Position numbers and translations under genes: made by a program
In this document: positions 1-64,000 of the stretch, piece after piece
Numbering within the stretch: the stretch's first letter is position 1
Layout: each line of letters opens with the position of its first letter
The notes under the pieces: model-generated
What the model was told of the DNA's origin: nothing
Database searches by the model: none
What the model saw: only the letters and a program-made list of their open reading frames with translations
From: Pseudomonas phage Pa_WF01
Direction: 5' to 3' (one strand)
Sequence record: OQ848593.1
Length of the DNA stretch: 64,000 nt

Positions 1-1
1 G

Positions 2-177
2 GTCGCCCGAGGAGCGAGCGCAGCGAGGCCCGCAAGGGATGACCCGTAACCTGACCCCTGACCGGGGGAAATTGAATATTCAATTATTCCTTCCGCCTAT
101 CCACGCATCCACTCCCGTCTCGCTCTGCGGGCCTCGCTGCGCTCGCTCCTCGGCGGACTGCGTTCCTGCGTGGATAG
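2..177. repeat. Overlapping inverted repeats upstream of the tail fibre gene. A 33-bp inverted repeat (2-34 with 126-158, one mismatch) overlaps a second inverted repeat (93-106 with 165-177) and flanks a central 12-bp palindrome TTGAATATTCAA (about 67-82).
   Basis: Seen directly: GTCGCCCGAGGAGCGAGCGCAGCGAGGCCCGCA at 2-34 versus the reverse complement of 126-158; CCGCCTATCCACGC versus GCGTGGATAGGC. The GAGCGCAGCGAGG core recurs near 36768 and, degenerate, near 37585. Confidence 0.7.
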
Positions 178-192
178 GCTGGGGGAGGTTAG

Positions 193-1810
<1,618 letters not shown>

Positions 1811-1814
<4 letters not shown>

Positions 1815-2482
1815 CTTACGGTATTAAACTGACAAACGAAAACAGTGACATCTGCATCGACGAGTTGAATCCCGTCTATGTTGTTGTGTTCGAAGGATCC
1901 TATAAGTATGACAGACCTGGACAAGACTTTATCTACGTGCAGTTCCCTACCCCTATCAGATCCCAGAGCTTGCCAATTTTCTTCGCTAAGCAAGATGGCC
2001 CTCATGGTTTCATGGACTTCACTTGGTTCGGTTCTAACGGTAACTGGACCGGTTGTCGCTTTGTACTGACCAACTTTGCTGGTATGGCTCCTTCGGTGTA
2101 TTCCGGTAAGTACAAGATCGTTGCTGTGCATATGCCAAAGACTGCTGGCTGGGGTATGCAGGTATTTGACGCTGATGGTAATGGCGTATTCGATACTGGC
2201 TACACACCAGCAGTATTCCTTGGTGGTATCCAGAGGTTCTTGCCCTACGGCTACAACCCTAACTTCCCTGGTGGTCGTACACTGGGGAGTTGGTATGCCG
2301 ATGCAACCAAAATCAAGCAGGGTGCCTACTTCCGAGTGGACTTCGGTAACTCAACCTTCAGGCACAATGGTTTTACCATTGGAATGCTTAACGGCCCTAC
2401 GGGTTGGATGTACATCGCTGCTTTCATCAGCGGCAACAAGCCCGGTTACACTATTGACCATCCTTTGTTGGCCATCGAATAA
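1811..2482 (+). CDS. Hypothetical tail-associated protein (223 aa), paralogous to 1515-1814.
   Basis: ATGA overlap at 1811-1814; beta-rich with an aromatic, Gly-rich composition; lies in the fibre cluster. Confidence 0.55.
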
Positions 2483-2520
2483 ACGGTACACTGCACGCTC
2501 CCTTCGAAGAGGATACAACC

Positions 2521-5500
2521 ATGACTACCAAGGTGATCTTCACCTTCCATAACCCGGATGGCAGCCCACAGGCGAACGAGAAGTTCACCGTGCGACTGAC
2601 CCGTCCTGGCATGAGCGATGCAGAGCACTGCGTCGTAATTCCCGAAACCTACGAGATGGTGACCGACGCCAAGGGCGAGTTCACCATGGACTTGGAATCG
2701 TCTACCTCTGCCTACCGCGTCACTGCTATAGGCGATGACGACGAGTACGAGGACGATCCCTGCTCGCAGTACACCTTCACCTTCTACGTGCCGGACTCTG
2801 CTGATCCGGTCTACGTGCAGGAACTGATCCTGATGCCCCCGCCCACGAATCTGCCGTGGGACGAGGAAGCCATGAACAAGATCACCCAGGCTGTCGTCGA
2901 TGCCCGTGAGGCTCGTGACGAAGCTGAAGCTCAGGCTGACCGTGCTGAAGTGCAGGTAGATCTAGCCAAAGCCGAGGTCGTCAAAGCCCAGGATGAGGTA
3001 GTTAAAGCCAAAGCCGAGGTGACCAAGGCTCAGGCTGAAGTGACCAAAGCTGCTCAGCAAGTTGAGCTTGCGAAGGTCGAAGTGGGTAAGGCAGAAGCCT
3101 CTGCTGCTGCGGCCAAGGTCAGCGAGACCAATGCTGCGAATGCCGCTGCTGGTTCTGCCGCCTCGGCAACTGCTGCAACCAACCAAGCCAACCGTGCGAA
3201 GACGGAAGCTGATCGTGCCGAATCACTGGCAAACCAAGTCGCTGAAAAGGTGGAAGGCGGTAACCTGCCTGCACTGGTAGGGATGAACGAAACCTTCACC
3301 TACGAAGGTGGCGAGGACCACTACAACTGGACCCGTACTGGGCCAGTATCTGTGTCTCAGCACATTGGCTACATTCGGGTTGCTAAGACCGATGCCTCCA
3401 GTAACCGGGCTTTCATCCGCAAGTCTGCTGAGTTCCCGGATGGTCACTGGATCGCCTACTTCCGGGTGGCGACCCAGACGGGTACTGCTGACCAGAACCG
3501 TTCGGCACAGATCCGCTTTATCGCTGCCGACGGTAAGGACTACACGGTCTACTTCAACATTAATGCTAGTGGGGTGGTGGAACCGAACACCATCCACATG
3601 CAAGGTAGCGAAGGTAGTACCCGCAATGCTGCAACCATGTTCACTGGTTTGAATACCGAAACTTGGATGGACATGGCAGTAAAGTTCGATGCCGTGAACC
3701 GGCACATTGAACTCTTCCGTCGGATGCCCAATGGCACCTGGCAGAAGGGTGGTGGTCGCTTGATGGTGGATACGATCAAGCCCACGGTTATCGAGATTTC
3801 TTCCATGCCCGTCGCACCCAATGGGTGGTGGATGTATGTGGACTTCATCTCGGTTTGCCGACCTAACCTCATCTGCTACGGCGACAGCATTGCTGCTGGT
3901 CAGAACGAGTATGGGGTAACCCGAGGGAACAACCCCTACAACAACAACCGCAACTGGGCTGGTACCTGGTTCGGCAAGGTTCCGCTCTACGCCACGAACC
4001 GGAACAACCTGGTGCTTGTCCAGGGTGTGGAAGGCCGCCGTACCTGGCAGTACCTCAGCCAGTTGTCGGAGATCTCCAACTCTGGCGTGAAGGTAGTCTT
4101 CATGCATGCCAGCACGAATGACGTGAACGATGCCACCATGACCATGGCCAAGCGTACGTCTGACACCCAAGCCATCATCGACCAGCTTCATGCTGTCGGT
4201 GCTCAGGTGGTGCTGTTCAACTCCATGCAGGGTACCCAGGCGTACAACGATGCCTCGTCCAACACGGTCAAGCTGCGGGACTACACCGACCAGTGGTGGA
4301 ACACCGAACTACCCAAGGTCAATGGTTTGGCCCAGACCCTGGACATCGCCCGTCTCATCGCCAAGGACGGGTACATGGACCCGGATCTCGGTGCGAGTGA
4401 TGGTCTGCACCTGACCAATGCCTCGGCACAGAAAATCGCTGACAAGCTGGGACAGTTCTACTCGAACTCCACTTCCATCAATGGTTTGGCTCCGCTGGAA
4501 AGTCCTGCGTTTACCGGTATTCCTACCGTGCCTACGCAGACTCCTTTCCTGCCTTACGGCAAGCAGATCGCCAACACCGAGTACGTGATCACCTTCATTC
4601 AGGACTGGACCAGCAACTACGGTTACGGTGACCTAACGATACGTAGCAAAACTGGTGCTCAGCTGGCTGCCGGTGGTGTTCGCAGTGGTTATTACTACGT
4701 GCCAGGGGATGCTACTAACCCCTTGCCGGGGAATAATTATGCATTCGTGCACCACATGTCCTACGACACCAACAAGGGTTGGGAACTCTGGAACCACTGC
4801 TACACCGACCGTGTGTACATGCGTCATTCGAACAACCAGGGTGTCTGGCAAACTCCGGTGGAGTTGGTTACCGAGAATTGGATGGAGCGTAATAGCTTCA
4901 TGACCCCACGGGTTACCGCATTCAATCGACTGCCTGTGTTCAACGCTGCTGGATACGAAGGCTTTACTCCGGTGCAGAACTCTGCCAACGGTGGTTGGCG
5001 TAACGTGGCTACAGGTGCAGCTGGTATTGGACTACTTGGTGCGGCTACTGGGGCCAGTGCCTTGAACTACATCGGTGGCATGTCCAAGACTACTGCTAAT
5101 GGGCGAACTGCCAGCAACATGAACGACTTCCCTGATGAATGCGGGTTGTACGGTGTTGGTGTTGAGCCTTGGGCAAACCTACCTCCGGGTGTGGACCGCA
5201 TTAACCCGGTGGGTTCTTCTGTCTACCACCATGTGTATGACGCCAGCACTGCTACGCAGATCTTCATTCCGCGTACTTCGGATATCTGCTATTTCCGTCG
5301 TAAGTCTGGTGGTACCTGGCAGCCTTGGGTACGTTACCTGACCGACTTGCAGTTGGTGGGGACCACTACTGACGATACTGCGGGAAATCCGAACGGGGCC
5401 ATCATGCAGGTCAACGGCAGTGCCGCACTGAACGTCGGTGTTTGCACCCGTTTTGCGGATGGTACTCAAATTGTTCGGGCGTTACTCCAATTGGATTACG

Positions 5501-5763
5501 GTGCAGTAGATATCCTTCAGCGTCAGTTCACTTTCCCCATGTCTTTTGTGGGTAAGCCGGTGGTAACCGCCACCCTGGAACAAGGCACTGTTGCTGACAT
5601 CAACAACATGCCTTTGCAGGCTCTTGGCCCTGTTATGGTTGCCAGTATCTATGCAGGCAACTGCAACGTGCGTGTCATGCGGTCTCAGGGGTATACTGCT
5701 GGTGGATTCGCAGCAGGCTCTAAAATGCTGTGCTCTGTCATCGCAATGGGGTTCTGGAAATAA
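2521..5763 (+). CDS. Tailspike / tail fibre protein (1080 aa) with an N-terminal anchor, a coiled-coil of 11-residue repeats and an internal SGNH/GDSL hydrolase (esterase) domain. This resembles the O-antigen deacetylase tailspike gp63.1 of N4-like phage G7C.
   Basis: SGNH block I CYGDSIAAG (about 3871-3890), block III HASTNDV (about 4105-4125), block V DGLHL (about 4399-4413). Repeat KAEVVKAQDEVVKAKAEVTKAQAEVTKAAQQVELAKVEV (about 2950-3110). Confidence 0.8.
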   Translation: MTTKVIFTFHNPDGSPQANEKFTVRLTRPGMSDAEHCVVIPETYEMVTDAKGEFTMDLESSTSAYRVTAIGDDDEYEDDPCSQYTFTFYVPDSADPVYVQELILMPPPTNLPWDEEAMNKITQAVVDAREARDEAEAQADRAEVQVDLAKAEVVKAQDEVVKAKAEVTKAQAEVTKAAQQVELAKVEVGKAEASAAAAKVSETNAANAAAGSAASATAATNQANRAKTEADRAESLANQVAEKVEGGNLPALVGMNETFTYEGGEDHYNWTRTGPVSVSQHIGYIRVAKTDASSNRAFIRKSAEFPDGHWIAYFRVATQTGTADQNRSAQIRFIAADGKDYTVYFNINASGVVEPNTIHMQGSEGSTRNAATMFTGLNTETWMDMAVKFDAVNRHIELFRRMPNGTWQKGGGRLMVDTIKPTVIEISSMPVAPNGWWMYVDFISVCRPNLICYGDSIAAGQNEYGVTRGNNPYNNNRNWAGTWFGKVPLYATNRNNLVLVQGVEGRRTWQYLSQLSEISNSGVKVVFMHASTNDVNDATMTMAKRTSDTQAIIDQLHAVGAQVVLFNSMQGTQAYNDASSNTVKLRDYTDQWWNTELPKVNGLAQTLDIARLIAKDGYMDPDLGASDGLHLTNASAQKIADKLGQFYSNSTSINGLAPLESPAFTGIPTVPTQTPFLPYGKQIANTEYVITFIQDWTSNYGYGDLTIRSKTGAQLAAGGVRSGYYYVPGDATNPLPGNNYAFVHHMSYDTNKGWELWNHCYTDRVYMRHSNNQGVWQTPVELVTENWMERNSFMTPRVTAFNRLPVFNAAGYEGFTPVQNSANGGWRNVATGAAGIGLLGAATGASALNYIGGMSKTTANGRTASNMNDFPDECGLYGVGVEPWANLPPGVDRINPVGSSVYHHVYDASTATQIFIPRTSDICYFRRKSGGTWQPWVRYLTDLQLVGTTTDDTAGNPNGAIMQVNGSAALNVGVCTRFADGTQIVRALLQLDYGAVDILQRQFTFPMSFVGKPVVTATLEQGTVADINNMPLQALGPVMVASIYAGNCNVRVMRSQGYTAGGFAAGSKMLCSVIAMGFWK

Positions 5764-6215
5764 TGGCATTCATCATCAAGCCTGACATGCAGGTAGATGT
5801 TCCTGGCAAAGAGCGCATCAGTGCGCTCTCTGTCCGAGGTACGGTACTCATTCTGGATGGGCAGGAGCATGACTTTGCTCCTATCTGGGATGGGGGCTAT
5901 CTGCCTCCCGAGGCTTATATCGGGAGAACTCCTTTCCAGGAGATTAAAGTAGTGGACGGGGATGTCTTCGTCCGCTACATCCATCAGGTAACCGTCGAAA
6001 TCCTCGACGCTGAACCTGGCGAAGTGAAACCTTTCAAGGTGACCGAAGATGGTCCCGTGGAGATGCCTTTTGAATACTATCGATTGGGCCTCGGCACTAA
6101 CTCCGAAGGAAGTGGCGATGGGGAAGTACCGGGAAGCACTGAATATGGCCAAGAACCTTCGGGCGAAAGCCTACCAGGAGGAGAGCGAGCCGATTCGGAT
6201 CGAATTGGAAGCTGA
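5763..6215 (+). CDS. Hypothetical protein (150 aa), TAATG-coupled to the tailspike. It may be a fibre assembly or accessory protein. Its C-terminal 98 nt overlap the next ORF in another frame.
   Basis: ATG at 5763 overlaps the tailspike TAA. Third-position GC falls over the last roughly 30 codons. Confidence 0.45.
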   Translation: MAFIIKPDMQVDVPGKERISALSVRGTVLILDGQEHDFAPIWDGGYLPPEAYIGRTPFQEIKVVDGDVFVRYIHQVTVEILDAEPGEVKPFKVTEDGPVEMPFEYYRLGLGTNSEGSGDGEVPGSTEYGQEPSGESLPGGERADSDRIGS

Positions 6216-6312
6216 CGCAATGGACAAGGGCGAGGTAGCTGACCTCACTGCTTGGCTTGAAAAGGTCAAGGAGATCCAAGAACGCTACCCCCTACCGGAG
6301 GAACCGAAATGA
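6118..6312 (+). CDS. Small hydrophilic protein (64 aa), ATGA-coupled to the endolysin gene.
   Basis: SD AGGAAG 6 nt before the ATG at 6118; third-position GC about 70 percent in this frame; stop overlaps the ATG at 6309. Confidence 0.5.
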   Translation: MGKYREALNMAKNLRAKAYQEESEPIRIELEADAMDKGEVADLTAWLEKVKEIQERYPLPEEPK

Positions 6313-6833
6313 CTGCTGACCAGGTATTCAACCAAGTGCTACCGGAAGCCTACAAGCTGCTTCCGGCCAGCATGAACAGTCCAGAGGCCAGCGTGATGTT
6401 GCTGGCCATTGGCTTGCAGGAGTCCCGCTTTGCTTCTCGCAGACAGCTGGTGAACTCCATCAACAGCGAAGGGCGTAAAGTCCTTCTTCCCCTCGGACCG
6501 GCCAAGGGCTACTGGCAGATGGAGAAGGGTGGTGCCGTCAATGGGCTGCTCAACTTCTGGAAGCAAGCCACCAAGGAACTGGTCCACTCGGTCTGTAAGG
6601 CCAGAGGTGTGCCAGCCACCCAAGATGCTGTGTGGGATGCCCTGGAGCATGATGATGTCTTGGCTTGTGCCTTGGCTCGTATCCTGCTCTACACGGACCC
6701 TCACCGTCTACCGCCTATCAAGGCCCAGACTGAAGCGTGGGATCTCTACCTGCGTCAATGGCGTCCTGGCCAGCCCCACGAAGCCACATGGCCGGAACTG
6801 TACCGCAAGGCGGTAAGGGTGGTGACCCAATGA
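6309..6833 (+). CDS. Endolysin, lytic-transglycosylase-like (174 aa).
   Basis: Motif LLAIGLQESRF matches the SLT-type catalytic E-S box; the gene sits immediately upstream of the spanin pair. Confidence 0.55.
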   Translation: MTADQVFNQVLPEAYKLLPASMNSPEASVMLLAIGLQESRFASRRQLVNSINSEGRKVLLPLGPAKGYWQMEKGGAVNGLLNFWKQATKELVHSVCKARGVPATQDAVWDALEHDDVLACALARILLYTDPHRLPPIKAQTEAWDLYLRQWRPGQPHEATWPELYRKAVRVVTQ

Positions 6834-7342
6834 CTATCTCAGCCCGTCAGATCCGGTGGGTAGCAGAGGTGCTGCTCTTCGCCATCATCGCCCTCTACGC
6901 CTACAACAAGGGGTTCGTGAAGGCGGAAACCAAGACCAATGCGGAGTGGGAACTCCGCATGATGCAGGCCGAAAGGACTGCGGAAGAAAACAAAAAGGCC
7001 ATCGAACAGAGTCTGCTCGAAGCCATGAACGAGGTAAAAAAAGATGCTGATGAACAACTGGCTGATCAAGCTTCCCGCATTGCTGCTGCTGATGCTCAGT
7101 CTCGTAGCCTGCGGGAGCAAGTCGCCCGTCTACGTGACGACCTCATCGCCGACGGTGCCAGAGCTACCACTGAGCGGCATGCAAGCAACGCTGCCTCTGT
7201 GGTGCTCGCCGACCTGTACGGAAGCTGTGTCAGCCATCGACAAGAACTCGCAGGAGCGCTTGACCGAAGCCATGCAGCAGGATTGACATGCCAGAAGAGC
7301 TACGCTATTGTGAAGTCACTGGGGCACGCTCCACCCCAGTAG
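6830..7342 (+). CDS. Rz: i-spanin (Rz-like, 170 aa) with an N-terminal transmembrane helix and a periplasmic coiled-coil.
   Basis: ATGA overlap with the endolysin stop; TM segment VAEVLLFAIIALYAY; charged coiled-coil C-terminus; contains an embedded +1-frame lipoprotein gene. Confidence 0.75.
   Translation: MTISARQIRWVAEVLLFAIIALYAYNKGFVKAETKTNAEWELRMMQAERTAEENKKAIEQSLLEAMNEVKKDADEQLADQASRIAAADAQSRSLREQVARLRDDLIADGARATTERHASNAASVVLADLYGSCVSHRQELAGALDRSHAAGLTCQKSYAIVKSLGHAPPQ
7044..7286 (+). CDS. Rz1: o-spanin (Rz1-like outer-membrane lipoprotein, 80 aa) embedded in the +1 frame of the i-spanin gene.
   Basis: Signal peptide MLMNNWLIKLPALLLLMLSLVAC with lipobox LVAC; Pro-rich mature part (PTVPELPL); fully embedded, which is the classic Rz/Rz1 architecture. 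Confidence 0.75.
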   Translation: MLMNNWLIKLPALLLLMLSLVACGSKSPVYVTTSSPTVPELPLSGMQATLPLWCSPTCTEAVSAIDKNSQERLTEAMQQD

Positions 7343-7362
7343 TCTCCTTCGACACCATGCGC

Positions 7363-7396
7363 AACCCCCTTAGACTGCGGTCTTCGGGGGTTTTTT
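7363..7396 (+). terminator. Rho-independent terminator closing the fibre-lysis operon. It is convergent with the minus-strand block.
   Basis: CCCCC-TTAGACTGCGGTCTTC-GGGGG followed by TTTTTT at 7391-7396. Confidence 0.7.
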
Positions 7397-7404
7397 AATG
7401 CCTG

Positions 7405-7962
7405 TCAGAAATCAGGTTCCCAGACCAGTGCACCTTCTTCGTGTCCTTCATTCTCGTGGATACGCTTGTGCTCTGCCAGGATCTGCTGGTCGATATCCCA
7501 GGAACTGGGGATCTCCACCGTAGTGGTATTCAGCATCTCCAGACGCTCGGCTACCTTGGTATCCAAGCGAGTACCCAGAAGGATTGACTGTGCACTATTG
7601 AGATCACGCTCCAGAATGGACAGCTGGCGTTCACGACGACAGATCATGCTGAAGAAGGCAGCTTTCACAGAAGTGCGTGCTCGCTTGGTACTACCGTCTT
7701 TCAGGGCGAGAAAGGCACCGTATCTCTCCTTAGCGAGATCACGGATATCACTGGCAGCAGTGATCTTACGAATGCGTACGACATGCTCCAGTTCCTTGAG
7801 ATCTTCTTCATCCACTACCCAGTAGGCTCGGTCAGTTTCGAGGAAACCAACCCAGGTAGTCTTGAAGAATCTGACCTGCCTTCTGTTGCTATCAGCAACT
7901 GCACGCACATGGTAGAACCGGACTACCTTGGCACTATCGAATATGGGTTCGAACTTAGCCAT
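7405..7962 (-). CDS. Hypothetical protein (185 aa).
   Basis: SD GGGAGGTG upstream of the ATG at 7962; last gene of the minus-strand block. Confidence 0.6.
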   Translation of the reverse strand: MAKFEPIFDSAKVVRFYHVRAVADSNRRQVRFFKTTWVGFLETDRAYWVVDEEDLKELEHVVRIRKITAASDIRDLAKERYGAFLALKDGSTKRARTSVKAAFFSMICRRERQLSILERDLNSAQSILLGTRLDTKVAERLEMLNTTTVEIPSSWDIDQQILAEHKRIHENEGHEEGALVWEPDF

Positions 7963-8146
7963 GCTTCCACACCTCCCGGTCTTTCTCTTCGACCATTGCT
8001 ATGTACTCGTCGAGCACGAACTGAGGATCAACGTTGATCGACTCCAGGTAGTGTCGATACGCATCAGCTTCCAGCACCTTGTCACCGACAGCTGTCGCAA
8101 TGACAGTGTTGGGCAGTTCCAAAACGGTAGTGATTACTTCAGCCAT
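7955..8146 (-). CDS. Hypothetical small acidic protein (63 aa).
   Basis: Internal ATG at 8146 with SD GGAGG (5-nt spacer). The longer track ORF (to 8284) would run through the upstream terminator. Confidence 0.5.
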   Translation of the reverse strand: MAEVITTVLELPNTVIATAVGDKVLEADAYRHYLESINVDPQFVLDEYIAMVEEKDREVWKHG

Positions 8147-8160
8147 GGTTTCCTCCAGGC

Positions 8161-8185
8161 AATAAAAAACCCGCCGAAGCGGGTT
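8161..8185 (-). terminator. Rho-independent terminator on the minus strand.
   Basis: Minus-strand reading ACCCGC-TTCG-GCGGGT followed by TTTTTATT. It lies between the stop at 8196 and the start at 8146. Confidence 0.7.
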
Positions 8186-8195
8186 TCTGGTTGGT

Positions 8196-8570
8196 TTAGT
8201 AGGAGTCCGGGATACCGAATTTCTCCTTGTACTTGAACTCAACCCACTGGAAGATTCGACCTCCCAGGTGGCCGCCAACTGCAATGCAGATTGGCATGGT
8301 CATCCACTCATAGAGCAGATGTTGGATCACGGGATACACGTCGTAGATCAGGTAGCCGACGAGGATCGCTGAGGATAGCTCGGAGACAATCCACACAAAT
8401 TTAGGTGGGTGTCCCTTTGCAATCCTTGAAGTGAGGCTGATCACCCCACTCAATACACTGAGTGCAATCGCACTCAGCACCCCCCAGATGTTAGGGTCGC
8501 TTTTCCAAGGCATTGGTACTCTCCAGCAAAGTTCAAGGCCGTATAGCAGCCAGTTGCCATGATAAAGCAA
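8196..8570 (-). CDS. Small membrane protein (about 105-124 aa, about 3 TM helices). The start may instead be at 8513.
   Basis: Hydrophobic segments VLSAIALSVLSGVISL, WIVSELSSAILVGYLIY and MPICIAVGGHLGG. SD-like sequences precede both 8570 and 8513. Confidence 0.5.
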   Translation of the reverse strand: MLYHGNWLLYGLELCWRVPMPWKSDPNIWGVLSAIALSVLSGVISLTSRIAKGHPPKFVWIVSELSSAILVGYLIYDVYPVIQHLLYEWMTMPICIAVGGHLGGRIFQWVEFKYKEKFGIPDSY

Positions 8571-8596
8571 TCCTTACTGGAACACACGGGTATCCA

Positions 8597-8821
8597 TCAG
8601 GTAGTTGACTTCTTGGTCATCCGACGCCAGATGTCTATCAACAGTGCCAGCGGCCAGAGGAACACGTAGAACATGAAGGTACTGAAGAAACTGAGTGAGA
8701 TGACGATGGGTGGGGTGAAGTAGCGTTGGAATGACTCCTTGGCCGGAACCTTGAAGATGTGGCCGATGGCGATGAAGAACCAAGCAGCGCCTAAAGCCAG
8801 GTACAACAAGTAGTAGTTCAT
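8597..8821 (-). CDS. Small membrane protein (74 aa, 2 TM helices).
   Basis: SD AGGAG 5 nt before the ATG at 8821; two hydrophobic helices. Confidence 0.6.
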   Translation of the reverse strand: MNYYLLYLALGAAWFFIAIGHIFKVPAKESFQRYFTPPIVISLSFFSTFMFYVFLWPLALLIDIWRRMTKKSTT

Positions 8822-8870
8822 GGTTTCTCCTGTGAAAGAAAGAGGGGGGAGTTGCCTCCCCCCTGGTTTA

Positions 8871-10655
8871 TTACTTCAGTGCCTTGGCCAACTTGTCAGC
8901 CGCGTCGCCGGGCATACCGAGAACGGTCCAGCCCTTCTTCTTGGCTTTCTTGAAGTCCAGGCAAGCCTGGGCTTTCGCCTTGTCGCCCTTGCTGTCTACG
9001 AAGGCTTGCCACAGAACCTGACCTTGTTCGACCAGAGTCAGGGCAGTCTTCTTGTCGGACGGCAGGGGTTCACCCTTGGCCTTGAAGGTGTCCCGAACAG
9101 GCTGAGCCACGGGCTTGGCTTCCACCTTGACGGACTTCAGCTTCTTGGCCTTGCGGGCAGGTACACGGCTCTTCGACTTCTTCTCGGCCTTGACCTTGAC
9201 GGGCTTCGGCTCAGCGACCGGCACGTCCTTGGTCAGCGACGGAGCTTCCGGTTCCGGCTTCTTGGTTTCCGTCATGACGGTATCCACCACGTCCAGAACA
9301 TCCACCTTCTCACCCACAACTTCATTGGGAGTAGTCGGAAGCGAGCGGGCTTCAGGTGCGTTCTTCGGAACAGCCGTCTGCACCTTGTTCTTGGTGCTCG
9401 CCGGACCCTTGTGCACCACGATGCTGGAGCCACGGTGACCGGTGATCTCCACATGGTAGGCCGGTTCGCTGTGCTGACCCGACAGAGCAGCTCCCAGCAT
9501 GCGGGAAGCTTCCTTGATGTCGGTCATGCTGCGGTTGGCCTTCAGTGCACGCATGGCTTCGTCCGGCAGTTCGAAGAGGATGTGGTAGGCGCGGACACGC
9601 ATCTTGTTCGCGTCGTAGGACGGGACGGCGATCACGTCTTCCGGGGCCACCTTGGCCAGCACACACACGTTGCCGCTGAAGCTGCCCAGGTACTGACGGC
9701 GAGCCACATGCAAGCCATTAGAGCACTCGTTGCGGCGATCCGGGTCCACGAGGGACTCGTTCATGCACACCAGAGTACTGACGCCTTGCGGCACCTTCTG
9801 CGAGTGGATGTCACGGTAGGAGAACTCCTTGTGGTCATCCGGGCCGCCTTTCAACAGCAGCTTGTAGATCACGATGCAACCATCATCGGCGATGGGGAGA
9901 TCCCCACGTTCGATGAAGCGCATCAGATCTTGCACGCTGTGGCTGCGCTTGGCAGATACGGCACCAGCCCGGCGAAGGAAGTTCTCGATGCCGACAGTGC
10001 TGCCCTTGGCTTTCGACTGAACAGCTGCGGTAAGCTGGGTCTTGAGCTTCTGAGCATCCGGCACGATGGTTCCCTGGTCGGTCACGGCGATGATGGTGTC
10101 ACCTTCGCCCACGTCATCATCCGGGTCTTCCGACTCTACGCCGTCTTCGCTGAGGTTCTCCAGGTCTGCGGAACTGAACTGCGGGGCAGATGCCGGTACA
10201 GCGTGGGCCAGGATGTCATCCACAGCCTTGGCCAGTGCGGGATCCTTGATGGTGACCTTTTCGACCACCTCTTCCACTACACCCTGCCCAGCATCCGCGT
10301 CCGGTGCGCAGTCGCCAGGAACCGCGCCAGCGGTGACGGGAGCGACGGGAGCAGCTGGCTCGGATGCGGAAGCTGCCGAGAAGAACTCTGCGACCTTCTT
10401 CTTCGCCACGCGGAAGAACCGCATGATGCCGCCGGACTTCTTCTCGGCGGCTTCGTAGACGTTGTTGATGACCAGCAGGTCTTCGGAGTAGTCCACTTCA
10501 CCACCCTGGCTCAGGATGGGGACGTACTTCTCGACGAAGATGGCGACACGGGGATCGCCTTGGGGGATACGGATCTGCTCGGCAGACCCTTTCACGTACA
10601 ACGTCAGGTACCTTTCGTCAAGGACAGCACCTACGACAGTTACTTTGTTGCTCAT
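8871..10655 (-). CDS. Large hypothetical protein (594 aa) with a Lys-rich C-terminus. It is putatively rIIB-like, based on its position directly downstream of the rIIA-like gene.
   Basis: Third-position GC is high. C-terminal block KPVKVKAEKKSKSRVPARKAKKLKSVKVEAKPV is histone-H1-like. The rIIB call rests on synteny alone. Confidence 0.4.
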   Translation of the reverse strand: MSNKVTVVGAVLDERYLTLYVKGSAEQIRIPQGDPRVAIFVEKYVPILSQGGEVDYSEDLLVINNVYEAAEKKSGGIMRFFRVAKKKVAEFFSAASASEPAAPVAPVTAGAVPGDCAPDADAGQGVVEEVVEKVTIKDPALAKAVDDILAHAVPASAPQFSSADLENLSEDGVESEDPDDDVGEGDTIIAVTDQGTIVPDAQKLKTQLTAAVQSKAKGSTVGIENFLRRAGAVSAKRSHSVQDLMRFIERGDLPIADDGCIVIYKLLLKGGPDDHKEFSYRDIHSQKVPQGVSTLVCMNESLVDPDRRNECSNGLHVARRQYLGSFSGNVCVLAKVAPEDVIAVPSYDANKMRVRAYHILFELPDEAMRALKANRSMTDIKEASRMLGAALSGQHSEPAYHVEITGHRGSSIVVHKGPASTKNKVQTAVPKNAPEARSLPTTPNEVVGEKVDVLDVVDTVMTETKKPEPEAPSLTKDVPVAEPKPVKVKAEKKSKSRVPARKAKKLKSVKVEAKPVAQPVRDTFKAKGEPLPSDKKTALTLVEQGQVLWQAFVDSKGDKAKAQACLDFKKAKKKGWTVLGMPGDAADKLAKALK

Positions 10656-10666
10656 TGGTTTCTCCT

Positions 10667-13183
10667 TCAGCCACGAATAGCTGTTTTCAGTAGTTTGACT
10701 GCCGTGGTGACAGTCTTCTTATCGCCGAGTGCACGCCGCACTTCCGAGGTATTCAGAAGAGCTACTATGGGTGCTTCAGAGATCTTCTTCAGCATTTCCA
10801 GCACTTTCTTGTCGCCCGGAATTGCCTTGATCTTCTTGCCCAGTGCCTCCAAGGATTCCTTCTGCTCCTGTGTGAAGAAGCGGGAGTCCATGGAGTAGAC
10901 CGTGGTGAGCAATTCTTCAGCCGCAGGATCTTCAGGCTCCGGCAGTTTGAATACCTTACGGCACTCTTCCACCTGCATCATCTTCCTGATGAGATCAACG
11001 TATTCCGGGTCTTTCGCAGCATCCAACAACAAGGTGTAGCGAAGAGAGCAAGCCTTGCTGAACTCAGGTTTTTCAACCTCTTCCAGGAGCTTTACCAGCA
11101 GGAAGTCACGGGCACTTTTGACGCCCTTCTTCTCCATGTTGGCTTCTTGGGTTTCGGTGTACACAACTGCGCCCACATCGCCGAAATTCTTCAGCAGGTA
11201 GGCCGAGCACACCTTGTCCAAACCACGTACACACTTGCGGGTGTAGTAGTCGCTCTTGGTGGGGAGACGCACGTAGTAGGAGGGATTCTCCACCCGAGCT
11301 ACAGATTCCGTCCTTGCCATCTCCAGGGAGAAGATGCCGCTGCTATGGCAAGCCGAGAGCATCGGATATCCCTTCTTCCTTGGCTTGGACACGACTGGGG
11401 CAGCACCGGTCTTCGAGTCGTACTCGATTACCTCAGCTTCCTTGGTCAGGTCCAGTACTTCCCAGCCCTTCAGAGTACTCAGGGCTTTCCTGGCTTCCTC
11501 CACCTTCTTCATGCTACGCGGAACCACGTAAGCGATGAGGGCGTCGTCTGCACTGTAACCGCCTACCCACTCGTCGAGATCCTCCACACGGCTATGGATG
11601 TCACGACGGCTGTGCGTCAGGACAATACAGCGGCGGAACAGCGGCACATAGGACATCGGATTCTTCGACCAGTACGAAACCAACGGATACCCATTGTGGT
11701 TGTTGTAGTTCCGAACAGAATCCCCGTTGTGCAGGTGACGCCCAGCGCCGTACCAGATCAGCCTAGTGGGGCACAGCCCTTCTTCGTGGATCAGCGGCAA
11801 CAGCTTGGATACCAGGTGCTTCTGCCCCCACTTGCGTACTGCCAGTGCCTGCCAGGAATCCTTGCGGAACTTCGTGAGGTTCTCGAAGGTGGCACTAACG
11901 TAGTGATGGTGGGCAGATGCCATCCCAACCTTCTTCATCAGCCGGATGAGTGAAGGGTACAGGGTGTTTCCTTGGTTTCGCGGCTGCTTTCCTATGAGGG
12001 AAAGCTGTTGCAGCAGGGTCTTGAAGTTCTCCTTTTCATCCCGGCTATTCGAATGGTACAGCTGGCTCAAGCCAACCTCTTCCATGGTAGACATGAGTCC
12101 CTTGGTGGCCAGCCTGGACCCCTTCATGGAACTTACGAGCACGCGGTTAGCCGTTACTTCTTCAGGCCGCATCATACTGCCTGCCCTGGCTTGCACCAGT
12201 TCTTCACAGGACTTCGCCAGGATGTCGCTGCGTTCCTTGTTGATGTTCCGCGTTTCACGGAGGAACTTGTTGAGCAGCTGAAGAAGAGTCTTGCGGGTGT
12301 GGTCTTCCATGGACAGCGCTTCCCGAGACGGTGTGATCGACACCGAGTTCGGTTTGGCCTGGAGCACCAGCACGTTGACGTTGCCCGGCAGAGAGTTCAC
12401 GAACTTGTGCACAGGATCGTACACCTCGGCGATGAACTCATCCCGCTCTACGGGGTAGATGACATCGCCATAGCGGACACAGATGATGTGGCCGTTGTAT
12501 TCGAGCACCTGCTCGGTAGCGATGGACCAGTCCTTGGTTACCTGGGAGAAGGGCAGAGTGGGCAGCTTCACCCCGTTGAAGTTGGCCAGCATTTCGGCGT
12601 TGGCCACGATACGGCGAATCAGCGTACCGAATCGACGTACGTCTTCGTTCTTGATATTGATCCGTACTTCCAGACCGGTCTGGTCGGTAGGGATATCGGT
12701 CACCACCGGGGTGATGGCAGGACGGCCACCGTTCTGGATGGAAGCCTTCTGCATGCGGTAGACGTTGGTCTTTCCTTCGTGGTGAATGGTCACCTGGAAG
12801 TTGTCCACGTAGGCGAAGGGGGACTTGCACCCCAAACCAAAGCCGCCAGTCTGGGAACCGTCGTGCTTCTTGGTGGAGCCGCCGTAGACACCGTAAATGG
12901 TGCCCACGTCGTCGGGATGGATACCAGGTCCGAAGTCACGGATGACGAATTCGTCGTCCTTGAGGGTGATCTCGACTGGGGTCTCTTTCTCGATGCCTAC
13001 CATCTTGTGGGCATCGTAGGCGTTGCAGAGAGTTTCCCGGACGACGGCAAGAATCTTGTCCGTGTACAGGGAACTCGACAGAACTTGGAAGAAGGCCGGG
13101 TCATCACTGATGCCCATGGAAATTGCTTGCTTGCCGCCGATCACAACGTGAGTGGCGTAGTCTTTCTGATGAGTTACCTGCAT
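10667..13183 (-). CDS. rIIA: rIIA-like protein (838 aa) with an N-terminal GHKL/HATPase_c ATPase domain.
   Basis: N-box RETLCNAYDAH, G1 box IRDFGPGI, G2 box GGFGLG; size and phage context match rIIA. SD AGGAG precedes the ATG at 13183. Confidence 0.6.
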   Translation of the reverse strand: MQVTHQKDYATHVVIGGKQAISMGISDDPAFFQVLSSSLYTDKILAVVRETLCNAYDAHKMVGIEKETPVEITLKDDEFVIRDFGPGIHPDDVGTIYGVYGGSTKKHDGSQTGGFGLGCKSPFAYVDNFQVTIHHEGKTNVYRMQKASIQNGGRPAITPVVTDIPTDQTGLEVRINIKNEDVRRFGTLIRRIVANAEMLANFNGVKLPTLPFSQVTKDWSIATEQVLEYNGHIICVRYGDVIYPVERDEFIAEVYDPVHKFVNSLPGNVNVLVLQAKPNSVSITPSREALSMEDHTRKTLLQLLNKFLRETRNINKERSDILAKSCEELVQARAGSMMRPEEVTANRVLVSSMKGSRLATKGLMSTMEEVGLSQLYHSNSRDEKENFKTLLQQLSLIGKQPRNQGNTLYPSLIRLMKKVGMASAHHHYVSATFENLTKFRKDSWQALAVRKWGQKHLVSKLLPLIHEEGLCPTRLIWYGAGRHLHNGDSVRNYNNHNGYPLVSYWSKNPMSYVPLFRRCIVLTHSRRDIHSRVEDLDEWVGGYSADDALIAYVVPRSMKKVEEARKALSTLKGWEVLDLTKEAEVIEYDSKTGAAPVVSKPRKKGYPMLSACHSSGIFSLEMARTESVARVENPSYYVRLPTKSDYYTRKCVRGLDKVCSAYLLKNFGDVGAVVYTETQEANMEKKGVKSARDFLLVKLLEEVEKPEFSKACSLRYTLLLDAAKDPEYVDLIRKMMQVEECRKVFKLPEPEDPAAEELLTTVYSMDSRFFTQEQKESLEALGKKIKAIPGDKKVLEMLKKISEAPIVALLNTSEVRRALGDKKTVTTAVKLLKTAIRG

Positions 13184-13186
13184 GGA

Positions 13187-13531
13187 TTACTCCTTGGACT
13201 TGGCGCGTTTAGCGCGACGTTTCTGATTGGTGAGGTGAGTGACCATCTCCAGATGAGCGGGGTTGCAGCACAACCGTTGTCCGCAGAGATGGTCGATCTG
13301 TTTCTTACCCGGCACGTAGCCGAAGTAGTTGGTGAACATGACGATGTGGACGGCCACTGTCTGGCCGTCCAGGCTCATTCGCCCGTAACCACCGCCCCTG
13401 CCCGTACCCGAATCCGGGCCTTGCCAGAGGTGGCAGGGGCTGGGTTTTCCGTCGAGGATGAAGCCCGTGTCTTCGACTTTGCAGCGGGCTTCGATTCTCT
13501 CCCGGATTTCTTTCCTGCGTCCTTCGAACAC
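13187..13531 (-). CDS. Free-standing HNH homing endonuclease (114 aa, GTG start).
   Basis: Motifs GRGGGYGRMSLDG and HLCGQRLCCNPAHLEMVTHLTNQ (HNH with Cys pairs). SD AAGGAG 7 nt before the GTG at 13531. The N-terminus overlaps the upstream ORF. Confidence 0.75.
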   Translation of the reverse strand: MFEGRRKEIRERIEARCKVEDTGFILDGKPSPCHLWQGPDSGTGRGGGYGRMSLDGQTVAVHIVMFTNYFGYVPGKKQIDHLCGQRLCCNPAHLEMVTHLTNQKRRAKRAKSKE

Positions 13532-13773
13532 GGAGCTACTCCTTTGATGTGGGACATCAGTTTCTTCTTCGGCATCATCCGGTTCTCTGCCCGGAAGATG
13601 TCGTACTCTTTTTCGGACACCTGCTCATACCCTTCGGGCACAGGCAGTTGTCCCATGGTCCAGGTGTGGGTCATGCGAGTCACACGGTTGACGAAGAAAT
13701 ACCGTCCGTTGACAGGCGCATGACCCAACTTTCCTGGAGTCCAATCAGCTTTCAGTTTGGCTTTCTTCGCCAT
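13375..13773 (-). CDS. Hypothetical protein. Its first roughly 80 aa look genuine, but the C-terminal 50 aa are low-complexity and overlap the HNH gene by 157 nt. It may be a gene remodelled by the HNH insertion.
   Basis: SD AAGGAG 5 nt before the ATG at 13773. The overlapping tail is CSKDAGKKSGRESKPAAKSK... Confidence 0.35.
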   Translation of the reverse strand: MAKKAKLKADWTPGKLGHAPVNGRYFFVNRVTRMTHTWTMGQLPVPEGYEQVSEKEYDIFRAENRMMPKKKLMSHIKGVAPCSKDAGKKSGRESKPAAKSKTRASSSTENPAPATSGKARIRVRAGAVVTGE

Positions 13774-13947
13774 GATTACTCCTTATGCAGCACGTACATG
13801 CCTTTGATGTCGGTGCCCAAGATGTAACCCTTGGGCACTGTTGGTTTCCCATAGACAGCCTTGCCGGAAGCGATAGCAGCCTCAGCTTCTTCGATACCTC
13901 CGAAGTGCTTGATCATATGGTTGAAGGAAGCCCAGTAGGACTTCCGG

Positions 13948-14418
13948 TCAGTTAGCGAGCAGGGTTTTCGAGACAACGTAGTGACCCCCGTGTTCGGTGA
14001 TAAGGGAGTCCAGGGTGCTCCAACTCATGGCTTTCACATTGCCCATGGCCAGCACTGTCATCCCCTCGGGTTCATCGTGATCATCCCGGTACATCACGAG
14101 ATGAACACCATGAGTTGCGATCATTTCTGCACAGCGTACGCAAGGTGCCCGAGTGATCCATAGGACAGAATTGTCCAGGGGTACACCAGAGCGGGATGCC
14201 CAAGCCAAGATGTTGTGCTCGGCGTGGATAACCCCGTAGGGAGTGGTTTTGAAGCGGGTCTCTTCCCGAAGGTACTCGCCGTTCTCGCAACAGTTGTCGG
14301 TTCCAGGCATGGTGCCGTTCCACCCAGTGAAGAGGGCACCGGTCGTAGTGACCAGCACCCCTCCAACTTGATGGCGTTCAGCTACACTCTGCTTGGCCGC
14401 ATTCGTCGCTATCGACAT
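13948..14418 (-). CDS. dCMP (deoxycytidylate) deaminase (156 aa).
   Basis: Zinc-binding motifs HAEHNIL and PCVRCAEMI. SD AGGAGA 6 nt before the ATG at 14418; the track ORF extends to 14529 from an alternative start. Confidence 0.8.
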   Translation of the reverse strand: MSIATNAAKQSVAERHQVGGVLVTTTGALFTGWNGTMPGTDNCCENGEYLREETRFKTTPYGVIHAEHNILAWASRSGVPLDNSVLWITRAPCVRCAEMIATHGVHLVMYRDDHDEPEGMTVLAMGNVKAMSWSTLDSLITEHGGHYVVSKTLLAN

Positions 14419-14598
14419 GTACAGTCTCCTGTACTTCATCGACCTAGGGTCCGGGGCTTTCAGCACTGTTGATACCTCTCGCAAAGTCGCAGGCAGCCCA
14501 AAGGCCGCCGCATTCATGGACGAGCACACCGTCCTTACGCACGGCTATTACGCCTTGCGACACGGTGATCTCGTGGTCGTTTACCCAGCAGGTACTTG

Positions 14599-17217
14599 TC
14601 ACGCAGATTTCTCCTTCAGTGCAGCAGCATGCTCACGGCACTGTTCAATGAGACGTTCCTTGGTGATGGGATAGTCCAGGGTGCAGGCTTCACGCCAGCT
14701 GGGCCAGAAAATGTCCAGGTTGGCACCCAGAGGAACCCGCTTGTCATTGATCTTGGGGTCTTCCTGCCACGCCATGCACTTGCAGAGCGTGTTGTTGACC
14801 CACACAGTGACATCAGGATCGTCCGGCCACATCACGTAGATCGCATCGTGGATCAGAGAGATAATCTCTACCTTCAGCTTGTAGGGACTGGCCAGTAGCA
14901 GCTTGCGGAATTCCACAGCAGCACGGTTGGTCAGTAGACCCCAGGATTGGCCGGACACTGCGTTACCCGCACTACGGGATTCAGCAGCGGCCTCCTTGGG
15001 AGTCGCCTTCAAGCCAAGCATGGTGGACCCCAATAGCGGCGTTCTCAGCCGCAGGTTGAAGGCCAGTTCCACGTAGCCCGTCTTGGTTGCTTTGTCGATC
15101 TCACCAGCCACCCACTCATTGCTTACGCGATAGAGCTTGTTGTAGTTGGTTTCGATCTCCTGGGCTTCTTCATCCGAGAAACCTACCTGCCGCACCAGAC
15201 CCATCCAACTGCCCCCATACTGGAGCAGGAAGTGTGGAGTCTTGGCTTTGCTTCGCAGGTCTGGGTAGACCTTCTGGATCGAGTTGATGGAGTCAACCGT
15301 GTCTACGATCCCCTCGCACTTGTCCGGCCAGAACGCAAAGGTACGCATCGAGTGGCCATCGTAGCCATCGGTGTACACCTTGATTTTGTTCGGGTCTTGA
15401 GTGAGCAGGGCGTTGATCCGGTCTTCTAGTGCAGCGAAGTCCGCCCCTCCGAAGAGGAAGCCGGGCGGTGCACAGAAGAGAGACTTCACCAGCTTGCCGT
15501 AGGTCGAGCCAGCCGGAAGGTTTTGCAGGTTGGGATCAGACGAGGACAGCCGTCCAGAGATGGTTCCCCCAAGGTTGAAGGAGCCATGCAGGTACATCAT
15601 TCCGTCCGCCTTCATTCGACCCGCCTTGAAGGCTGGCATGAAAGCAGAGATGACCTTCTCTACGGCACCCAAGTCCATCAGAGCCTGGATGAGATCCTTG
15701 TACGGTTCCGCCTTGATGTGGTTCAGCAGCTTCTTCAGCGTACCCCCACTGGTGGAGGGTTGCTTGGTCGCCGTCACGTCCAGTACAGGAAGGTATAGGA
15801 CTTCATGCAGCAGACGAGCCACTTGTGGACCAGAGTTGGGGTTGAACCGAATGTGCGAAAACTTGCTCAGCGGATGCTGGATAGTCTTCAGCTTGGCATT
15901 GGCCTTTTCCATCTCACTGGTTTGGATCAGTACCTCTACCCTGGCGACTGCGGGATGGCTCATCACAGTGTTGTGGTACCCGTCCCGCAGGCTATTCAGT
16001 TCAGTATTGACCTCTGCGATCTTCTTCGGATCCATGGGCATGCCCACGAGTTCCATCTGAATAATCAGGTCCAAGCTGTCCTTGAACAGGCCGTGGTAGA
16101 GAGCTTCCTGCTGGTCTTGCACCATGATGGGGTAATACTTGTTCTTCACCCATACGGTCGTCACCGCATCCACCGCGTTGTACTTCATGAGATCTTCCAG
16201 CTGAATCAGCCGGATGTCCTTGATCTCGTCCTGAGCCCAGTTACCCGCATGCTCCTGCCCCAGGTCTTTCAGGGAGTAGCTGACATCAGCGGTTGAGTTC
16301 AGTGCGAGGTACGCGATGATCTTGGTGTCGTCCATCCGTGGAGTCATGATCTCCAAGCCACGGTGCATGCCCTCTTTGTCGAGGTCATGCTCCATGAATA
16401 GGGTGTAGATCAGAACCTTCACGTCATGGTTTGCACGGTGGTAGATGATTCGCCCAGGGTACTCGGTGAAGAACCACTTGAGCACTTCCCGCATCTCTGC
16501 GTTCGGCTCGTAGTAACCGTGGTGCTTGTTCTCGTCCTGGATCATCTCCCTGTAGTCACACTGGATCTGCACAGCATCGTGCTCGTTCCAGGCGAAGCCA
16601 ATGGTGGCAATGCCGGAGTCGAACATGCTGAGACTGAAGCCTTCGATGTCACAGGATATCTCCGGCTTGTCCATGAGCCTGGACAGAGCTTCCCTGGCTT
16701 GACTGACATGGCCCCGGTAGATGTACGTGACATTGTGCAGCAGGTCAGATCCGACAGGCCGATACACGCCATTGGCATGGTCAACGATGGCTTTGAAGCC
16801 ACGGCTTAGCTTGTGCATCTGCCCTGGATCGAACAACAGCACCTGATGGTTTACGCCCGGAGTCACCAGGTACCCAGGATCGTAGCCAGCAGGGGGCGAC
16901 AGGTTGCCGAAGTCGGCGTCCGTCTTCCGCTTGGTCCACTCCTTGAAGTACTTGGAGTCAGCCACGTAGGCATACTGGACTCCGAGATCCCGCAGTAGCT
17001 GGTCGCGATCCTTGATGCACTCCTTGATCGCCTTGGCAGATACCTTCTTGCCCTCGTAATCCAGTGAGATCACGATGACATTCTTGCGGGGAACACCAAG
17101 CCCTTCCAGCTGCTTGATGTAGGTGGATTCAGCGGCTGACCGACTCACCGCTGCCTCCTTGATCAGGATAGCCACAGGGTAGCTATCCTGTTCTTCCCAG
17201 GTGATGTACTTCATCAC
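14599..17217 (-). CDS. Family A DNA polymerase with a 3'-5' exonuclease domain (872 aa).
   Basis: Exo I motif CDIEGFSL; Pol motif A GADFAALEDR; motif B RSKAKTPHFLLQYGG; motif C IISLIHDAIY. ATGA coupling to the upstream gene. Confidence 0.9.
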   Translation of the reverse strand: MMKYITWEEQDSYPVAILIKEAAVSRSAAESTYIKQLEGLGVPRKNVIVISLDYEGKKVSAKAIKECIKDRDQLLRDLGVQYAYVADSKYFKEWTKRKTDADFGNLSPPAGYDPGYLVTPGVNHQVLLFDPGQMHKLSRGFKAIVDHANGVYRPVGSDLLHNVTYIYRGHVSQAREALSRLMDKPEISCDIEGFSLSMFDSGIATIGFAWNEHDAVQIQCDYREMIQDENKHHGYYEPNAEMREVLKWFFTEYPGRIIYHRANHDVKVLIYTLFMEHDLDKEGMHRGLEIMTPRMDDTKIIAYLALNSTADVSYSLKDLGQEHAGNWAQDEIKDIRLIQLEDLMKYNAVDAVTTVWVKNKYYPIMVQDQQEALYHGLFKDSLDLIIQMELVGMPMDPKKIAEVNTELNSLRDGYHNTVMSHPAVARVEVLIQTSEMEKANAKLKTIQHPLSKFSHIRFNPNSGPQVARLLHEVLYLPVLDVTATKQPSTSGGTLKKLLNHIKAEPYKDLIQALMDLGAVEKVISAFMPAFKAGRMKADGMMYLHGSFNLGGTISGRLSSSDPNLQNLPAGSTYGKLVKSLFCAPPGFLFGGADFAALEDRINALLTQDPNKIKVYTDGYDGHSMRTFAFWPDKCEGIVDTVDSINSIQKVYPDLRSKAKTPHFLLQYGGSWMGLVRQVGFSDEEAQEIETNYNKLYRVSNEWVAGEIDKATKTGYVELAFNLRLRTPLLGSTMLGLKATPKEAAAESRSAGNAVSGQSWGLLTNRAAVEFRKLLLASPYKLKVEIISLIHDAIYVMWPDDPDVTVWVNNTLCKCMAWQEDPKINDKRVPLGANLDIFWPSWREACTLDYPITKERLIEQCREHAAALKEKSA

Positions 17218-17741
17218 AGTCCTCCTAGTACAAGGTTAATCCCAACACGGGTGCAGAGCTTATCCCAACCCGCTTGGTTTGAACCTATGGGACTTTCGGT
17301 CGGGAATTCCACCCCTTCCACCGGCAAGCCAAAGTGCTCATAGACCCTCTTCAGAGGCTCCCGTAAACCACTTGGGAACATCTTGAGGTACTCCGACGGT
17401 TCGTCAGATTTGTTGAGCACTTGGCTGATGAACGTGAGCACAGAGTCACGCTCGTCGGATAACACCGGGTCGTACTCTGCCAACAGACTGTCAACGAGTA
17501 CTCGGTTGCTACGACTCAGCCTGGGAAAGTAGCGGAAGTTGGGCTTCTCTCCAGGGATCATGAAGTTGCGTCCACGATGGCAGAACGCCCGGATGCCATC
17601 ACCTCGGGCTACAGCATCCGCGATGATCAGTTCGTTCATCCGCTCCTGGAAAGCCTTCCTCACCGGAGCATAGAGGAAGTGATCCAAGCAGTCCTTCACT
17701 GCCCTCTTGAAGATCAGGAACTCCGGGGTTCTCGCTTGCAT
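17214..17741 (-). CDS. Hypothetical protein (175 aa), translationally coupled between the helicase and the polymerase.
   Basis: TGATG overlap with the helicase stop and ATGA overlap with the polymerase start. Confidence 0.6.
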   Translation of the reverse strand: MQARTPEFLIFKRAVKDCLDHFLYAPVRKAFQERMNELIIADAVARGDGIRAFCHRGRNFMIPGEKPNFRYFPRLSRSNRVLVDSLLAEYDPVLSDERDSVLTFISQVLNKSDEPSEYLKMFPSGLREPLKRVYEHFGLPVEGVEFPTESPIGSNQAGWDKLCTRVGINLVLGGL

Positions 17742-19078
17742 CACATGTCTCCTGTCATGACCACCCGTCTACGTGCTCGGCTGAAGCCAACATAAAGAAG
17801 GCGTGCCAGGGCGTTCGGGCGGTGTACCTTGCCACAGATGTTGTCCAGGTCGATGAACACCGTATCGTAGGTGGAGCCCTGCGACTTGTTCACGGTGCAC
17901 GAGAAGGCAGGCCGAAGGTCTACCCAGTTCTGGTCGATCAGCTGAAGGATCTTGTAATCCTCTTCTTTCCGAGCCAGCTTCTCCCGGTCCTTGCGGTCCT
18001 TGAGGGACTTGGGCAGGAAGAAGCTGCTGTTGTGGTGCATCAGCTTCACGAGGTAGCCGTCCACGTCAAACTCTCTGGTTGGACGAATGTCTTCGATCAC
18101 CACCTCGGATCCGTTGGACAGCTGGGCATGCTTGTTGATGACGGCTTCGTTCACCAGCATCTTCTGACCTACCTGCGGATCGCTGGAGCCAAGCAGCAGT
18201 TGGGAGAAGTGCTTGTTGTACTCGGTCACACAGGCATTGGTGTAAGCCAATACCTTGGTGCTGCCGTGCACCTGGGGGTTCTGGAAGGCTTCTTCCGCCA
18301 TCTCTACGAACTTGTCCCGTGGTACATGGATCAGCTGGTCACCGTCCAACTGGATCTTCGGCCACTCACCCGTCTTCACCGTGTGGCGGAAAGCGTTGCA
18401 GAGGTCCAACAGGGGACCACTGTTCTGCCGCTTGACCTCGGTCAGTTCCACCACGATGTCCTTCATGGCGAAGGCAGGCATGATGTTGGTACCGACCGGA
18501 GTCAGCTGGCAATCGTCGCCGACGAAGATGAATTTGCAGCAGTCCGTTCTGTCGAAGCAGAACTGGAGCAGCGCAGGGTCGATGTAGCTGGCTTCGTCCA
18601 CCACGATCAGGCAACGGAACGGAATGTCGAAGTTGCGGATGGGCATCAGTTCGCTCTTGCCCGTCTTGTAGTCGGTGCGGAGACGAAGGCCCAATGCCCG
18701 GTGGATGGTCTTGACCTCGTGGTTGAACTCCTTCATGGCCACCGCCAGAGCATCACATGCTTGGTTTGTGGTGGCTGTCAGCAGGGGTTCGAACGGCTCG
18801 AAGTTGTCGTCCAGGGTAGACAGGGCGCGATCCAGAGTCTCCATCTCGTCTAGGATTCGACGAATCAGAGTGGACTTGCCAGTTCCTGACCAGCCCTTGA
18901 GGACCATAACCTGGGCGTCGGGGTTGGTGTAGAAGTTGATGAAGGTCTGAAACCCGGCTTCCTGGCCGGGCGTCAGCACGAAGGGAGCAGGCTTGTCTAC
19001 TCCTTCGGATCGAACAGGATCACTTGCCCGTACGGGGCTGTCCAGTTCGATTTCCTGTTGTACGGGTGTATCAACCAT
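17741..19078 (-). CDS. Dda/RecD-like superfamily 1 DNA helicase (445 aa).
   Basis: Walker A GWSGTGKST; motif FIFVGDDCQLTPVG; C-terminal YVGFSRARRRVVM. Confidence 0.8.
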   Translation of the reverse strand: MVDTPVQQEIELDSPVRASDPVRSEGVDKPAPFVLTPGQEAGFQTFINFYTNPDAQVMVLKGWSGTGKSTLIRRILDEMETLDRALSTLDDNFEPFEPLLTATTNQACDALAVAMKEFNHEVKTIHRALGLRLRTDYKTGKSELMPIRNFDIPFRCLIVVDEASYIDPALLQFCFDRTDCCKFIFVGDDCQLTPVGTNIMPAFAMKDIVVELTEVKRQNSGPLLDLCNAFRHTVKTGEWPKIQLDGDQLIHVPRDKFVEMAEEAFQNPQVHGSTKVLAYTNACVTEYNKHFSQLLLGSSDPQVGQKMLVNEAVINKHAQLSNGSEVVIEDIRPTREFDVDGYLVKLMHHNSSFFLPKSLKDRKDREKLARKEEDYKILQLIDQNWVDLRPAFSCTVNKSQGSTYDTVFIDLDNICGKVHRPNALARLLYVGFSRARRRVVMTGDM

Positions 19079-20226
19079 AGAATTGGTACTCCTGGGTTGT
19101 CGTTGTAGTGGTGAAACTCCCCATCAGAGAACACCACCAATGCATGGGGTTTGTTCTCTGCGGCCCACTTCATCACCGGGGCGATGGAGGTGCCACCTCG
19201 CCCCCTCAACTCTATGTTCATGAGGGCATTGAGGTTGGGGACCGTATCCACCGAACGGATGGAAGCGTCGAACTGGATGATATCCAGTTGTGTTGGTTTC
19301 AGCGTGACGAAGATGTTGGCGATCTCCGACAGGTAACGACGGATCTCTTCGTTGCTGACCGATGCCGACAGGTCCATTGCGATGGCAATCCGAAGGAGTG
19401 CCTTACCGCGACGAGACGGCAGGTAGTACCGGTTGATCAACCGGCGGTTGGGACGTGCCCAAGTGAAGCCACCACGCTTGACCACCTGGAAGAACTGACG
19501 CAGCAGGTGAGGCAGGGGCAGCTTCGGGAACATCAGGCTGTCGATGAACACCTGCACTTCCCCTGGGATGGAGCCAGGGTTGCCATTGGCACGGGCAGCA
19601 GTAGCAGCACTGAGGATCAGATCGTTGATGGCTCCCTGGATCTCCGTCTCGGACATGGGGGTACCATCGTCCTTGGTCGGTGCAGGCCGGGAGATGTCAT
19701 CGAACGGCACCGGGTTACCACTGCCGCTATTTCCCTGCATTGGTGAAGACAAGCCACCACCACCTTGGGTCTGCTGCTCCTGATAGAGGGCAGCGTAGAC
19801 ATCCTCGGTGGACATGTCGGCGAACTTCGGATCGCACACCCAGTTGCACTTGGCACCAGTCCTGTAGTCCGTCCAGGAAATGGGACCGTACCCACAAGCC
19901 AACAAGTTGTTGTTGATCACGTGGTCCCCTGCGATGTTGTACATCTTGGGGTCACGGTCACCCATACGGACTTTACCGATGTGATGCCGCCAGACGTGTT
20001 CGATCTCGTGGAGGATCACGGCCTTTCGGCTCGTTTCATCCAGGGACATGAAGAACTTGGGATCGATGAACATGGTCACGCCGTCAATGGCAGCAGTACC
20101 CATGCCCTCTTCCCACACGTACTTCAGACCCATCATGATGTTGGCGTAGAAACTCACCTTGGAGTCTCCGATGATGCGAATCTTCGCCTTGGAAAGGGCG
20201 ATGTCTTCAGCAGAACGATCACTCAT
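18997..20226 (-). CDS. vWA-domain protein (409 aa) with an N-terminal HExxH metallopeptidase-like (DUF2201-type) domain. It is the partner of the MoxR-like ATPase.
   Basis: HEIEHVWRHH zinc motif; MIDAS-like AMDLSASVS; VVFSDGEFHH. TAATG coupling to the upstream ORF. Confidence 0.7.
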   Translation of the reverse strand: MSDRSAEDIALSKAKIRIIGDSKVSFYANIMMGLKYVWEEGMGTAAIDGVTMFIDPKFFMSLDETSRKAVILHEIEHVWRHHIGKVRMGDRDPKMYNIAGDHVINNNLLACGYGPISWTDYRTGAKCNWVCDPKFADMSTEDVYAALYQEQQTQGGGGLSSPMQGNSGSGNPVPFDDISRPAPTKDDGTPMSETEIQGAINDLILSAATAARANGNPGSIPGEVQVFIDSLMFPKLPLPHLLRQFFQVVKRGGFTWARPNRRLINRYYLPSRRGKALLRIAIAMDLSASVSNEEIRRYLSEIANIFVTLKPTQLDIIQFDASIRSVDTVPNLNALMNIELRGRGGTSIAPVMKWAAENKPHALVVFSDGEFHHYNDNPGVPILWLIHPYNRKSNWTAPYGQVILFDPKE

Positions 20227-20744
20227 TACTCACCTCCGATGATGGCCATCGCCTTAGCGAACTTGCACCACTCAACTTGATTGTGGGTTTCAGGTATTAA
20301 GGAAACAACAGCCAGAGACTGGGCCACGAAAACTTCTTCTTCGTCAAAAATCCAGTGACCATTTAGTGGATTGGTTATTCTTATTAGCTCCACCACTTCA
20401 TTAATTGAAGCTGCGGTACCACCTAGTCGAGAGTAACTCAGGTTGTATTGGCTTTCACTATTACGGCAGTGACCCACATAAAGACCAGGTGTTACATATG
20501 AGCCGTCTGGGGGCTTAACGGTAACTACGTACGGACAAAATTCAGATGCTAGTTTTTCTAGTACTGATTTAGTACCGAGCTTGATCCCGTTCTGGATATC
20601 TTTTTCATAAATGCTAACTCTCCAGCCTTCGAATTCTCCAGTGAGTAGTCGATTGGGGGAGTCGCTGTTTGCATACTCGTCAACTATTGCTTGACCTGTG
20701 AGGTCTTCTTGACGAACCATAAAAAGTTCCCATCGACCACTCAC
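20226..20744 (-). CDS. Hypothetical protein (about 172 aa, GTG start) in an AT-rich island between the MoxR and vWA genes.
   Basis: Low third-position GC (TTA/AAA/ATT codons) compared with its neighbours. SD AGGAG lies directly after the MoxR stop; start at GTG 20744. Confidence 0.5.
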   Translation of the reverse strand: MSGRWELFMVRQEDLTGQAIVDEYANSDSPNRLLTGEFEGWRVSIYEKDIQNGIKLGTKSVLEKLASEFCPYVVTVKPPDGSYVTPGLYVGHCRNSESQYNLSYSRLGGTAASINEVVELIRITNPLNGHWIFDEEEVFVAQSLAVVSLIPETHNQVEWCKFAKAMAIIGGE

Positions 20745-20755
20745 TGGATTCTCCT

Positions 20756-21826
20756 TTAGAACATGTTCAGGTTCTTCTTCACCCACTCCGAGATACGCGG
20801 ATTCTGGATGAGACCCTTGTTGCGCTGGCAAGCCATACGCAGGGTGATCACCATGTGGTCCGGGTTGAACCGGTCGAGGAAGATCAGGATCTTCTCGATG
20901 TTGTCCACCTTGGCGTTCTCGGCCAGCATCGAACACATGGCGAACATCAGACCCGGTTCATCCTTCGGCACATGGATAGTGCTCGGGGAAGTCAGGATCT
21001 CTTCCAGGCTCGGCAAGCGACCGAAGTAGGCCAGGAACGACTTGAAGTCGGTGGCCACGGTACCGATGATGCCCATGGCAGCGGCGAGGTTCAGCATGTC
21101 GTCCAGAGCGCGGGGATTCTGCTCCGGGGACATCTTCAGGAACCACTTCGAGAAGTCTTCCCAGGTACGCGGACACGCATAGACCCGACCGCTGTTCTGC
21201 GGATCGAAGGTGTAGAACGCACGGGGACTGAACTCCAGGAATGCCTGCACCTTGGTGGCGATGCCCAACTTGGGGGCCACGATTTGAAGCCAGCGCTTCA
21301 GGTCATTACGGACCACGATGTGGTGCAGACGACTGATGAGAGCCGACGACATCGGGTTGACGATGGCACCGTCGGTTTCCAGGTTACCAGCACCCATGAC
21401 CAGGCACTTCGGATGGAGATCCTCGTTACCGATCTGACGATCCAGGATCAGCTTGTAAGCCGCCGCCTGGCGGTCATCGTCGGCACTGGTCAACTCGTCG
21501 AGGAACAGGAGCCAACCAGCGAAGGGTTCCCTGGTTTCGGGGTTGATGGGCAACTCGTCGCCGACCAGGGGGAACTGCTCGAATACCTGGAACTTGGCAC
21601 GATCACCGGAGAGGTTCGGCAGGCCGTTGAGGTCAGCCGGGTCCATCTGGGTGAGGCGCAGGTCGATGAGCTTCAGGTTGTTTTCCTTGGCGATCTGCCG
21701 GGCCACCGCCGACTTACCGATGCCCGGCGAACCGTGGATCATCGGCTTGAGGCCGGCTCGCAGGAAGCTTTCGGCGATGAACTTGGCGTCGAAAATGGAT
21801 ACTTCTTGTTCCTGGGGGAAGTACAT
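20756..21826 (-). CDS. MoxR-like AAA+ ATPase (356 aa).
   Basis: Walker A GSPGIGKS; Walker B LLFLDELTSA; SD AGGAG before the ATG at 21826. Confidence 0.8.
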   Translation of the reverse strand: MYFPQEQEVSIFDAKFIAESFLRAGLKPMIHGSPGIGKSAVARQIAKENNLKLIDLRLTQMDPADLNGLPNLSGDRAKFQVFEQFPLVGDELPINPETREPFAGWLLFLDELTSADDDRQAAAYKLILDRQIGNEDLHPKCLVMGAGNLETDGAIVNPMSSALISRLHHIVVRNDLKRWLQIVAPKLGIATKVQAFLEFSPRAFYTFDPQNSGRVYACPRTWEDFSKWFLKMSPEQNPRALDDMLNLAAAMGIIGTVATDFKSFLAYFGRLPSLEEILTSPSTIHVPKDEPGLMFAMCSMLAENAKVDNIEKILIFLDRFNPDHMVITLRMACQRNKGLIQNPRISEWVKKNLNMF

Positions 21827-21857
21827 GGTGAACTCCTAAACAGTTGATTTGATTGGT

Positions 21858-22100
21858 TTAAGCCTTGGCTACTACGTCTTTCGGGTGTTCCCGGAAAGCG
21901 TGCAGCCGACCGCTGATGTGCCAGCATTCGGGCTTGGCGGTGTTGTTGACCCTGGTGTAGCTGCCACGAGCGTCGAAGGTCAGCATGGAGTAGCCTTCGG
22001 GACGCTCGGTGACAGTGAAGATCACCACGCGGGAACCATCACGAGTGACGTAGTTCCCAGGGCGGTCGATGAGAACAGGTAGGTCTTGCAGCTTGCTCAT
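21858..22100 (-). CDS. Hypothetical small protein (80 aa).
   Basis: ATG at 22100 with SD GGGAGG (5-nt spacer) and ATGA overlap with the upstream ATPase. The longer track ORF is an in-frame extension. Confidence 0.5.
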   Translation of the reverse strand: MSKLQDLPVLIDRPGNYVTRDGSRVVIFTVTERPEGYSMLTFDARGSYTRVNNTAKPECWHISGRLHAFREHPKDVVAKA

Positions 22101-22930
22101 TTCAGCCTCCCGGTGCTGAAGTCGAGGGTACGGGCGAATTCCTTCTTGCCCGCTTGGGGCTTGGAGTCTTCGCCGGCGTTGATGTAGTACTGGTGGATCA
22201 AGGTGTTGATCAAGCGGACGCCAATGTTGCTGTCGGGATACTGGCGGCCGATCTCCTTGATCAGCCATTTCTCGGCCTTCTTGTGGTCTTCCTTCGGGAA
22301 GAGAGAGCGGTAGTTCGCCCACAGTTCCGACTCCTTGAGGTACTGGACCATCGCCTCCAGAGTCGGTTTCTCCAGGTTGTAGACCAATCCAGTACGACCG
22401 ATGAACTCGGTCTTGACGCCGCACTTCAGCAGTTCGGTGGCGTCCATGTTCTCCTGGCCGTTGAACGCACCGGCGAAGATGAACAGGGATCGCTCGACGC
22501 TGACCGTGTTGTACTTGCCGTAGTCGCCGAAGGTCTGGGTGGTACTGCCCTCCAGCACACGCAGGAACTCGTTCTGCACGCCGATGCTGATCTCGTTGGC
22601 ATGGCTGTCGTTGGAATTACCAGAGAGGAACAGCTTGTCCATCTCGTCGCAGAATACGACGTTGGGGACATTGCCGAGGGTAGCCAGTGGGGCCAGTGCC
22701 TTACTCAGGCTCAGGCCGGAGTAGCCTTCCTTGGTCAGCGATGCACAGTTGACCTCGGTCATGGGCAGCATGATGTCCAGGCGATTGCACTGGTCCATGA
22801 TGTTGAAGGACTTGCCCGAACCAGAAGGGCCGGTCAACCAGAAGTGAGGACGAATCTCGCCTTCGGACGCTTTGAAGATGAGCAGGATCTTGCCGATCCG
22901 CTCGATTGTTTTTTCATTGGCTTGGGACAC
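22097..22930 (-). CDS. P-loop NTPase (277 aa).
   Basis: Walker A GPSGSGKS; Walker B VVFCDEMDK. Confidence 0.65.
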   Translation of the reverse strand: MSQANEKTIERIGKILLIFKASEGEIRPHFWLTGPSGSGKSFNIMDQCNRLDIMLPMTEVNCASLTKEGYSGLSLSKALAPLATLGNVPNVVFCDEMDKLFLSGNSNDSHANEISIGVQNEFLRVLEGSTTQTFGDYGKYNTVSVERSLFIFAGAFNGQENMDATELLKCGVKTEFIGRTGLVYNLEKPTLEAMVQYLKESELWANYRSLFPKEDHKKAEKWLIKEIGRQYPDSNIGVRLINTLIHQYYINAGEDSKPQAGKKEFARTLDFSTGRLK

Positions 22931-22988
22931 TGGTTAGTCTCCTTTAAACGGGAAGATTAATAAATCTGGGAATGCATAACCCCAAATA

Positions 22989-23174
22989 TTACTCGGAAGG
23001 GGTCCACTCACCTACAAAGAGTAGAAGGGTATTGTGATACCCCATCATGGCTCGCATGAAGTCATGATGACTGCCCCCAGGAAGCAGATGTCTTGCTTCT
23101 TCGAGGGCTTCTTTTAAGGAACTGTGGGTTGGGTAGAGCTTCTGCTCTACCGGACTGAAATCACTGAAATACAT
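22989..23174 (-). CDS. Hypothetical small protein (61 aa).
   Basis: SD AGGAG 5 nt before the ATG; AT-rich. Confidence 0.5.
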   Translation of the reverse strand: MYFSDFSPVEQKLYPTHSSLKEALEEARHLLPGGSHHDFMRAMMGYHNTLLLFVGEWTPSE

Positions 23175-23182
23175 TTAAACTC

Positions 23183-23413
23183 CTAGTAAAAAAAGCCATA
23201 CTTGAGGAGGTCTTTAATACCCCTCCAAACTGACTTGGTAATCCTAAAAACCACAACCAGAAAAATAAGAGGCAATCCGATAGGCCATAAAATTCCTAAC
23301 GCTGCTGAGCGGTCATCCTCAAGGCCACCGAAAAGTGCGTAATCCACGATTACAGCTGTTATGATAGCTGCCGCAAAGTAGGACGCTATCAATACCGCAA
23401 TGGTACCTAACAT
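23183..23413 (-). CDS. Small membrane protein (76 aa, 2 TM helices).
   Basis: ATG at 23413 with SD AAGGAGA (6-nt spacer); hydrophobic helices. Confidence 0.55.
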   Translation of the reverse strand: MLGTIAVLIASYFAAAIITAVIVDYALFGGLEDDRSAALGILWPIGLPLIFLVVVFRITKSVWRGIKDLLKYGFFY

Positions 23414-23633
23414 AAGTTGTCTCCTTGGTTTAATACACACAGTAGAATGCCGACAGTTACTCAGTGACTGCATCCTGTGCAGTTTGGAAACTCGGCATTC
23501 TCTTTATGTACTAATAGTCTGACTAGACTGTCTCGCCTTATGCGACGCTATGCGCAGGGAGTCGTTTAAAGGATTAACGCTAATGCATGTCTCTTGCTCC
23601 TAAACCAATAAAAGAATGAACAAACAGGACAAG

Positions 23634-23650
23634 AGCGTACGGAGTACGCT
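23634..23650. promoter_or_regulatory. Copy 1 of a 17-bp palindromic hairpin AGCGTACGGAGTACGCT (6-7-bp stem, 3-nt loop GGA).
   Basis: An exact second copy lies at 26407-26423. On the minus strand a T-rich run follows. It could be an N4-type vRNAP hairpin promoter or a small terminator. Confidence 0.5.
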
Positions 23651-23869
23651 AATGAATAACCTGTTCTCCTGTGAGGTACATCATCCCATCTGTACCGAAG
23701 CGGCCCGCCAGCCAACCTCGGAAGAACCCATGAATCAAAGGGTTGTCAGCGTAGTCTCCGAGACGGCTACGCTTACTCGCCAGTTCTTCAGGGGTGATGA
23801 TTACCCCGGCGAAGGACCACACACAGTGGCGGTACTCTTCTTCAAATTCCTTTCGCAGTTCGTCGCTGA

Positions 23870-24385
23870 TCACTTCAGCATAGAACGCAGGTTGTTCAGC
23901 AGTGCCTCGCCACCCTTCAGGGACTGGACGTACAAGCACGCATCGTAGACGGTTTCGTCCAGGCCATGCTTCTGAACATGCTCCTTGCCGAAGCCGAGGG
24001 CATCCAGTAGTTCAGCCAGCTTGTTGCTCATCTGGGTGACCACCGCATCTTTCAGGATGGTGGTGGTCTGGTCGTCTCCCTTCTTCACCTCGAATTGGGC
24101 GACAGCTTCCCCAGAGTCCATCATACCCTGGATGTTCTGGCCGGTGAGCAGTACGTCGCTCTGGTGTAGACGACCCGGTTGCATGACCGGACACTTGACC
24201 TTGTTGGCTTCCCGTAACAGCGTTTCAACCTGACCGCTGAGGTTTTCCACCATCTTGTTGGTTGCATCGATATCTTCGAGGAGGATATCTCGCTTGTTGT
24301 TGAGAACTTCTACCCGACGACGCAATCTCTGCATCTTGCCCTTCATGGCAGAGATCTCGTATTGAAACTTGTCTTCGCTCATCAT
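23870..24385 (-). CDS. Hypothetical coiled-coil protein (172 aa).
   Basis: TGATG overlap with the upstream gene at 24385; heptad-rich N-terminus. Confidence 0.55.
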   Translation of the reverse strand: MMSEDKFQYEISAMKGKMQRLRRRVEVLNNKRDILLEDIDATNKMVENLSGQVETLLREANKVKCPVMQPGRLHQSDVLLTGQNIQGMMDSGEAVAQFEVKKGDDQTTTILKDAVVTQMSNKLAELLDALGFGKEHVQKHGLDETVYDACLYVQSLKGGEALLNNLRSMLK

Positions 24386-24945
24386 CACTTGTTCACCCCG
24401 TAGAGTTGGAAATGGTCGTTCAGTTCGGTGTAGCGGCGGCCATGCTTGTCGATCACAGCGATCTCGAAGCAGGCATTGCCACACCAGTTGCGGTGGATGG
24501 CGGTACCGAGCTCTTCGATTGTGACCTTCTTCCTGACACGTTCACCCGGCTCCCCTGGAAGCATTACCAGGGTGCCGCCGATGTTCTGCTTGGTGCAGAA
24601 CTTCACATGGTCGTGCGTTACCTGGGCATGGATCAACTGCCATGCACCGGCAGTTAAGGGATGACGTACCCACTCCATGCCTTTCACGTACACCACATGG
24701 TTGACCACATTGACGCCGACACGATCATTGCGCACGATGAAGCCATGACGCACATAGAAGAAGGAGCCCTTCAGGGCGCTGTACAGCTTTCCTACAGACA
24801 AGCCAGTGATGTAACCGGTCTGCTGGTGTCCCCAATTGTCGTGGTAGGTGAACTCCACCAGCTTGCCGTCAGCCAGGAAGTACAGGCAGCGCTCGATGGG
24901 AACTTCTATGGGTTTACCGCGCTGAAACCAGGTGATCTTTTCCAT
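24385..24945 (-). CDS. Hypothetical protein (186 aa).
   Basis: High third-position GC; coupled to neighbouring genes. Confidence 0.6.
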   Translation of the reverse strand: MEKITWFQRGKPIEVPIERCLYFLADGKLVEFTYHDNWGHQQTGYITGLSVGKLYSALKGSFFYVRHGFIVRNDRVGVNVVNHVVYVKGMEWVRHPLTAGAWQLIHAQVTHDHVKFCTKQNIGGTLVMLPGEPGERVRKKVTIEELGTAIHRNWCGNACFEIAVIDKHGRRYTELNDHFQLYGVNK

Positions 24946-25499
24946 CAGCGCTTACCCTTGACCAGACGACGATGAGCCTTCGTCAGGTTCTCGCAGGAAC
25001 GCAGCAGCAGATGGGGATTGTTGCTCCGCTGGAAGTTGGTGTACTCACGCATGACAGCATGTACTAGGGTGTCCATGGTCAGTTCGGCATCGCTACGGCG
25101 CTGCTTGCGAACCTTGTCCTTGAGGATCTCGATCTCCTTCTTGGCTTCAGCCAGCTGCTTTTCCAGGCCGGTGTCCACAGGCTCGAAGACTGTCTCTTCC
25201 ACGACGAGTACGGGAACTGTTTCCTGGTCTCCATGGAATGGCTTGGCGAGTTCAGAGATCTTCTTGTCACGGGCCTCTACCGCCTTCTTCAGATCCTTGA
25301 TCTGGTTCTGGAGACGGTAGTTGTCGCTCTGGGTACGCGCATATAGACGACGGTTAACACGCGCTTCTTCCCGCGCTTCCCGAATTTTGTTATCCATTAC
25401 ATCTATGATTTGATCTTTTCGCTGTACTACCGTCTCATGGTTTTCAATCAGGCTGGTCACTTTTTCATCGAAACGCTTGCGGGAAACGAATGGGATCAT
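24945..25499 (-). CDS. Hypothetical coiled-coil protein (184 aa).
   Basis: ATGA overlap at 25496-25499; charged heptad repeats. Confidence 0.6.
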   Translation of the reverse strand: MIPFVSRKRFDEKVTSLIENHETVVQRKDQIIDVMDNKIREAREEARVNRRLYARTQSDNYRLQNQIKDLKKAVEARDKKISELAKPFHGDQETVPVLVVEETVFEPVDTGLEKQLAEAKKEIEILKDKVRKQRRSDAELTMDTLVHAVMREYTNFQRSNNPHLLLRSCENLTKAHRRLVKGKR

Positions 25500-26122
25500 T
25501 GGAGTTCTCCATCTAGATATACCTGAAGGAACTTTCCATTCAGGGTGTATTTGAGTTGAAGTGTGCTGCCCTCGTAAGCACGTACATGAAGATTCCGTAC
25601 ACGCATATAGATGTCGTACATGAGGTCAGCAACAGCGAAGTTGTCAGGGTATTTTCTACGGGCTGCCCTGTACCCAACACGAAGCCAATCCATAGCGGTA
25701 CTTGCCGCTTCCTGGATCACCTTCCTTGCCACTGGTTTAGAGAGATACTGAACTTCTCTTTCTATGGCTTCTTCGACAAGCTTACGAAGAAGCGAGAGGA
25801 ACTCTTCCTCTTCATCTCCCAGCTTGAAACGCTTGCCTACGTTGTCGATGAGAAAGTCATTCTCGATGATGAACATGGTGATGTCGTAGTACATCACCTG
25901 CTCAGGACGGGGTTCTGAGCCTGGGAAGCGACTCCACCAAGCAGTTTCACCACGAAGCCACCACATAGCACCGAAGGCCCGCAACTCCGCTTCTAGACCT
26001 TCAGTACTGTCGATGTGCTCGAACGAGTCATGGATGACTGTCAATGGATCTCCTGGCTCGAAGGTATGCATATCCTCCATGAGCCAGCCGCCATCCTCGA
26101 AGACGAAGTTACGGACTTGCAT
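25496..26122 (-). CDS. Hypothetical protein (208 aa).
   Basis: High third-position GC; no recognisable motif. Confidence 0.6.
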   Translation of the reverse strand: MQVRNFVFEDGGWLMEDMHTFEPGDPLTVIHDSFEHIDSTEGLEAELRAFGAMWWLRGETAWWSRFPGSEPRPEQVMYYDITMFIIENDFLIDNVGKRFKLGDEEEEFLSLLRKLVEEAIEREVQYLSKPVARKVIQEAASTAMDWLRVGYRAARRKYPDNFAVADLMYDIYMRVRNLHVRAYEGSTLQLKYTLNGKFLQVYLDGELQ

Positions 26123-26125
26123 GGC

Positions 26126-26350
26126 TTAGCTCCCGACGTGAGCGTTCAACTTCTGGAGTTCCTCGTAGATGCCGTAGCCCAGGAACCAGAAACCGAAGGT
26201 CATACCGATGCCGACAGCAGCGCCCAGCATTACCAGCAGGGCCACGAGGCCGTTGTAGACTGTCAAGGCGGCGACTGCCACGACTACGAAGACCAGGACA
26301 GCAGCGATCCAAGCCATGGTGTCCAGGAATTTCAGGTACGATTTGCGCAT
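26126..26350 (-). CDS. Small membrane protein (74 aa, 2 TM helices).
   Basis: Two long hydrophobic helices (AWIAAVLVFVVVAVAALTV... and ALLVMLGAAVGIGMTFGFWFLGYG). Confidence 0.6.
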   Translation of the reverse strand: MRKSYLKFLDTMAWIAAVLVFVVVAVAALTVYNGLVALLVMLGAAVGIGMTFGFWFLGYGIYEELQKLNAHVGS

Positions 26351-26406
26351 GGTGTTACTCCTTCTTCAATTGAATGAACTCACTGGAAATCAGCGAAAAT
26401 GCAAAA

Positions 26407-26423
26407 AGCGTACGGAGTACGCT
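26407..26423 (-). terminator. Copy 2 of the 17-bp hairpin AGCGTACGGAGTACGCT. On the minus strand it is followed by TTTTTGCATTTT directly after the stop of the upstream small gene.
   Basis: Minus-strand reading TGA-GCGTAC-TCC-GTACGC-TTTTTGCATTTTCG. Alternatively it is an N4-type hairpin promoter for 26126-26350. Confidence 0.5.
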
Positions 26424-26575
26424 CAACCCCTGTTCTTCACAATGCACTCTCCATGGGCATAGAAGAGATTGAGGTAGAACTTGGGAGACTCTCCGAACTT
26501 CTTGGACCTCTCTTCTGCACTGGGGACCAGTACTATTGGCTTACCACAGTACTTGCATAGCCTGTGTTTACTCAT
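26423..26575 (-). CDS. Small Cys-rich (zinc-ribbon-like) protein (50 aa).
   Basis: CKYCGKP...HGEC Cys pairs; ATG at 26575. The longer track ORF uses an upstream alternative start. Confidence 0.45.
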   Translation of the reverse strand: MSKHRLCKYCGKPIVLVPSAEERSKKFGESPKFYLNLFYAHGECIVKNRG

Positions 26576-26672
26576 GGTTTCTAAGCTCCCCTCAAAAAAA
26601 TAAGCGCCCGATCCCATTTCTGGGATCAGGCAAATTCAGGTTCATGGAGCGTCTGGAAGACGCCCACTCACC

Positions 26673-27674
26673 TCAAGACAGCGCATACTCGCTTTCACGG
26701 ATCAGTTCAGACAGGTTGTGGATCGACCGGTCGTAGCTGACATGGCTTCCAGTGATCTGGTGAACGATGTCGTCGAGGACGTTGCTGTCGGCCAGTTCGG
26801 CGAAGATGTTGATGTAGTGCTGGCGCATCTCGTTGCAGAAGTTCGGGTGGCACTTGAACTCATCGTGCACGGTGACCAGTTCGAAGGGTTCGTGGACCCG
26901 CATGGTGTCCCACAGGGCACACAGAGCTTCCAGGTGGTCAGTCTCCAGCTGACGCACGTTGACAGCGTTGATGTGGTTGAAGATCACTGCATCGACCATG
27001 TTGGTGCGGTCGTACAGGTCTTCGTAGACAGCCAGCTTGGCGTCCCTGGCGACCTCGGCTTCGCACTTGCCAGAGTGACGGTCCATCAGTTCACCCCAAA
27101 CCAACTGCATTACCTTGGTGATGGCTTCACGATCGTAGTTGCAACGACGGTGCATGGAACGAAGCACGTAGGCGTCGATGGAGTGGATGATGTTGGCAGC
27201 GTTCTTCACAGCACGCTCTACACCGCAGTCCTGCTTGTAGATGTACTCGAAGCTTGCACCATCCATCTCGTCCACTTCCACCCGAGTCTCGAACACGTCT
27301 ACCGACTTGACTATGGAGTGGAAGTTGTCCGGCAGCACCCAGGAGTGCTTCATGGCGTAGGGCTGCCAAGTGTTGATCAGGTCATCCCGCATCTCGTTGG
27401 CGATGGGAGCTACCATCTCCACGCCTTGGTAGAAGGCTTCCAGTTCAGGAGTGTCCTCACCGAACAGGTTCTTCGGCTCAGCCTTCGAGCCATAGAAGTG
27501 AGTCATGGTTGCAGTCTTGATGTCCGACCGCTTGATCTCCCCTACCGACTCACCCAGGTGGGTGGAGGCAGCAGTGGTGACCAGGCTGTAGGCATCCTGA
27601 CGGAAGCCAGTGTTGATGAGGTTGGTGGCTTGGGCACCAGATTCACAGCCACCCAGGGCCGACATTATCTGCAT
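26673..27674 (-). CDS. Exon 2 of the RNA polymerase II large subunit (T7-like single-subunit RNAP, N4 gp16-like). It carries motifs B and C; 333 codons.
   Basis: Motif B IKRSDIKTATMTHFYGS matches T7 RSVTKRSVMTLAYGS. Motif C VTVHDEFKCHP matches T7 LIHDSFGT. N-terminus MQIMSALGGCESGAQATNL matches T7 IQHFSAMLRDEVGGRAVNL. Confidence 0.8.
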   Translation of the reverse strand: MQIMSALGGCESGAQATNLINTGFRQDAYSLVTTAASTHLGESVGEIKRSDIKTATMTHFYGSKAEPKNLFGEDTPELEAFYQGVEMVAPIANEMRDDLINTWQPYAMKHSWVLPDNFHSIVKSVDVFETRVEVDEMDGASFEYIYKQDCGVERAVKNAANIIHSIDAYVLRSMHRRCNYDREAITKVMQLVWGELMDRHSGKCEAEVARDAKLAVYEDLYDRTNMVDAVIFNHINAVNVRQLETDHLEALCALWDTMRVHEPFELVTVHDEFKCHPNFCNEMRQHYINIFAELADSNVLDDIVHQITGSHVSYDRSIHNLSELIRESEYALS

Positions 27675-28674
27675 CGCTTGTTTTCACAGAAGGTCGTTAA
27701 TCTTCTGCCGTGTCAGCAGGACGTGGGAGATTTCCAAATATCCAACCTTTCAAAGGTTTCGTCGGTGCAGGTTTGTGCTGATTGCACTCCCGCATGCGAT
27801 TGGCTATTTGATGTTCCTTAAGTCCCAAAGTAGGTGCTACATCTTTCTTGGTTTGATCGTGGATTTCTACGTAAACCCCTTCTGGGGTCACGTAGTACCA
27901 AGGCTGGAATGCTGTATTTGAGGTACCAGCATGGCCCTTGTCTTTGCACTTAGTTCCACGAATCTTTTCAGCCGTCGCTGCATGAGCAACAATCATCGCT
28001 GGGGTGCGATTACCACTATAGCGACGGCTGAAAGTTTTACCTGCTTCAGTACGATCCACACTGATGCCTTTGTTCCAGCTGACGGAACCATGGCAGTCAT
28101 GCGTTGCAACACGCTGGTTGTACCAGTTGGGTGACGCAACACAGTTGTGTTCTTCGATGTAACTCCGTTCGAAGTCCATCAACTCTTGGCGAGTATTGAA
28201 GGTTCTCAAGATGGTTTTCACAGGCGGGTTGTCTTTTCGGTCCACCGGTAAGCCCCTACCAGATCCGAGATACGTGGTATCTAATTCTGGCGGTAGCTTG
28301 CACGAGCGGGCACCTATGTAGTACATCCCGTCTGCGAAAGTAAGCAAGTAAGCGTAGTGGTTCATGTGACCTCCTAGTTGTTCTGGAGTGCATATGTTAC
28401 CACGCCCTACTGACACTGCTGTGAATTTCTCCACAGGCAAGACTATATCTTCACCCCAGAAGGGTGCTTCCCATTTCCACCCACTTGGGTGTACGGCCTA
28501 AGCCTAGTCGTTGAACCTTCTCCCATACGGAGCTTGGCTGCTGATTGCCCAATCCACACACTTTTCAAACCTTCGCTTTGCCTTTCGGCTCGCAGTGGTA
28601 GCGTGGCTCTAAGGGGTTCCCAGCAATTAAGGAAGTGATCGACATGGATTGCTCCATGAAGGGGCTAGAAATCA
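27675..28674 (-). mobile_element. Group I (IA2-like) self-splicing intron, 1000 nt, with a GIY-YIG homing endonuclease ORF in its 3' region. It interrupts the RNAP II large-subunit gene at catalytic motif A.
   Basis: Minus-strand conserved elements: P AATTGCTGGGAAC (about 28611-28632); Q AATCAGCAGC (28538-28547); R GTTCAACGACTAG (28504-28516); S AAGATATAGTC (28441-28451). Exon 1 ends ...GGU and the internal guide GCCC lies at 28661-28666. An in-frame UGA is the first intron codon, and omega-G precedes the exon 2 AUG. Confidence 0.75.
27697..28365 (-). CDS. GIY-YIG homing endonuclease (222 aa) encoded within the intron.
   Basis: HYAYLLTFADGMYYIGARS (GIY-YIG); RSYIEEHNC. SD AGGAGG 4 nt before the ATG at 28365. 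AT-richer than the flanking exons. Confidence 0.8.
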   Translation of the reverse strand: MNHYAYLLTFADGMYYIGARSCKLPPELDTTYLGSGRGLPVDRKDNPPVKTILRTFNTRQELMDFERSYIEEHNCVASPNWYNQRVATHDCHGSVSWNKGISVDRTEAGKTFSRRYSGNRTPAMIVAHAATAEKIRGTKCKDKGHAGTSNTAFQPWYYVTPEGVYVEIHDQTKKDVAPTLGLKEHQIANRMRECNQHKPAPTKPLKGWIFGNLPRPADTAED

Positions 28675-28914
28675 ACCCGAGCAGCAGGCATCCAGCCCTA
28701 CGAGGTGGCCAACAGGCTCACCACGCTGAGCAGCACGGATGGCCATGACAGCCTTGAGGTACTGCGGTCGAGTCTTCTCGTTGCACTCCAGATTCTCCAG
28801 GTTGTCGAAGTTGTCGTAGCACCATTGGATGCGCTGTTCGAAGAGCCATTTGTCATGGCCCATTTGGTTTGCAGCGTCGATCAGAAGGTATTCGAAAGCG
28901 GTGTAAGGGGTCAT
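28675..28914 (-). CDS. Exon 1 of the RNA polymerase II large subunit (80 codons), ending at motif A.
   Basis: PYTAFEYLLIDA matches T7 PFCFLAFCFEYA. C-terminal VGLDACCSG matches T7 LAFDGSCSG (catalytic Asp of motif A). The following codon is an in-frame TGA inside the intron. Confidence 0.75.
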
Positions 28915-28948
28915 GGTTGAGTTCCCATTAAACGAAGGTTGGTTATTA

Positions 28949-29233
28949 CTAGAGGCCGTATACGGTCAACAGTGCTTGAAGTTCTTTAGGTATATCTTGG
29001 GTATACACCACAGGTGTAAGGTTCCCGGAATTGTCATCAGGTCCAAAGTAGAACCAGTAAGTAGTACTTCCATACTGCACAGACAGTCTGAGTAACACTA
29101 ATTCACGCTTCAATTCTCCTTTCAGGTTGGCTTGATAGTGTGCTTGGTCTGACACTAGCCTGCTGTTTTCATCCGCGAACAGCTGCCACTCACCTTCCAC
29201 GGTCCAAGCTGCTATGTTCAATGGTTTGCTCAT
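28949..29233 (-). CDS. Hypothetical small protein (94 aa) in an AT-rich island.
   Basis: Low third-position GC; sits between the RNAP II subunit genes. Confidence 0.45.
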   Translation of the reverse strand: MSKPLNIAAWTVEGEWQLFADENSRLVSDQAHYQANLKGELKRELVLLRLSVQYGSTTYWFYFGPDDNSGNLTPVVYTQDIPKELQALLTVYGL

Positions 29234-29507
29234 CGAGATCTATACCCCATATAACAGCCATGCCTATTAATACAGCCGGCGGTTTGGTTAGCCTACTCCA
29301 GTCACTGATGTAAGTACCACCGCCTTTTACTTTGGTGGCCCACTTATACCTGAAAGAGCCTTTGTCACTGATGTAGCGGACTACCTTATTACCCTTTTCT
29401 ATGTGCTGTATGGTTGCTTTCTCCCATGCTTGTTCTTTGTATCTTGAATCTGAGTACTCTTCGTAGTTCCAGCAATCACCGTCATGAATGAACAGGTACA
29501 CAGCCAT
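29190..29507 (-). CDS. Hypothetical small protein (105 aa) in an AT-rich island. Its C-terminus (VIWGIDLD) is related to the next ORF (IIWGLD).
   Basis: SD GAGGT before the ATG at 29507; low third-position GC. Confidence 0.5.
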   Translation of the reverse strand: MAVYLFIHDGDCWNYEEYSDSRYKEQAWEKATIQHIEKGNKVVRYISDKGSFRYKWATKVKGGGTYISDWSRLTKPPAVLIGMAVIWGIDLDEQTIEHSSLDRGR

Positions 29508-29512
29508 CGGTT

Positions 29513-29788
29513 TTACCTCAGTAGTCTATCGAGTCCCCAGATTATTATCATTGCCTTGAGTTCTTCTGGTAGTTCATGGAAGCTTTCAAGCTTGTTCCTT
29601 TCAGTCATCGTAACCTTGTACCAGCTATTAGAAGCCAAGTAATTGAAGGTTATACAGTTATATCTTCGATCTTCTTTGGTTGGATCAATGAAATCCCCAA
29701 CCAGATCCAATATCGAACTGTGAACCGTGTAGGCCCAAATACCGTCCTTCTCCTGAAACGAATAGTGTGACATTAATAACTCCTTCAT
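29513..29788 (-). CDS. Hypothetical small protein (91 aa) in an AT-rich island.
   Basis: ATGA overlap with the RNAP II small-subunit stop; low third-position GC. Confidence 0.5.
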   Translation of the reverse strand: MKELLMSHYSFQEKDGIWAYTVHSSILDLVGDFIDPTKEDRRYNCITFNYLASNSWYKVTMTERNKLESFHELPEELKAMIIIWGLDRLLR

Positions 29789-30717
29789 TTGATCTTCAAG
29801 TGTTCGGGTACACCAGTGACTACCTTCTTGTTGGCCAAGTCGAGCATGGCTTTCTTGTAAGGAGACCCCTGGGTACTGATGTGGTAGCCCTGTGCATACA
29901 CACGACCGCGCTTGTCGTACTTGTGCAGGAGATAGAACCGATTACCTTGCTGAACCATAAGCTTGTACATCTCATGCGACTCAGAGACGAACCTGTACCA
30001 GTCGTCTTTCTTGTCCTGCGTATCCAAGTACTTGTGGGACTCTTCTTCTACGGTGCTCAAGAACTCAGTGTTCAGGCACAACTCAACAGCGTTCATCTTG
30101 TCCAGCACATCGAGACAGATGTCTTCGTTGTGGTGGTTGTTGTTCAGGATAAGGGATTCCTTCTCCAGAGTAAGATGAAGTTTCGACTTGTTCCCAGTGA
30201 GCTTGGATGGTTTGCACACCATAGGAGGAAGGTACATAGCTCGCTCAACAGCATGTTGAAGCTTCTCCGGTAGTTGAATGTTAGAGATGACCTTGTATGT
30301 ACCATACTTGGACACCTGCTCAATGTCGTACACGTCAAGCTCAGCCAGCACTGCAACCATCTCAGCGATGGTCTTGATGCTGTCAGCCTTGTCGTCGAAG
30401 CCAAGTACACCAGCTAGCTTGGCTGTGAAGCTGATGAACATGTCCGGTACCTGACAGTACGCAGACGCTACGATAATCTCGAACACAATGTGCTCAAGGT
30501 CCAGGTTACGAACAGTCTCCATACGAAGGTTCTTGGAGGCATAGCTGTACTCAGTGGTGCGATACTTCTCCAACAGTGCTATTCCCTGCTCCATCAGTGC
30601 AGGAAGGTCTTCGTCACCGCGAATGAACTCACGGATGTACCCGTCAATGTGCGCCCGAGCAAAGCGGTACTCATTGGCGCGTTGCATATCTTCGGGCAGC
30701 ATGTGGGTAATGGTCAT
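29785..30717 (-). CDS. RNA polymerase II small subunit (N4 gp15-like; N-terminal half of the T7-like RNAP core, about 310 aa).
   Basis: HKYDKRGRVYAQGYHISTQGSPYKKAMLDLA matches T7 DSRGRAYAVSMFNPQGNDMTKGLLTLA (DxxGR). ATG at 30717 with an SD overlapping the upstream stop; the track ORF extends to 30816. Confidence 0.75.
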   Translation of the reverse strand: MTITHMLPEDMQRANEYRFARAHIDGYIREFIRGDEDLPALMEQGIALLEKYRTTEYSYASKNLRMETVRNLDLEHIVFEIIVASAYCQVPDMFISFTAKLAGVLGFDDKADSIKTIAEMVAVLAELDVYDIEQVSKYGTYKVISNIQLPEKLQHAVERAMYLPPMVCKPSKLTGNKSKLHLTLEKESLILNNNHHNEDICLDVLDKMNAVELCLNTEFLSTVEEESHKYLDTQDKKDDWYRFVSESHEMYKLMVQQGNRFYLLHKYDKRGRVYAQGYHISTQGSPYKKAMLDLANKKVVTGVPEHLKIK

Positions 30718-30728
30718 GGAACGATTCC

Positions 30729-31079
30729 TTAATCGAACAGAAGTGATTGGGCGATGATCTCTCGTGGCACTAGCTTCTCTGAAATAGGTGAGAAGAGTCC
30801 GTTGTAGCCGTGCCACTGGCCTTTGTACTTGACGTAGACCTGGGTGAACGGATCAATGTAGCTCCTGATACGGGTATGTATGATCCCAGTAGCCACATTG
30901 ATCATCTCTTTACGGGTCACCTTCTCTGTCAGACCATCAAAGATGTACAGGAAGGTCTCTCCCTTCTGTAGGGACAATTGCACCGACATGGTTCTGTAGT
31001 TGTCCGCTAGTTTTTGCTCCATCTTCTGCATGTCGATGGTGACTTTCTGCGATCCTCGTAGACCCTTCTCTACTCTCAT
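30729..31079 (-). CDS. Hypothetical protein (116 aa).
   Basis: ATG at 31079 with SD GAAGGAG (8-nt spacer). Confidence 0.5.
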   Translation of the reverse strand: MRVEKGLRGSQKVTIDMQKMEQKLADNYRTMSVQLSLQKGETFLYIFDGLTEKVTRKEMINVATGIIHTRIRSYIDPFTQVYVKYKGQWHGYNGLFSPISEKLVPREIIAQSLLFD

Positions 31080-31111
31080 GCGTAGAACTCCTTCGATGTG
31101 AAGCCATCCCT

Positions 31112-31552
31112 TTAGGGACGGCTCCAGATGGTTACGTTGTCCGGCAGACGGGCAAGGATGTCCTTGATCAGCCACCAGGGTTCACCTTGTCCAGGCTGCT
31201 CCAGATGGTACTGACGGGTTGGGTTCTCCTGTGCACGCCACATCAGCTGGGTGGTGCTGGTGCTGACACACCCCAGGTCAGTCGGATCACGGTAGTGACG
31301 CCTGTCCTGGAACACACCTACCTTGGATTGGCAGCGGCACCCGAAGATGCCACCAGCCCCTCCATTCTCAGCGATGTACTGCCCCACGCTGGTCTGAATA
31401 CCAGCATCGGGGAAGCGGGCTACCAGTTCAGCAGCCATACCAGCAGTCATGACTACTGCCCCGGTGGAGGTGATGGTGCTGTTGCTCAGCACGATGAAGT
31501 GATCAGCCTTGTCGAAGGCTTCCCACATGTTCCCTACTACGAACTGTGGCAT
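31112..31552 (-). CDS. Rossmann-like small protein (146 aa), macro-domain-like or SLOG-like. It shares an N-terminal motif with 31803-32204.
   Basis: FIVLSNSTITSTGAVVMTAGMAAELV and GGAGGIFGC resemble the macro-domain NAAN, GGGV and GIYG boxes. Confidence 0.4.
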   Translation of the reverse strand: MPQFVVGNMWEAFDKADHFIVLSNSTITSTGAVVMTAGMAAELVARFPDAGIQTSVGQYIAENGGAGGIFGCRCQSKVGVFQDRRHYRDPTDLGCVSTSTTQLMWRAQENPTRQYHLEQPGQGEPWWLIKDILARLPDNVTIWSRP

Positions 31553-31803
31553 TACAGGAGATCCCCCATGCGGATGATTCCATCACAGCAGTCAGGGGAC
31601 TGCTTGGTCAGGACGATGTGGTTGTTGACGTGGCTGTACTGGAACATCCAGCGGTGACCCTCATCTTGGTCGAGTACGGTCAGCTGCTTGAGCAGATGCT
31701 TCAGCTGCACTTCACGCAGTGCGTCGATGAGAGTATCCCCGTCGGCAACGAACAGTCCGTTCTCATCACGGATCACTACACGCTTCAGATAGGTACGAGT
31801 CAT
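31552..31803 (-). CDS. Hypothetical small protein (83 aa).
   Basis: TAATG overlap with the upstream gene at 31803. Confidence 0.5.
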   Translation of the reverse strand: MTRTYLKRVVIRDENGLFVADGDTLIDALREVQLKHLLKQLTVLDQDEGHRWMFQYSHVNNHIVLTKQSPDCCDGIIRMGDLL

Positions 31804-32204
31804 TACATAGTCCCCCAGTACTTGGTGGTTGGTTTGAGCCAGGAAGTCCAAGCAGTGTCGAAGTAGCAGTTGTCGGGTGCATCCCTGAACAGCGGAGCTA
31901 TCTCGCTGTCCTTGAAGCCAGCAAGCCCACAGCCAATGCGTGTCACCTGGAAGCGCATGTAGAAGTGCTCCCTGGCGAAGTCCATGAACCGTTGTGCGGC
32001 CTGGGCTACGTCACTGATGGGGCAGGTGACCAACAGCCCCTTCTGTCCACGGTGCTTGGTGGGCAGGGCATAAGCCATACCAGTCGGCCCCTCACCCACG
32101 CCAAGCTCAGCACCCTTGTTTAAGCGAGCGTACTTGGCTGCACCTGCCCCATGGATGCCAGCGGTGTTACTGCCAAACACGAAGATCATTTGGTTGGTGT
32201 CCAT
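31803..32204 (-). CDS. Rossmann-like (SLOG/macro-like) small protein (133 aa), paralog-like to 31112-31552.
   Basis: MIFVFGSNTAGIHGAGAAKYA...GVGEGPTGMAYALP...RIGCGLAGF; TGATG overlap with the upstream gene. Confidence 0.4.
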   Translation of the reverse strand: MDTNQMIFVFGSNTAGIHGAGAAKYARLNKGAELGVGEGPTGMAYALPTKHRGQKGLLVTCPISDVAQAAQRFMDFAREHFYMRFQVTRIGCGLAGFKDSEIAPLFRDAPDNCYFDTAWTSWLKPTTKYWGTM

Positions 32205-32497
32205 CAGTTGAAGCCTCCGAACTTGTTACGTGGGCCTTTGCCCAGGTGGTTGGTTTCATGGTTTCGCAGCGGCATCTCCCACTTGGGACAACGCTTGGAC
32301 TTCTTCACCGGCTTGGGCAGTTGGTCCATAATGTGGGCCATCACCCGTTCTTCCAGCACGGTCATGTCTATGTACACCGTGTCTATCCTTCTGCCGGAAT
32401 ACTTGCGTACTTCCAGGTGCTTGGTCAGGTACTCACGGTCCATGACCAGACGACCAGTTGGAGTACCCCCACAGGGTGTTTTAGGGTCAGTTGGCAT
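32204..32497 (-). CDS. Small basic protein (97 aa).
   Basis: SD GGAGA 7 nt before the ATG at 32497. Confidence 0.55.
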   Translation of the reverse strand: MPTDPKTPCGGTPTGRLVMDREYLTKHLEVRKYSGRRIDTVYIDMTVLEERVMAHIMDQLPKPVKKSKRCPKWEMPLRNHETNHLGKGPRNKFGGFN

Positions 32498-32627
32498 ATA
32501 GTTTCTCCAGCCGAAAAGTGCCGATTCCAGACTTTTACTTCATCGTCAGGAAACCAGATGAGTTTCATTGGTTTGATCAAACTGACCAGCTTGGGCGGTC
32601 CTCTCGACTGACCCAAACCGATAGTCT

Positions 32628-32672
32628 AAAAAAGCAGCCCACACCCTACTCAGGATCGAGTGAGGGTGTGGG
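32628..32672 (-). terminator. Strong rho-independent terminator on the minus strand (10-bp stem).
   Basis: Minus-strand reading CCCACACCCT-CACTCGATCCTGAGT-AGGGTGTGGG CTGC TTTTTT, directly downstream of the stop at 32682. Confidence 0.8.
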
Positions 32673-32681
32673 CGGACGCTC

Positions 32682-32972
32682 TTACAGGTCCAGCTGAAGC
32701 TCGGACTTGTCACGCACGACGCGGAAGGACAGGATCAGGCGCGAGCGCAGGTTCTCGATGCGCTTGACCAGATCCTTGTCGTCCTTGGCTTCGGCCAGGT
32801 ACTCGTGCAGCTGTGCTTCGACGGCTTCGCTCAGGCGCAGCGGAATGCCATTGCCCAGGCGAACCGGATCACCGCCACGGGTGCCGATGGAGATGTTGAT
32901 GAAGCTGGCAGCACGGGTGTCGTCGGACTGAGCAGCGGTGTTGGTACGAGCGTTGGATTTCTTGAGTGCCAT
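32682..32972 (-). CDS. Hypothetical small protein (96 aa), possibly an AbrB/MazE-like DNA binder.
   Basis: ISIGTRGGDPVRLGNGIPLRLSEAV resembles swapped-hairpin motifs, but the match is weak. It is followed by the strong terminator. Confidence 0.5.
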   Translation of the reverse strand: MALKKSNARTNTAAQSDDTRAASFINISIGTRGGDPVRLGNGIPLRLSEAVEAQLHEYLAEAKDDKDLVKRIENLRSRLILSFRVVRDKSELQLDL

Positions 32973-33063
32973 GATTCAGGTTCCTTGTAGGGAGAGGTAG
33001 TAGATTCAGATCAGAAGTGGTTCAGCCAGAAGGCCATTACACAGGCGTAGCCTGCTCTTGCTC

Positions 33064-33249
33064 TTACACCCAATGGGGTTCGTCGGACAGATCTTTGTCC
33101 CAGTCAGCCCAGTGGTTCAGCACGTCTTCTTCAGTCACCGCAGACATGCCAATGGCATGCAGTTCGCGTGCAACGCTCTCGGCGTCCAGGCATTCACGAT
33201 AGCCACGGTCGAGGATGGAGGTAGCTTTGCGGGTGTTCAGAACGATCAT
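33064..33249 (-). CDS. Small acidic protein (61 aa).
   Basis: ATG at 33249; acidic C-terminus DWDKDLSDEPHWV. Confidence 0.4.
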   Translation of the reverse strand: MIVLNTRKATSILDRGYRECLDAESVARELHAIGMSAVTEEDVLNHWADWDKDLSDEPHWV

Positions 33250-33321
33250 GATGAAATTCCTAAGTAAACAGTGAGTTGAGATGGTTTGGATTACCACCCC
33301 ATGGCCGTAGGCCATGAGTAC

Positions 33322-33543
33322 TTACAGCAGACCAACCAAGTTGAAGAAGATGCACACTGCCCCAATCAGGGCGAACATCCCAGAGAAGGTCAGTACGTGC
33401 ATCACAAGGATGTCGATCACCAGACCCATCCAGGTCTGTTGCATGGTGTAGTTGTTGCTGGACCACTTCATGTAGCCGTTCAGGACGGCCACAGACGAAG
33501 CTATGTACAGGCACAACAGGATGAGGATTTCTACGTCAGTCAC
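33322..33543 (-). CDS. Small membrane protein (73 aa, GTG start).
   Basis: SD GGAGG 6 nt before the GTG at 33543; GTGA overlap with the upstream stop; 2-3 TM helices. Confidence 0.5.
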   Translation of the reverse strand: MTDVEILILLCLYIASSVAVLNGYMKWSSNNYTMQQTWMGLVIDILVMHVLTFSGMFALIGAVCIFFNLVGLL

Positions 33544-33758
33544 AGCAAACCTCCAGCGAAGAAGATGAAGAGGGGACCACAGCCTGCGAACAGCAGGCCC
33601 AGGCCACAGATAGCAATGATCCAGGCATGGGTTCTCTGTATGCACAGGTCATGGCGACGGGAGACACTCAGGGGAAACCTGAGCATCTCGTTGATCACCC
33701 ACTGCCTGTGCAGGCCGATCACCAGCATGGACAGACCAACAGCGAACAGCAGGAACAT
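33540..33758 (-). CDS. Small membrane protein (about 72 aa; start uncertain, 33758-33809).
   Basis: Hydrophobic helices MFLLFAVGLSMLVIGL and IIAICGLGLLFAGCGPLFIFFAGG. Confidence 0.35.
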   Translation of the reverse strand: MFLLFAVGLSMLVIGLHRQWVINEMLRFPLSVSRRHDLCIQRTHAWIIAICGLGLLFAGCGPLFIFFAGGLL

Positions 33759-33769
33759 GATGAGTACGA

Positions 33770-33988
33770 TCACAGGTATTCCCCCACGAGGAAGAAGAGG
33801 TAGGCACACACCCAGGTAGCCACTCCGTACAGGACGGTAGCTACCGCAGCGGTACCACGGTTACCACGACCGGTCTCACAGCGTACCCAGGTCTCCGCAG
33901 CCCATACGAGCATGCGGAGGAAGGACAACACAGTGGGAACGACCAGCAGCAGTACGGCGATGACGGCCAACAGTTGAACGATGGTCAT
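33770..33988 (-). CDS. Small membrane protein (72 aa).
   Basis: SD AAGGAG 6 nt before the ATG at 33988; TM helices IVQLLAVIAVLLLVVPTVL and AAVATVLYGVATWVCAYLFFLV. Confidence 0.55.
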   Translation of the reverse strand: MTIVQLLAVIAVLLLVVPTVLSFLRMLVWAAETWVRCETGRGNRGTAAVATVLYGVATWVCAYLFFLVGEYL

Positions 33989-34007
33989 GATGGACTCCTT
34001 GGTTTTA

Positions 34008-34211
34008 CTAGGCGACGTGGAAGAGGAAGTTGATTGCAGTGACCCAGACAGCTGCCCAGAACACGTTCCAGACAAGACCTACTACGGCAGCTACCTTCTC
34101 TGCCCCTGGCAGTAGGAACAGTGCACCGAAGGAGGCCAGAGAGGCCAGGCACTTGACCATGAAGAAGTAGGCACAGATGGCGATGAGGACGAAGCAAGCG
34201 ATAGCTACCAT
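34008..34211 (-). CDS. Small membrane protein (67 aa, 2 TM helices).
   Basis: SD GGAGA 7 nt before the ATG at 34211. Confidence 0.55.
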   Translation of the reverse strand: MVAIACFVLIAICAYFFMVKCLASLASFGALFLLPGAEKVAAVVGLVWNVFWAAVWVTAINFLFHVA

Positions 34212-34214
34212 GAG

Positions 34215-34511
34215 TTAGATCTCCAGGGTTGTTGGTTTGGTTTTGAGACGGTTGGTGCAGGCACCAGGAAGGTCTTTGTTGACCTCTGTCCAATGCCAGT
34301 GCTTGAGGTTGAGCCGACGACGCTGAAGGATCGCAGTCTTCAGGCTCTTGGCGGTGTACTCATCACCACACATGACTACGTGGGTGAGTACAGTGTTCGG
34401 GCAGTCCATGTTGATCAAGGTCACCCGTACACGGAAGCCAGTCAGCTTTCCAGTAGTAGGGATGATCTTGATGTCGAATAGACGGCCAGTGAGATTAAGG
34501 TTGGTGCTCAT
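34215..34511 (-). CDS. Hypothetical protein (98 aa).
   Basis: ATG at 34511 with SD AAGGA (7-nt spacer). Confidence 0.45.
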   Translation of the reverse strand: MSTNLNLTGRLFDIKIIPTTGKLTGFRVRVTLINMDCPNTVLTHVVMCGDEYTAKSLKTAILQRRRLNLKHWHWTEVNKDLPGACTNRLKTKPTTLEI

Positions 34512-34803
34512 GGGTGTTCCTTTTGATGAGGTCGTAGTAGGCCCAGGCATAGAACTGAACCCAGTTCTCTTCTGAGTCGTCCAAGCCCGCTCGTTCCAGT
34601 AGGCCGAGTACAGAGTCAGATCCGCGGAAGTGCAGTTTCTCCCACAACCAGTTCTTGAAGGACCGGTACTCATCCCAAGTGATTGGAGGGCCAACTACCA
34701 CTCCATTTGCCAGGTCACTCAGGACGAAACACATGTAAGTTTCCCCTCTGTTGGCTTGTTGCCATTCCAGGCCAATCTTGATCAGTTCAGCAATGGTTCT
34801 CAT
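34495..34803 (-). CDS. Hypothetical protein (102 aa).
   Basis: SD GAGGA 7 nt before the ATG at 34803. Confidence 0.55.
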   Translation of the reverse strand: MRTIAELIKIGLEWQQANRGETYMCFVLSDLANGVVVGPPITWDEYRSFKNWLWEKLHFRGSDSVLGLLERAGLDDSEENWVQFYAWAYYDLIKRNTHEHQP

Positions 34804-34806
34804 GGA

Positions 34807-35055
34807 TCAGATCCTCACGTCAGCAAAGCCAATTGGGTCAGCGGGACAGCCCCGCTCATTGCAGAAGTCTGCGTACTCTTGGTCCAGTTTGTTCCAGACA
34901 CGCTGGAACTCTTCCATGGATTGGATGGGACTGAAGCCATGCTGGATCAACAGGAACAGACACTGGTCATACTGGAAATCCCTTGCCCAGCACTGGCACG
35001 CGATGTCATAAACGGTGATATTACGGACACGTTTGATACGAGCGTACTTGTACAT
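34807..35055 (-). CDS. Hypothetical Cys-containing protein (82 aa).
   Basis: SD AAGGAGA 6 nt before the ATG at 35055. Confidence 0.55.
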   Translation of the reverse strand: MYKYARIKRVRNITVYDIACQCWARDFQYDQCLFLLIQHGFSPIQSMEEFQRVWNKLDQEYADFCNERGCPADPIGFADVRI

Positions 35056-35297
35056 CAGTTGTTCTCCTTGGTTTCGGTGAGGTCCAGACGAGCAATGACT
35101 ACTTCCACATCCTCTGCCCCTTCATAGGGAATGCGGTAGAAGATGCGGATGTCCTTGTCACTGGGACTACAGTTGAAGGTGATGAAGTGCTTGGCTTCAC
35201 CGAAGGTATGGACACGGTTGGTTTGATAGTTGACACCATCACGAGTGAAGCCTACGAAGCAGACTTCCTCTGCCATCTTACGGTCTAGCGGAGTCAT
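35055..35297 (-). CDS. Hypothetical protein (80 aa), tandem paralog of 35294-35536.
   Basis: ATGA overlap. DIRIFYRIPYEGAEDVEVVIA versus GIRLSYMSETEGCEVILAYF. Confidence 0.5.
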   Translation of the reverse strand: MTPLDRKMAEEVCFVGFTRDGVNYQTNRVHTFGEAKHFITFNCSPSDKDIRIFYRIPYEGAEDVEVVIARLDLTETKENN

Positions 35298-35536
35298 ACA
35301 ATGATGTTCCCGTAGTGGTTGAAGTAAGCGAGGATCACCTCACAGCCTTCTGTCTCAGACATGTAGGAGAGACGGATGCCAGTGTCAGTGAGCTTGCAGT
35401 GGATGCGGATGTAGTCACGCATCTCTTCCAAGCTGTTGATGACAGGTGACTTGACCAGTTCACCATTGGTCATCTTCAGCACGTGACAGCTGTTGGTACG
35501 GATTACGTTCTTGAGGGTCAGCGTAATGAGGGACAT
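35294..35536 (-). CDS. Hypothetical protein (80 aa), tandem paralog of 35055-35297.
   Basis: SD AGGAAG 7 nt before the ATG at 35536. Confidence 0.5.
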   Translation of the reverse strand: MSLITLTLKNVIRTNSCHVLKMTNGELVKSPVINSLEEMRDYIRIHCKLTDTGIRLSYMSETEGCEVILAYFNHYGNIIV

Positions 35537-35550
35537 GGTAATGCTTCCTG

Positions 35551-35742
35551 TCAGAAGGGTTCGAAGGTGATTACATCGCCATCAGGGTTGAACAGGAGGA
35601 TGCTAGACCACAGACCCTCATCTCCTTTGCACATGGCAGTTGCCTTGATACGAGCATGGTCATCAGAGTCAGCATGGAACTCATGCTCGACGGAGTTAAT
35701 GCCTCTGTTGATGTACATCAGGGTGTAGATGTTCTGGTCCAT
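35551..35742 (-). CDS. Small acidic protein (63 aa).
   Basis: ORF with weak SD. Last gene before the large non-coding region. Confidence 0.4.
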   Translation of the reverse strand: MDQNIYTLMYINRGINSVEHEFHADSDDHARIKATAMCKGDEGLWSSILLFNPDGDVITFEPF

Positions 35743-36147
35743 GGTTGATACCTATAGAGGACTATGAAGTAAGTACAGAATCGAATACCACTCCATCACC
35801 GAAGGTGTAGAGGAACATCAGACACTACCCAAGTAGAGATAGGGATACGGTGTGTATCGTGTAGATGGGAAAGTGATGACAAGGTATAGGGTTGAGAAAG
35901 GTAGAGATGATGAGGATAGACAATGTAGTTGAATGCACTGCACCACCCCACTATCTCCCCTATCCTCATACACACGAGAGACGAGTTACTGTCAGGTGAA
36001 GAGTAATCTCACAGAGAGTATCCCTTCCTTCCTACAACCTACTGTCCCTGAGAGAGATGTGTGCTTTGTGTGTGCTCTTGATCTTATGTGTGCTCTGAAA
36101 AGGTAAGCCCCCACTCCGTGTTAGGGAGTGAGGGACTTGGGGTAGGG
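35743..36147. promoter_or_regulatory. Non-coding region (405 bp) with repeats and a weak minus-strand terminator at about 36100-36140.
   Basis: 10-bp inverted repeat ATGAGGATAG/CTATCCTCAT (about 35908-35970). TGTGTGCT appears three times (36057-36097). Hairpin CACTCC-gtgttag-GGAGTG (36112-36130) lies downstream of the stop at 36148. Confidence 0.5.
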
Positions 36148-36402
36148 TTAAGCCTTGGCCTTGGTACGTTCCTTGCGGACAGACTCGACAGCTTCGGTGA
36201 GACCCTTCTCCTGAAGTTCCTGAGCGTTCTCGATGTTGAGCAGTGCGATGGCTTGTTCGCGTTGCAGACGAGCCTTGTTGTTGAAGTGAGCAGACTCTTC
36301 TTCAGCCCACTCGGTTACGTTCTCGGCAGCCTTGGTCAGGTTAGTGACAGCACGGAACATGGATTCCAGCATAGCGAAGAATTGGTTGAGAGCTTTGAAC
36401 AT
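36148..36402 (-). CDS. Hypothetical small helical protein (84 aa), isolated between two non-coding regions.
   Basis: SD GGAG 7 nt before the ATG at 36402; charged alpha-helical composition. Confidence 0.55.
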   Translation of the reverse strand: MFKALNQFFAMLESMFRAVTNLTKAAENVTEWAEEESAHFNNKARLQREQAIALLNIENAQELQEKGLTEAVESVRKERTKAKA

Positions 36403-36865
36403 GGTAGTACTCCAGAGTAGTGAGATGTTGATGTGAGGACAGGATTAATCCACAGCACAGCCGAAGGCTTCTCTTGTTCTAGAAGTACAGACAGTTGATT
36501 GGGTAGAAGGAGAGTTAAACAAGGTGGGGTAGGTAGCGCGGGAATTCCAAAACTCAAGAGGTACCGGGGGGGATAACCGGATTTGGAGAGCCGCAGACTG
36601 AAGTACTGAATCCGTACTTAGCTAAACGAAAATCCCTCAGATCCGCGATAGCTGAATCCAGACTTCTATGATGAAAATCCCTACAACCCAAATCACTTCC
36701 ATCTCCCCAAACCAATCCCTTTCCCCCTAGCTCCCATAACCCATAGCTGAGGTTAAGTCGCCAAGCACCGAGCGCAGCGAGGTGGGCAGGATGACTGGTC
36801 CGAAGCTATGGGTTATGGATACCTGTGGATATCTATAGCCAAGTTATCCACAGGATATACACACT
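36403..36865. promoter_or_regulatory. Non-coding region (463 bp) dense in inverted and direct repeats. It is a candidate origin, promoter cluster or genome terminus.
   Basis: 15-bp inverted repeat CCATAACCCATAGCT/AGCTATGGGTTATGG (36736-36815) flanks GAGCGCAGCGAGG. 10-bp inverted repeat CCTGTGGATA/TATCCACAGG (36819-36856). Direct repeats GAAAATCCCT twice and CTGAATCC twice. Hairpin AAGTAC-tgaatcc-GTACTT. Confidence 0.5.
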
Positions 36866-37516
36866 CTACTCCTTACCTTGGATGTAGAAGTGGATGTCCT
36901 TCCAGGAATCCTTGAAGGTCTTGAACTTGACTGGTGCTACGAAGGTCAAGCCAGTGGTCAGGTTGGTAGTAACACCGGTGAACAAACCAGTAGCCTCAGC
37001 CCAATAGACCTCCAGTCTGAAGTTCCTTACCTGATCACGTTGGGTCAGTACTCCAAGGTTCTCCTTCAGTAGCAGAGGAGCCTTGACCCAATCCCTTGCA
37101 TCACGGAAGACAGGATCGAAGTCTGCATCCATGAAGGTACTCTCCATTCTGAGTGTCGTACCTCGGATGGTACCTACCCAGTAGAACAAGCCATCCTTCT
37201 TAACGATATCAGCCTGCTTACGAGAACCACGACTGGCAACCCTGCACAGGAAACTCTCCCTGTTCTCTTCAGTAGAGGTAGCCTTAAGCTTGTCCTCCAG
37301 TTCTTTTACCTTGGCTTCCAGTTCAGCTATCTTCTTCTCTGCTGGGTTGTTAGGTACTACATCAAACAGTTCAGCGTACTCAGCCAGCTTGACGTAAACC
37401 AAGCCAGTGTTGTCATCTCCTGCATTGTTGATGTACTCATGCCAGGAGATACCAAGGTCGATCTCTACCAGTTCTTGCCCTGGTAGTTTGATGTTCAGTA
37501 CTGCTTTGTTGTTCAT
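36866..37516 (-). CDS. Hypothetical protein (216 aa). An ssDNA-binding or recombination role is speculative.
   Basis: ATG at 37516 with a weak SD. The track ORF extends upstream through the repeat cluster. Confidence 0.5.
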   Translation of the reverse strand: MNNKAVLNIKLPGQELVEIDLGISWHEYINNAGDDNTGLVYVKLAEYAELFDVVPNNPAEKKIAELEAKVKELEDKLKATSTEENRESFLCRVASRGSRKQADIVKKDGLFYWVGTIRGTTLRMESTFMDADFDPVFRDARDWVKAPLLLKENLGVLTQRDQVRNFRLEVYWAEATGLFTGVTTNLTTGLTFVAPVKFKTFKDSWKDIHFYIQGKE

Positions 37517-37532
37517 TGAGTCTAAGCCTCGC

Positions 37533-37620
37533 GCGCGTTGAGGTGGGGAGTAGGGAAGCCTCGCGCCTGCGGCCCGAGTCAACCCCGAGCGGAGCGAGGG
37601 GTTGACGAGGGTAATTCCTC
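37533..37620. repeat. Hairpin and repeat cluster just upstream of the 36866-37516 gene.
   Basis: Direct repeat AAGCCTCGCGC twice; hairpin GTCAACCCC-GAGCGGAGCGAG-GGGTTGAC; hairpin ACGAGG-gtaatt-CCTCGT. The loop carries a degenerate GAGCGCAGCGAGG-like motif (CGAGCGGAGCGAGG). Confidence 0.6.
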
Positions 37621-37672
37621 GTGGTACCCTTGGTATTACTCACCCACGGGGGATTACCTATATATTATATAG

Positions 37673-37696
37673 GGGGGAGAAGGAGGCTTACGGGCC
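37673..37696. terminator. Hairpin GGAGGC-ttacgg-GCCTCC with T6 on the plus strand and A-rich on the other side. It is probably a bidirectional terminator ending minus-strand transcription after the stop at 37718. An AT-rich near-palindrome CCTATATATTATATAGG lies adjacent at 37651-37667.
   Basis: 6-bp GC-rich stem; TTTTTT at 37691-37696; 22 nt downstream of the minus-strand stop at 37718. Confidence 0.5.
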
Positions 37697-37717
37697 TCCT
37701 TTTTTGTGCCTGGAATA

Positions 37718-38026
37718 CTACCGTTGGTCGGGAAGATGACCGATGGTTACACCCGGTGGGTACCGGAAGGTAGGGGTGCTTTGCTTCTTCAACCGGGCTA
37801 CCTCCTGCTCCAGATCGTGGATCTTCTTCTTGAGGATGGCTTCCTCGGTGGCAGGAAACTGGGCAGTGATGGACACCTGTGCCGCGAGCAACTCCTGTAG
37901 GTAGCTGTACTGGGCTGACGATGCCATCGCCTGCCAGAGTTCAGGTGCCAAGGAAGAGTCGATGTAGAAGGTCTGTCCCTGGATGGTCAAGACGAACCGC
38001 ATCATCCCAGTAGTGTTGAGTTCCAT
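37718..38026 (-). CDS. Hypothetical protein (103 aa).
   Basis: ATG at 38026 with SD GGAGG (5-nt spacer). The track ORF extends from an alternative start. Confidence 0.5.
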   Translation of the reverse strand: MELNTTGMMRFVLTIQGQTFYIDSSLAPELWQAMASSAQYSYLQELLAAQVSITAQFPATEEAILKKKIHDLEQEVARLKKQSTPTFRYPPGVTIGHLPDQR

Positions 38027-38277
38027 AGAACCTCCAATGCAAGCATGGCTCCGTACAGGTTCATCGGTACCATGGGTGCGAAGATGATGAAGGCGAAGAC
38101 AGGCTTGTCCCGCCATTCGGGTGAGTACCTGGTCACGTCGATCGCCGTCCATAGCAGGAGGGCGAAGAGGAAGTGCAACAGGTGGAAGAGCCAGAGGTGT
38201 TCCTCGCTTGCTGGCTTGGGTACATACAAGGACCAGACCAGAGCGAAGATCAGGTTGGACACCCAGTCTGCTTTCAT
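38002..38277 (-). CDS. Small membrane protein (91 aa).
   Basis: Hydrophobic helices LIFALVWSLYV, FALLLWTAIDV and AFIIFAPMVPMNLYGAMLAL. Confidence 0.5.
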   Translation of the reverse strand: MKADWVSNLIFALVWSLYVPKPASEEHLWLFHLLHFLFALLLWTAIDVTRYSPEWRDKPVFAFIIFAPMVPMNLYGAMLALEVLWNSTLLG

Positions 38278-38486
38278 TGGTTTGGCCCCGCAGTGAAGAG
38301 TACTCGTGAGTGAGTGACGTTCAGAACAGAGATGCCAGTCTCCCTTCGTATCAGATTGAGGATCTGAGCTACAGTAGAGGAGAAGTCATCCTGTACTTCA
38401 CTGAGTGAGTAGGGGATCTCCACCTTGTGAAGGGAAGTCTTCCCGTTCTTCAGCTTCATCTGTACATGTGCATAGCTGATGTCCAT
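38274..38486 (-). CDS. Hypothetical small protein (70 aa).
   Basis: ATGA/TAATG coupling with its neighbours. Confidence 0.5.
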   Translation of the reverse strand: MDISYAHVQMKLKNGKTSLHKVEIPYSLSEVQDDFSSTVAQILNLIRRETGISVLNVTHSRVLFTAGPNQ

Positions 38487-38917
38487 TACAGCTTACCTTC
38501 CTGGAGTTGGTGGATGCCGTAGCTGTAGAGAAGCTCAGCTACTTTCTCCGACTGCTCGTATCCCTTGTTACGGAGCATCACTGTCATCTCTTCTACCTGC
38601 ACCAGCTTGAGTACACGATCAACCGGGCACTCTGCATAGCAGAGATGGTTGGGGTCTACCAGGGCATGGAAGAGGTCGCCGTCTTCATTGATACTGTGGA
38701 CTGCGATCAGAGGGATGTTCCCCTTCTCGGTGTACTGGATGCACAGACCCATGACGATCACTTGGCTTCCTGCACCGAGGGCCAGTTTTCTTCCAGTGTC
38801 CGGGTTGTGAGTGAGGGTGTCCCTCAAAAGGAATACCTTGGTGCCACACTCCACTCGTGCGTTACGGGACATGAGTTCCCCGTTCACGATGTGGCGGGCA
38901 TAGGGTTCTAGTTGCAT
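38486..38917 (-). CDS. Hypothetical protein (143 aa). It is the first gene of the minus-strand block, divergent from the late operon.
   Basis: High third-position GC; ATG at 38917. Confidence 0.6.
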   Translation of the reverse strand: MQLEPYARHIVNGELMSRNARVECGTKVFLLRDTLTHNPDTGRKLALGAGSQVIVMGLCIQYTEKGNIPLIAVHSINEDGDLFHALVDPNHLCYAECPVDRVLKLVQVEEMTVMLRNKGYEQSEKVAELLYSYGIHQLQEGKL

Positions 38918-38931
38918 GGTTTACTCCTTGG

Positions 38932-38974
38932 TTTGTACGTTGTGTTATCCTCGGCACAACCTATAGACAACCGA
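38932..38974 (+). promoter_or_regulatory. Candidate sigma-70-like late promoter with an inverted repeat (possible operator) upstream of the packaging and structural operon.
   Basis: TTGTGT, then 16 nt, then TATAGA; 6-bp inverted repeat CCTCGG/CCGAGG spanning the spacer. Sits in the divergent 66-bp intergenic region. Confidence 0.3.
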
Positions 38975-38983
38975 GGTACTAAG

Positions 38984-39708
38984 ATGACTACCACCCCCGC
39001 CACTACTGCTCAGCCTGGGATGTTGACGGTAGATGAGTTCCGCTCTGTGCTACCTGACAAGATGAAGAAGTCCATCTCCCCGGAAGTACTGAAGACACTC
39101 AATGACATGCTGTCCGATCCTGACATGGCGGAAGCCTTCAGGGACAACATCATTGGGTACACCCATGTGATGAAGGAAGGTAAGTTCAAGCTGGACAACT
39201 ACCTCCATGCTTCGAAGTACGTGACCTATAAGCTGATGGGGTTGAACAACACCGAGGCTTACACCCGTACCTTCCCCACCAAGATCCAGCGGTGGACCCA
39301 ACAGGGTGTGGCCAACAAGGACATGGCCAGCTACATCACCAGCTACAACAAGTCCAAGCTGGTGAACCTCATCCTGGAGCAGGCGCTGATCCCATGCCAT
39401 GTGCTCAACGCTGACATCAAGCAGAAGGCAATCAACCATCTGTTTCACCTGATGCAGAACGCACAGTCGGAGAAGGTCCAGCAGGAATCGGCCAACAGTC
39501 TGCTCACTCACCTGAAGTCGCCGGAGAAGACTGAACTGAAGATCGATGTCTCTGACCGTGCAGCTGATGCCATCGACATCATGCGGCAGAACGCTGAAGC
39601 ACTGGCCCGTCTCCAGCAGGAGATGATCGCAGGCAAGCAGATGTCGGCGAAGGATGTGGCTGAACGCAGCATGGACTTCGGTGAAGTCATCGAAGGGGAG
39701 CTTGCCTA

Positions 39709-39709
<1 letters not shown>
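38984..39709 (+). CDS. Putative terminase small subunit (241 aa).
   Basis: Immediately upstream of the terminase large subunit with a TAATG overlap. SD GAGGT before the ATG at 38984. The call rests on synteny only. Confidence 0.45.
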
Positions 39710-42092
<2,383 letters not shown>

Positions 42093-42096
42093 GGGT

Positions 42097-42126
42097 GAGG
42101 GGACCAGGACGGTCCCCTCTTTTTTT
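42097..42126 (+). terminator. Rho-independent terminator after the packaging genes.
   Basis: GAGGGGACC-aggac-GGTCCCCTC followed by TTTTTTT. Confidence 0.8.
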
Positions 42127-42424
42127 ATGCCTGGATTTCCTTGAAGCGGACAGCGCCGAAGTCGGCAGACCAGCCTTCGATGGAACCTTCTTCGTTGACG
42201 AAGATCCATTCGCCGGCCTTCACGTCCAGGGTGGCACCCTCGTTGAAGTTGCTGAGGGAGTAGACACGTTCGCCATCAGCGTTGTCGCCGAAGGCTGCCG
42301 TGATGAAGGGGAAGGTGCTGAGCATTTCTTGCAGAGCCTGGACGTTCTGCTCGTGGTCTTCACTTACCTGCCAGCCCTTGAACTTGAGGGGCTTGGCGTG
42401 TTCGTACTCTTTGATCAGTTGCAT
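42125..42424 (-). CDS. Hypothetical protein (99 aa), co-oriented with the dUTPase gene.
   Basis: High third-position GC; 3-nt gap to the dut stop. Confidence 0.55.
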   Translation of the reverse strand: MQLIKEYEHAKPLKFKGWQVSEDHEQNVQALQEMLSTFPFITAAFGDNADGERVYSLSNFNEGATLDVKAGEWIFVNEEGSIEGWSADFGAVRFKEIQA

Positions 42425-42427
42425 GGG

Positions 42428-42847
42428 TTATTCCCCAGTAGAGCCGAAGCCGCCTTCACCACGATTGGTTTCGGACAGTTCTTCGACGAGTTGAAGTTCG
42501 GGTGTAGCCACCGGAACGATGAGCATCTGAAGCACACGGTTACCGGCTTCCCAGTGGAATGGTTCGCGGTCGGTGGAGACTACAGCTACCCACTCCCCAC
42601 GATAGTCGGAGTCGATCACTCCGCAGGTGTTACGCAGGCGAAGACCTGCTTTACTTCCCGTACCCGAGCGAGGCAGCAGTAAGGCTACATGCCCTTCCGG
42701 TACAGCAGCAGAGAAGCCCAGCTTTACCTTGGTTGGTTGGTTTGGGTAAGCCACACCACCTTCCGGCATGAAGATGTCGTACCCGCCTGCGGTATCACTG
42801 GCACGCACGGGCATGGTAAAGTTCGGACTCAGTTGTTTAATTTCCAA
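42428..42847 (-). CDS. dut: dUTPase (139 aa, TTG start).
   Basis: Motifs AGGYDIF, RSGTGSK, GVIDSDYRGE and GGFGSTG. SD GAGGT 8 nt before the TTG at 42847. Confidence 0.85.
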   Translation of the reverse strand: MEIKQLSPNFTMPVRASDTAGGYDIFMPEGGVAYPNQPTKVKLGFSAAVPEGHVALLLPRSGTGSKAGLRLRNTCGVIDSDYRGEWVAVVSTDREPFHWEAGNRVLQMLIVPVATPELQLVEELSETNRGEGGFGSTGE

Positions 42848-42869
42848 GATTCTTACCTCATTGGTTTGA

Positions 42870-45062
<2,193 letters not shown>

Positions 45063-45131
45063 TTAACTTCTCTATAGTTGGTTCACCTTTACGGTGAACC
45101 AACACCCCTTTACTTGACAGGATTTGCAAAG

Positions 45132-45470
45132 ATGAACGAAGAACACGCTATTCAGATCACCCGGAAGAACGCTGAGAAGTTCGTCCGGTTGCGTGACGCA
45201 ATGCTGCGTTTGCACAAGAACCGGGACTTCCAGGCGCTGATCCTCAACGACTTCCTCAAGGACAACGCTGCACGTCTGGTCCTGCTCAAGGCGGACAAGA
45301 ACATGGAATCCCCCGAGATGCAGGCTCGCATCATCCGTGAGATCGATGCGGTCGGCGCTCTGCACACCTACTTCCAGCTGATCGGCGTACGTGGCGACGA
45401 AGCTGAACAGGCCATCAAGGACTGTGACGCTGAACTCGAACGTGTCCGTGAAGAGGAGGATGAAGAGTAA
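45132..45470 (+). CDS. Hypothetical protein (112 aa, N4 gp58 position).
   Basis: ATG at 45132. A 10-bp-stem hairpin TTGGTTCACC-tttac-GGTGAACCAA at 45081-45105 precedes it. Confidence 0.5.
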   Translation: MNEEHAIQITRKNAEKFVRLRDAMLRLHKNRDFQALILNDFLKDNAARLVLLKADKNMESPEMQARIIREIDAVGALHTYFQLIGVRGDEAEQAIKDCDAELERVREEEDEE

Positions 45471-46660
45471 TGGCTGACTTCCTCGAAATGAGTGACGACG
45501 ATCTGCCCGAGTTCTACGAAGTAGAAGAGCAGACTCGCTCCGAGCAAGAAGAACCCGAGCAGGAACAACTGGACGACGAGCAAGTTGAAGACGCCGGCCA
45601 GGAAGAAGAGCCTGCTGACGAAGAGCAGGAAGAAGAACAGAAGGAGGAACAAGATCCTCTCAACTCGCCGGACGATGAACTCGGCGATCTTCCTGCGGAA
45701 GAGAAACCGACTGAAGAAAAGTCGGGGCAGGAAGAAGAAGACGGCGACAAGGAAGAGTCGGAAGATACTCCGGCTGAAGAAGAACCTGAATCCAAGAAGT
45801 CCGAGGCTACCAAGCAAGAGGTAGATCCTGCTGACTTCATGGCGAAGATCACTGCACCGTTCAAAGCGAATGGCCGTGATCTCCAGGTCAAGACGCCGGA
45901 AGAGGCTATCCGTCTGATGCAGATGGGTGCCAACTACAACCACAAGATGTCCGCGCTCAAGCCTAACTTGCACATGATGCGTCAACTGGATGAAGCTGGT
46001 TTGCTGAACCCGGAGACTATCGCCAATGTGGTTGATCTTCTCAAACACAAGAAACCTGAAGCCATCGCTAAGTTGGCTAAAGATGCCGGTGTAGATCCGC
46101 TCGACTTGGATGAGAAGAGTGTTGCGGATTACAAACCGACTGCTGTACCATTCAACCAAGTTCGTGAGGCACTGGACGAACAACTCGATTCCATCGAGCA
46201 CAGTCCATCCTACAACCGAGTGGTTACTACGCTGGGCAAGTTGGATAAAACTTCTCAGAAGTTGGTTTCCGAACATCCTCAAGTCATCGGCTACTTCGAA
46301 CAGCACATGACCAATGGGGTATTCGACCGAATCGACTCCGAGATCCAGCGCCGTAAGGCATTCGGCACGATCACTGATAGTACCCCGTACCTGCACGCAT
46401 ATAAGGCGGTTGGGGATGAGCTTCAGGCTCAAGGTGCATTCGACGATTTGGCTCAAGCCTCGGCCACTGAAAGCCAACGTAAAGCACCCGCTGAACCGGT
46501 GAAGCGAGTCACCACCCGCACCAAGGCACAGGAAGCGGCTGTGAAAGAAAAACGTCGGGCTGCTGCTCCGACCAAAACTGTAGCTGGAAAGGCTAAGCCC
46601 GCCCAGTTCGATCCCCTAGCGATGTCGGACGAAGAGTTCGAGAAGCTGGGCTTCAACTAA
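45470..46660 (+). CDS. Putative scaffolding protein (396 aa) with a highly acidic low-complexity N-terminus.
   Basis: TAATG coupling; roughly 130 aa Glu/Asp-rich region; immediately upstream of the major capsid gene. Confidence 0.5.
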   Translation: MADFLEMSDDDLPEFYEVEEQTRSEQEEPEQEQLDDEQVEDAGQEEEPADEEQEEEQKEEQDPLNSPDDELGDLPAEEKPTEEKSGQEEEDGDKEESEDTPAEEEPESKKSEATKQEVDPADFMAKITAPFKANGRDLQVKTPEEAIRLMQMGANYNHKMSALKPNLHMMRQLDEAGLLNPETIANVVDLLKHKKPEAIAKLAKDAGVDPLDLDEKSVADYKPTAVPFNQVREALDEQLDSIEHSPSYNRVVTTLGKLDKTSQKLVSEHPQVIGYFEQHMTNGVFDRIDSEIQRRKAFGTITDSTPYLHAYKAVGDELQAQGAFDDLAQASATESQRKAPAEPVKRVTTRTKAQEAAVKEKRRAAAPTKTVAGKAKPAQFDPLAMSDEEFEKLGFN

Positions 46661-46694
46661 GCAATCCCTGAAACTGGAATAAGGAAAACATCTC

Positions 46695-47894
46695 ATGGCC
46701 GGTCCTGTAGATAACATCAAGCCGATGAAGTACAACGACCCCGCGAACGGGGTAGAGTCTTCCATCGGTCCTCAGATCCATACTCGCTACTGGTACAAGC
46801 GTGCGCTCATCGACGCCGCCAAGGAAGCCTACTTCGGTCAGCTGGCCGATACCTTCTCGATGCCGAAGAACTACGGCAAAGAGATCGTGCGACTGCACTA
46901 CATCCCGCTGCTCGACGACCGCAACGTGAACGACCAGGGCATCGACGCTTCCGGCGCTACCATCGCCAACGGCAACCTCTACGGTTCGAGCCGTGACGTG
47001 GGCAACATCACTGCGAAAATGCCGACCCTCACCGAGATCGGCGGTCGTGTGAACCGTGTTGGTTTCAAGCGTGTCGAGATCAAGGGCAAGCTGGAGAAGT
47101 ACGGCTTCTTCCGCGAGTACACCCAAGAGCAACTCGACTTCGACAGCGACCCGGCGATGGAAGGTCACGTCACCACCGAAATGGTGAAGGGCGCGAACGA
47201 GATCACCGAAGACCTGCTCCAGATCGACCTGCTCAACTCGGCCGGCACCGTCCGTTATCCGGGCGCTGCAACCTCCGACGCTGAAGTCGACTCCACCACC
47301 GAGGTCACCTACGACTCGCTGATGCGTCTGCGTCTGGACCTGGACAACGCGCGTGCTCCGACCAAGATCAAGATGATCACCGGTACCCGCATGATCGACA
47401 CCCGCACCGTGGGTAACGCTCGTGCTCTGTACGTGGGTTCGGATCTGGTTCCGACCATCGAAGCCATGAAGGACAACCACGGCAACCCGGCCTTCATCCC
47501 CATCGAGAAGTACGCTGCCGGTGGTGCCACTATGCACGGCGAAGTCGGCCAGCTGGGTCGCTTCCGTGTCATCGTCAACCCGCAGATGATGCACTGGGCC
47601 GGCGTCGGCAAAGCCGTGGACCCGAACGACCAGGTTCCGATGCACGAGTCGGGCGGCAAGTACAGCGTCTTCCCGATGCTGTGTGTGGCTTCCGAGGCGT
47701 TCACCACTGTCGGTTTCGCTACCGATGGCAAGAACGTCAAGTTCAAGATCATCACCAAGCGTCCTGGCGAAGCCACTGCCGACCGCAGTGACCCGTACGG
47801 CGAGATGGGCTTCATGTCCATCAAGTGGTACTACGGCTTCATGGTGTTCCGCCCCGAGTGGATCGCCCTGCTGAAGACCGTGGCACGCCTGTAA
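46695..47894 (+). CDS. Major capsid protein (399 aa, N4 gp56-like).
   Basis: Size matches N4 MCP. Very high third-position GC and codon bias consistent with strong expression. A hairpin attenuator follows. Position matches the N4 order. Confidence 0.7.
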   Translation: MAGPVDNIKPMKYNDPANGVESSIGPQIHTRYWYKRALIDAAKEAYFGQLADTFSMPKNYGKEIVRLHYIPLLDDRNVNDQGIDASGATIANGNLYGSSRDVGNITAKMPTLTEIGGRVNRVGFKRVEIKGKLEKYGFFREYTQEQLDFDSDPAMEGHVTTEMVKGANEITEDLLQIDLLNSAGTVRYPGAATSDAEVDSTTEVTYDSLMRLRLDLDNARAPTKIKMITGTRMIDTRTVGNARALYVGSDLVPTIEAMKDNHGNPAFIPIEKYAAGGATMHGEVGQLGRFRVIVNPQMMHWAGVGKAVDPNDQVPMHESGGKYSVFPMLCVASEAFTTVGFATDGKNVKFKIITKRPGEATADRSDPYGEMGFMSIKWYYGFMVFRPEWIALLKTVARL

Positions 47895-47902
47895 CTAGGC
47901 AT

Positions 47903-47935
47903 GGGGGAGGGTAACCTCCCCCTCTTAACTCTTAC
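47903..47935 (+). terminator. Putative partial terminator or attenuator after the capsid gene.
   Basis: GGGGGAGG-gtaa-CCTCCCCC followed by TCTTAACTCTT (weak U tract). Confidence 0.4.
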
Positions 47936-47950
47936 CCTGGAGAATCACCC

Positions 47951-48616
47951 ATGTCCCTCGACGAACTGCAAAACCTGAGTGAAGCACCGCTGGAATCCCC
48001 GGATACCCGTTCCGAGTTGGAAGTCCTGCAAGAAAAAGCTACTGCCCTGGGCATCTCTTTCCGCTCCAATACCGGCGTGGAAAAGCTGCGTGAAAAGATC
48101 AATGCCGTCCTGAACGACGAAGCTGTCGGCGACGAGGAAGAAGACGAAGCCACCGAAGCTACCTCGTCCATCCCGAAGCCGTCCGCCGAAGCTGGTGCAG
48201 CTGCCCTCAAGGCCGCCGAAGCACCGCGTCCGAAGACCGAAGGTGAACTGCGTCGTGATCGCCGGCTGGCTGCGCATCGTCTGATCCGCTGCCGCATCAC
48301 CTGCCACAACCCGAACAAGAACGACTGGGATGCCGAGTACTTCAGCATCGGCAACGACGAGATCGGTACGATCCGCCGTCTGGTTCCGTACGAGGTGGAC
48401 TGGCATGTGCCGGAAGCCCTGCTGAACTTCATCAAGTCCAAGCAGTACCAGCACTTCTACACGGTTACCGAGCAGACCCCGATGGGTCCGCAGAAGGTAC
48501 GCCGGTCGAAGTCGGTACGTGAATTCTCCGTGGAGATCCTGCCGCAGCTGAGCGAGGATGAACTCGAATCCCTCCGCAAGCAGCAGGCAGTCAACGGTTC
48601 CTTCAAGGAGGACTAA
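47951..48616 (+). CDS. Virion protein (221 aa, N4 gp55 position).
   Basis: High third-position GC; lies in the structural operon. Confidence 0.6.
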   Translation: MSLDELQNLSEAPLESPDTRSELEVLQEKATALGISFRSNTGVEKLREKINAVLNDEAVGDEEEDEATEATSSIPKPSAEAGAAALKAAEAPRPKTEGELRRDRRLAAHRLIRCRITCHNPNKNDWDAEYFSIGNDEIGTIRRLVPYEVDWHVPEALLNFIKSKQYQHFYTVTEQTPMGPQKVRRSKSVREFSVEILPQLSEDELESLRKQQAVNGSFKED

Positions 48617-52311
<3,695 letters not shown>

Positions 52312-52312
<1 letters not shown>

Positions 52313-53877
52313 TGGCCCAAGAGATCACTTGGCGTAATATTGGTGCAACGGTAAGTCCTGGCAGTGCATCTTCGATGTCTGCTGGGACTACCGGTGTCCA
52401 ACAAGCACTTGGTGCACTGGGTGACATCATCTCCCGTCAACAGGAGATGAACGTCAACAATGCCAAGTTGCAGCGTGAAGCCAACACGCAAAGCTATCTG
52501 GACCAGGTGGCAGCATCCACCCTGGAACAACTCAGCAACGCAGACTATCGCAGTGGCTTGGAGGCCCAACGTGATGCGATGGGGATGAACCTGGATCGTG
52601 CTGCTACCCGAGATGCGATCACCAAGCAGATCAGTGCTCAGCAGAACCAAGCGGCTGCTACTCAGAAGTTCGACGATATGCAGGCTGAAGTAGGTCAACG
52701 TGGCATCGTAGACCAGCTTCGTACCCTGGCAGCTGAAGGTCGTGCTGGCGAAGTCAACCAGATCTTGGCTGAGCAACAGCTGATCAACGAGGGCGAGATC
52801 CGCAAGGAACTCACCGGTGTGCAGGATGCTATCCAGAATCGGCAGTACCGGGCAGCTGGTGAACAGCGTGCACAGGCAGCGGCCAACCGGGCAGCTGAAG
52901 CACACTCCCTCTCCATGGCTGCTGGTCGGGAGAACCTGGCTTTCACTCGTGAGCAGCGTGATGAACTACGCCGTGATCGAGATGAGGCGAAGCTGGTTTC
53001 GGGAACCATCGCTACTACCTTCCAGGACTACGACGAGTCTCGGCAGGCACAGAGCGAGATCATGCGGATCGTGGGCAAGGAAGTCGGTATGCCTACCGAT
53101 GACCAGGGCATGCCCGACATGAGCCGTGCTTCGCAAGACCAACTTGATGCCTTCAGCAATGCGCTGAACGAAGCTGGTGTGCAAGCCAATACCTCTGCTA
53201 CCGAGCGGCGGAATGCTGCACTCAAGTCTCTCGTGGATGCCGGGGTAAGTTCGAAGGGTATCGCTCAGGCCAAGCAAGAGATGGAACTCCGAGAATCCCT
53301 GGAGGGTCTGGCTCCGCAAGATCGCACGAAGGTTGAAGCAACCATCGGTGCGGTTAACGCAGAACTGGATACCCTGCAACGGACGGCTACCGAGGACTAC
53401 GAACGGGAAGTTGCACGCAACCCGTTTGTCGAGCCTGACAAGGATCCGCTGGGTTCGGTCAACAAGATCGTAGACAAGGCTGTGAAGTCTGGTTTCGGCT
53501 GGGAAGGTGACCGCCAGGATCTGAACAACATGCTCGTGGACTTCGCCACCAACGGCATCAAGCTACCGGACGGACGTACTGCTGTGGTTCCGTCGAAGCT
53601 GTTGGAACAGGCGTTCAATACCACGAACACTTGGCTGTTCAAGAATGCCAGTGACGTGGAGAAACGGATCATCGAACTCATGACCACTGATGGCATGACT
53701 CAGATGCGAGAAGACGCTCCGACCATTCGGGAAAACTTCCTGAAAACCGTGTCGGACATCGCCAACCAAAAACGGTCGAATGCCGTTAAGGTAACTCGCT
53801 CGGCAGAACGGGAAAAGGGTGTTACCATGGACCCGACCGATGATCTAACTTTTGCACTACGAGGGAGGAAACGATAG
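52312..53877 (+). CDS. Virion protein (521 aa, N4 gp51 position).
   Basis: TAATG coupling on both sides; coiled-coil rich. Confidence 0.6.
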
Positions 53878-56800
53878 ATGGCTGATTTCGACTTGGATCA
53901 ATTCCTGTCGGATCGTCAAGAGGCGAATGCCGGGGCTACCCCGGCATTCGACGCTCTGGACTTTGCCAGTGCGGGCCTGGACATGAAGGGTTCGCAGAAG
54001 GCTTACGACCTCGACGGCATCCGCGAGCGCAAAAAGCGCAACGTGGAAGAATCCCTCATCGGCAAGATGGGTATCACCCCTGGTGCTGCTGGCACTGAGA
54101 TCCTCAACGCTGCTGCTTCCTTCGTATCCGGTACTGGCCGTGCTCTCGGCGACGTGATTGCTCTGCCGATCAACGCTGCTGCTGACATGGGTCAGGCTGG
54201 CGTAACCAACGAAGCCATCGAAGCCTACAACCGCTACGTCTCCGGCCAGATGCAGGAAGGCGATGAAGCCATCCTGAGCCAGACTGCTGCCGGTGACGAC
54301 GGTGTTCCCCAGACCATGCTGCAACGTATGCAAGGTGTGGACGAACTCCGCAAGCTTTCTACCAACGTGGACAAGTTCTTCGATTGGTCGAGCATCGTAG
54401 ACACTACTCGCCGTGACCAACTGAGCGACGACATCGCTGATGCGACTGCTGGTGGCGTAGAACGTCTCCGCAATGCAGGTGAGTCCTTCAGCCGTGGCGA
54501 GATTCTGGATGGCTTGGTGCAAGGTGCACTCGGTGTTGGCCAGACCGCTGCTACCGCTATCGGTGCATCGGCAACCAACCCGCTGGCAGTCGGCGAGTAC
54601 ACTGTGGAAAACGCTCCGCAGATGCTGGCCTATGCCGCTAACCCTGTGCTGGGTGCTGCTACCAACGTGGGCTACGCCTCGGATGAATACCGTGAAGGCA
54701 TCACCGAGTACCAGGCTGAGAACCAAGGCCAGCTGCCGGATGCTGACGATCGTCTGAAGATGGGTCTTGCTGCTGCTTCTCTGGCAGTAGCTGAGCAGGT
54801 AGCCGATGCTGGCATCCTGCGTGGTATCCGTGGTGAAGGTGGTGGTTTGATCCGCTCTACTCTTGGTTCCAGCGCTCGTGAAGGCGTGACCGAGGGTTAC
54901 CAAACCTGGGGTGAGAACGTTGCTCACCTGAAAGACACCAGCCTGGAAGAGATCGTCGAAGCTGCAACCATCGGTGCTGCTGTCGGCGGAACCATGAACA
55001 TCGGTGGCCGTGCTGCTGTAGGTGCCCGCTCTGGTGCTACCCGTGCTGAGGCTGCTTTGGCTTCGCGTGAAGCTGTGAATGCTGCCCGTGAAACCGGCGA
55101 CATCTCTGCCCTGACCGATGTGACCTCGGAGTCCTATAACCCTGCTGGTGCAGTGGTAGTTCTCCAGGAACAAGTCATGGCTGACGGTGTGACCCAAGAG
55201 GTCAAGGACCGTGCCCTGGAGCAGGCTGACACCATCGAGCAGGAAGCTGCCCAGCGTGTATCTCAGCTGGAGCAGGAACAAGTACTGTTCAGCGAAGAAG
55301 GTCTGGCCAAGGTAGAGCAAGCCATCGAACAACGTGAGCAGGCCAAGCAAGGTGCTGATGAAGCTACCGTTGCTCGCCTGGACGAAGAACTGGCCAACCT
55401 GAGCGGCGTACGTGAGCAGATCCTCAACGTCACCCCCGAGCAACGCCAAGCTCAAGCCAAGGAACTGAAGGATGCCCAGCAGGTACTGACCGCTACCCGT
55501 GACGCCATCAAGCGTTTCCAAGTGGAAGCCGCTCCGAAGGCTGCCGAGGTAGAGACCTTGGTTCAGGAAGCTGCTGTACAACCGGAAGCCTCCGAGCGTC
55601 TGGTCACCCTGACCATGATCAACCCGGATGCACTGAGCCTGGAGCAGGTGGATGCTCTGGTAGCTGACACCAGCAATACTCTGACCACTGAGCAGCGTGC
55701 ATCCCTGCGTAGCTTCAGCGAAGCACAGGTTGCACTCAACGAACTCAAGGGTCTGAGCGGTGTTCGCACTGACATCGAGACTGGTGGTGATGGCTTCAAA
55801 GGTCTGTCCCAGTACCGTAACGCTGTGCGTATGGCCCTGATGAACGGCAACGAAGAAGCTGCTGCTGGTCAGGTAGACCAACTGCGTGCTTTTGCTGACA
55901 GTCGTGTGGCGAAGTTCAACGCCATTGATGCTGCGTACCAGCAAGTCAAAGGTACCGATAACTCCATCCGTATCGTACGTGATGAAGCCGGTAACTGGAC
56001 CGAGGCACCGGAGTCCATGACTGCACGCCAACTGAAGTCGGCTGGTGGTCTGGAGATCTCAGCCCGTTCCTTCAAGCTGCGTGATGCTGTAGCACTGGAA
56101 GCCACTGCACTGTCCCGCTCGGCTGAGTCTCTGGGTGAACTGGTCAAGGCCGGTCCTATTGCTCGTCCGGCCCCTGTGGTACAAGAAGCTGCCCCCGTAC
56201 AGGAAGCGCCTGTACAGGTGGCTGAAGAGGTGGCCCCGGTAGAGGCGCCTATCGCTCAGGTCACTGAAGATGTCCCAGTCAGTGAAGCCGAGTCGATCCA
56301 GGCAGAACCTTCTACCGAGGCCGAAACTGGTGAACTCACGGCTGTCCGTGAGGGTGAAGCTGTGCGTGGTCAGGAAGTTGCCGCCGAGAACTACCAGACT
56401 ACCAACCTGGTTTCCGCCTTCTTCCAGCAGTCCCCGGCTCGCAATGACGGTGACACTCAGAAGCCTCTGGTAGCAGTCAAAGACTTCGCTACCAAGATCC
56501 GCACTGGTGAAGGTCGCATGGCTGAGTTCGCTGGTGTGAAGAGCTTCACCGGCCAGCAACAGTCCGCCATCAAGCAGTTCATGAAGTTCCAGCGTGCTGC
56601 CAAGCCGATCATCGAGCGTACGCTGAAGCCATACACCTCGAAGACCAGCGATGCCAGCCGCTACTACTTCCGTGACTACGCTCAGTTCCTGGTGAACGCT
56701 GACGGTACTCTGGACGAGAACCTGGCCACTGCCATTGCCTACGGTGCGTACGACTGGGCTATCGATGCGGCCAACAACCTGGTCAACACCGATGCCGGTA

Positions 56801-59800
56801 TCAATGCCATCCTGGGCAAGGACTCCGATGATGAAGTCTCCCCTGCTGCCTATGCAGTCCTGGGCAACGTAGGTACTCGACAGGCCACCGCAGCTTCCCA
56901 GCTGGGTGCCAAGATCGTTGATGTCCTTGGTTTGGAAGTCCTGCCGAATGCTCCTGTGAACGAGCGTGCACGTCTGGAAGCTTCCCTGGGTGAGCATGCC
57001 TTGGCTCTTCTGGTGAAGATGGGCGTGGCGAAGATCACCACTGTCAGCGACGCCAAGCTGAAGTCCCTGATGGACTCCAATGAACCGGCCAACCCCCGCG
57101 TCAAGCACTACTTCCTGACCCCGGTCAGTGAGCGTGTAGACGGCAAGCTGGTTCCGGGTGCAGTTGCTCGCCAGATCCGTGAAGCCAATACCGGTAGCCA
57201 GTCCATCCTGGCCAAGCTGTTCGGTTCGACTGAAGGTCAGACTGAGCCGAGCTTCACTCCTGTGCCCTTCACCCAGAAGAACGCCAAGCGTACTCAGCAG
57301 CCTGTTCCCAAGGAACTGGCCAAGATCCTGGACGACGCAGGTAAGCGTCCCATGCGTCTTCGCCAGGACATGTACCAAGTGTGGGGCAACCTGTCCGAGA
57401 ACGCATTGGCCACCATCGCTGGTGCTGTAGACATCGAAGGCGGGTTCGTACACAAGGCCAACCGTGCTGGCACTCAAGCCAAGAACGATGGTCTGGTACG
57501 TCAGATCGACAACTTCAACGAGTTCTTCGGCCGCATCCAAGAGGTTTCTGACCTTGGTTTGGAGCAGCCGCTGTACTTCGACCGGAGCGTGTGGAAGCCT
57601 CAGCGTGTTGGTTTGACTGCCAACATGATCAACCCGCAGACCAGCAAAGTGCATCGTCACATGCTGGCAATGGAAGGCTGGGAGAACACCATCAATCTGT
57701 CCAACAAGGCAGAGATGGATAGCTTCAAGCTTCGCGTACTGGAGTCCTTCGGTGTGAAGACCGAGGGCAACAACACTTCGAAAGTGCTGGCCAAGTACGA
57801 CAGCAAGGTGAACACCCCGGCGATCCAGGCTGGTGTATCTGCCCTGGCTGAGATCCTCCGTGGTGAGGCCCAAGACACTGTGGCCAACGAGTCCGCAATC
57901 CTGGCAGCCGTAGCCGAAGCTGGTGAGAAGTTCTTCAGCTTGGATGGCTTGGTAGCACTGGCTCAAGAGAAGATCGCCCGTGATAACGGTGCTGAGTCCT
58001 TCACTACCCAGCTGCTCGGCGAAGTGGACGGTGTGACCAACGGTCCTATGCTGTCCCTGCTGATGTCTGGTGCCAAGGGTTTTGACACTCTGAACCAGGG
58101 TGGTTTCTTCAGCCTGGAAGATCCGTACACCCAGTTCAACGACTACAAGGCACAGGGCAACCTGGACCTGTACGAGGGCACCATCAAGGCTGTGCTGGAC
58201 CGTCTGGGCAATGAACCGCTGCTGTCCTCTGTGGAAGTCATCACTGGTGTGCTGACCAACGAGGAAGGCGGTGTATCGTCCAAGGGCCGTAACGTCATCA
58301 AGAAGCCCCTGACCGCAATGATGTTTGGTTCCAACACCAAGACTGCTGTCAGCGGTATGGCTGATGCCTTCATCGAAACCATCTACTCCAAGATGGAAGA
58401 CGCTGCCAATGCTGGTGACCAAGCTGCCCTGTCCAAGGTGATCTCTGCTGTAAACAGCCTGATCGCCTCGAAGAACAGAGACAAGCGTCAGCTGTGGCCT
58501 ACCGACATGGGCTTCGAGCAAGCACTGAATACCGTCTACTCTCCGGTCCAGCAGACTGCCATCAAGGCAGCCTTCTACGACCTGCTGGGTAGCAAGGTAG
58601 AGAGTGCCCTGAACGACACCTACGAGGTATTCATCGCTCGCCGGGACACCATCAACAAGACTGCGAACATGGCTTTCCAGATGTACGAAGCTGTCTTCCA
58701 GGCTCGTCGTGATGAGCTATTGGCTTCGGCCAACCTGCCTCGTGGCAATGATGGCCAGCCTTTCGCTGACCTCACTCGTGCCCAGATCGACCAGATCCGT
58801 AACGAGTTGAAGGACATGGAGCCGATCCTGCACACCGCTTTCTCGAAAGCCAGCGGTGACTTGGATTCTGGGATGCTGATGGCGAAGACCCGCCGTGAAC
58901 TGAACGACTCTCCCCTGTACCGCTCGGAAGTCCACTTCGCTGAACCTCTGGAGTTCACCGATGAGGAAGGCCGCAAGCAGTCTGTGAAGAGCTTCCGTGC
59001 CAGTGGCATGACCACCGTCAACGAAGGTCCGGGTGTAGCTCCGTTCATCACTGCTACTCACGCAGGTGACTCGTTCATCTCCCACAATGCACTGATGGGC
59101 GAAGATGTCCTGAACATCCACGATGCTCACGGTGTGGGCGTACTGGGTATGGATGCTGCTGGTCAGCGTCTGAACGAACAGACCTTCAAGCTGATGCTGA
59201 ATTACTCGGCAGCCAGTGAGATGGTTTCGACCTTCGAGCGTACCCTCGCTGGCTTCAGCAAGTGGGTACAGGATCCGCAGGTTGCACGTCAGTTCGGCAA
59301 GTACCTGGAAAGCCAGAAGACTACCGTCTCCACTCAGCTGGCCAGCATCCGTCACGTCGCTGAACAGGCTGACACCGACAAGCTGAACATGCTGGCCAAC
59401 ATGCGTGCAGTGGGTCAGTACGCCACTGATGGCGGTAGTTACATCGTCACCGATGCTGACCGTGCTGCTGCTGTGAAGGCCCGTGAAGAGATCGGTAGCA
59501 CCTTCAACCCTGAAGCGGAAACGATGGCTGATGCTATCGACGCTCAGCTGAAGGCTACTCCGCGTGAAGCCAAGCCCGCTGCTCGTAAGCCTCTGCGCAA
59601 TGACTCGGTACAGTCCCTGGCTCCGGCTACTACGCTGAACACCATGGACCGCACCAAGGCTGAAGGTCAGCTGCAACAGGACATTCAGCAGGTAGCCCAG
59701 GTGATGAAGAAGTCCAACCTGAGCTTGGAGTCTGCCAAGGAAGTCCTGCCGGAAGATCGTGCTGCTGAAGTGGTCCAGGCCGTTCAACAGAACAGCCGTG

Positions 59801-62800
59801 CCAAGACCTCGGTATGGGGTGAACTGGGTCAGCCGGTAATTCCGTCTGACCAAGCACTGGTGGATCTACTTACCGAAACCAATGACCTGACCACTCGTGG
59901 TCTGGCTGAGGCTCTGATAGCCCGCACCAACGATCCTTTCCGTAAGCAGGTGCTTCGTGCTGCTCTACGGTCCATCCGTGAAGATGTACCGGTCAAGCTG
60001 GTCACCTCTACCACTGGCCCTGACGGTGCAGTTGGTGAGGGTGTGAGCAAGGCTCGTGGTTGGTACGCAACCCGTGGCAACTTCGAGGCTCTCTACGTGA
60101 AGAGTCCTGAGTTCGTAGAGTCTGGCATCACTGAAGAGATGCTGACCCATGAACTGCTGCACGTTAGCCTGGGTCGTACCATCCAGCGCGAACTGGACAA
60201 GAAACAATCCAATGCCAACTACGACTCTGCTACTTGGCGTATGGTCAATGACCTGGAGATGATCCGTGCTCGTGCCAGCGACATGCTGAGCAAGAACGGT
60301 GGCTTGTCTTCCAAATACGCCAACGCTGTCTCGAACGTGCATGAGCTTGTCAGCTGGGGCATGACCAACCAAGGCTTCCAGGAAGAAGTCCTGAAGAAGT
60401 TGGAGATGCCTGCTGGTAAGCGTGACGCTGGTTTCACTGACGGGCTGCTGCGGTTCATTCGTAACCTGACTGCCCTGCTGTTCCGTGACACCAAGCCGTC
60501 CGATACCAATGCCATGGCTTTGGTGATCAGCAATACCTCTGGCTTGTTCGCCGAAGCTGCTGCACAGATGGCCAAGCGTAGCGACCTGACCTTGAAGTAC
60601 GAGGACGCTGTAGATCAGGTCAACGCGATGAGCAGTGAACAGATCTTCAATGCCCTGGAGAGCGAGAAGACCCCGCTTACCGAGGCTCATAGCAACAAGC
60701 TGAAGTCTGTCCTGAACAGCATCGTCACCGAACTTTACGGTCCCATGGGTGCATTCCGCAACGAGGTTGCTCGTGGTCAAGCACTGACCACCACTGATGC
60801 TGTCCTGAAGGCTCTGGACACTGGCCGCCTGCCCTTCGCCTCTCAGGCATTGGCTTCGGCGTTCATTATCAGCCCGCAGGAAGCCTACGTGCTGGAACAG
60901 GTTGAGGCTACTGTGGCCACCACCCTGAACAGCAACGATGGAATCTTCATCCGCAGTAGCCTGGAGAACCTCTGGCGTGAAGCCAAGGATCGCCTGACTG
61001 CTAAGGACTTCTTCGCTGGTGATTGGGACCAAGCCACCCAAGCAGAGAAGGATGTGGCACAGGAGAAGTACAACTTCCTGTTCCGTCCTGAGCGTGTTGG
61101 TTCCCGTAGTGACTACCTGAGCCGCTTTGCTGCCCTGGGTGTAGCGAGCCAAGAAGTAGCGAACCTGCTTCAGTTCACTACCCGTAGCAGCGAGAAGTCC
61201 TTGGCTGGTATGCCACTGGCTACTCGTCTGGTTGAGATGTTCCGCCGTCTGCTTACCCGCCTGGGTCAGCTGCACGACAAGACTCGTCCTGGTGAGGTGG
61301 CTGAGAGCCGACTGTTCACCCTGGTGGATCGTCTGGTGGATATCGAAGCCAAGCGTCGTGGCCGTCTGGCTGACCAGAAAGTGGGTGCCCTGGACCAGGT
61401 GGAAACTGCCCTGGCGAACACTGGTGAAGCCATCAAGGACAACCTGAACCGGATCGCTGAATCTACCTTCTTCACTCAGTCGAGCAGCCCCTTTGTTCGG
61501 GTAGCTGGCAAGACCATAAGCACCATCACCAATGAGCGTGTTGGCTTGGTCCTGGACGGTATCACTCGCATCCGTGACAACGCTTTCAAGAGCCAACACG
61601 GCATGGCTATGCAGGTAGTGAACGAGATGCGTGGTGCACACGAGGGTAATCTCGCTGCACACACTCTGTTCAAGCAAGCCAAGTCCAACGAGATGGCTCG
61701 TAAACAGCACATCGAGTACACCGCTGCGATGATCAATGAAGGCTTCAAGGACAATGGCCAGTACCTGAGCACTGAAGACCGTGCTGCTCTGACCAAAGGT
61801 TTCCTGCGTACCAACATGGGTAACCTTCGTGAAGCCCTGGGTATGGATCGGTTGAAGGAAGTCCTTCTGGACAATGGCGAATTCGCCAATCTCCGCAAAG
61901 ACCTCGAAGACCAACTGCTGGCATTGCCGAACGGTCAATATTTCCTGGGTGCTGTGAAGGATCTGGCTTACCACCGTGTGATTGGTGGCAACGTAAGCCC
62001 GAACCTGATGCTGAACAGTGCGAACATCGCAGACATGCTCGGTACCAAGCGTGTGCTCCAGTCCTCCAAGGCAGATCGTGCGAAAGCCATCGAACTGCTG
62101 GACCAGCTGCAAGCTGTCTATGGGTGGGAGTACTCTGGTTCCCAGGTGAAGAGCCGCGCCCGTGAAGTGCTGAAGACCGAATCCAACCGTACCGATGGCA
62201 ACGGTGTGGATCTGATCCTGGCCATGCACCATGGCTTGGGTAAGCGCTCCAAGGATGCCCTGTTCCAAGGCACCGAACGTCTGTACACCGATGGTTATGT
62301 ACCGGACATCTTCGACTCCAAGATCGAAGTGCTGGCCGTAGACCGCAGTGACCTGCCCTACTTCCAGAAGCGTGGCTACGCTGTTGCTGGTGACGTGCAG
62401 GTAGACCAACGTGCTGGTCTGGAATCCGACAAGGTTCTGGTGACCCGTCGTGGTAGTGGTCAGGTTGGCTTGCTGACTGGTGCGATGAGCTACACCGGTG
62501 TGCATGCTCGTGGTACCAAGGTGGACCGTCAGGCTACCAACATGCTGTCGTCCGCTCCGGGAACTGCGAAGAACGCCATCACTACCATCAAGCGCAACAT
62601 TGCACAGGATGTGAGTGACATGTTCCTGCGTGATCGTTCCTACGATCCTCGCCAGCAGAAGCCTGGCCGAGTATCTCCTGTGGTGAACCCGAATGGAGCC
62701 ATCGTGGACTACCGCTATACCATGACTGAACACAACCGTGACAGTCTGCTGGATCGTGATAACTCCATGGAACAGGTGCTTGGTACTCTTGCAGGTCAGA

Positions 62801-64000
62801 TCGTGGACAAGGTTGACTCCGCAATCCAGAACGCTGACGTTGTTCGTGCTATGTACGACCAGTTCCGCGAGGATTACGCCAACCGTCCCAGCAGCTACCT
62901 GGTAGTAGGCAAGGACAGCACTGATCCGCAACTGCTTGAGTTGTACCAACTGCTGCCGGAGAGCACTAAACGTGAGATCCGTAAGACTTGGGGTAGCGAC
63001 AACATGCAGATCCCTGCTGATCAGCTGAACATGATCATGGGTTACCGCAAGTACAGTCTGACTACTCCGTTTGGTTTGGCAGAAGACGAACGCAACATTG
63101 CCGAGAAGGTACTAGTTCGTGTTGCTGAAGCCATCCTGGGAGAGAAAGCTGCACTTCGCATTGGTCGTGCTGAGGATGTGATGCAGGAACTGGTCCGTGA
63201 AGCCAAGGACATCCTGGTAATCAAGAACATCACCACTCTAGTAGGCAACATTGTGTCGAACATGACTCTGTTGGCTTGGGAAGGTGTTGGCTTGACTGAG
63301 GGTGTACGTGCTCATGCTACCGGCATCAAGGCTGCTCTCCAGTATCGTCAGGACAACAAGAAGCTTATCCAGCTTCAGCGTGCACTCGACGTTGGTTATC
63401 TGCCCTCCGGTGAGCAAGCTGTTCGTGATGAGATCGCTGTGCTGATGGATCGCCTGAGTCGCAACCCGATCAAGCCGCTGGTAGATGCTGGACTGATGCC
63501 GACCATCGTAGAAGATGTGGAAGCTAATGACTCGCAGTACAGCTACAAGTCTCTGCTCCAGAAGAAGGCTGAGAAGTACACCAGTAAGCTGCCGAAGTTG
63601 GTTCGGGACATTGGTCGTCAGGTCTACATGACTCACGACACTGCTGTGTACAAGTTCCTGAGCCAAACCACTCAGCTGAGTGACCTGGTTGCTCGTTACG
63701 CTCTGTATGAGCACCTGACTACTCGTGCGAAGGATCCGCTGAGTAAAGCTGATGCACTGCGTCAGGCTGAAGAATCGTTCATCAACTACGACTTGCCTTC
63801 TGGCCGTGGTCTTCAGTTCATGAACGACATGGGTCTGGTGATGTTCACCAAGTACTATCTGCGTGTGCAGAAGGTGATCGCTCGCTTGATCCGTCAGAAG
63901 CCTGCTCGTGCACTGGCTCTGGTTGCTGCCAACTACTTTGTGAGTGGCTTGCAGTCGGTAATGGATAGCTCTTGGATCAACCGGATTGGGCACAACCCGT
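53878..64000 (+). CDS. Virion-encapsidated RNA polymerase (giant vRNAP, N4 gp50-like). It is partial: more than 3370 codons with no stop before the window end.
   Basis: Continuous frame-1 ORF from the ATG at 53878. T7-like motif B RNVIKKPLTAMMFGS (about 58288-58335) and motif C NIHDAHGV (about 59116-59130). The long antisense ORFs are typical of a GC-rich coding strand. Confidence 0.8.
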   Translation, partial: MADFDLDQFLSDRQEANAGATPAFDALDFASAGLDMKGSQKAYDLDGIRERKKRNVEESLIGKMGITPGAAGTEILNAAASFVSGTGRALGDVIALPINAAADMGQAGVTNEAIEAYNRYVSGQMQEGDEAILSQTAAGDDGVPQTMLQRMQGVDELRKLSTNVDKFFDWSSIVDTTRRDQLSDDIADATAGGVERLRNAGESFSRGEILDGLVQGALGVGQTAATAIGASATNPLAVGEYTVENAPQMLAYAANPVLGAATNVGYASDEYREGITEYQAENQGQLPDADDRLKMGLAAASLAVAEQVADAGILRGIRGEGGGLIRSTLGSSAREGVTEGYQTWGENVAHLKDTSLEEIVEAATIGAAVGGTMNIGGRAAVGARSGATRAEAALASREAVNAARETGDISALTDVTSESYNPAGAVVVLQEQVMADGVTQEVKDRALEQADTIEQEAAQRVSQLEQEQVLFSEEGLAKVEQAIEQREQAKQGADEATVARLDEELANLSGVREQILNVTPEQRQAQAKELKDAQQVLTATRDAIKRFQVEAAPKAAEVETLVQEAAVQPEASERLVTLTMINPDALSLEQVDALVADTSNTLTTEQRASLRSFSEAQVALNELKGLSGVRTDIETGGDGFKGLSQYRNAVRMALMNGNEEAAAGQVDQLRAFADSRVAKFNAIDAAYQQVKGTDNSIRIVRDEAGNWTEAPESMTARQLKSAGGLEISARSFKLRDAVALEATALSRSAESLGELVKAGPIARPAPVVQEAAPVQEAPVQVAEEVAPVEAPIAQVTEDVPVSEAESIQAEPSTEAETGELTAVREGEAVRGQEVAAENYQTTNLVSAFFQQSPARNDGDTQKPLVAVKDFATKIRTGEGRMAEFAGVKSFTGQQQSAIKQFMKFQRAAKPIIERTLKPYTSKTSDASRYYFRDYAQFLVNADGTLDENLATAIAYGAYDWAIDAANNLVNTDAGINAILGKDSDDEVSPAAYAVLGNVGTRQATAASQLGAKIVDVLGLEVLPNAPVNERARLEASLGEHALALLVKMGVAKITTVSDAKLKSLMDSNEPANPRVKHYFLTPVSERVDGKLVPGAVARQIREANTGSQSILAKLFGSTEGQTEPSFTPVPFTQKNAKRTQQPVPKELAKILDDAGKRPMRLRQDMYQVWGNLSENALATIAGAVDIEGGFVHKANRAGTQAKNDGLVRQIDNFNEFFGRIQEVSDLGLEQPLYFDRSVWKPQRVGLTANMINPQTSKVHRHMLAMEGWENTINLSNKAEMDSFKLRVLESFGVKTEGNNTSKVLAKYDSKVNTPAIQAGVSALAEILRGEAQDTVANESAILAAVAEAGEKFFSLDGLVALAQEKIARDNGAESFTTQLLGEVDGVTNGPMLSLLMSGAKGFDTLNQGGFFSLEDPYTQFNDYKAQGNLDLYEGTIKAVLDRLGNEPLLSSVEVITGVLTNEEGGVSSKGRNVIKKPLTAMMFGSNTKTAVSGMADAFIETIYSKMEDAANAGDQAALSKVISAVNSLIASKNRDKRQLWPTDMGFEQALNTVYSPVQQTAIKAAFYDLLGSKVESALNDTYEVFIARRDTINKTANMAFQMYEAVFQARRDELLASANLPRGNDGQPFADLTRAQIDQIRNELKDMEPILHTAFSKASGDLDSGMLMAKTRRELNDSPLYRSEVHFAEPLEFTDEEGRKQSVKSFRASGMTTVNEGPGVAPFITATHAGDSFISHNALMGEDVLNIHDAHGVGVLGMDAAGQRLNEQTFKLMLNYSAASEMVSTFERTLAGFSKWVQDPQVARQFGKYLESQKTTVSTQLASIRHVAEQADTDKLNMLANMRAVGQYATDGGSYIVTDADRAAAVKAREEIGSTFNPEAETMADAIDAQLKATPREAKPAARKPLRNDSVQSLAPATTLNTMDRTKAEGQLQQDIQQVAQVMKKSNLSLESAKEVLPEDRAAEVVQAVQQNSRAKTSVWGELGQPVIPSDQALVDLLTETNDLTTRGLAEALIARTNDPFRKQVLRAALRSIREDVPVKLVTSTTGPDGAVGEGVSKARGWYATRGNFEALYVKSPEFVESGITEEMLTHELLHVSLGRTIQRELDKKQSNANYDSATWRMVNDLEMIRARASDMLSKNGGLSSKYANAVSNVHELVSWGMTNQGFQEEVLKKLEMPAGKRDAGFTDGLLRFIRNLTALLFRDTKPSDTNAMALVISNTSGLFAEAAAQMAKRSDLTLKYEDAVDQVNAMSSEQIFNALESEKTPLTEAHSNKLKSVLNSIVTELYGPMGAFRNEVARGQALTTTDAVLKALDTGRLPFASQALASAFIISPQEAYVLEQVEATVATTLNSNDGIFIRSSLENLWREAKDRLTAKDFFAGDWDQATQAEKDVAQEKYNFLFRPERVGSRSDYLSRFAALGVASQEVANLLQFTTRSSEKSLAGMPLATRLVEMFRRLLTRLGQLHDKTRPGEVAESRLFTLVDRLVDIEAKRRGRLADQKVGALDQVETALANTGEAIKDNLNRIAESTFFTQSSSPFVRVAGKTISTITNERVGLVLDGITRIRDNAFKSQHGMAMQVVNEMRGAHEGNLAAHTLFKQAKSNEMARKQHIEYTAAMINEGFKDNGQYLSTEDRAALTKGFLRTNMGNLREALGMDRLKEVLLDNGEFANLRKDLEDQLLALPNGQYFLGAVKDLAYHRVIGGNVSPNLMLNSANIADMLGTKRVLQSSKADRAKAIELLDQLQAVYGWEYSGSQVKSRAREVLKTESNRTDGNGVDLILAMHHGLGKRSKDALFQGTERLYTDGYVPDIFDSKIEVLAVDRSDLPYFQKRGYAVAGDVQVDQRAGLESDKVLVTRRGSGQVGLLTGAMSYTGVHARGTKVDRQATNMLSSAPGTAKNAITTIKRNIAQDVSDMFLRDRSYDPRQQKPGRVSPVVNPNGAIVDYRYTMTEHNRDSLLDRDNSMEQVLGTLAGQIVDKVDSAIQNADVVRAMYDQFREDYANRPSSYLVVGKDSTDPQLLELYQLLPESTKREIRKTWGSDNMQIPADQLNMIMGYRKYSLTTPFGLAEDERNIAEKVLVRVAEAILGEKAALRIGRAEDVMQELVREAKDILVIKNITTLVGNIVSNMTLLAWEGVGLTEGVRAHATGIKAALQYRQDNKKLIQLQRALDVGYLPSGEQAVRDEIAVLMDRLSRNPIKPLVDAGLMPTIVEDVEANDSQYSYKSLLQKKAEKYTSKLPKLVRDIGRQVYMTHDTAVYKFLSQTTQLSDLVARYALYEHLTTRAKDPLSKADALRQAEESFINYDLPSGRGLQFMNDMGLVMFTKYYLRVQKVIARLIRQKPARALALVAANYFVSGLQSVMDSSWINRIGHNP

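Follow-up and report, generated by a model that had tools for sequence, protein, structure and literature searches.

Early transcription by the vRNAP of phage N4 is said to start at three promoters, P1 to P3, treated by Glucksmann in 1992, Davydova in 2007 and Gleghorn in 2008. These early promoters are reviewed in PMC4496689, according to which the loop of the template-strand hairpin reads 5'-G(-10) R(-11) A(-12)-3', G and A forming a sheared pair around a central purine, the polymerase contacts -8G, and the hairpin is separated from +1 by a run of template As (coding-strand Ts). In the N4 genome, P2 reads AAGAAGC-TCC-GCTTCTT-TT-GG, and a sister hairpin upstream of gp15 (at 4546) reads AAGCTGC-TCC-GCAGCTT-TT-GG. 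Since P2 is itself a hairpin followed by TT, N4-type promoters resemble terminators on their coding strand.

The closest mapped system is that of LUZ7, whose transcript ends were determined by ONT-cappable-seq (Putzeys et al. 2022; bioRxiv 10.1101/2022.03.18.484859). Two early transcription start sites (TSSs), PE7 (8259) and PE8 (9543) in Table S2 of that study, fall on a G 14 nt past the loop centre of GCGTTC-TCC-GAACGC hairpins, identical copies of which occur twice in LUZ7. These starts, which lie past the hairpin, were recovered as enriched primary 5'-triphosphate ends; both were already detected at 5 min and classed as early, and PE8 was assigned to orf29 (bioRxiv 10.1101/2022.03.18.484859). 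With 197 RPM for PE7 and 1111 RPM for PE8, they are weak compared with PE1 and PE3-5, which reach 3,900 to 46,000 (same source). Perfect hairpins with a TCC triloop number six on the Watson strand of the 69-kb LUZ7 genome, five of which have a mapped TSS at +14/15 (chance P ~5e-17). Middle promoters of LUZ7 have been described as GC-rich hairpins with stems of 6 bp or more and loops of 3-4 nt, set about 15 bp ahead of a start on G (PMC9163698).

We compared these systems with a locus of Pa_WF01, an N4-like Pseudomonas aeruginosa phage of the genus Litunavirus (OQ848593.1); the window is the whole stretch analyzed, 64,000 nt in length. Early and middle genes lie on its minus strand, so that a GGA-loop hairpin on the plus strand is a template-strand hairpin. 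On the plus strand of the window, the 17-bp element AGCGTACGGAGTACGCT is found without mismatches at exactly two places, 23634-23650 (copy 1) and 26407-26423 (copy 2), in agreement with the preliminary description, and each copy forms the perfect hairpin with a 3-nt GGA loop reported there, with a 7-bp stem in both. The element is near-palindromic, its reverse complement matching both sites with three mismatches. When up to three mismatches are allowed, four matches are observed versus 0.13 expected per shuffle, a number reached in none of 100 shuffles.

On the minus strand, both copies read AGCGTAC-TCC-GTACGCT. Their placement between genes of the minus-strand block was likewise described correctly, with the addition that each extends into the stop codon of the minus-strand open reading frame (ORF) that precedes it: the TGA at 26425-26423 for copy 2 and, for copy 1, the TAG at 23651-23649, which ends a 74-aa ORF (23649-23873). 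A third, diverged member of the family, overlooked previously, is located at 26649-26663 in the same orientation. It reads GCGTCT-GGA-AGACGC on the plus strand and GCGTCT-TCC-AGACGC on the coding strand, with a 6-bp stem, and it directly follows, at a distance of 9 nt, the stop codon of the RNAPII large-subunit gene (N4 gp16-like, C-terminal part; 26673-27674, minus strand; named from the annotation in relatives). Between this hairpin and copy 2 lies a minus-strand ORF of 50 aa (26423-26575) with a CxxC...HxxC motif, which is annotated in relatives and gives a zinc-finger match below threshold. The first gene 3' of copy 2 (26126-26350, minus strand) encodes a 74-aa two-TM protein homologous to LUZ7 orf29 (45% identity, E=2.6e-19).

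Two of the hairpins correspond in position to mapped LUZ7 starts. PE7 is syntenic with the third hairpin, both directly following the RNAPII-L stop, and PE8 with copy 2, upstream of the orf29 homolog. Orientation is also the same, the consensus GCGT-NN-TCC-NN-ACGC is common to both phages, each genome uses one hairpin twice, and a G is present 13-14 nt past the loop centre. The two phages differ in the two inner stem pairs (TTC/GAA in PE7/PE8 versus TAC/GTA and TCT/AGA in Pa_WF01), in the start G, which is 1 nt nearer the loop in Pa_WF01, and in the T5 run of copy 2, which is replaced by TTCAT in LUZ7. Given the starts mapped at the LUZ7 hairpins that match in form and position, we propose that the three hairpins are most likely N4-type hairpin promoters on the early/middle (minus) transcription strand, a reading to which we assign a probability of about 0.72. 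Activity was measured at PE7/PE8, and it is by this orthology that we infer it in Pa_WF01; the weakness of the two LUZ7 starts counts against the proposal. The element itself is of a known kind, but one copy had been labeled a terminator in this phage group.

By analogy with N4, negative supercoiling would extrude the perfect inverted repeat, and the template (plus) strand would fold into a 6-7-bp stem ending in a 5'-GGA-3' triloop, whose G and A would form a sheared pair and whose central purine would be flipped out. A phage single-subunit RNA polymerase, either vRNAP or RNAPII-Drc, would bind this template hairpin, and RNA would start on the minus strand at a G 12-13 nt past the loop centre. 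The predicted TSSs, each within 2 nt on either side, are the G at 26643 for the third hairpin (the ortholog of PE7), the G at 26402 for copy 2 (loop centre 26415, distance 13 nt), and the G at 23630 for copy 1 (loop centre 23642, distance 12 nt). An invariant G is found at +13 in copy 2 and the third hairpin and at +12 in copy 1, while LUZ7 uses +12 to +15 and N4 +11. Started from these sites, transcription would resume just past the RNAPII genes at the third hairpin and copy 2.

Comparison with N4 also supports the hairpin promoter shape suggested by the preliminary description, to which the PE7/PE8 orthology and the resemblance to P2 both point. All three hairpins have a stem of 5-7 bp and a 3-nt template-strand loop, which reads GGA in each case, as in P2, and agrees with the N4-type loop. 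Copies 1 and 2 match P2 at template positions -9C, -10G, -11G, and -12A, and their template-strand DNA hairpin is at least as stable (-6.2 versus -5.2 kcal/mol). As in P1-P3, Ts on the coding strand lie between the hairpin and the predicted start, and RNA would likewise begin with G. The -9C/-8G stem contacts of the N4 specificity loop are, however, not reproduced in the three hairpins: position -9 is C in copies 1 and 2 and T in the third hairpin, whereas position -8, G in P1-P3, is never G here: copies 1 and 2 have A, the third hairpin has C, and LUZ7 PE7/PE8 have T. As -8G is missing from the experimentally active LUZ7 promoters too, the Pseudomonas phages can evidently do without this N4-specific contact. 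Stem sequences are unrelated to those of P1-P3, and the start is placed 12-14 nt from the loop, compared with 11 nt in N4. The base at -8 and the start distance (+12/13, compared with +14 at the LUZ7 orthologs and +11 in N4) are points against the promoter reading. Whereas P1-P3 lie upstream of the first early genes, the Pa_WF01 hairpins are 9-13 kb in, downstream of the RNAPII genes.

No variation is seen in any of the three hairpins across 20 Litunavirus genomes (21 sequences for the third), while their flanks vary. Uninterrupted invariant runs span 32 nt at copy 2 (26425-26394), 25 nt at copy 1 (23658-23634), and 18 nt at the third hairpin, whereas the 95th percentile of run lengths is 11 nt across a 4-kb alignment of 20 unique Litunavirus sequences with 40% variable columns. 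The preliminary description named absence of the motif from syntenic positions in relatives as grounds for refutation, and this is not what is observed: the element is unchanged in 20 Litunavirus loci, and two Luzseptimaviruses have it with compensatory changes. Between genera, the stems change by compensation (TTC/GAA, TAC/GTA, TCT/AGA), the TCC loop and the GCGT/ACGC stem base remaining fixed. In LUZ7 and PA152, GCGTTC-TCC-GAACGC occurs in the same context as the third hairpin (gtgg...tccat(t)G), and the more distant 98PfluR60PP has CTGCAC-TCC-GTGCAG after RNAPII-L.

A repeated, invariant 7+7 palindrome with a 3-bp spacer could also be a double-stranded operator for a dimeric phage or host regulator, for which the mirrored half-site changes, and compensation within the palindrome, are equally expected. 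Yet the asymmetric TCC spacer always faces the same way with respect to transcription, in each copy as well as in LUZ7, 98PfluR60PP, and N4, the mapped LUZ7 starts lie at a fixed +14/15 distance, and no candidate DNA-binding regulator was identified; we regard an operator as extremely improbable. Loop invariance counts in favor of promoters, since a plain terminator would not need it.

Termination is the function under which one of these hairpins was published. Copy 2 is identical in sequence (GCGTACTCCGTACGCTTTTT) and locus to the putative terminator T2 of LIT1 (Ceyssens et al. 2010, PMC3715699, Table S2), a sequence-based prediction that predates TSS mapping in this group and in which copy 1 and the third hairpin were not noted. 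If the hairpins were purely intrinsic terminators, AGCGUAC-UCC-GUACGCU in the RNA would release the polymerase at the gene end, and the DNA would have no promoter function. Copy 2 does fit the consensus of a stem followed by TTTTTGCATTTT, copies 1 and 2 abut stop codons, and T7-like RNA polymerases, including vRNAP, recognize hairpin-plus-U terminators, all of which weighs against promoters. However, only copy 2 carries a U-tract 3' of the stem (UUUUUGCAUUUU, U5GCAU4 in the RNA), and copy 1 (CUUGUCCUGUUUG) and the third hairpin (CCAUGAAC) are devoid of one. The RNA stem of the 17-mer is modest (7 bp with 4 G-C pairs, approximately -9.5 kcal/mol) compared with the -22 kcal/mol of a terminator-like hairpin nearby. 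Moreover, the LUZ7 ortholog PE8 has a mapped 5'-PPP start and no mapped 3' end: Table S3 of the LUZ7 study lists no transcription termination site (TTS) at PE7 or PE8, the nearest being T12 (8301) and T14 (9964). Termination requires neither the loop sequence nor the orientation that is kept across genera and in N4 promoters, and the RNA-seq notes in the PEV2 annotation still mark the genes past both copies as early. We consider a purely terminating role quite unlikely.

The preliminary description had regarded terminators as an equal option, on account of a T-rich run after each copy. That run is clear after copy 2 and only loosely present after copy 1 (CTTGTCCTGTTTG), and a T-run after the hairpin belongs to N4-type promoters themselves, which weakens the argument; the part that stands is possible partial termination at copy 2. 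Taken together, the evidence on LIT1 T2 and copy 2 favors a promoter, or a promoter with partial termination. The invariant T-rich spacer and initiation region 3' of copy 2, TTTTTGCATTTTCG (26394-26406, minus strand), which also scored as terminator-like in our consensus scan, could double as a U-tract for such termination.

A precedent for a dual role exists in LUZ7, in which the hairpin GCCGCT-TCC-AGCGGC-TCTTTCG is both terminator T41 (54-68% efficiency) and PM3, the strongest middle promoter, a single hairpin yielding both a TTS (39374) and a TSS (39375). One could imagine that the Pa_WF01 hairpins are modules of this type, mainly terminating and secondarily reinitiating, that insulate the RNAPII operon from the downstream block. 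Copy 2 is laid out like T41/PM3, with a better U-tract and a wholly invariant 32-nt block. This explanation would fit copy 2 at most, given that copy 1, the third hairpin, and LUZ7 PE7/PE8 have no U-tract and PE7/PE8 no TTS; the adjacent LUZ7 ends could also partly reflect read-end calling. As a general account of the hairpins, it seems unlikely. With promoter function as the main role, copy 2 would probably also terminate part of the incoming transcripts, forming a terminator-promoter pair reminiscent of T41/PM3. The neighboring terminator-like hairpin, found by the consensus scan at 26595-26632 on the minus strand, has 12 bp followed by T7 and a 32-nt invariant run, and it starts 11 nt downstream of the TSS predicted for the third hairpin. 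Its analog in LUZ7 is T12, located downstream of PE7 and leaky (6-20% efficiency).

Downstream of copy 1 lies a conserved structured noncoding region (23430-23630, minus strand) corresponding to the PEV2 noncoding RNA annotation "sRNA_29.1", which is marked there as "highly expressed early, middle and late". This region is probably the transcript driven by copy 1, which would launch a small RNA of about 200 nt. It contains an invariant mini-ORF, AGGAG-N8-ATG-CAT-TAG (23601-23580), and a long 3' hairpin, and the longest invariant run of the whole alignment (38 nt, 23561-23524) falls within it. A consensus RNA structure with variable loops and compensatory pairs was obtained (z = -2.7), and a search of Rfam gave no match to the region. 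Together with the PEV2 notes on early genes past both copies, this highly expressed small RNA and its conserved structure count in favor of the promoter reading. In the synteny comparison, LUZ7 has no counterpart of copy 1 or of the small RNA locus, which speaks against copy 1 as a promoter.

The PEV2 coordinates of sRNA_29.1 begin 7 nt upstream of the copy 1 hairpin rather than downstream of it. If this start were exact, the hairpin would belong to the RNA, and it might then be a processing or stability signal, for instance a site for RNase III or RNase E, or a terminal stem-loop with a protective function, that sets the ends of sRNA_29.1 and of the mRNA upstream. Hairpins at stop codons commonly stabilize 3' ends. 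Nevertheless, the PEV2 coordinates are only approximate, since they derive from ordinary RNA-seq coverage and, at the far end, cut a conserved hairpin in its apical loop. At the orthologous LUZ7 hairpins, the ends are primary 5'-triphosphate ends that lie past the hairpin, and an RNA-level signal would leave the conservation of the GNA template-strand loop, common to N4, unexplained. We therefore find this explanation very unlikely.

Among LUZ7 promoters, PM2-PM4 resemble the Pa_WF01 hairpins in being GC-rich, with a 6-bp stem and a TCC loop, and they start on a G 14-15 nt past the loop centre; PM3, which doubles as an intrinsic terminator, also has the T-A closing pair of the third hairpin. 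All three Pa_WF01 hairpins have the shape described for LUZ7 middle promoters. PE7/PE8, the orthologs of the third hairpin and copy 2, were already detected at 5 min, whereas PM2-PM4 were first detected at 10 min and attributed to RNAPII/Drc; their stem sequences are also different.

Earlier predictions in LIT1 and PEV2 had defined another set of early hairpin promoters, which we located in the window by their sequences: Pe1 (36448-36477), Pe2 (33292-33321; ATGGCC-TAC-GGCCAT), and Pe3 (33032-33061), all on the minus strand. Like the hairpins studied here, they lie on the same strand of the same genome and have a 3-nt G-N-A template loop. They differ by a TWC rather than TCC loop, by GGCC- or CAGGC-type stems, by a conserved TG..TGG downstream, and by their location in the first 3.5 kb. 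In LUZ7, the TWC-loop class is 10- to 200-fold stronger and starts at +12/13, versus +14/15 for TCC, so that the two differ in loop, strength, and start distance. We tentatively raise the possibility, itself doubtful, that TCC-loop (template GGA) hairpins form a second promoter class of their own in Pseudomonas N4-like phages, apart from the strong left-end TWC class and used by RNAPII with Drc or by both phage polymerases. If so, the three hairpins just past the RNAPII genes would be hand-over points from early to middle transcription, copy 2 would act as terminator and promoter in one, and copy 1 as a dedicated promoter of an abundant conserved small RNA with a start-stop mini-ORF.

Measured from the left end marked by Pe1, the third hairpin, copy 2, and copy 1 lie at approximately 9.9, 10.1, and 12.9 kb, in the orientation of Pe1-Pe3, which agrees with the placing of N4-type early promoters in the left end that is injected first, pointing the same way as the early genes. 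This depth is greater than that of the N4 P1 and P2 sites and comparable to that of the N4 hairpin at 4546 and of LUZ7 PE7/PE8.

The hairpins belong to a Litunavirus (family Schitoviridae, subfamily Migulavirinae), which is an N4-like podovirus of Pseudomonas aeruginosa. Matches to the window at 80 to 96% identity come from 71 phage records, among them LIT1, PEV2, PA26, and YH6, and the best is PASB7. As the preliminary description reported, the 17-mer AGCGTACGGAGTACGCT occurs twice without mismatch on the plus strand, at 23634-23650 (copy 1) and 26407-26423 (copy 2). When up to three mismatches are allowed, four matches are observed, each near-palindromic copy being scored on both strands, against a mean of 0.13 expected, and none of 100 dinucleotide-preserving shuffles reached four. 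Both copies have a perfect 7-bp stem and a GGA loop on the plus strand. Since the genes around them are carried by the minus strand, this GGA-loop hairpin is a template-strand structure; read on the coding strand, the sequence is AGCGTAC-TCC-GTACGCT. A whole-window scan for triloop hairpins revealed a diverged third member, GCGTCT-GGA-AGACGC (26649-26663), which the preliminary description had not listed and which has the GCGT/ACGC stem base and the loop in common with copies 1 and 2. The best-supported explanation, to which we assign a probability of about 0.7, is that these three elements would be N4-type hairpin promoters.

On the minus strand, the stop codon of the large subunit of the phage-encoded RNA polymerase (RNAPII-L; 26673-26675) is followed by the third hairpin (26663-26649), a strong terminator-like hairpin ending in T7 (26632-26595), and a 50-amino-acid open reading frame (ORF) (26575-26423), whose TGA stop codon overlaps copy 2 (26423-26407). 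Directly after copy 2 come TTTTTGCATTTTCG, the gene of a 74-amino-acid membrane protein, and five further genes, and then a 74-amino-acid ORF whose TAG stop codon overlaps copy 1, a noncoding stretch of about 200 nt, and the next gene. The early hairpin promoters predicted in LIT1 correspond to 36448-36477 (Pe1), 33292-33321 (Pe2), and 33032-33061 (Pe3), on the same strand. The 50-amino-acid ORF contains a CxxC...HxxC pattern, with a subthreshold match to the zinc finger family PF18508 (19.6 bits versus a cutoff of 26.5), and the Pfam scan of the flanking small ORFs returned nothing suggesting a DNA-binding regulator for the palindrome. The RNAPII-L gene itself is interrupted in the window (26673-28914, minus strand): its C-terminal part (26673-27674) is separated from an 80-amino-acid N-terminal fragment (28672-28914; weak PF00940 match) by an inserted 247-amino-acid ORF (27697-28440) without a Pfam match, labeled homing endonuclease or endonuclease in VL1 and phPLST. 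The gene is intact (1,242 nt) in LIT1, PEV2, PA26, and others, and the split suggests that some Litunaviruses, but not all, carry a mobile intron or an endonuclease insertion.

The comparison with N4 draws on a review (PMC4496689) and on the N4 genome sequence. The N4 virion RNA polymerase (vRNAP) reads a template-strand hairpin via -11A/G, -10G, -8G, and +1C; the -10G forms a sheared pair with -12A, the specificity loop touches -9C/-10G and -8G, and four template adenines act as a ruler ahead of the start site (PMC4496689). In the N4 genome, the coding strand of promoter P2 is AAGAAGC-TCC-GCTTCTT-TT-GG, and that of its sister upstream of gp15 is AAGCTGC-TCC-GCAGCTT-TT-GG, and in both a 7-bp stem with a TCC loop leads into a T-run and a G. 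Copy 2, AGCGTAC-TCC-GTACGCT-TTTT-G, is laid out in exactly the same way. Its template-strand DNA hairpin matches or exceeds that of P2 in stability (-6.2 versus -5.2 kcal/mol). The elements differ at -8, where the window copies have A, the active LUZ7 promoters T, and N4 G, and in the distance from the loop center to the start G, which is 12 to 13 nt (predicted) in the window, 11 in N4, and 14 in LUZ7.

Experimental evidence comes from LUZ7, a phage of a sister genus, for which ONT-cappable-seq lists primary transcription start sites (TSSs) enriched for 5'-triphosphate ends (bioRxiv 10.1101/2022.03.18.484859; published as PMC9163698). Two early TSSs lie 14 nt past the loop center of the same hairpin, GCGTTC-TCC-GAACGC: PE7 (TSS 8259, ...gagtatgccctgtcttaactgagtggGCGTTCTCCGAACGCtccattG) and PE8 (TSS 9543, ...attctaatAGCGTTCTCCGAACGCTttcatG), whose contexts we verified in the LUZ7 genome sequence. 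PE7 directly follows the RNAPII-L stop codon, in a context alignable with window 26663-26649 (...gagtatgcgctgtcttgaggtgagtggGCGTCTTCCAGACGCtccatG), and PE8 is upstream of orf29, whose product is 45% identical (E=3e-19) to the 74-amino-acid protein downstream of copy 2. The third hairpin and copy 2 are therefore positional orthologs of the mapped promoters PE7 and PE8, and LUZ7 and the window phage are alike in using one hairpin sequence twice. PA152, a second Luzseptimavirus, has the same two hairpins as LUZ7 within different flanks.

Positions 1-69000 of LUZ7 contain only six perfect Watson-strand TCC-triloop hairpins with a stem of at least 5 bp, and five of them (PE7, PE8, PM2, PM3, and PM4, the last three being middle promoters) have a mapped TSS 14 to 15 nt from the loop center, a coincidence with a chance probability of about 5e-17. 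The pattern GCGT..TCC..ACGC occurs in the same interval at PE7 and PE8 only. Applied to the Watson (minus) strand of the window, this rule retrieves five hairpins: the two copies and the third hairpin, all intergenic with 6- to 7-bp stems, and two intragenic ones with 5-bp stems, at 26519-26531 (inside the 50-amino-acid ORF) and 9748-9760. The LUZ7 hairpin promoters fall into two loop classes, TWC in the strong left-end promoters PE1, PE3, PE4, and PE5, with starts at +12/13, versus TCC in PE7, PE8, and PM2 to PM4, with starts at +14/15. The authors assigned PE7 and PE8 to the early class (vRNAP) and the other TCC-loop hairpins to the middle class, read by RNAPII with its partner Drc (PMC9163698); given the common loop and spacing, the TCC hairpins may all belong to a single class. 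Promoter sequences are not described in the Drc paper, and our search found no Litunavirus cappable-seq study.

A rival reading is a rho-independent terminator, which the preliminary description held to be equally plausible. Ceyssens et al. (2010; PMC3715699, Suppl. Table S2) listed GCGTACTCCGTACGCTTTTT, at LIT1 nt 9218, as the putative factor-independent terminator T2. This is copy 2, and the table contains neither copy 1 nor the third hairpin. Seen on the coding strand, promoters of the N4 type mimic intrinsic terminators, which explains the terminator-like appearance of the element both in the preliminary description and to the 2010 annotators. The RNA hairpin is weak, at about -9.5 kcal/mol versus -22 for the adjoining terminator-like hairpin, and no transcript 3' end is reported at PE7 or PE8 (LUZ7 Table S3). 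The two functions can nevertheless meet in one element: LUZ7 PM3 (GCCGCT-TCC-AGCGGC-TCTTTCG, TSS 39375) coincides with the intrinsic terminator T41 (TTS 39374), whose efficiency is 54 to 68% (bioRxiv 10.1101/2022.03.18.484859), so a hairpin with a T-rich stretch is able both to terminate and to initiate. Copy 2 possibly doubles as a partial terminator in addition to its proposed promoter role. A sigma-70 promoter at the hairpins was also considered and rejected, as shuffled sequences gave more matches than the two weak plus-strand ones seen in 18 kb, neither of which is close to the hairpins.

The terminator-like hairpin at 26595-26632 (12 bp, GC rich, then T7) lies in a 32-nt invariant run, only some 11 nt past the start predicted for the third hairpin. 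Its LUZ7 analog is T12, a leaky terminator with an efficiency of 6 to 20% (bioRxiv 10.1101/2022.03.18.484859, Table S3), so that a promoter would seemingly fire directly into a leaky terminator, an arrangement also seen in the P. fluorescens phage 98PfluR60PP.

In an alignment of 20 unique Litunavirus sequences across the 4-kb region, in which 40% of the columns are variable and invariant runs have a 95th-percentile length of 11 nt, copy 2 lies inside a 32-nt invariant run (TGAGCGTACTCCGTACGCTTTTTGCATTTTCG, 26425-26394), copy 1 inside one of 25 nt, and the third hairpin inside one of 18 nt. Because of this invariance, covariation can be obtained only between genera. There, the inner two stem pairs read TC/GA in Luzseptimavirus, whereas the window has AC/GT (copies 1 and 2) and CT/AG (third hairpin). 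They are complementary throughout, while the TCC loop and GCGT/ACGC stay fixed. A loop kept in fixed orientation is needed by a polymerase-recognition hairpin and not by a plain terminator. In the more distant 98PfluR60PP, CTGCAC-TCC-GTGCAG is found in the gap behind RNAPII-L, and there too a terminator-like hairpin comes next. The element is not universal among Pseudomonas schitoviruses, since the neighborhood of the RNAPII genes in Zuri (Zurivirus) lacks a TCC-loop hairpin. A degenerate IMG/VR scan with GTGGGCGTNNTCCNNACGCTCCAT recovered LIT1, PEV2-type phages, YH30, and LUZ7 only, adding no diversity; with AGCGTNNTCCNNACGCTT, which specifies 14 bases, more than 120 matches came up in unrelated contigs, as expected by chance, and a related-locus search with the neighboring 208-amino-acid protein found only four loci, all known isolates.

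Copy 1 has no counterpart in LUZ7, where the gap between orf32 and orf33 (the homolog of window 22989-23174) is 20 bp. The region after copy 1 corresponds to the noncoding RNA sRNA_29.1 of the PEV2 RefSeq record (12035-12220), described there as "conserved in LIT1 and PA26, absent from N4" and "highly expressed in PEV2 early, middle and late"; the same record labels every gene lying downstream of the two copies "transcribed in early infection". The simplest reading is that copy 1 would be the promoter of sRNA_29.1, with a start near 23630, given its 17-nt identity to copy 2 and the ability of TCC hairpins to predict LUZ7 starts. Against this, the PEV2 coordinates place the start of the sRNA just upstream of the hairpin, 7 nt before it. 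We treat these coordinates as approximate, because they derive from ordinary RNA-seq coverage and, moreover, terminate within a conserved hairpin loop. The LIT1 and PEV2 RNA-seq papers (bioRxiv 10.1101/248849; PMC8244752) mention neither sRNA_29.1 nor transcript ends at the hairpins.

The roughly 200 nt after copy 1 (23430-23630, minus strand) are more conserved in Litunaviruses than the flanking genes and contain the longest invariant run of the 4-kb alignment (38 nt, 23561-23524). In the RNAalifold prediction, the stem AGTCT-N4-AGACT closes a hypervariable loop, and a long 3' hairpin shows compensatory changes, from G-C to A-U in two sequences and from C-G to A-U in one. Folded as a single sequence, the region has a z score of -2.7. 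A start-stop mini-ORF, AGGAG-N8-ATG-CAT-TAG (23601-23580, minus strand), is invariant in 19/19 aligned sequences and may be a ribosome-binding or regulatory feature. An Rfam scan of 22500-27500 (E<=1) returned no family, so that neither the hairpins nor the sRNA region belongs to a curated RNA family. The mechanically called 96-amino-acid ORF at 23183-23473 (minus strand) overlaps the 3' hairpin of the sRNA with its first 60 nt and probably starts at an internal ATG (23413) preceded by AAGGAG; in relatives it is inconsistently annotated (231 to 291 nt), and some lack the gene yet keep the sRNA region.

Litunaviruses, LIT1, PEV2, DEV, and Ab09 among them, are used in phage therapy cocktails against P. 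aeruginosa. The promoters proposed so far for this genus are three predicted left-end hairpins, and the middle promoters of LIT1 were described as "impossible to identify". Reading GCGT-NN-TCC-NN-ACGC as a promoter would correct the 2010 terminator annotation, place three new regulatory sites, two of them previously unlisted, shortly after the RNAPII genes, and assign a candidate promoter to a phage sRNA that is conserved and highly expressed. The same reading yields a simple rule, by which a start is expected about 13 to 15 nt downstream of a TCC-triloop hairpin and which is right for 5/6 such LUZ7 sites, and a caution for annotation, as N4-type promoters resemble rho-independent terminators on the coding strand.

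Two records, PP852687 and PP852688 ("Photobacterium phage TEMp-D1/D2"), share about 91% identity over 5 kb with P. aeruginosa Litunaviruses and carry the host label Photobacterium damselae, unexpected for the genus. Finally, the window contains two further long perfect hairpins, ATGCGGAGT-TCCC-ACTCCGCAT on the Watson strand (6939-6960, minus strand; 9 bp, with a loop containing TCC) and CGAATGCCGGGG-CTA-CCCCGGCATTCG (53924-53950; 12 bp), which may be additional promoter or terminator elements.

Follow-up and report, generated by a model that had tools for sequence, protein, structure and literature searches.

A probably mobile group I intron with a predicted GIY-YIG homing endonuclease in the RNAP2 gene of a Pseudomonas Litunavirus phage

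The T4 introns of td, with I-TevI, and of sunY (nrdD), with I-TevII, are systems for which both splicing and cleavage have been demonstrated. Their hosts are genes of nucleotide metabolism, whereas the element described here lies in an RNA polymerase gene, the last codons and stop of its ORF belong to two covarying RNA helices, and its splicing and cleavage are inferred from sequence. The intron encoding gp210 in the jumbo phage ΦPA3 also resides in an RNA polymerase gene, has been studied experimentally and has been shown to confer a competitive advantage (Birkholz et al. 2024; PMC11620839). It shares with our locus a group I intron with a homing endonuclease, an insertion beside conserved Asp residues of a phage RNA polymerase gene and a Pseudomonas phage as carrier. 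However, its target is the β subunit of a multisubunit polymerase rather than an enzyme of the single-subunit family (T7/N4-type), and its endonuclease is a nicking HNH rather than a GIY-YIG enzyme. Amgarten et al. (2017; PMC5418858) described the RNAP2 element of phage ZC08 as a homing endonuclease insertion rather than a group I intron. We find it to be a group I intron (Rfam 88.9 bits) positioned directly after ...SVHD, the Asp of motif C. Like our locus it represents a group I intron in the RNAP2 of an N4-like Pseudomonas phage, but at motif C instead of motif A and with an HNH instead of a GIY-YIG enzyme. Record KU356690, taken as a candidate for ZC08, was rejected as it is that of ZC03. 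In another N4-like phage a group I intron with an endonuclease has been recognised via RF00028, there with td as host and HNH as enzyme. Literature searches found no paper describing the present intron; genomes that carry it have been publicly available from YH6 (KM974184) onwards. To judge by these searches, no group I intron family had previously been described in an RNA polymerase gene of the single-subunit type (T7/N4 family). An earlier note on this DNA had supposed the arrangement to be undescribed, which overstates its novelty in part, given these public genomes, the ZC08 element and the ΦPA3 intron.

The window, meaning the whole stretch of DNA analysed, comprises 64,000 nucleotides of Pseudomonas phage Pa_WF01 (OQ848593.1), and its relevant features are collected in Table 1. 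The intron's host gene, in a Pseudomonas Litunavirus, encodes the large subunit of a middle-gene RNA polymerase of the N4 type. RNAP2 has full-length homology to N4 gp16 and a gp15-like partner gene, RNAP1, which lies upstream with three small ORFs in between, and so carries both hallmarks of the N4 RNAP II large subunit. The earlier note had proposed that an 80-codon exon 1 ending ...VGLDACCSG, with an in-frame TGA directly after it, and a 333-codon exon 2 beginning MQIMSALGG abut within one polymerase. Both ORFs are present as claimed and occupy contiguous positions on the phrog_2051 RNA polymerase profile of PHROG (1-80 and 81-401) and on the T7-type profile phrog_414 (426-515 and 516-596). 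The spliced product of 413 aa is collinear with N4 gp16, and its residues 2-413 align end to end with residues 2-404 of N4 RNAP2 (6dt7_B; E 2.4e-57). D75 aligns with residue 537 of T7 RNAP, although this match is weak (1cez_A 535-582; E 0.09), and also with the DGSCNG motif of mitochondrial RNAP (E 0.012). T7 D537 is the established catalytic residue of motif A. The interruption had been placed exactly at this motif; the region is correct, but the junction, Gly80/Met81 or T7 G542/I543, falls five codons past the catalytic Asp. In the intron-less relative PASB7 the same gene runs uninterrupted for 413 aa, and its alignment with the window leaves an insert of exactly 1000 nt (28674..27675), the removal of which restores the reading frame.

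This insert belongs to the IA subgroup of group I introns and contains P7.1 and P7.2, peripheral elements typical of that subgroup. RF00028 of Rfam matches 28684..28419 over model positions 1-253 of 253 with 82.5 bits (E 1.8e-19) against a gathering cut-off of 50 bits, and the intron-less allele yields no match when searched for group I. The core strings P, Q, R and S that the earlier note had named are located at 28628..28616, 28546..28537, 28516..28504 and 28451..28441, and the proposed guide GCCC, the U ending exon 1 and the G preceding exon 2 are all present in the sequence. Exon 1 ends with GGT in 7/7 intron-plus alleles and with GGC in 5/5 intron-minus alleles, while the 3' end of the intron is a G in 13/13 copies. 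The group I reading is thus upheld by the covariance-model match, by the exact match to an intron-less allele and by covariation.

Covariation was scored over 13 distinct, diverged copies from phages and metagenomes. As the insertions in P5 and P7.1/P7.2 differ among copies, MAFFT misaligned the middle part of the mini-introns, and for this reason P4-P7 were scored in anchored registers; the long-range helix was scored by comparing cognate with non-cognate strands. Across these copies 91.1% of cells are paired and 33 of the 43 pairs have changed on both sides, values that 0/500 shuffles match, and slid registers are only 36-49% paired. Compensatory changes occur in P1-P4, P6-P9 and P9.0. The pairings of P4 and P7, by which the earlier note had asked its reading to be judged, both hold, with P4 fully paired in 13/13 copies over three sequence variants and P7 in 65/65 cells; P6 is paired in 39/39, and P4, P6 and P7 all include compensatory changes. 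At the 5' splice site a U·G wobble is found in 13/13 copies within a P1 that is 92% paired overall. P3 is 98.7% paired with compensatory changes in 5/6 pairs, P7.2 is paired in 35/35 cells over five stem variants and likewise has compensatory changes, P8 is 98.5% paired and P9 is 100% paired with 5/7 pairs compensatory. Towards the 3' splice site, P9.0 is paired in 24/26 cells compared with 5-14/26 in slid registers. The long-range helix that we name P9.1 forms a 14-bp duplex in the window (28403..28416 with 27723..27710), and across the copies cognate strands pair over a mean of 8.6 bp versus 5.0 bp for non-cognate ones. The terminal hairpin, here named P9.2, is 96.2% paired with changes on both sides in 6/6 pairs. 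Together these data point to strong structural selection on the ribozyme, which extends to P1 and P9.0, the pairings by which the splice sites are defined. An MFE fold recovers P4, P5 and the P7.1/P7.2 region. The thermodynamic z-score of the ribozyme (-1.1) is non-significant and is for that reason not used as evidence. Inspection by eye alone turned up no persuasive P10 candidate linking the guide region to exon 2.

Table 1. Features of the intron-bearing RNAP2 locus (window coordinates)
Feature	Position	Strand	Description	Basis
N4 gp15-like RNAP1 subunit gene	29785..30816	-		phrog_2166 N4-like RNA polymerase, E 5e-132; relatives' annotation
RNAP2 (N4 gp16-like) exon 1	28675..28914	-	80 codons, end ...GLDACCSG, motif A Asp D75	ORF list, phrog_2051
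Group I intron	27675..28674	-	1000 nt; starts UGA..., ends ...AAGCG	RF00028; exact gap vs PASB7
P1	28662..28678	-	exon GGGU and intron UG pair with guide UAGCCC (28667..28662)	
P2 hairpin	28643..28658	-	GCAA (GNRA) tetraloop	98.7% paired; 6/6 pairs changed on both sides
P3 5' strand (28635..28630), J3/4, P4 5' strand and J4/5	28616..28635	-	P element AATTGCTGGGAAC	
P5 with long P5 extension, then P4 3' strand	28537..28615	-	Q element AATCAGCAGC	
P6/P6a hairpin, J6/7, P7 5' strand	28504..28538	-	R element GTTCAACGACTAG	
P7.1 and P7.2 hairpins	28478..28504	-	P7.2 loop AAGU	
P3 3' strand (28472..28467), P8 hairpin (28466..28452), J8/7 and P7 3' strand	28441..28472	-	S element AAGATATAGTC	
J7/9, then P9 hairpin	28419..28440	-	last two nt of J7/9 (GC) form P9.0; GAAA tetraloop	
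P9.1 5' strand (long-range helix)	28403..28416	-	GUGUCAGUAGGGCG	
Shine-Dalgarno of endonuclease ORF	28370..28375	-	AGGAGG	predicted pairing with upstream CUCC stretch
Intron ORF	27697..28365	-	222 aa; N-terminal GIY-YIG nuclease domain, C-terminal DNA-binding region	
P9.1 3' strand	27710..27723	-	CGUCCUGCUGACAC, within last codons of endonuclease ORF	
P9.2 3'-terminal hairpin	27686..27708	-	GCAGAAG/CUUCUGU; loop AUUAACGAC holds UAA stop of ORF	
3' tail	27675..27685	-	GAAAACAAGCG; GC for P9.0, then terminal omega-G at 3' splice site	
RNAP2 exon 2	26673..27674	-	333 codons and stop; first ATG is Met81 of uninterrupted protein	

The 3' part of the intron encodes a predicted GIY-YIG homing endonuclease with a presumed activity and target site. 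The ORF had been read in this way from the outset, which agrees with the GIY-YIG alpha/beta catalytic fold seen in the model of its product and with matches of its family to Pfam GIY-YIG. The window protein scores only 12.5 bits against Pfam GIY-YIG (E 0.19), below the threshold of 22.6. Searches with it found no match in NCBIfam and none to any solved structure among PDB sequences, where likeness to I-TevI is undetectable, and a Foldseek search of the whole model against PDB returned no significant match. In the family, which comprises 78 homologs, 11/38 members match Pfam GIY-YIG and 6/38 match SegE_GIY-YIG (E up to 0.01; best 1.1e-6). Their alignment displays the motif HYxYLL...YIGxRS, with Y16, E66, N83 and R59 invariant and Y4 and Y6 nearly so. 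A predicted hairpin between the Shine-Dalgarno and the CUCC stretch recurs in most copies and may have a regulatory role.

Among the first ten endonuclease-bearing loci, nine have a group I match directly after exon 1 (74.8-91.4 bits) and the tenth, L012, scores 40.6 bits for group I; five more loci from IMG/VR score 74.8-97.6 bits. Members of the family occur widely among uncultured N4-like phages, one of which has an RNAP2 76% identical to N4 gp16. An apparent split RNAP2 in PJNP053 proved to be an engineered in-frame GFP insertion and was rejected. In six Litunavirus genomes the introns are 99.2-99.8% identical and the exons 91.7-97.2%, a roughly tenfold lower divergence in the intron than in the exons on either side. 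PAP02 and the window, in turn, share 94% identity in RNAP2 but only 70% in the intron and 69% in the endonuclease, which places two different intron lineages in near-identical host genes. Metagenomic copies are 46-60% identical to the window in the endonuclease and 30-47% in RNAP2. The intron shows clear signs of horizontal spread, and the population pattern suggests that this spread is recent. It is conceivable, if very improbable, that the intron is splicing-competent with a decayed endonuclease and has been inherited only vertically, at a late stage of the homing cycle. The window protein does lie under the Pfam threshold and no clear co-conversion tract is seen: exon sequence adjacent to the junction is no less diverse among intron-plus phages than the rest of the gene, and therefore any such tract is very short or already eroded. 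However, the ORF is intact in all copies, Tyr, Glu and Asn positions are invariant among the homologs and the endonuclease is better conserved than its host polymerase. Taken with the low divergence of the intron and its two lineages, this is what purifying selection and a horizontal spread that is still under way would leave behind.

We consider it very probable that the RNAP2 gene harbours a mobile, self-splicing group I intron of type IA that encodes a GIY-YIG homing endonuclease. In this model the gene and its intron would be transcribed as a single pre-mRNA in which the ribozyme folds through P1-P9. In P1 the last nucleotides of exon 1, GGGU, would pair with the guide GCCC, the U·G wobble included, and an external guanosine would attack after the U. 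P9.1, P9.2 and the two-base P9.0 would then bring the terminal G and exon 2 to the core. The ORF, whose final codons and stop form part of P9.1 and P9.2, would loop out of the fold in the stretch from P9 to the 3' end. Ligation of the exons would restore ...S79-G80/M81-Q82..., five residues after the catalytic Asp of motif A, giving a product with the junction peptide ...DACCSGMQIMSALGG.... Ribosomes on unspliced RNA would terminate at UGA, the first triplet of the intron, and there is no Shine-Dalgarno upstream of exon 2. Given this stop and the lack of a separate ribosome-binding site for exon 2, a functional polymerase, and with it middle transcription, should depend on splicing. At the DNA level the endonuclease presumably cuts the intron-less allele ...CTCGGGC/ATGCAG... 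in co-infecting relatives, the presumed target in the RNAP2 of PASB7 or PEV2 being ...GCTGCTCGGGCATGCAGATC.... Repair from the intron-bearing genome would copy in the intron and, along with it, the synonymous C-to-T change to which the U at the splice site is due. Both splicing in vivo and DNA cleavage are thus predictions of the model.

The 80-aa and 333-aa ORFs might instead be translated apart and assemble in trans, with the ribozyme reduced to a non-functional relic. There is precedent in that N4 gp15 and gp16 already assemble in trans, making N4 RNAPII a two-piece T7-type polymerase (PMC5418858). Exon 2 of the window also happens to open with ATG, and the pieces figure as RNA polymerase genes in their own right both in public annotations and in the VL1 paper. 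This ATG, however, is merely Met81 of the uninterrupted allele, exon 2 lacks a Shine-Dalgarno, and the first exon-2 codon of relatives is ACT, CTA, CCA or ATA, none of them a start, which excludes a split gene in those phages. Such a split would also cut the motif A Asp off from the remaining palm domain, and it sits poorly with a ribozyme structure selected across 13 diverged copies, splice-site pairings included. We regard it as highly improbable for the window. A 'genes in pieces' arrangement around a free-standing endonuclease, as in Aeh1 nrdA, was rejected given the conserved ribozyme, the same missing Shine-Dalgarno of exon 2 and the lack of a start codon at the junction in relatives. 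While homing endonucleases are generally known from inteins too and inteins often sit in polymerase active sites (PMC5418858), an intein or other in-frame protein-level insertion is scarcely credible and is refuted by the in-frame UGA that forms the insert's first triplet, the endonuclease having its own Shine-Dalgarno and start codon and the first ~260 nt of the insert fitting the ribozyme model.

For the self-splicing intron that we favour, the consequences begin with annotation. The annotations of VL1, YH6, LP14, FBPa1, phPLST and PAP02 list two RNAP2 fragments together with an endonuclease or hypothetical protein, and in one paper the RNA polymerase genes are counted as three. The correct annotation is a single polymerase gene interrupted by a self-splicing intron. 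By the same reading, middle transcription of the phage would have been made dependent on RNA splicing. Group I introns are found at three separate conserved motifs of RNAP2, namely motif A in the window, ...HSID... in L009 and motif C in ZC08, which shows that the catalytic motifs of this polymerase have been colonised repeatedly.

If the homing endonuclease is active, it could bias the outcome of co-infection. By analogy with ΦPA3, we tentatively raise the possibility, which we hold to be rather unlikely, that the GIY-YIG enzyme is a weapon of competition among co-infecting Litunavirus phages, cutting the coding sequence for motif A of RNAP2 in intron-less relatives such as PEV2, PASB7 and Pa2. 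Were this true, such relatives would lose middle transcription or have their markers excluded, in the way that ΦKZ is affected by the gp210 endonuclease of ΦPA3. In N4-like phages RNAP2 would on this view be a site of repeated conflict, which is supported by the introns at its three motifs. Litunavirus phages are in use in therapy cocktails, and such competition could matter for cocktails in which they are mixed.

The gene for the large subunit of the middle-gene RNA polymerase (RNAP2, N4 gp16-like), on the minus strand, is interrupted in the window by a group I intron. The two reading frames that the earlier note had described are present with the lengths and termini it gave them (table), and its claim that they are adjacent parts of one polymerase is borne out by their abutting positions in PHROG profiles: 1-80 and 81-401 of a single RNA polymerase profile, 426-515 and 516-596 of a T7-type profile. 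PASB7 lacks the intron and carries RNAP2 as a single 413-aa gene; aligned with it, the window has exactly 1000 additional nt in a single block, 28674..27675, lying between ...CTCGGG(T/C) and ATGCAG.... The joined 413-aa product is collinear over its whole length with the N4 RNAP2 subunit of known structure (6dt7_B, E 2.4e-57), in which the junction falls between LDATSSG and LQIL. RNAP2 homologs occur in 468 phage records, in 451 of which the homolog is one place spanning at least 80% of the query. In a weak match to T7 RNA polymerase (E 0.09), D75 aligns with residue 537, the established catalytic Asp of motif A, and the junction lies between residues 542 and 543. The intron therefore sits within the conserved motif A block, as had been proposed, the "exactly at" of that proposal amounting to five codons beyond the Asp.

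Features of the interrupted RNAP2 gene and predicted helices of its intron
Feature	Position	Strand	Details
RNAP2 exon 1 ORF	28914..28675	minus	80 codons, ending ...VGLDACCSG, then immediately an in-frame TGA
RNAP2 exon 2 ORF	27674..26673	minus	333 codons, starting MQIMSALGG
Endonuclease ORF	28365..27697	minus	Shine-Dalgarno AGGAGG
P1			exon GGGU and intron UG pair with guide UAGCCC; U·G wobble at the 5' splice site
P2			GCAA loop
P3 to P6 with P6a, P7, P7.1, P7.2, P8			assigned in window intron
P9			GAAA loop
Long-range helix (P9.1)	28416..28403 with 27723..27710	minus	14 bp; endonuclease ORF looped out
Terminal hairpin (P9.2)	27708..27686	minus	followed by GAAAACAAGCG

The Rfam group I model matches the intron over its full length at 28684..28419 (82.5 bits, gathering score 50, E 1.8e-19), the sole Rfam match within the window, and the intron-less allele has no Rfam match. 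The P, Q, R and S strings named in the earlier note were all located, and helices from P1 to P9 could be assigned. A minimum-free-energy fold recovers all non-pseudoknotted core helices with a z-score of only -1.1, so thermodynamics alone provides no evidence. Covariation was scored among 13 distinct copies, from flanking DNA fetched for a sample of the 78 endonuclease homologs in public data. All sampled loci share one layout: an exon 1 ORF of ~80-110 aa, a ribozyme of ~300 nt, an endonuclease ORF of ~213-245 aa and exon 2; one unusual copy excepted, the ribozymes score 74.8-97.6 bits in Rfam. P1, P2, P3, P8, P9 and the 3' hairpin are 92-100% paired. The whole structure, long-range helix included, is 91.1% paired, with both sides changed in 33 of 43 pairs; these values were reached in none of 500 shuffles, and moving partner columns by 1-3 positions lowered pairing to 36-49%. 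Scored in anchored registers, P4, P6, P7 and P7.2 pair fully with compensatory variants (in P7, for example, GACUA/UAGUC, GACCA/UGGUC and GAUCA/UGAUC). Cognate strands of the long-range helix pair over a mean of 8.6 bp, against 5.0 bp for non-cognate strands, and at the corresponding position PAP02 forms an 11-bp helix whose sequence is unrelated.

P9.0, formed by the two bases 5' of the terminal G with the two that end J7/9, is paired in 24 of 26 cells, compared with 5-14 of 26 in shifted registers. The covariation, with this pairing, therefore indicates structural selection on both splice sites, which is the strongest available argument that the intron would splice. Translation of RNAP2 in two pieces, as a split gene, is unlikely given the conservation of the ribozyme and of pairings at both splice sites; moreover, no ribosome-binding site precedes exon 2, whose first codon in relatives is ACT, CTA, CCA or ATA. 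An intein is excluded because of the in-frame UGA.

The intron ORF encodes a predicted GIY-YIG endonuclease that matches a PHROG homing-endonuclease family (E 4.6e-13). Its Pfam GIY-YIG match is weak (12.5 bits, threshold 22.6), and sequence search gave no PDB match; 11 of 38 homologs reach Pfam GIY-YIG and 6 of 38 SegE_GIY-YIG. The 3' strand of the long-range helix is made, in most copies, by the final codons of the ORF, whose UAA stop falls in the terminal hairpin loop. Copies with a shorter ORF have the same hairpin past the stop codon; the 3' elements are therefore RNA elements and no by-product of coding. A hairpin is also predicted over the Shine-Dalgarno sequence in most copies and may limit translation.

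The 5 kb around the intron are 92-96% identical to Pseudomonas aeruginosa N4-like phages of the genus Litunavirus; the nearest relatives, none identical to the window, are VL1, YH6, LP14, FBPa1, phPLST and PASB7. The introns of the window, VL1, YH6, LP14, FBPa1 and phPLST are 99.2-99.8% identical, their RNAP2 exons only 91.7-97.2%. Near the junction a single fixed difference separates intron-plus alleles, with T as the final base of exon 1, from intron-minus alleles, with C; the codon is Gly either way. PAP02 has an RNAP2 94% identical to that of the window, with only 70% identity in the intron and 69% in the endonuclease. Across metagenomic copies the endonuclease (46-60% identical to that of the window) is more conserved than its host polymerase (30-47%), and in one intron carrier RNAP2 shares 76% identity with N4 gp16. 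Among 50,697 phage records, close endonuclease homologs occur only in six Litunavirus isolates; Alteromonas phage AD45 and Vibrio phages VBP32/VBP47 have distant, partial ones (29-36% identity). These patterns of identity and distribution fit recent, repeated homing, as judged by sequence comparison; a decayed endonuclease is unlikely in view of its conservation and population pattern.

Other variation was observed in this region. Among Litunavirus genomes RNAP2 exon 2 has a hypervariable stretch (window about 26775..26894, spliced nt 781-900; protein ...GKCEAEVARDAK...), with pairwise differences of up to 15-18% per 60 nt against 1-7% in the rest of RNAP2. The set of small ORFs between RNAP1 and RNAP2 (28949..29788), both how many and which, differs between Litunavirus genomes that are otherwise 92-96% identical, and this probably explains some of the query sequence unmatched in the 5-kb comparison. 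Together with the introns, L008:1561-2070 and L011:1859-2365, in two related loci, mark the RNAP1-RNAP2 region as a hotspot for homing endonuclease genes. Insertion register varies between related introns: the 5' splice site of L011 (L011:2695) is 5 nt upstream (after …GCGU), splitting a Ser codon, and that of L026 (L026:1716) is shifted, with respect to the codon frame, 1 nt downstream (GGG U before the site, UA after it), both retaining P1 pairing and the terminal G. One motif A intron (L012:2284-3720, Logan ERR4682353_521488) has two endonuclease ORFs, an HNH_3 ORF (2435-2842) beginning inside the P5/P4 3' strand and occupying the P6 loop, and a GIY-YIG ORF (3001-3663) in the 3' loop; its Rfam match is 658 nt long at only 40.6 bits. 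In another locus (L009, ENA ERZ19567310 scaffold_236) a second group I intron (4178-5270; Rfam 66.5 bits at 4178-4440), which contains a 233-aa ORF (4517-5218), interrupts RNAP2 exon 2 just 5' of the conserved ...H-S-I-D... motif (window AANIIHSIDAY); the polymerase gene of this locus therefore has two introns at two conserved motifs. In PAP02 (NC_070864, 3496-4269) exon 2 has no annotation beyond a misc_feature, and the gene seems truncated, because the linear record ends inside the exon. PJNP053 (L028:301-2262, OR941788) carries a 653-aa 'RNA polymerase' CDS with an in-frame GFP (MVSKGEELFTG...) inside RNAP2; it is an engineered reporter phage, which its annotation does not make evident.

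The earlier observation is real and its interpretation essentially right. Its suggestion that the arrangement is undescribed holds for this intron, which was not found described in the literature searched; in the VL1 paper (PMC9729221) three RNA polymerase genes are listed and an intron goes unmentioned. It does not hold more broadly. An intron in a phage RNA polymerase gene has been studied in ΦPA3 (PMC11620839), where the polymerase is multisubunit and the enzyme HNH, and a 2017 paper (PMC5418858) described ZC08, an N4-like phage, as having an endonuclease inserted in its RNAP2. The ZC08 insertion (KU356691) is a group I intron (L031:3704-4671; Rfam 88.9 bits at 3704-3969) with an HNH ORF, ZC08_055, directly after ...KSVHD, corresponding to the motif C Asp. 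The window intron would work in the same mode as the T4 td and sunY introns, in a different host gene, and is a new example of a well-known type of element. The finding corrects public annotation and is of some interest to the study of how phages compete and how N4-type polymerases evolve.

Follow-up and report, generated by a model that had tools for sequence, protein, structure and literature searches.

A gene-poor, repeat-rich region that very probably joins the two chromosome ends of a Litunavirus phage carries conserved flanking inverted repeats

In T7, an inverted repeat lies 170–210 bp (~190 bp) leftward of the right terminal repeat, and the promoter phiOR, at a distance of 549 bp on that side, reads into the junction. 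Chung, Nardone and Hinkle reportedly found in 1990 that this junction hairpin acts in repeat duplication. Among the N4-like phages of Pseudomonas, the direct terminal repeat (DTR) of LIT1 (nt 1–655) was bounded experimentally by run-off sequencing on genomic DNA, and its repeat_region annotation records that 'direct sequencing on genomic DNA led to a full stop at the repeat ends'. For the related phage VL1, PhageTerm gave a DTR of ~659 bp and packaging of the T7 short-DTR type. The DTR and the early promoter Pe1 have been described in LIT1, PEV2 and LUZ7 (Ceyssens et al. 2010, PMC3715699; Putzeys et al. 2022, PMC9163698). Of the early phage transcripts of LUZ7, 90% come from gp01 and Drc together, and comparable levels are reported for LIT1.

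We analysed a window of 64,000 nt from Pseudomonas phage Pa_WF01 (OQ848593.1), with particular attention to positions 35,743–37,717. The window matched 79 phage records, nearly all of them Litunavirus, and the best match was PAP02 (89%); the phage belongs to Litunavirus, the Pseudomonas N4-like phages. It is a distinct species-level lineage, 89% identical to its closest record and, over the repeat, 88% identical to LIT1. The host of this type of phage, an N4-like podovirus, is Pseudomonas aeruginosa, against which Litunaviruses are in wide use as therapeutic candidates. About 54% of the 1,975 bases of the region are noncoding. An earlier reading made from the sequence only had noticed just two small genes in about 2 kb, and these proved to be homologues of gp01 (84 aa) and gp90 (216 aa), both on the minus strand; all the repeats that it listed were also recovered in place. 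For gp01, gp02, gp89 and gp90, PHROGs returned only families of unknown function and Pfam returned no family. The features of the DTR and of the adjoining left-end DNA are as follows.

35551..35742, minus: gp02 homologue, 63 aa, first gene past the DTR (phrog_7624, E 3.6e-37; aligned with LIT1 gp02)
35797..35807, minus: candidate second early hairpin promoter, CACC-TTC-GGTG, upstream of gp02 (promoter pattern, LUZ7 PE3)
35910..35969 (arms at 35910 and 35960), unstranded: ATGAGGATAG/CTATCCTCAT inverted repeat across the DTR boundary
35939..36601, minus: single, apparently collapsed DTR copy, 663 bp (alignment to both LIT1 ends)
36058..36094, minus: AGCACACA in three copies (plus-strand sequence TGTGTGCT) at spacings of 11 and 18 nt, immediately beyond the gp01 terminator
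36108..36134, minus: gp01 terminator hairpin, CCCTCACTCC-CTAACAC-GGAGTGGGGG followed by CTTACCTTTT (terminator scan)
36148..36402, minus: gp01 homologue, 84 aa, ORFan, within the DTR (phrog_6483, E 1.7e-48)
36459..36469, minus: early virion RNA polymerase (vRNAP) hairpin promoter Pe1, AGCC-TTC-GGCT (LIT1 Pe1 match)
36519..36533, minus: CCTACCCCACCTTGT, preceded by a C7 run (36566–36572), within the first 90 nt of the left end (N4 comparison)

The minus strand is colinear with LIT1, passing from right-end unique DNA (71.5–72.5 kb) through the DTR to left-end unique DNA (nt 1–1100), so that unique DNA of the right end lies on one side of the repeat and unique DNA of the left end on the other. 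LIT1 nt 1, the physical left end, falls at 36601, and LIT1 nt 655, the final right-end base, at 35939. Only one DTR copy occurs within the window, with an identity to LIT1 of 88% including gaps, and its length of 663 bp falls among those of relatives (632–665 bp). The left boundary, CAGTACT followed by TCAGTCTGCGG, agrees with that of LIT1, LUZ7 shares the boundary sequence GCAGTACTTCAGT, and many independent phage records end ~660 bp beyond the same point. Because the stretch is colinear with LIT1, whose ends are experimentally determined, 35939–36601 can be read as one DTR copy merged by the assembler, with the ends of this phage placed by homology. The linear virion DNA would carry these 663 bp (36601 to 35939, minus strand) at both ends; the assembler would have retained one copy, which is bordered in the assembly by right-end unique DNA beyond 36601 and by left-end unique DNA below 35939.

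We consider it highly probable that the region is the junction of both Litunavirus chromosome ends, together with the scheme of early transcription and flanking signals proposed below. The sequence-only reading had suggested that the assembly is circularly permuted and that the physical ends, with their terminal repeats and the early hairpin promoters, lie here, and the LIT1 DTR mapping, the 29/30 match to Pe1 and the VL1 DTR all agree with it. The repeats that it had singled out are themselves neither the DTR nor the early promoters; most lie outside the DTR, in right-end unique DNA around the ORFan gp90, and the true promoter hairpins (AGCC-TTC-GGCT and CACC-TTC-GGTG) were missing from its list. 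Many deposited Litunavirus genomes are circularly permuted with the repeat collapsed, and the ends 36601/35939 would allow this genome to be oriented and annotated correctly.

Pe1 lies inside the DTR and matches the published LIT1 Pe1 at 29 of 30 positions (Ceyssens 2010 Table S2, PMC3715699). Its hairpin is invariant in 14 genomes and its predicted start is the G at 36451/36450, 13–14 nt from the loop centre; the LUZ7 counterpart, PE1 (GGCC-TTC-GGCC, TSS 99), is the strongest early TSS. Pe1, Pe2 and Pe3, published for LIT1, were all located in the window, where the pattern common to the three occurs at exactly four sites, all on the early strand (simulated mean 0.29). Hairpins with at least 4 contiguous base pairs closing a 3-nt T-N-C loop on the early strand were found at 36469..36459 and at 35807..35797, built in the same way as N4 P1–3 and LUZ7 PE1 and PE3. 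The second, upstream of gp02, has GTGG at +11 to +14 and a predicted start at 35789/35788. Its hairpin and GTGG are unchanged in all 12 genomes covering the site, with the intervening bases varying at one position, and its positional counterpart in LUZ7, PE3 (CTGC-TAC-GCAG, TSS 810), was confirmed by primer extension. Both sites carry GG at +13/+14, the equivalent LUZ7 starts being TSS 99 and TSS 810. A second hairpin promoter before gene 2 is probable from these comparisons and would be an addition to the annotation; the published LIT1 promoter list names genes 1, 12 and 13 and holds no gene-2 hairpin promoter. The comparison also suggests that the LIT1 hairpin published as 'terminator T2' is of the same kind as two mapped LUZ7 early promoters.

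The gp01 homologue has 87% invariant columns. Its terminator, a GC-rich hairpin with a T-run behind it on the transcribed strand, has the form expected of an intrinsic terminator, and the stem occurs in compensatory variants (CTCACTCC/GGAGTGGG versus CTCTACTCC/GGAGTAGAG, alignment A2). LUZ7 T1 (TTS 465), which is 99% efficient, is its counterpart in sequence and position. Once the left end is injected, the virion RNA polymerase would initiate at Pe1 inside the DTR, giving a highly abundant gp01 message ended by the strong hairpin terminator, and the second hairpin promoter, just beyond the DTR, would drive gp02 and the downstream genes.

Just past the terminator, TGTGTGCT starts at 36058, 36069 and 36087. 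The AGCACACA repeats are present in Litunavirus genomes with partly variable copy number and spacing, and LUZ7 has three copies at the equivalent place (nt 471–510). They had been described as iterons, a term that does not hold in its strict sense: iteron-type origins have at least three direct repeats of ~17–22 bp with helical spacing and an adjoining initiator gene, whereas AGCACACA is only 8 bp long, the copies are spaced 11 and 18 nt apart, no Rep-like gene is adjacent, and Tandem Repeats Finder detected no tandem array. The features of the right-end unique DNA are listed below.

36602..36733, minus: variable spacer between the inverted repeats and the DTR, G-rich on the phage Watson strand
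36628 and 36673: GAAAATCCCT copies
36734..36818, unstranded: large inverted repeat, 15 bp perfect, 26 nt at 81% (conserved pairing)
36822..36854, unstranded: inverted repeat CCTGTGGATA(TCT)/(AGT)TATCCACAGG, directly 3' of the gp90 stop
36866..37516, minus: gp90 homologue, 216 aa, an ORFan and the final gene ahead of the right DTR (phrog_8657, E 7.9e-121)
37524 and 37556: AAGCCTCGCGC direct repeat
37578..37606, minus: hairpin D, GTCAACCCC-[loop with CTCGCTCCGCTC]-GGGGTTGAC, ~76 nt upstream of the gp90 ATG
37657..37673, minus: AT-rich palindrome CCTATATAATATATAGG (CCTATATATTATATAGG at 37657), containing TATAAT
37682..37705, plus: hairpin GGAGGC-TTACGG-GCCTCC followed by T6, 13 nt past the gp89 stop

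The large inverted repeat has its arms at 36734 (CCATAACCCATAGCT) and 36804 (AGCTATGGGTTATGG), around GAGCGCAGCGAGG at 36770. Its centre, CACC-CTCGCTGCGCTC-GGTG, contains one copy of the CTCGCT-N-CGCTCG motif (site C, 36770–36781), and the DNA fold of the repeat has a free energy of −30.5 kcal/mol (z = −5.65). The 15-bp pair is the longest perfect inverted repeat (gap up to 120) in the 64-kb window, and in 60 Markov-simulated sequences the longest never exceeded 14 bp. The pair exists in three variant forms, which differ by the replacement of an A-T with a C-G pair and by two distinct 2-nt deletions matched in both arms; complementarity is perfect in each, and DL64 has a perfect 24-bp version of the large repeat. 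The second inverted repeat, with arms at 36822 (CCTGTGGATA) and 36845 (TATCCACAGG), begins 12 nt past the gp90 stop; its arms are invariant in 15 genomes and its loop is variable, and one arm contains the sole perfect TTATCCACA of the window. Inverted repeats of 10 bp are common by chance, both in the window and in simulations. The region as a whole has four perfect inverted repeats of at least 9 bp (mean 1.3, sd 1.2 per 2-kb window, maximum 6 elsewhere) and is enriched in them, though it is not the extreme of the window.

Between these repeats and the DTR, the spacer has only 25% invariant columns. Its 46-nt unit at 36606–36651 is absent from LIT1 and common to PAP02 and 4phiC20-2, and FBPa1 and PaVOB have a different insert at the same spot. 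The two GAAAATCCCT copies sit in two 46-nt units that are only 67% alike.

On the other side of gp90, hairpin D has arms GTCAACCCC at 37578 and GGGGTTGAC at 37598, an 11-nt loop GAGCGGAGCGA and the apex GC-TCC-GC. It is identical in 13 of 14 aligned genomes, the loop in Ps1JH having an extra A and a C-to-A change, and has one bulged A in the metagenomic relative L061. The AT-rich palindrome is likewise identical in 13 of 14 genomes (one change in DL64) and extended in L061. The sigma-70 promoter scan returned 0 sites, the TATAAT at 37664–37669 being without a −35 element. What had been called a bidirectional hairpin with T6 is a hairpin with a T6 tail solely in the plus-strand direction; read on the minus strand, A6 precedes it and the tail, TTCTCC, is no T-run. 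A change on both sides (GGGGGC/GCCCCC) preserves its stem in L061, and LIT1 differs in the loop.

Conservation among relatives, which the sequence-only reading had proposed as a check on its repeats, holds for the elements flanking gp90 and fails for ATGAGGATAG and AAGCCTCGCGC. The ATGAGGATAG/CTATCCTCAT repeat probably arose by chance, its outer arm being unconserved (CAATGTTCAT in LIT1), and the AAGCCTCGCGC pair is not kept among relatives; neither is accepted as a functional repeat. Counts of CTATAGGT and of TATAGGT upstream of gp02, gp86 and gp90 were not above chance, and TATCCAC (11 versus 5.4 expected) is suggestive at most.

The noncoding blocks around gp90 have 82–86% invariant columns, versus 48–53% in gp89 and gp90 (48% in gp90 itself). 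Their compensatory evolution indicates that the three noncoding blocks are functional. The flanking hairpin-forming repeats are conserved and previously undescribed, and those beside gp90 may serve in concatemer processing, transcription control or replication. The two conserved inverted repeats between gp90 and the right DTR copy would lie 130–260 bp from the cut site and are most likely cis-acting DNA signals in the processing of head-to-tail concatemers and the duplication of the repeat. The large one is centred 175 bp inward of the right DTR boundary, or ~130 bp where a genome has no insert, a position within the ~200 bp of a T7-type junction hairpin. No comparable inverted repeat lies beside the right repeat of LUZ7 or N4, so the element would be genus-specific and no general N4-like packaging requirement, and a universal N4-like packaging hairpin is ruled out. 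A dimeric protein site, or an RNA hairpin within the 3' UTR of gp90, would also be expected to change symmetrically.

The motif shared between elements, which had been noticed in two places, proved to have two further copies: CTCGCT-N-CGCTCG occurs exactly at sites A (16–27), B (133–144), C and D (in hairpin D). With up to one mismatch, GAGCGNAGCGAG, of which these are the 4 exact copies in the window, has 5 matches versus 1.35 expected. When IMG/VR was scanned for the motif with a GTCAWCC flank, multi-copy matches were found only in Litunavirus-like contigs; the other ~50 single matches approximate the number estimated for chance. The common element could be what a phage RNA polymerase or another DNA-binding factor recognizes. 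Since the motif also occurs far from the ends, between gp56 and gp57, a transcription or replication factor fits it better than a packaging signal. A possible, though not likely, reading is that the gp90 hairpin set and the sister module at gp56/gp57 form an undescribed, Litunavirus-specific class of cis-element built on this motif; the gp90 set comprises the motif-bearing large inverted repeat, hairpin D and the TGTGGATAA/TATCCACA pair. If true, these might be the middle-class hairpin promoters of these phages, or sites coupling transcription to replication and concatemer processing at the ends.

It is possible, though unlikely, that sites A–D are hairpin promoters for the virion enzyme or for RNAPII with Drc, D driving gp90, C reading into the concatemer junction like T7 phiOR and the large repeats aiding strand extrusion. 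The apex GC-TNC-GC is the core of all three N4 early promoters (GC-T(T/C)C-GC), and the TCC apex of site D recalls the LUZ7 middle promoters and PE7/PE8, in which a stem closes a TCC loop. As in Pe1–3, GG stands at +13/+14 relative to the loop centre of sites A, B and C. All four copies are intergenic, each oriented toward the next gene; no LIT1 middle promoters had been identified as of the 2022 LUZ7 study (PMC9163698). However, mapped promoters have at least 4 contiguous pairs as their defining feature, whereas the motif sites have only 2 bp by the loop and then a 2x2 mismatch. At C and D only GC/GC pairs by the loop before a TC/TC mismatch, so these sites were not classed as N4-type virion-RNAP promoters. 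The central loop base is also variable (G, A or C) where N4 requires a template purine, site B faces a late tail gene transcribed by the host polymerase, and the copies at A and B are located in the arms of a 26-bp repeat and not in a loop. LUZ7 has no mapped TSS near the right end, and the Drc paper names no sequence motif.

Rather unlikely is an action at the RNA level, in which the two hairpins after gp90 would be terminator, insulator or stability elements ending the right-end operon ahead of the DTR and those before gp90 a structured gp90 5' leader. A hairpin with a 10-bp stem 12 nt past the stop, and the compensatory change by which both hairpins are conserved, fit this, and in L061 an A-to-G change leaves ACGAGG/CCTCGT with G-T in place of an A-T pair, which RNA tolerates. 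In LUZ7, mid-infection Watson-strand transcripts span the whole genome and reach the right end as well, which makes transcription of the region probable, and many LUZ7 termination sites have no U-tract. Against it, no U-tract or T-run follows the inverted repeats 3' of gp90, and a 55-nt loop holding a motif common to promoter-proximal regions is unusual for a terminator. Rfam gave no family match in the region at the gathering score or at E <= 1, the best E-values (0.39–0.89) lying far below family cut-offs. Variation is too small for a covariation test separating RNA from DNA.

An 'origin or regulatory hub', the alternative offered by the sequence-only reading, is possible for the flanking elements. 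For its origin part no test gave support, those of DnaA boxes and AGCACACA included: in place of an oriC-like cluster, the perfect and a single-mismatch DnaA box form one inverted repeat, and a third box with a single mismatch (36446–36454) is ~370 bp off, inside the DTR. An origin would draw on an AT-rich unwinding element, the inverted repeats, the DnaA-box pair formed by the only perfect TTATCCACA in 64 kb and its one-mismatch partner in the 10-bp repeat, iteron-like repeats, and a sister module upstream of the replication genes (gp57 onward) that has the 12-nt motif, an inverted TATCCAC pair and a 26-bp repeat with an AT-rich centre. AT-rich palindromes occur both at 37657 and in that gp56/gp57 region, where LUZ7 has a similar one. 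Yet such an origin is very improbable, because DnaA-box-like sites are not enriched window-wide (11 versus 10.7 expected), the second box is merely the complement of the first, AGCACACA is short for an iteron and has no adjacent initiator gene, the cumulative GC-skew minimum is at ~29–33 kb and not at the region, and N4 replication is not known to depend on host DnaA.

Overall, the region holds mainly known biology and a modest new lead on cis-elements, and the general picture of N4-like biology is left unchanged. The three noncoding blocks, better conserved than the surrounding genes, are candidate sites for middle promoters, or for packaging or replication signals, of the genus.

Compared with T7, the region has the same succession of a short DTR, a small gene (19.5 in T7) and then an inverted repeat 130–220 bp inward of the right repeat. 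In T7 this inverted repeat is imperfect (79%) and its loop has 3 nt, whereas that found here is perfect over 15 bp with a structured 55-nt loop; there is no sequence similarity between T7 and the window junction, and LUZ7 and N4 are also without such a repeat. Hairpin D resembles LUZ7 PM1–PM4 (GC-rich stem, TCC loop) in its GC-rich 9-bp stem, its TCC apex and its place upstream of a Watson-strand gene, but its loop is 11 nt, its apical stem is only 2 bp, and it is a putative promoter. As with P1–P3 of coliphage N4, the early promoters are hairpins upstream of the first genes, with a 3-nt coding-strand loop T(T/C)C and a start at a fixed distance downstream of the loop. The stem is 4 bp here versus 5–7 bp in N4, the predicted start is at +13/14 versus +11, and the closing pairs are CC/GG versus GC/GC. 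The 15-mer CCTACCCCACCTTGT near the left end, invariant in alignment A2, recurs with its C-run in the left end of N4. The DTR is 663 bp long, versus 655 bp in LIT1 and 660 bp in LUZ7, and the window differs from LIT1 by the extra 46-nt insert beside the DTR boundary. LIT1 and LUZ7 share with this phage the same order of left end, C-run, Pe1 hairpin, gp01, terminator, three AGCACACA copies and repeat end.

For the region at 35743-37717, 79 phage records give matches; almost all belong to Pseudomonas aeruginosa phages of the genus Litunavirus (Schitoviridae, N4-like), and PAP02 is the top match (89%). In LIT1, the type member, a repeat_region is annotated at nt 1-655, with bounds established by run-off sequencing on genomic DNA (Ceyssens 2010, PMC3715699). 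The minus strand of the window runs in unbroken alignment with the LIT1 right end and on into LIT1 nt 1-1100, window position 36601 corresponding to LIT1 nt 1 and 35939 to nt 655, and the terminal repeat is present in a single copy. Judged by this unbroken alignment and the single copy, the assembly of the window is permuted and has merged the two copies of a 663-bp direct terminal repeat (DTR) into one. Many deposited genomes stop approximately 660 bp past the same end point, providing independent support, and Litunavirus VL1 was assigned a DTR of ~659 bp and T7-type packaging by PhageTerm (PMC9729221). The boundary sequence GCAGTACTTCAGT is common to the window and LUZ7, a phage of another genus. 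The colinear LIT1 ends, the one repeat copy and the VL1 DTR thus bear out the sequence-only reading, which had proposed genome ends with terminal repeats and a circularly permuted assembly. Taken jointly, the region is very probably a genome-end junction carrying the terminal repeat, the early promoter Pe1, gp01 with its terminator, and one further early promoter. The word CAGTRCWT occurs in nearly the same form at both DTR boundaries (36596-36612 and 35935-35947; left TTCAGTACT|TCAGT, right GGTGCA|GTGCAT), and LUZ7 is similar; it is a candidate terminase cut-site motif, too short for statistics.

The region had been described as holding two small genes. These are the only two there, both on the minus strand, and are given here with the candidate promoter (genes numbered after LIT1):

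36148-36402, minus strand: gp01 open reading frame, 84 aa
36866-37516, minus strand: gp90 open reading frame, 216 aa, an ORFan
35807..35797, minus strand: gp02 promoter candidate CACC-TTC-GGTG, 55 nt upstream of gp02 and just outside the DTR

In phage orientation, the DTR comprises the left terminus, the Pe1 hairpin, gp01, a terminator hairpin, three copies of AGCACACA and the right boundary; LUZ7 has AGCACACA repeats at the same place. The hairpin AGCC-TTC-GGCT agrees with Pe1, as published for LIT1, in 29 of 30 bases, in keeping with the earlier proposal of hairpin early promoters at the ends. In LUZ7 the equivalent hairpin is PE1 (GGCC-TTC-GGCC), whose start at nt 99 is the strongest of the early TSSs. 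The gp01 terminator hairpin, which shows compensatory stem variants across relatives, corresponds to LUZ7 T1, 99% efficient (for both, bioRxiv 10.1101/2022.03.18.484859, Tables S2 and S3). In LUZ7, gp01 and Drc together account for 90% of the early phage transcripts, and comparable levels have been reported for LIT1. The left terminus, read on the minus strand, carries a C7 run (36566-36572) and CCTACCCCACCTTGT (36519-36533). Coliphage N4 likewise has the identical 15-mer and a C-run in the first 80 nt of its left end (nt 30-78). The 15-mer with a C7-C9 run in the first 90 nt is thus common to N4 and the Litunaviruses despite their different subfamilies and hosts, and the chance of an identical 15-mer in two 200-nt stretches is roughly estimated at 4e-5. 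This element may be a conserved signal that acts in ejection or packaging, or upstream of a promoter.

A pattern built from the features that Pe1, Pe2 and Pe3, the promoters published for LIT1, have in common (a T(T/A)C loop on a stem of 4 bp or more, and TGG at positions +12 to +14 counted from the centre of the loop) matched exactly four times when both strands of the window were scanned, against 0.29 expected from simulation. All four matches lie on the early strand in early intergenic DNA, three being homologues of Pe1, Pe2 and Pe3. The fourth, the hairpin at 35807..35797, is a probable early promoter; its positional counterpart in LUZ7, CTGC-TAC-GCAG, is PE3, with a TSS at nt 810 mapped by primer extension (bioRxiv 10.1101/2022.03.18.484859). 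The 2010 LIT1 promoter list lacks a site upstream of gp02. N4 P1-P3 share the general build of these hairpins, with the core GC-T(T/C)C-GC.

Elsewhere on the minus strand, AGCGTAC-TCC-GTACGCT (26423-26407 and 23650-23634) and GCGTCT-TCC-AGACGC (26663-26649) form hairpins, the first of which was published as terminator T2 in LIT1. Analogous CGTTC-TCC-GAACG hairpins in LUZ7 are the mapped early promoters PE7 and PE8, and in N4 P2 and P3 a TCC loop is likewise followed by TTTTG; by this likeness the three are probably promoters, and possibly also terminators. The same strand carries a full-length group I intron (28419-28684; Rfam RF00028, 82.5 bits, E 1.8e-19), followed by a 247-aa ORF (27697-28440) with no Pfam family. 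Compared with LIT1, intron and ORF together add ~960 bp, apparently inside the RNAPII large-subunit gene or at its 5' part, and the ORF downstream (26673-27674) has an RNA_pol domain.

The repeats listed in the sequence-only reading were all recovered at their reported positions, and none is the terminal repeat or an early promoter; its 'iterons' form no tandem array in the region. No other perfect inverted repeat with a gap of up to 120 in the 64-kb window reaches the length of the 15-bp one, and 60 simulated sequences contained only shorter ones. Perfect inverted repeats of at least 9 bp number four in the region (mean 1.3 per 2 kb), which is below the window maximum. Their local density peaks at ~12150-14950 (six in 2 kb), around a small-gene/intergenic stretch at 13183-14599.

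Apart from the ATGAGGATAG/CTATCCTCAT, AAGCCTCGCGC and GAAAATCCCT repeats, the listed elements outside the DTR lie in unique right-end DNA on both sides of gp90 and are clearly constrained in a 14-genome alignment: 82% of columns are invariant in the intergenic blocks, compared with 48% in gp90 and 53% in gp89. The expected conservation in relatives holds for these flanking elements and fails for two others, both probably not functional: ATGAGGATAG/CTATCCTCAT, which straddles the DTR boundary, and the exact AAGCCTCGCGC pair, which is lineage-specific. The arms of the large inverted repeat (36734..36818) occur as CCATAACCCATAGCT / AGCTATGGGTTATGG, as CCCTAACCCAT--CT / AG--ATGGGTTAGGG and, in a metagenomic relative, as CCCTAACCC--AGCT / AGCT--GGGTTAGGG. 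Complementarity is perfect in all three forms, which are set apart by a single A-T to C-G exchange and by two distinct 2-nt deletions, each matched in the other arm; in DL64 the repeat is lengthened to 24 perfect base pairs. RNAalifold predicted 42 pairs over eight distinct versions; three of these pairs have both partners changed, and the outer stem has no broken pair. Complementarity or symmetry is therefore under selection. In the 10-bp repeat (36822..36854) the arms are invariant and the loop varies, and a two-sided change preserves the stem of the hairpin at 37682-37705. The third variant of the large repeat comes from two more divergent Litunavirus-like metagenomic contigs of one sample (IMGVR_UViG_3300007790_000319 and IMGVR_UViG_3300007790_000064), which carry the right end and the tail/replication intergenic region and would be useful for further covariation analysis. 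The GAAAATCCCT pair falls within two 46-nt units, 67% alike, one of which is an insert also found in PAP02 and 4phiC20-2. FBPa1 and PaVOB have a different insert at the same spot, so the DNA beside the cut site is a hot spot for small duplications. On the minus strand, the start codons of gp02, gp90 and gp86 are each closely preceded by the word (C)TATAGGT (35750-35757, 37656-37662 and 38959-38966, respectively), which recalls the TATAGG core of T7-type promoters, RNAPII being T7-like; its count (4, with 1.9 expected) is not above chance.

Exact copies of the 12-nt motif GAGCGNAGCGAG number four in the window, and a pair of them, at 16-27 and 133-144, lies outside the region. Read as CTCGCT-N-CGCTCG, with a variable central base, all four copies are intergenic and aimed at the next gene: site A (16-27) towards gp57, B (133-144) towards gp56 and D (hairpin 37578-37606) towards gp90, with C (36770-36781) pointing to the terminal repeat. 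In LIT1 the motif occupies these same four positions, LUZ7 retains a degenerate version between its tail and replication genes, in the equivalent intergenic region, and in IMG/VR more than one copy was found only in Litunavirus-like contigs. The divergent gp56/replication intergenic region (gp56 tail-fibre ATG at 229) has three repeat features: a 26-bp perfect inverted repeat (9-34 / 126-151) with GAGCGCAGCGAG in each arm, a 13-bp one (95-107 / 167-179) with TATCCAC cores, and an AT-rich palindromic centre, GAAATTGAATATTCAATT. Similar palindromes occur there in LIT1 and LUZ7. This intergenic DNA could be a sister module of the region at 35743-37717, an origin or a bidirectional control region.

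We favour the reading that the conserved hairpins flanking gp90 would act in cis, as DNA signals at the concatemer junction. The centre of the large repeat lies 175 bp inside the right DTR, or ~130 bp in genomes without the insert. In T7, where DNA of the same kind is packaged, an inverted repeat sits 170-210 bp inside the right repeat, and the phage promoter phiOR reads towards the junction; Chung, Nardone and Hinkle are said to have described in 1990 a role for the T7 hairpin in duplicating the terminal repeat. Counting against a concatemer-junction role, LUZ7 and N4 have no comparable inverted repeat, and the motif also occurs far from the genome ends. That the motif sites are phage-polymerase promoters seems unlikely: the apex, GC-TNC-GC, agrees with the core of the N4 promoters, and the loop at site D is TCC, as is typical for middle promoters of LUZ7, but the motif loop is closed by just two base pairs, without the defining stem of mapped hairpin promoters, and site B faces a late gene, so we did not class them as promoters. 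As a rival at the RNA level, the hairpins would be terminators or stabilisers of the gp90 message. A replication origin has the least support: the window's only perfect TTATCCACA is one arm of the 10-bp repeat, but DnaA-like boxes show no enrichment, a tandem iteron array and an adjoining initiator gene are both absent, and the GC-skew minimum is located away from the region.

At the time of the 2022 LUZ7 study, LIT1 had no identified middle promoters. The gp90 hairpin set with its compensatory evolution, the four-copy motif and the Litunavirus gp02 promoter appear undescribed in the literature searched, and to specialists working on N4-like phages they offer leads that are modest but testable. 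In its main finding, the region shows biology that is already known, here in a new species-level member of a genus that has been studied well.
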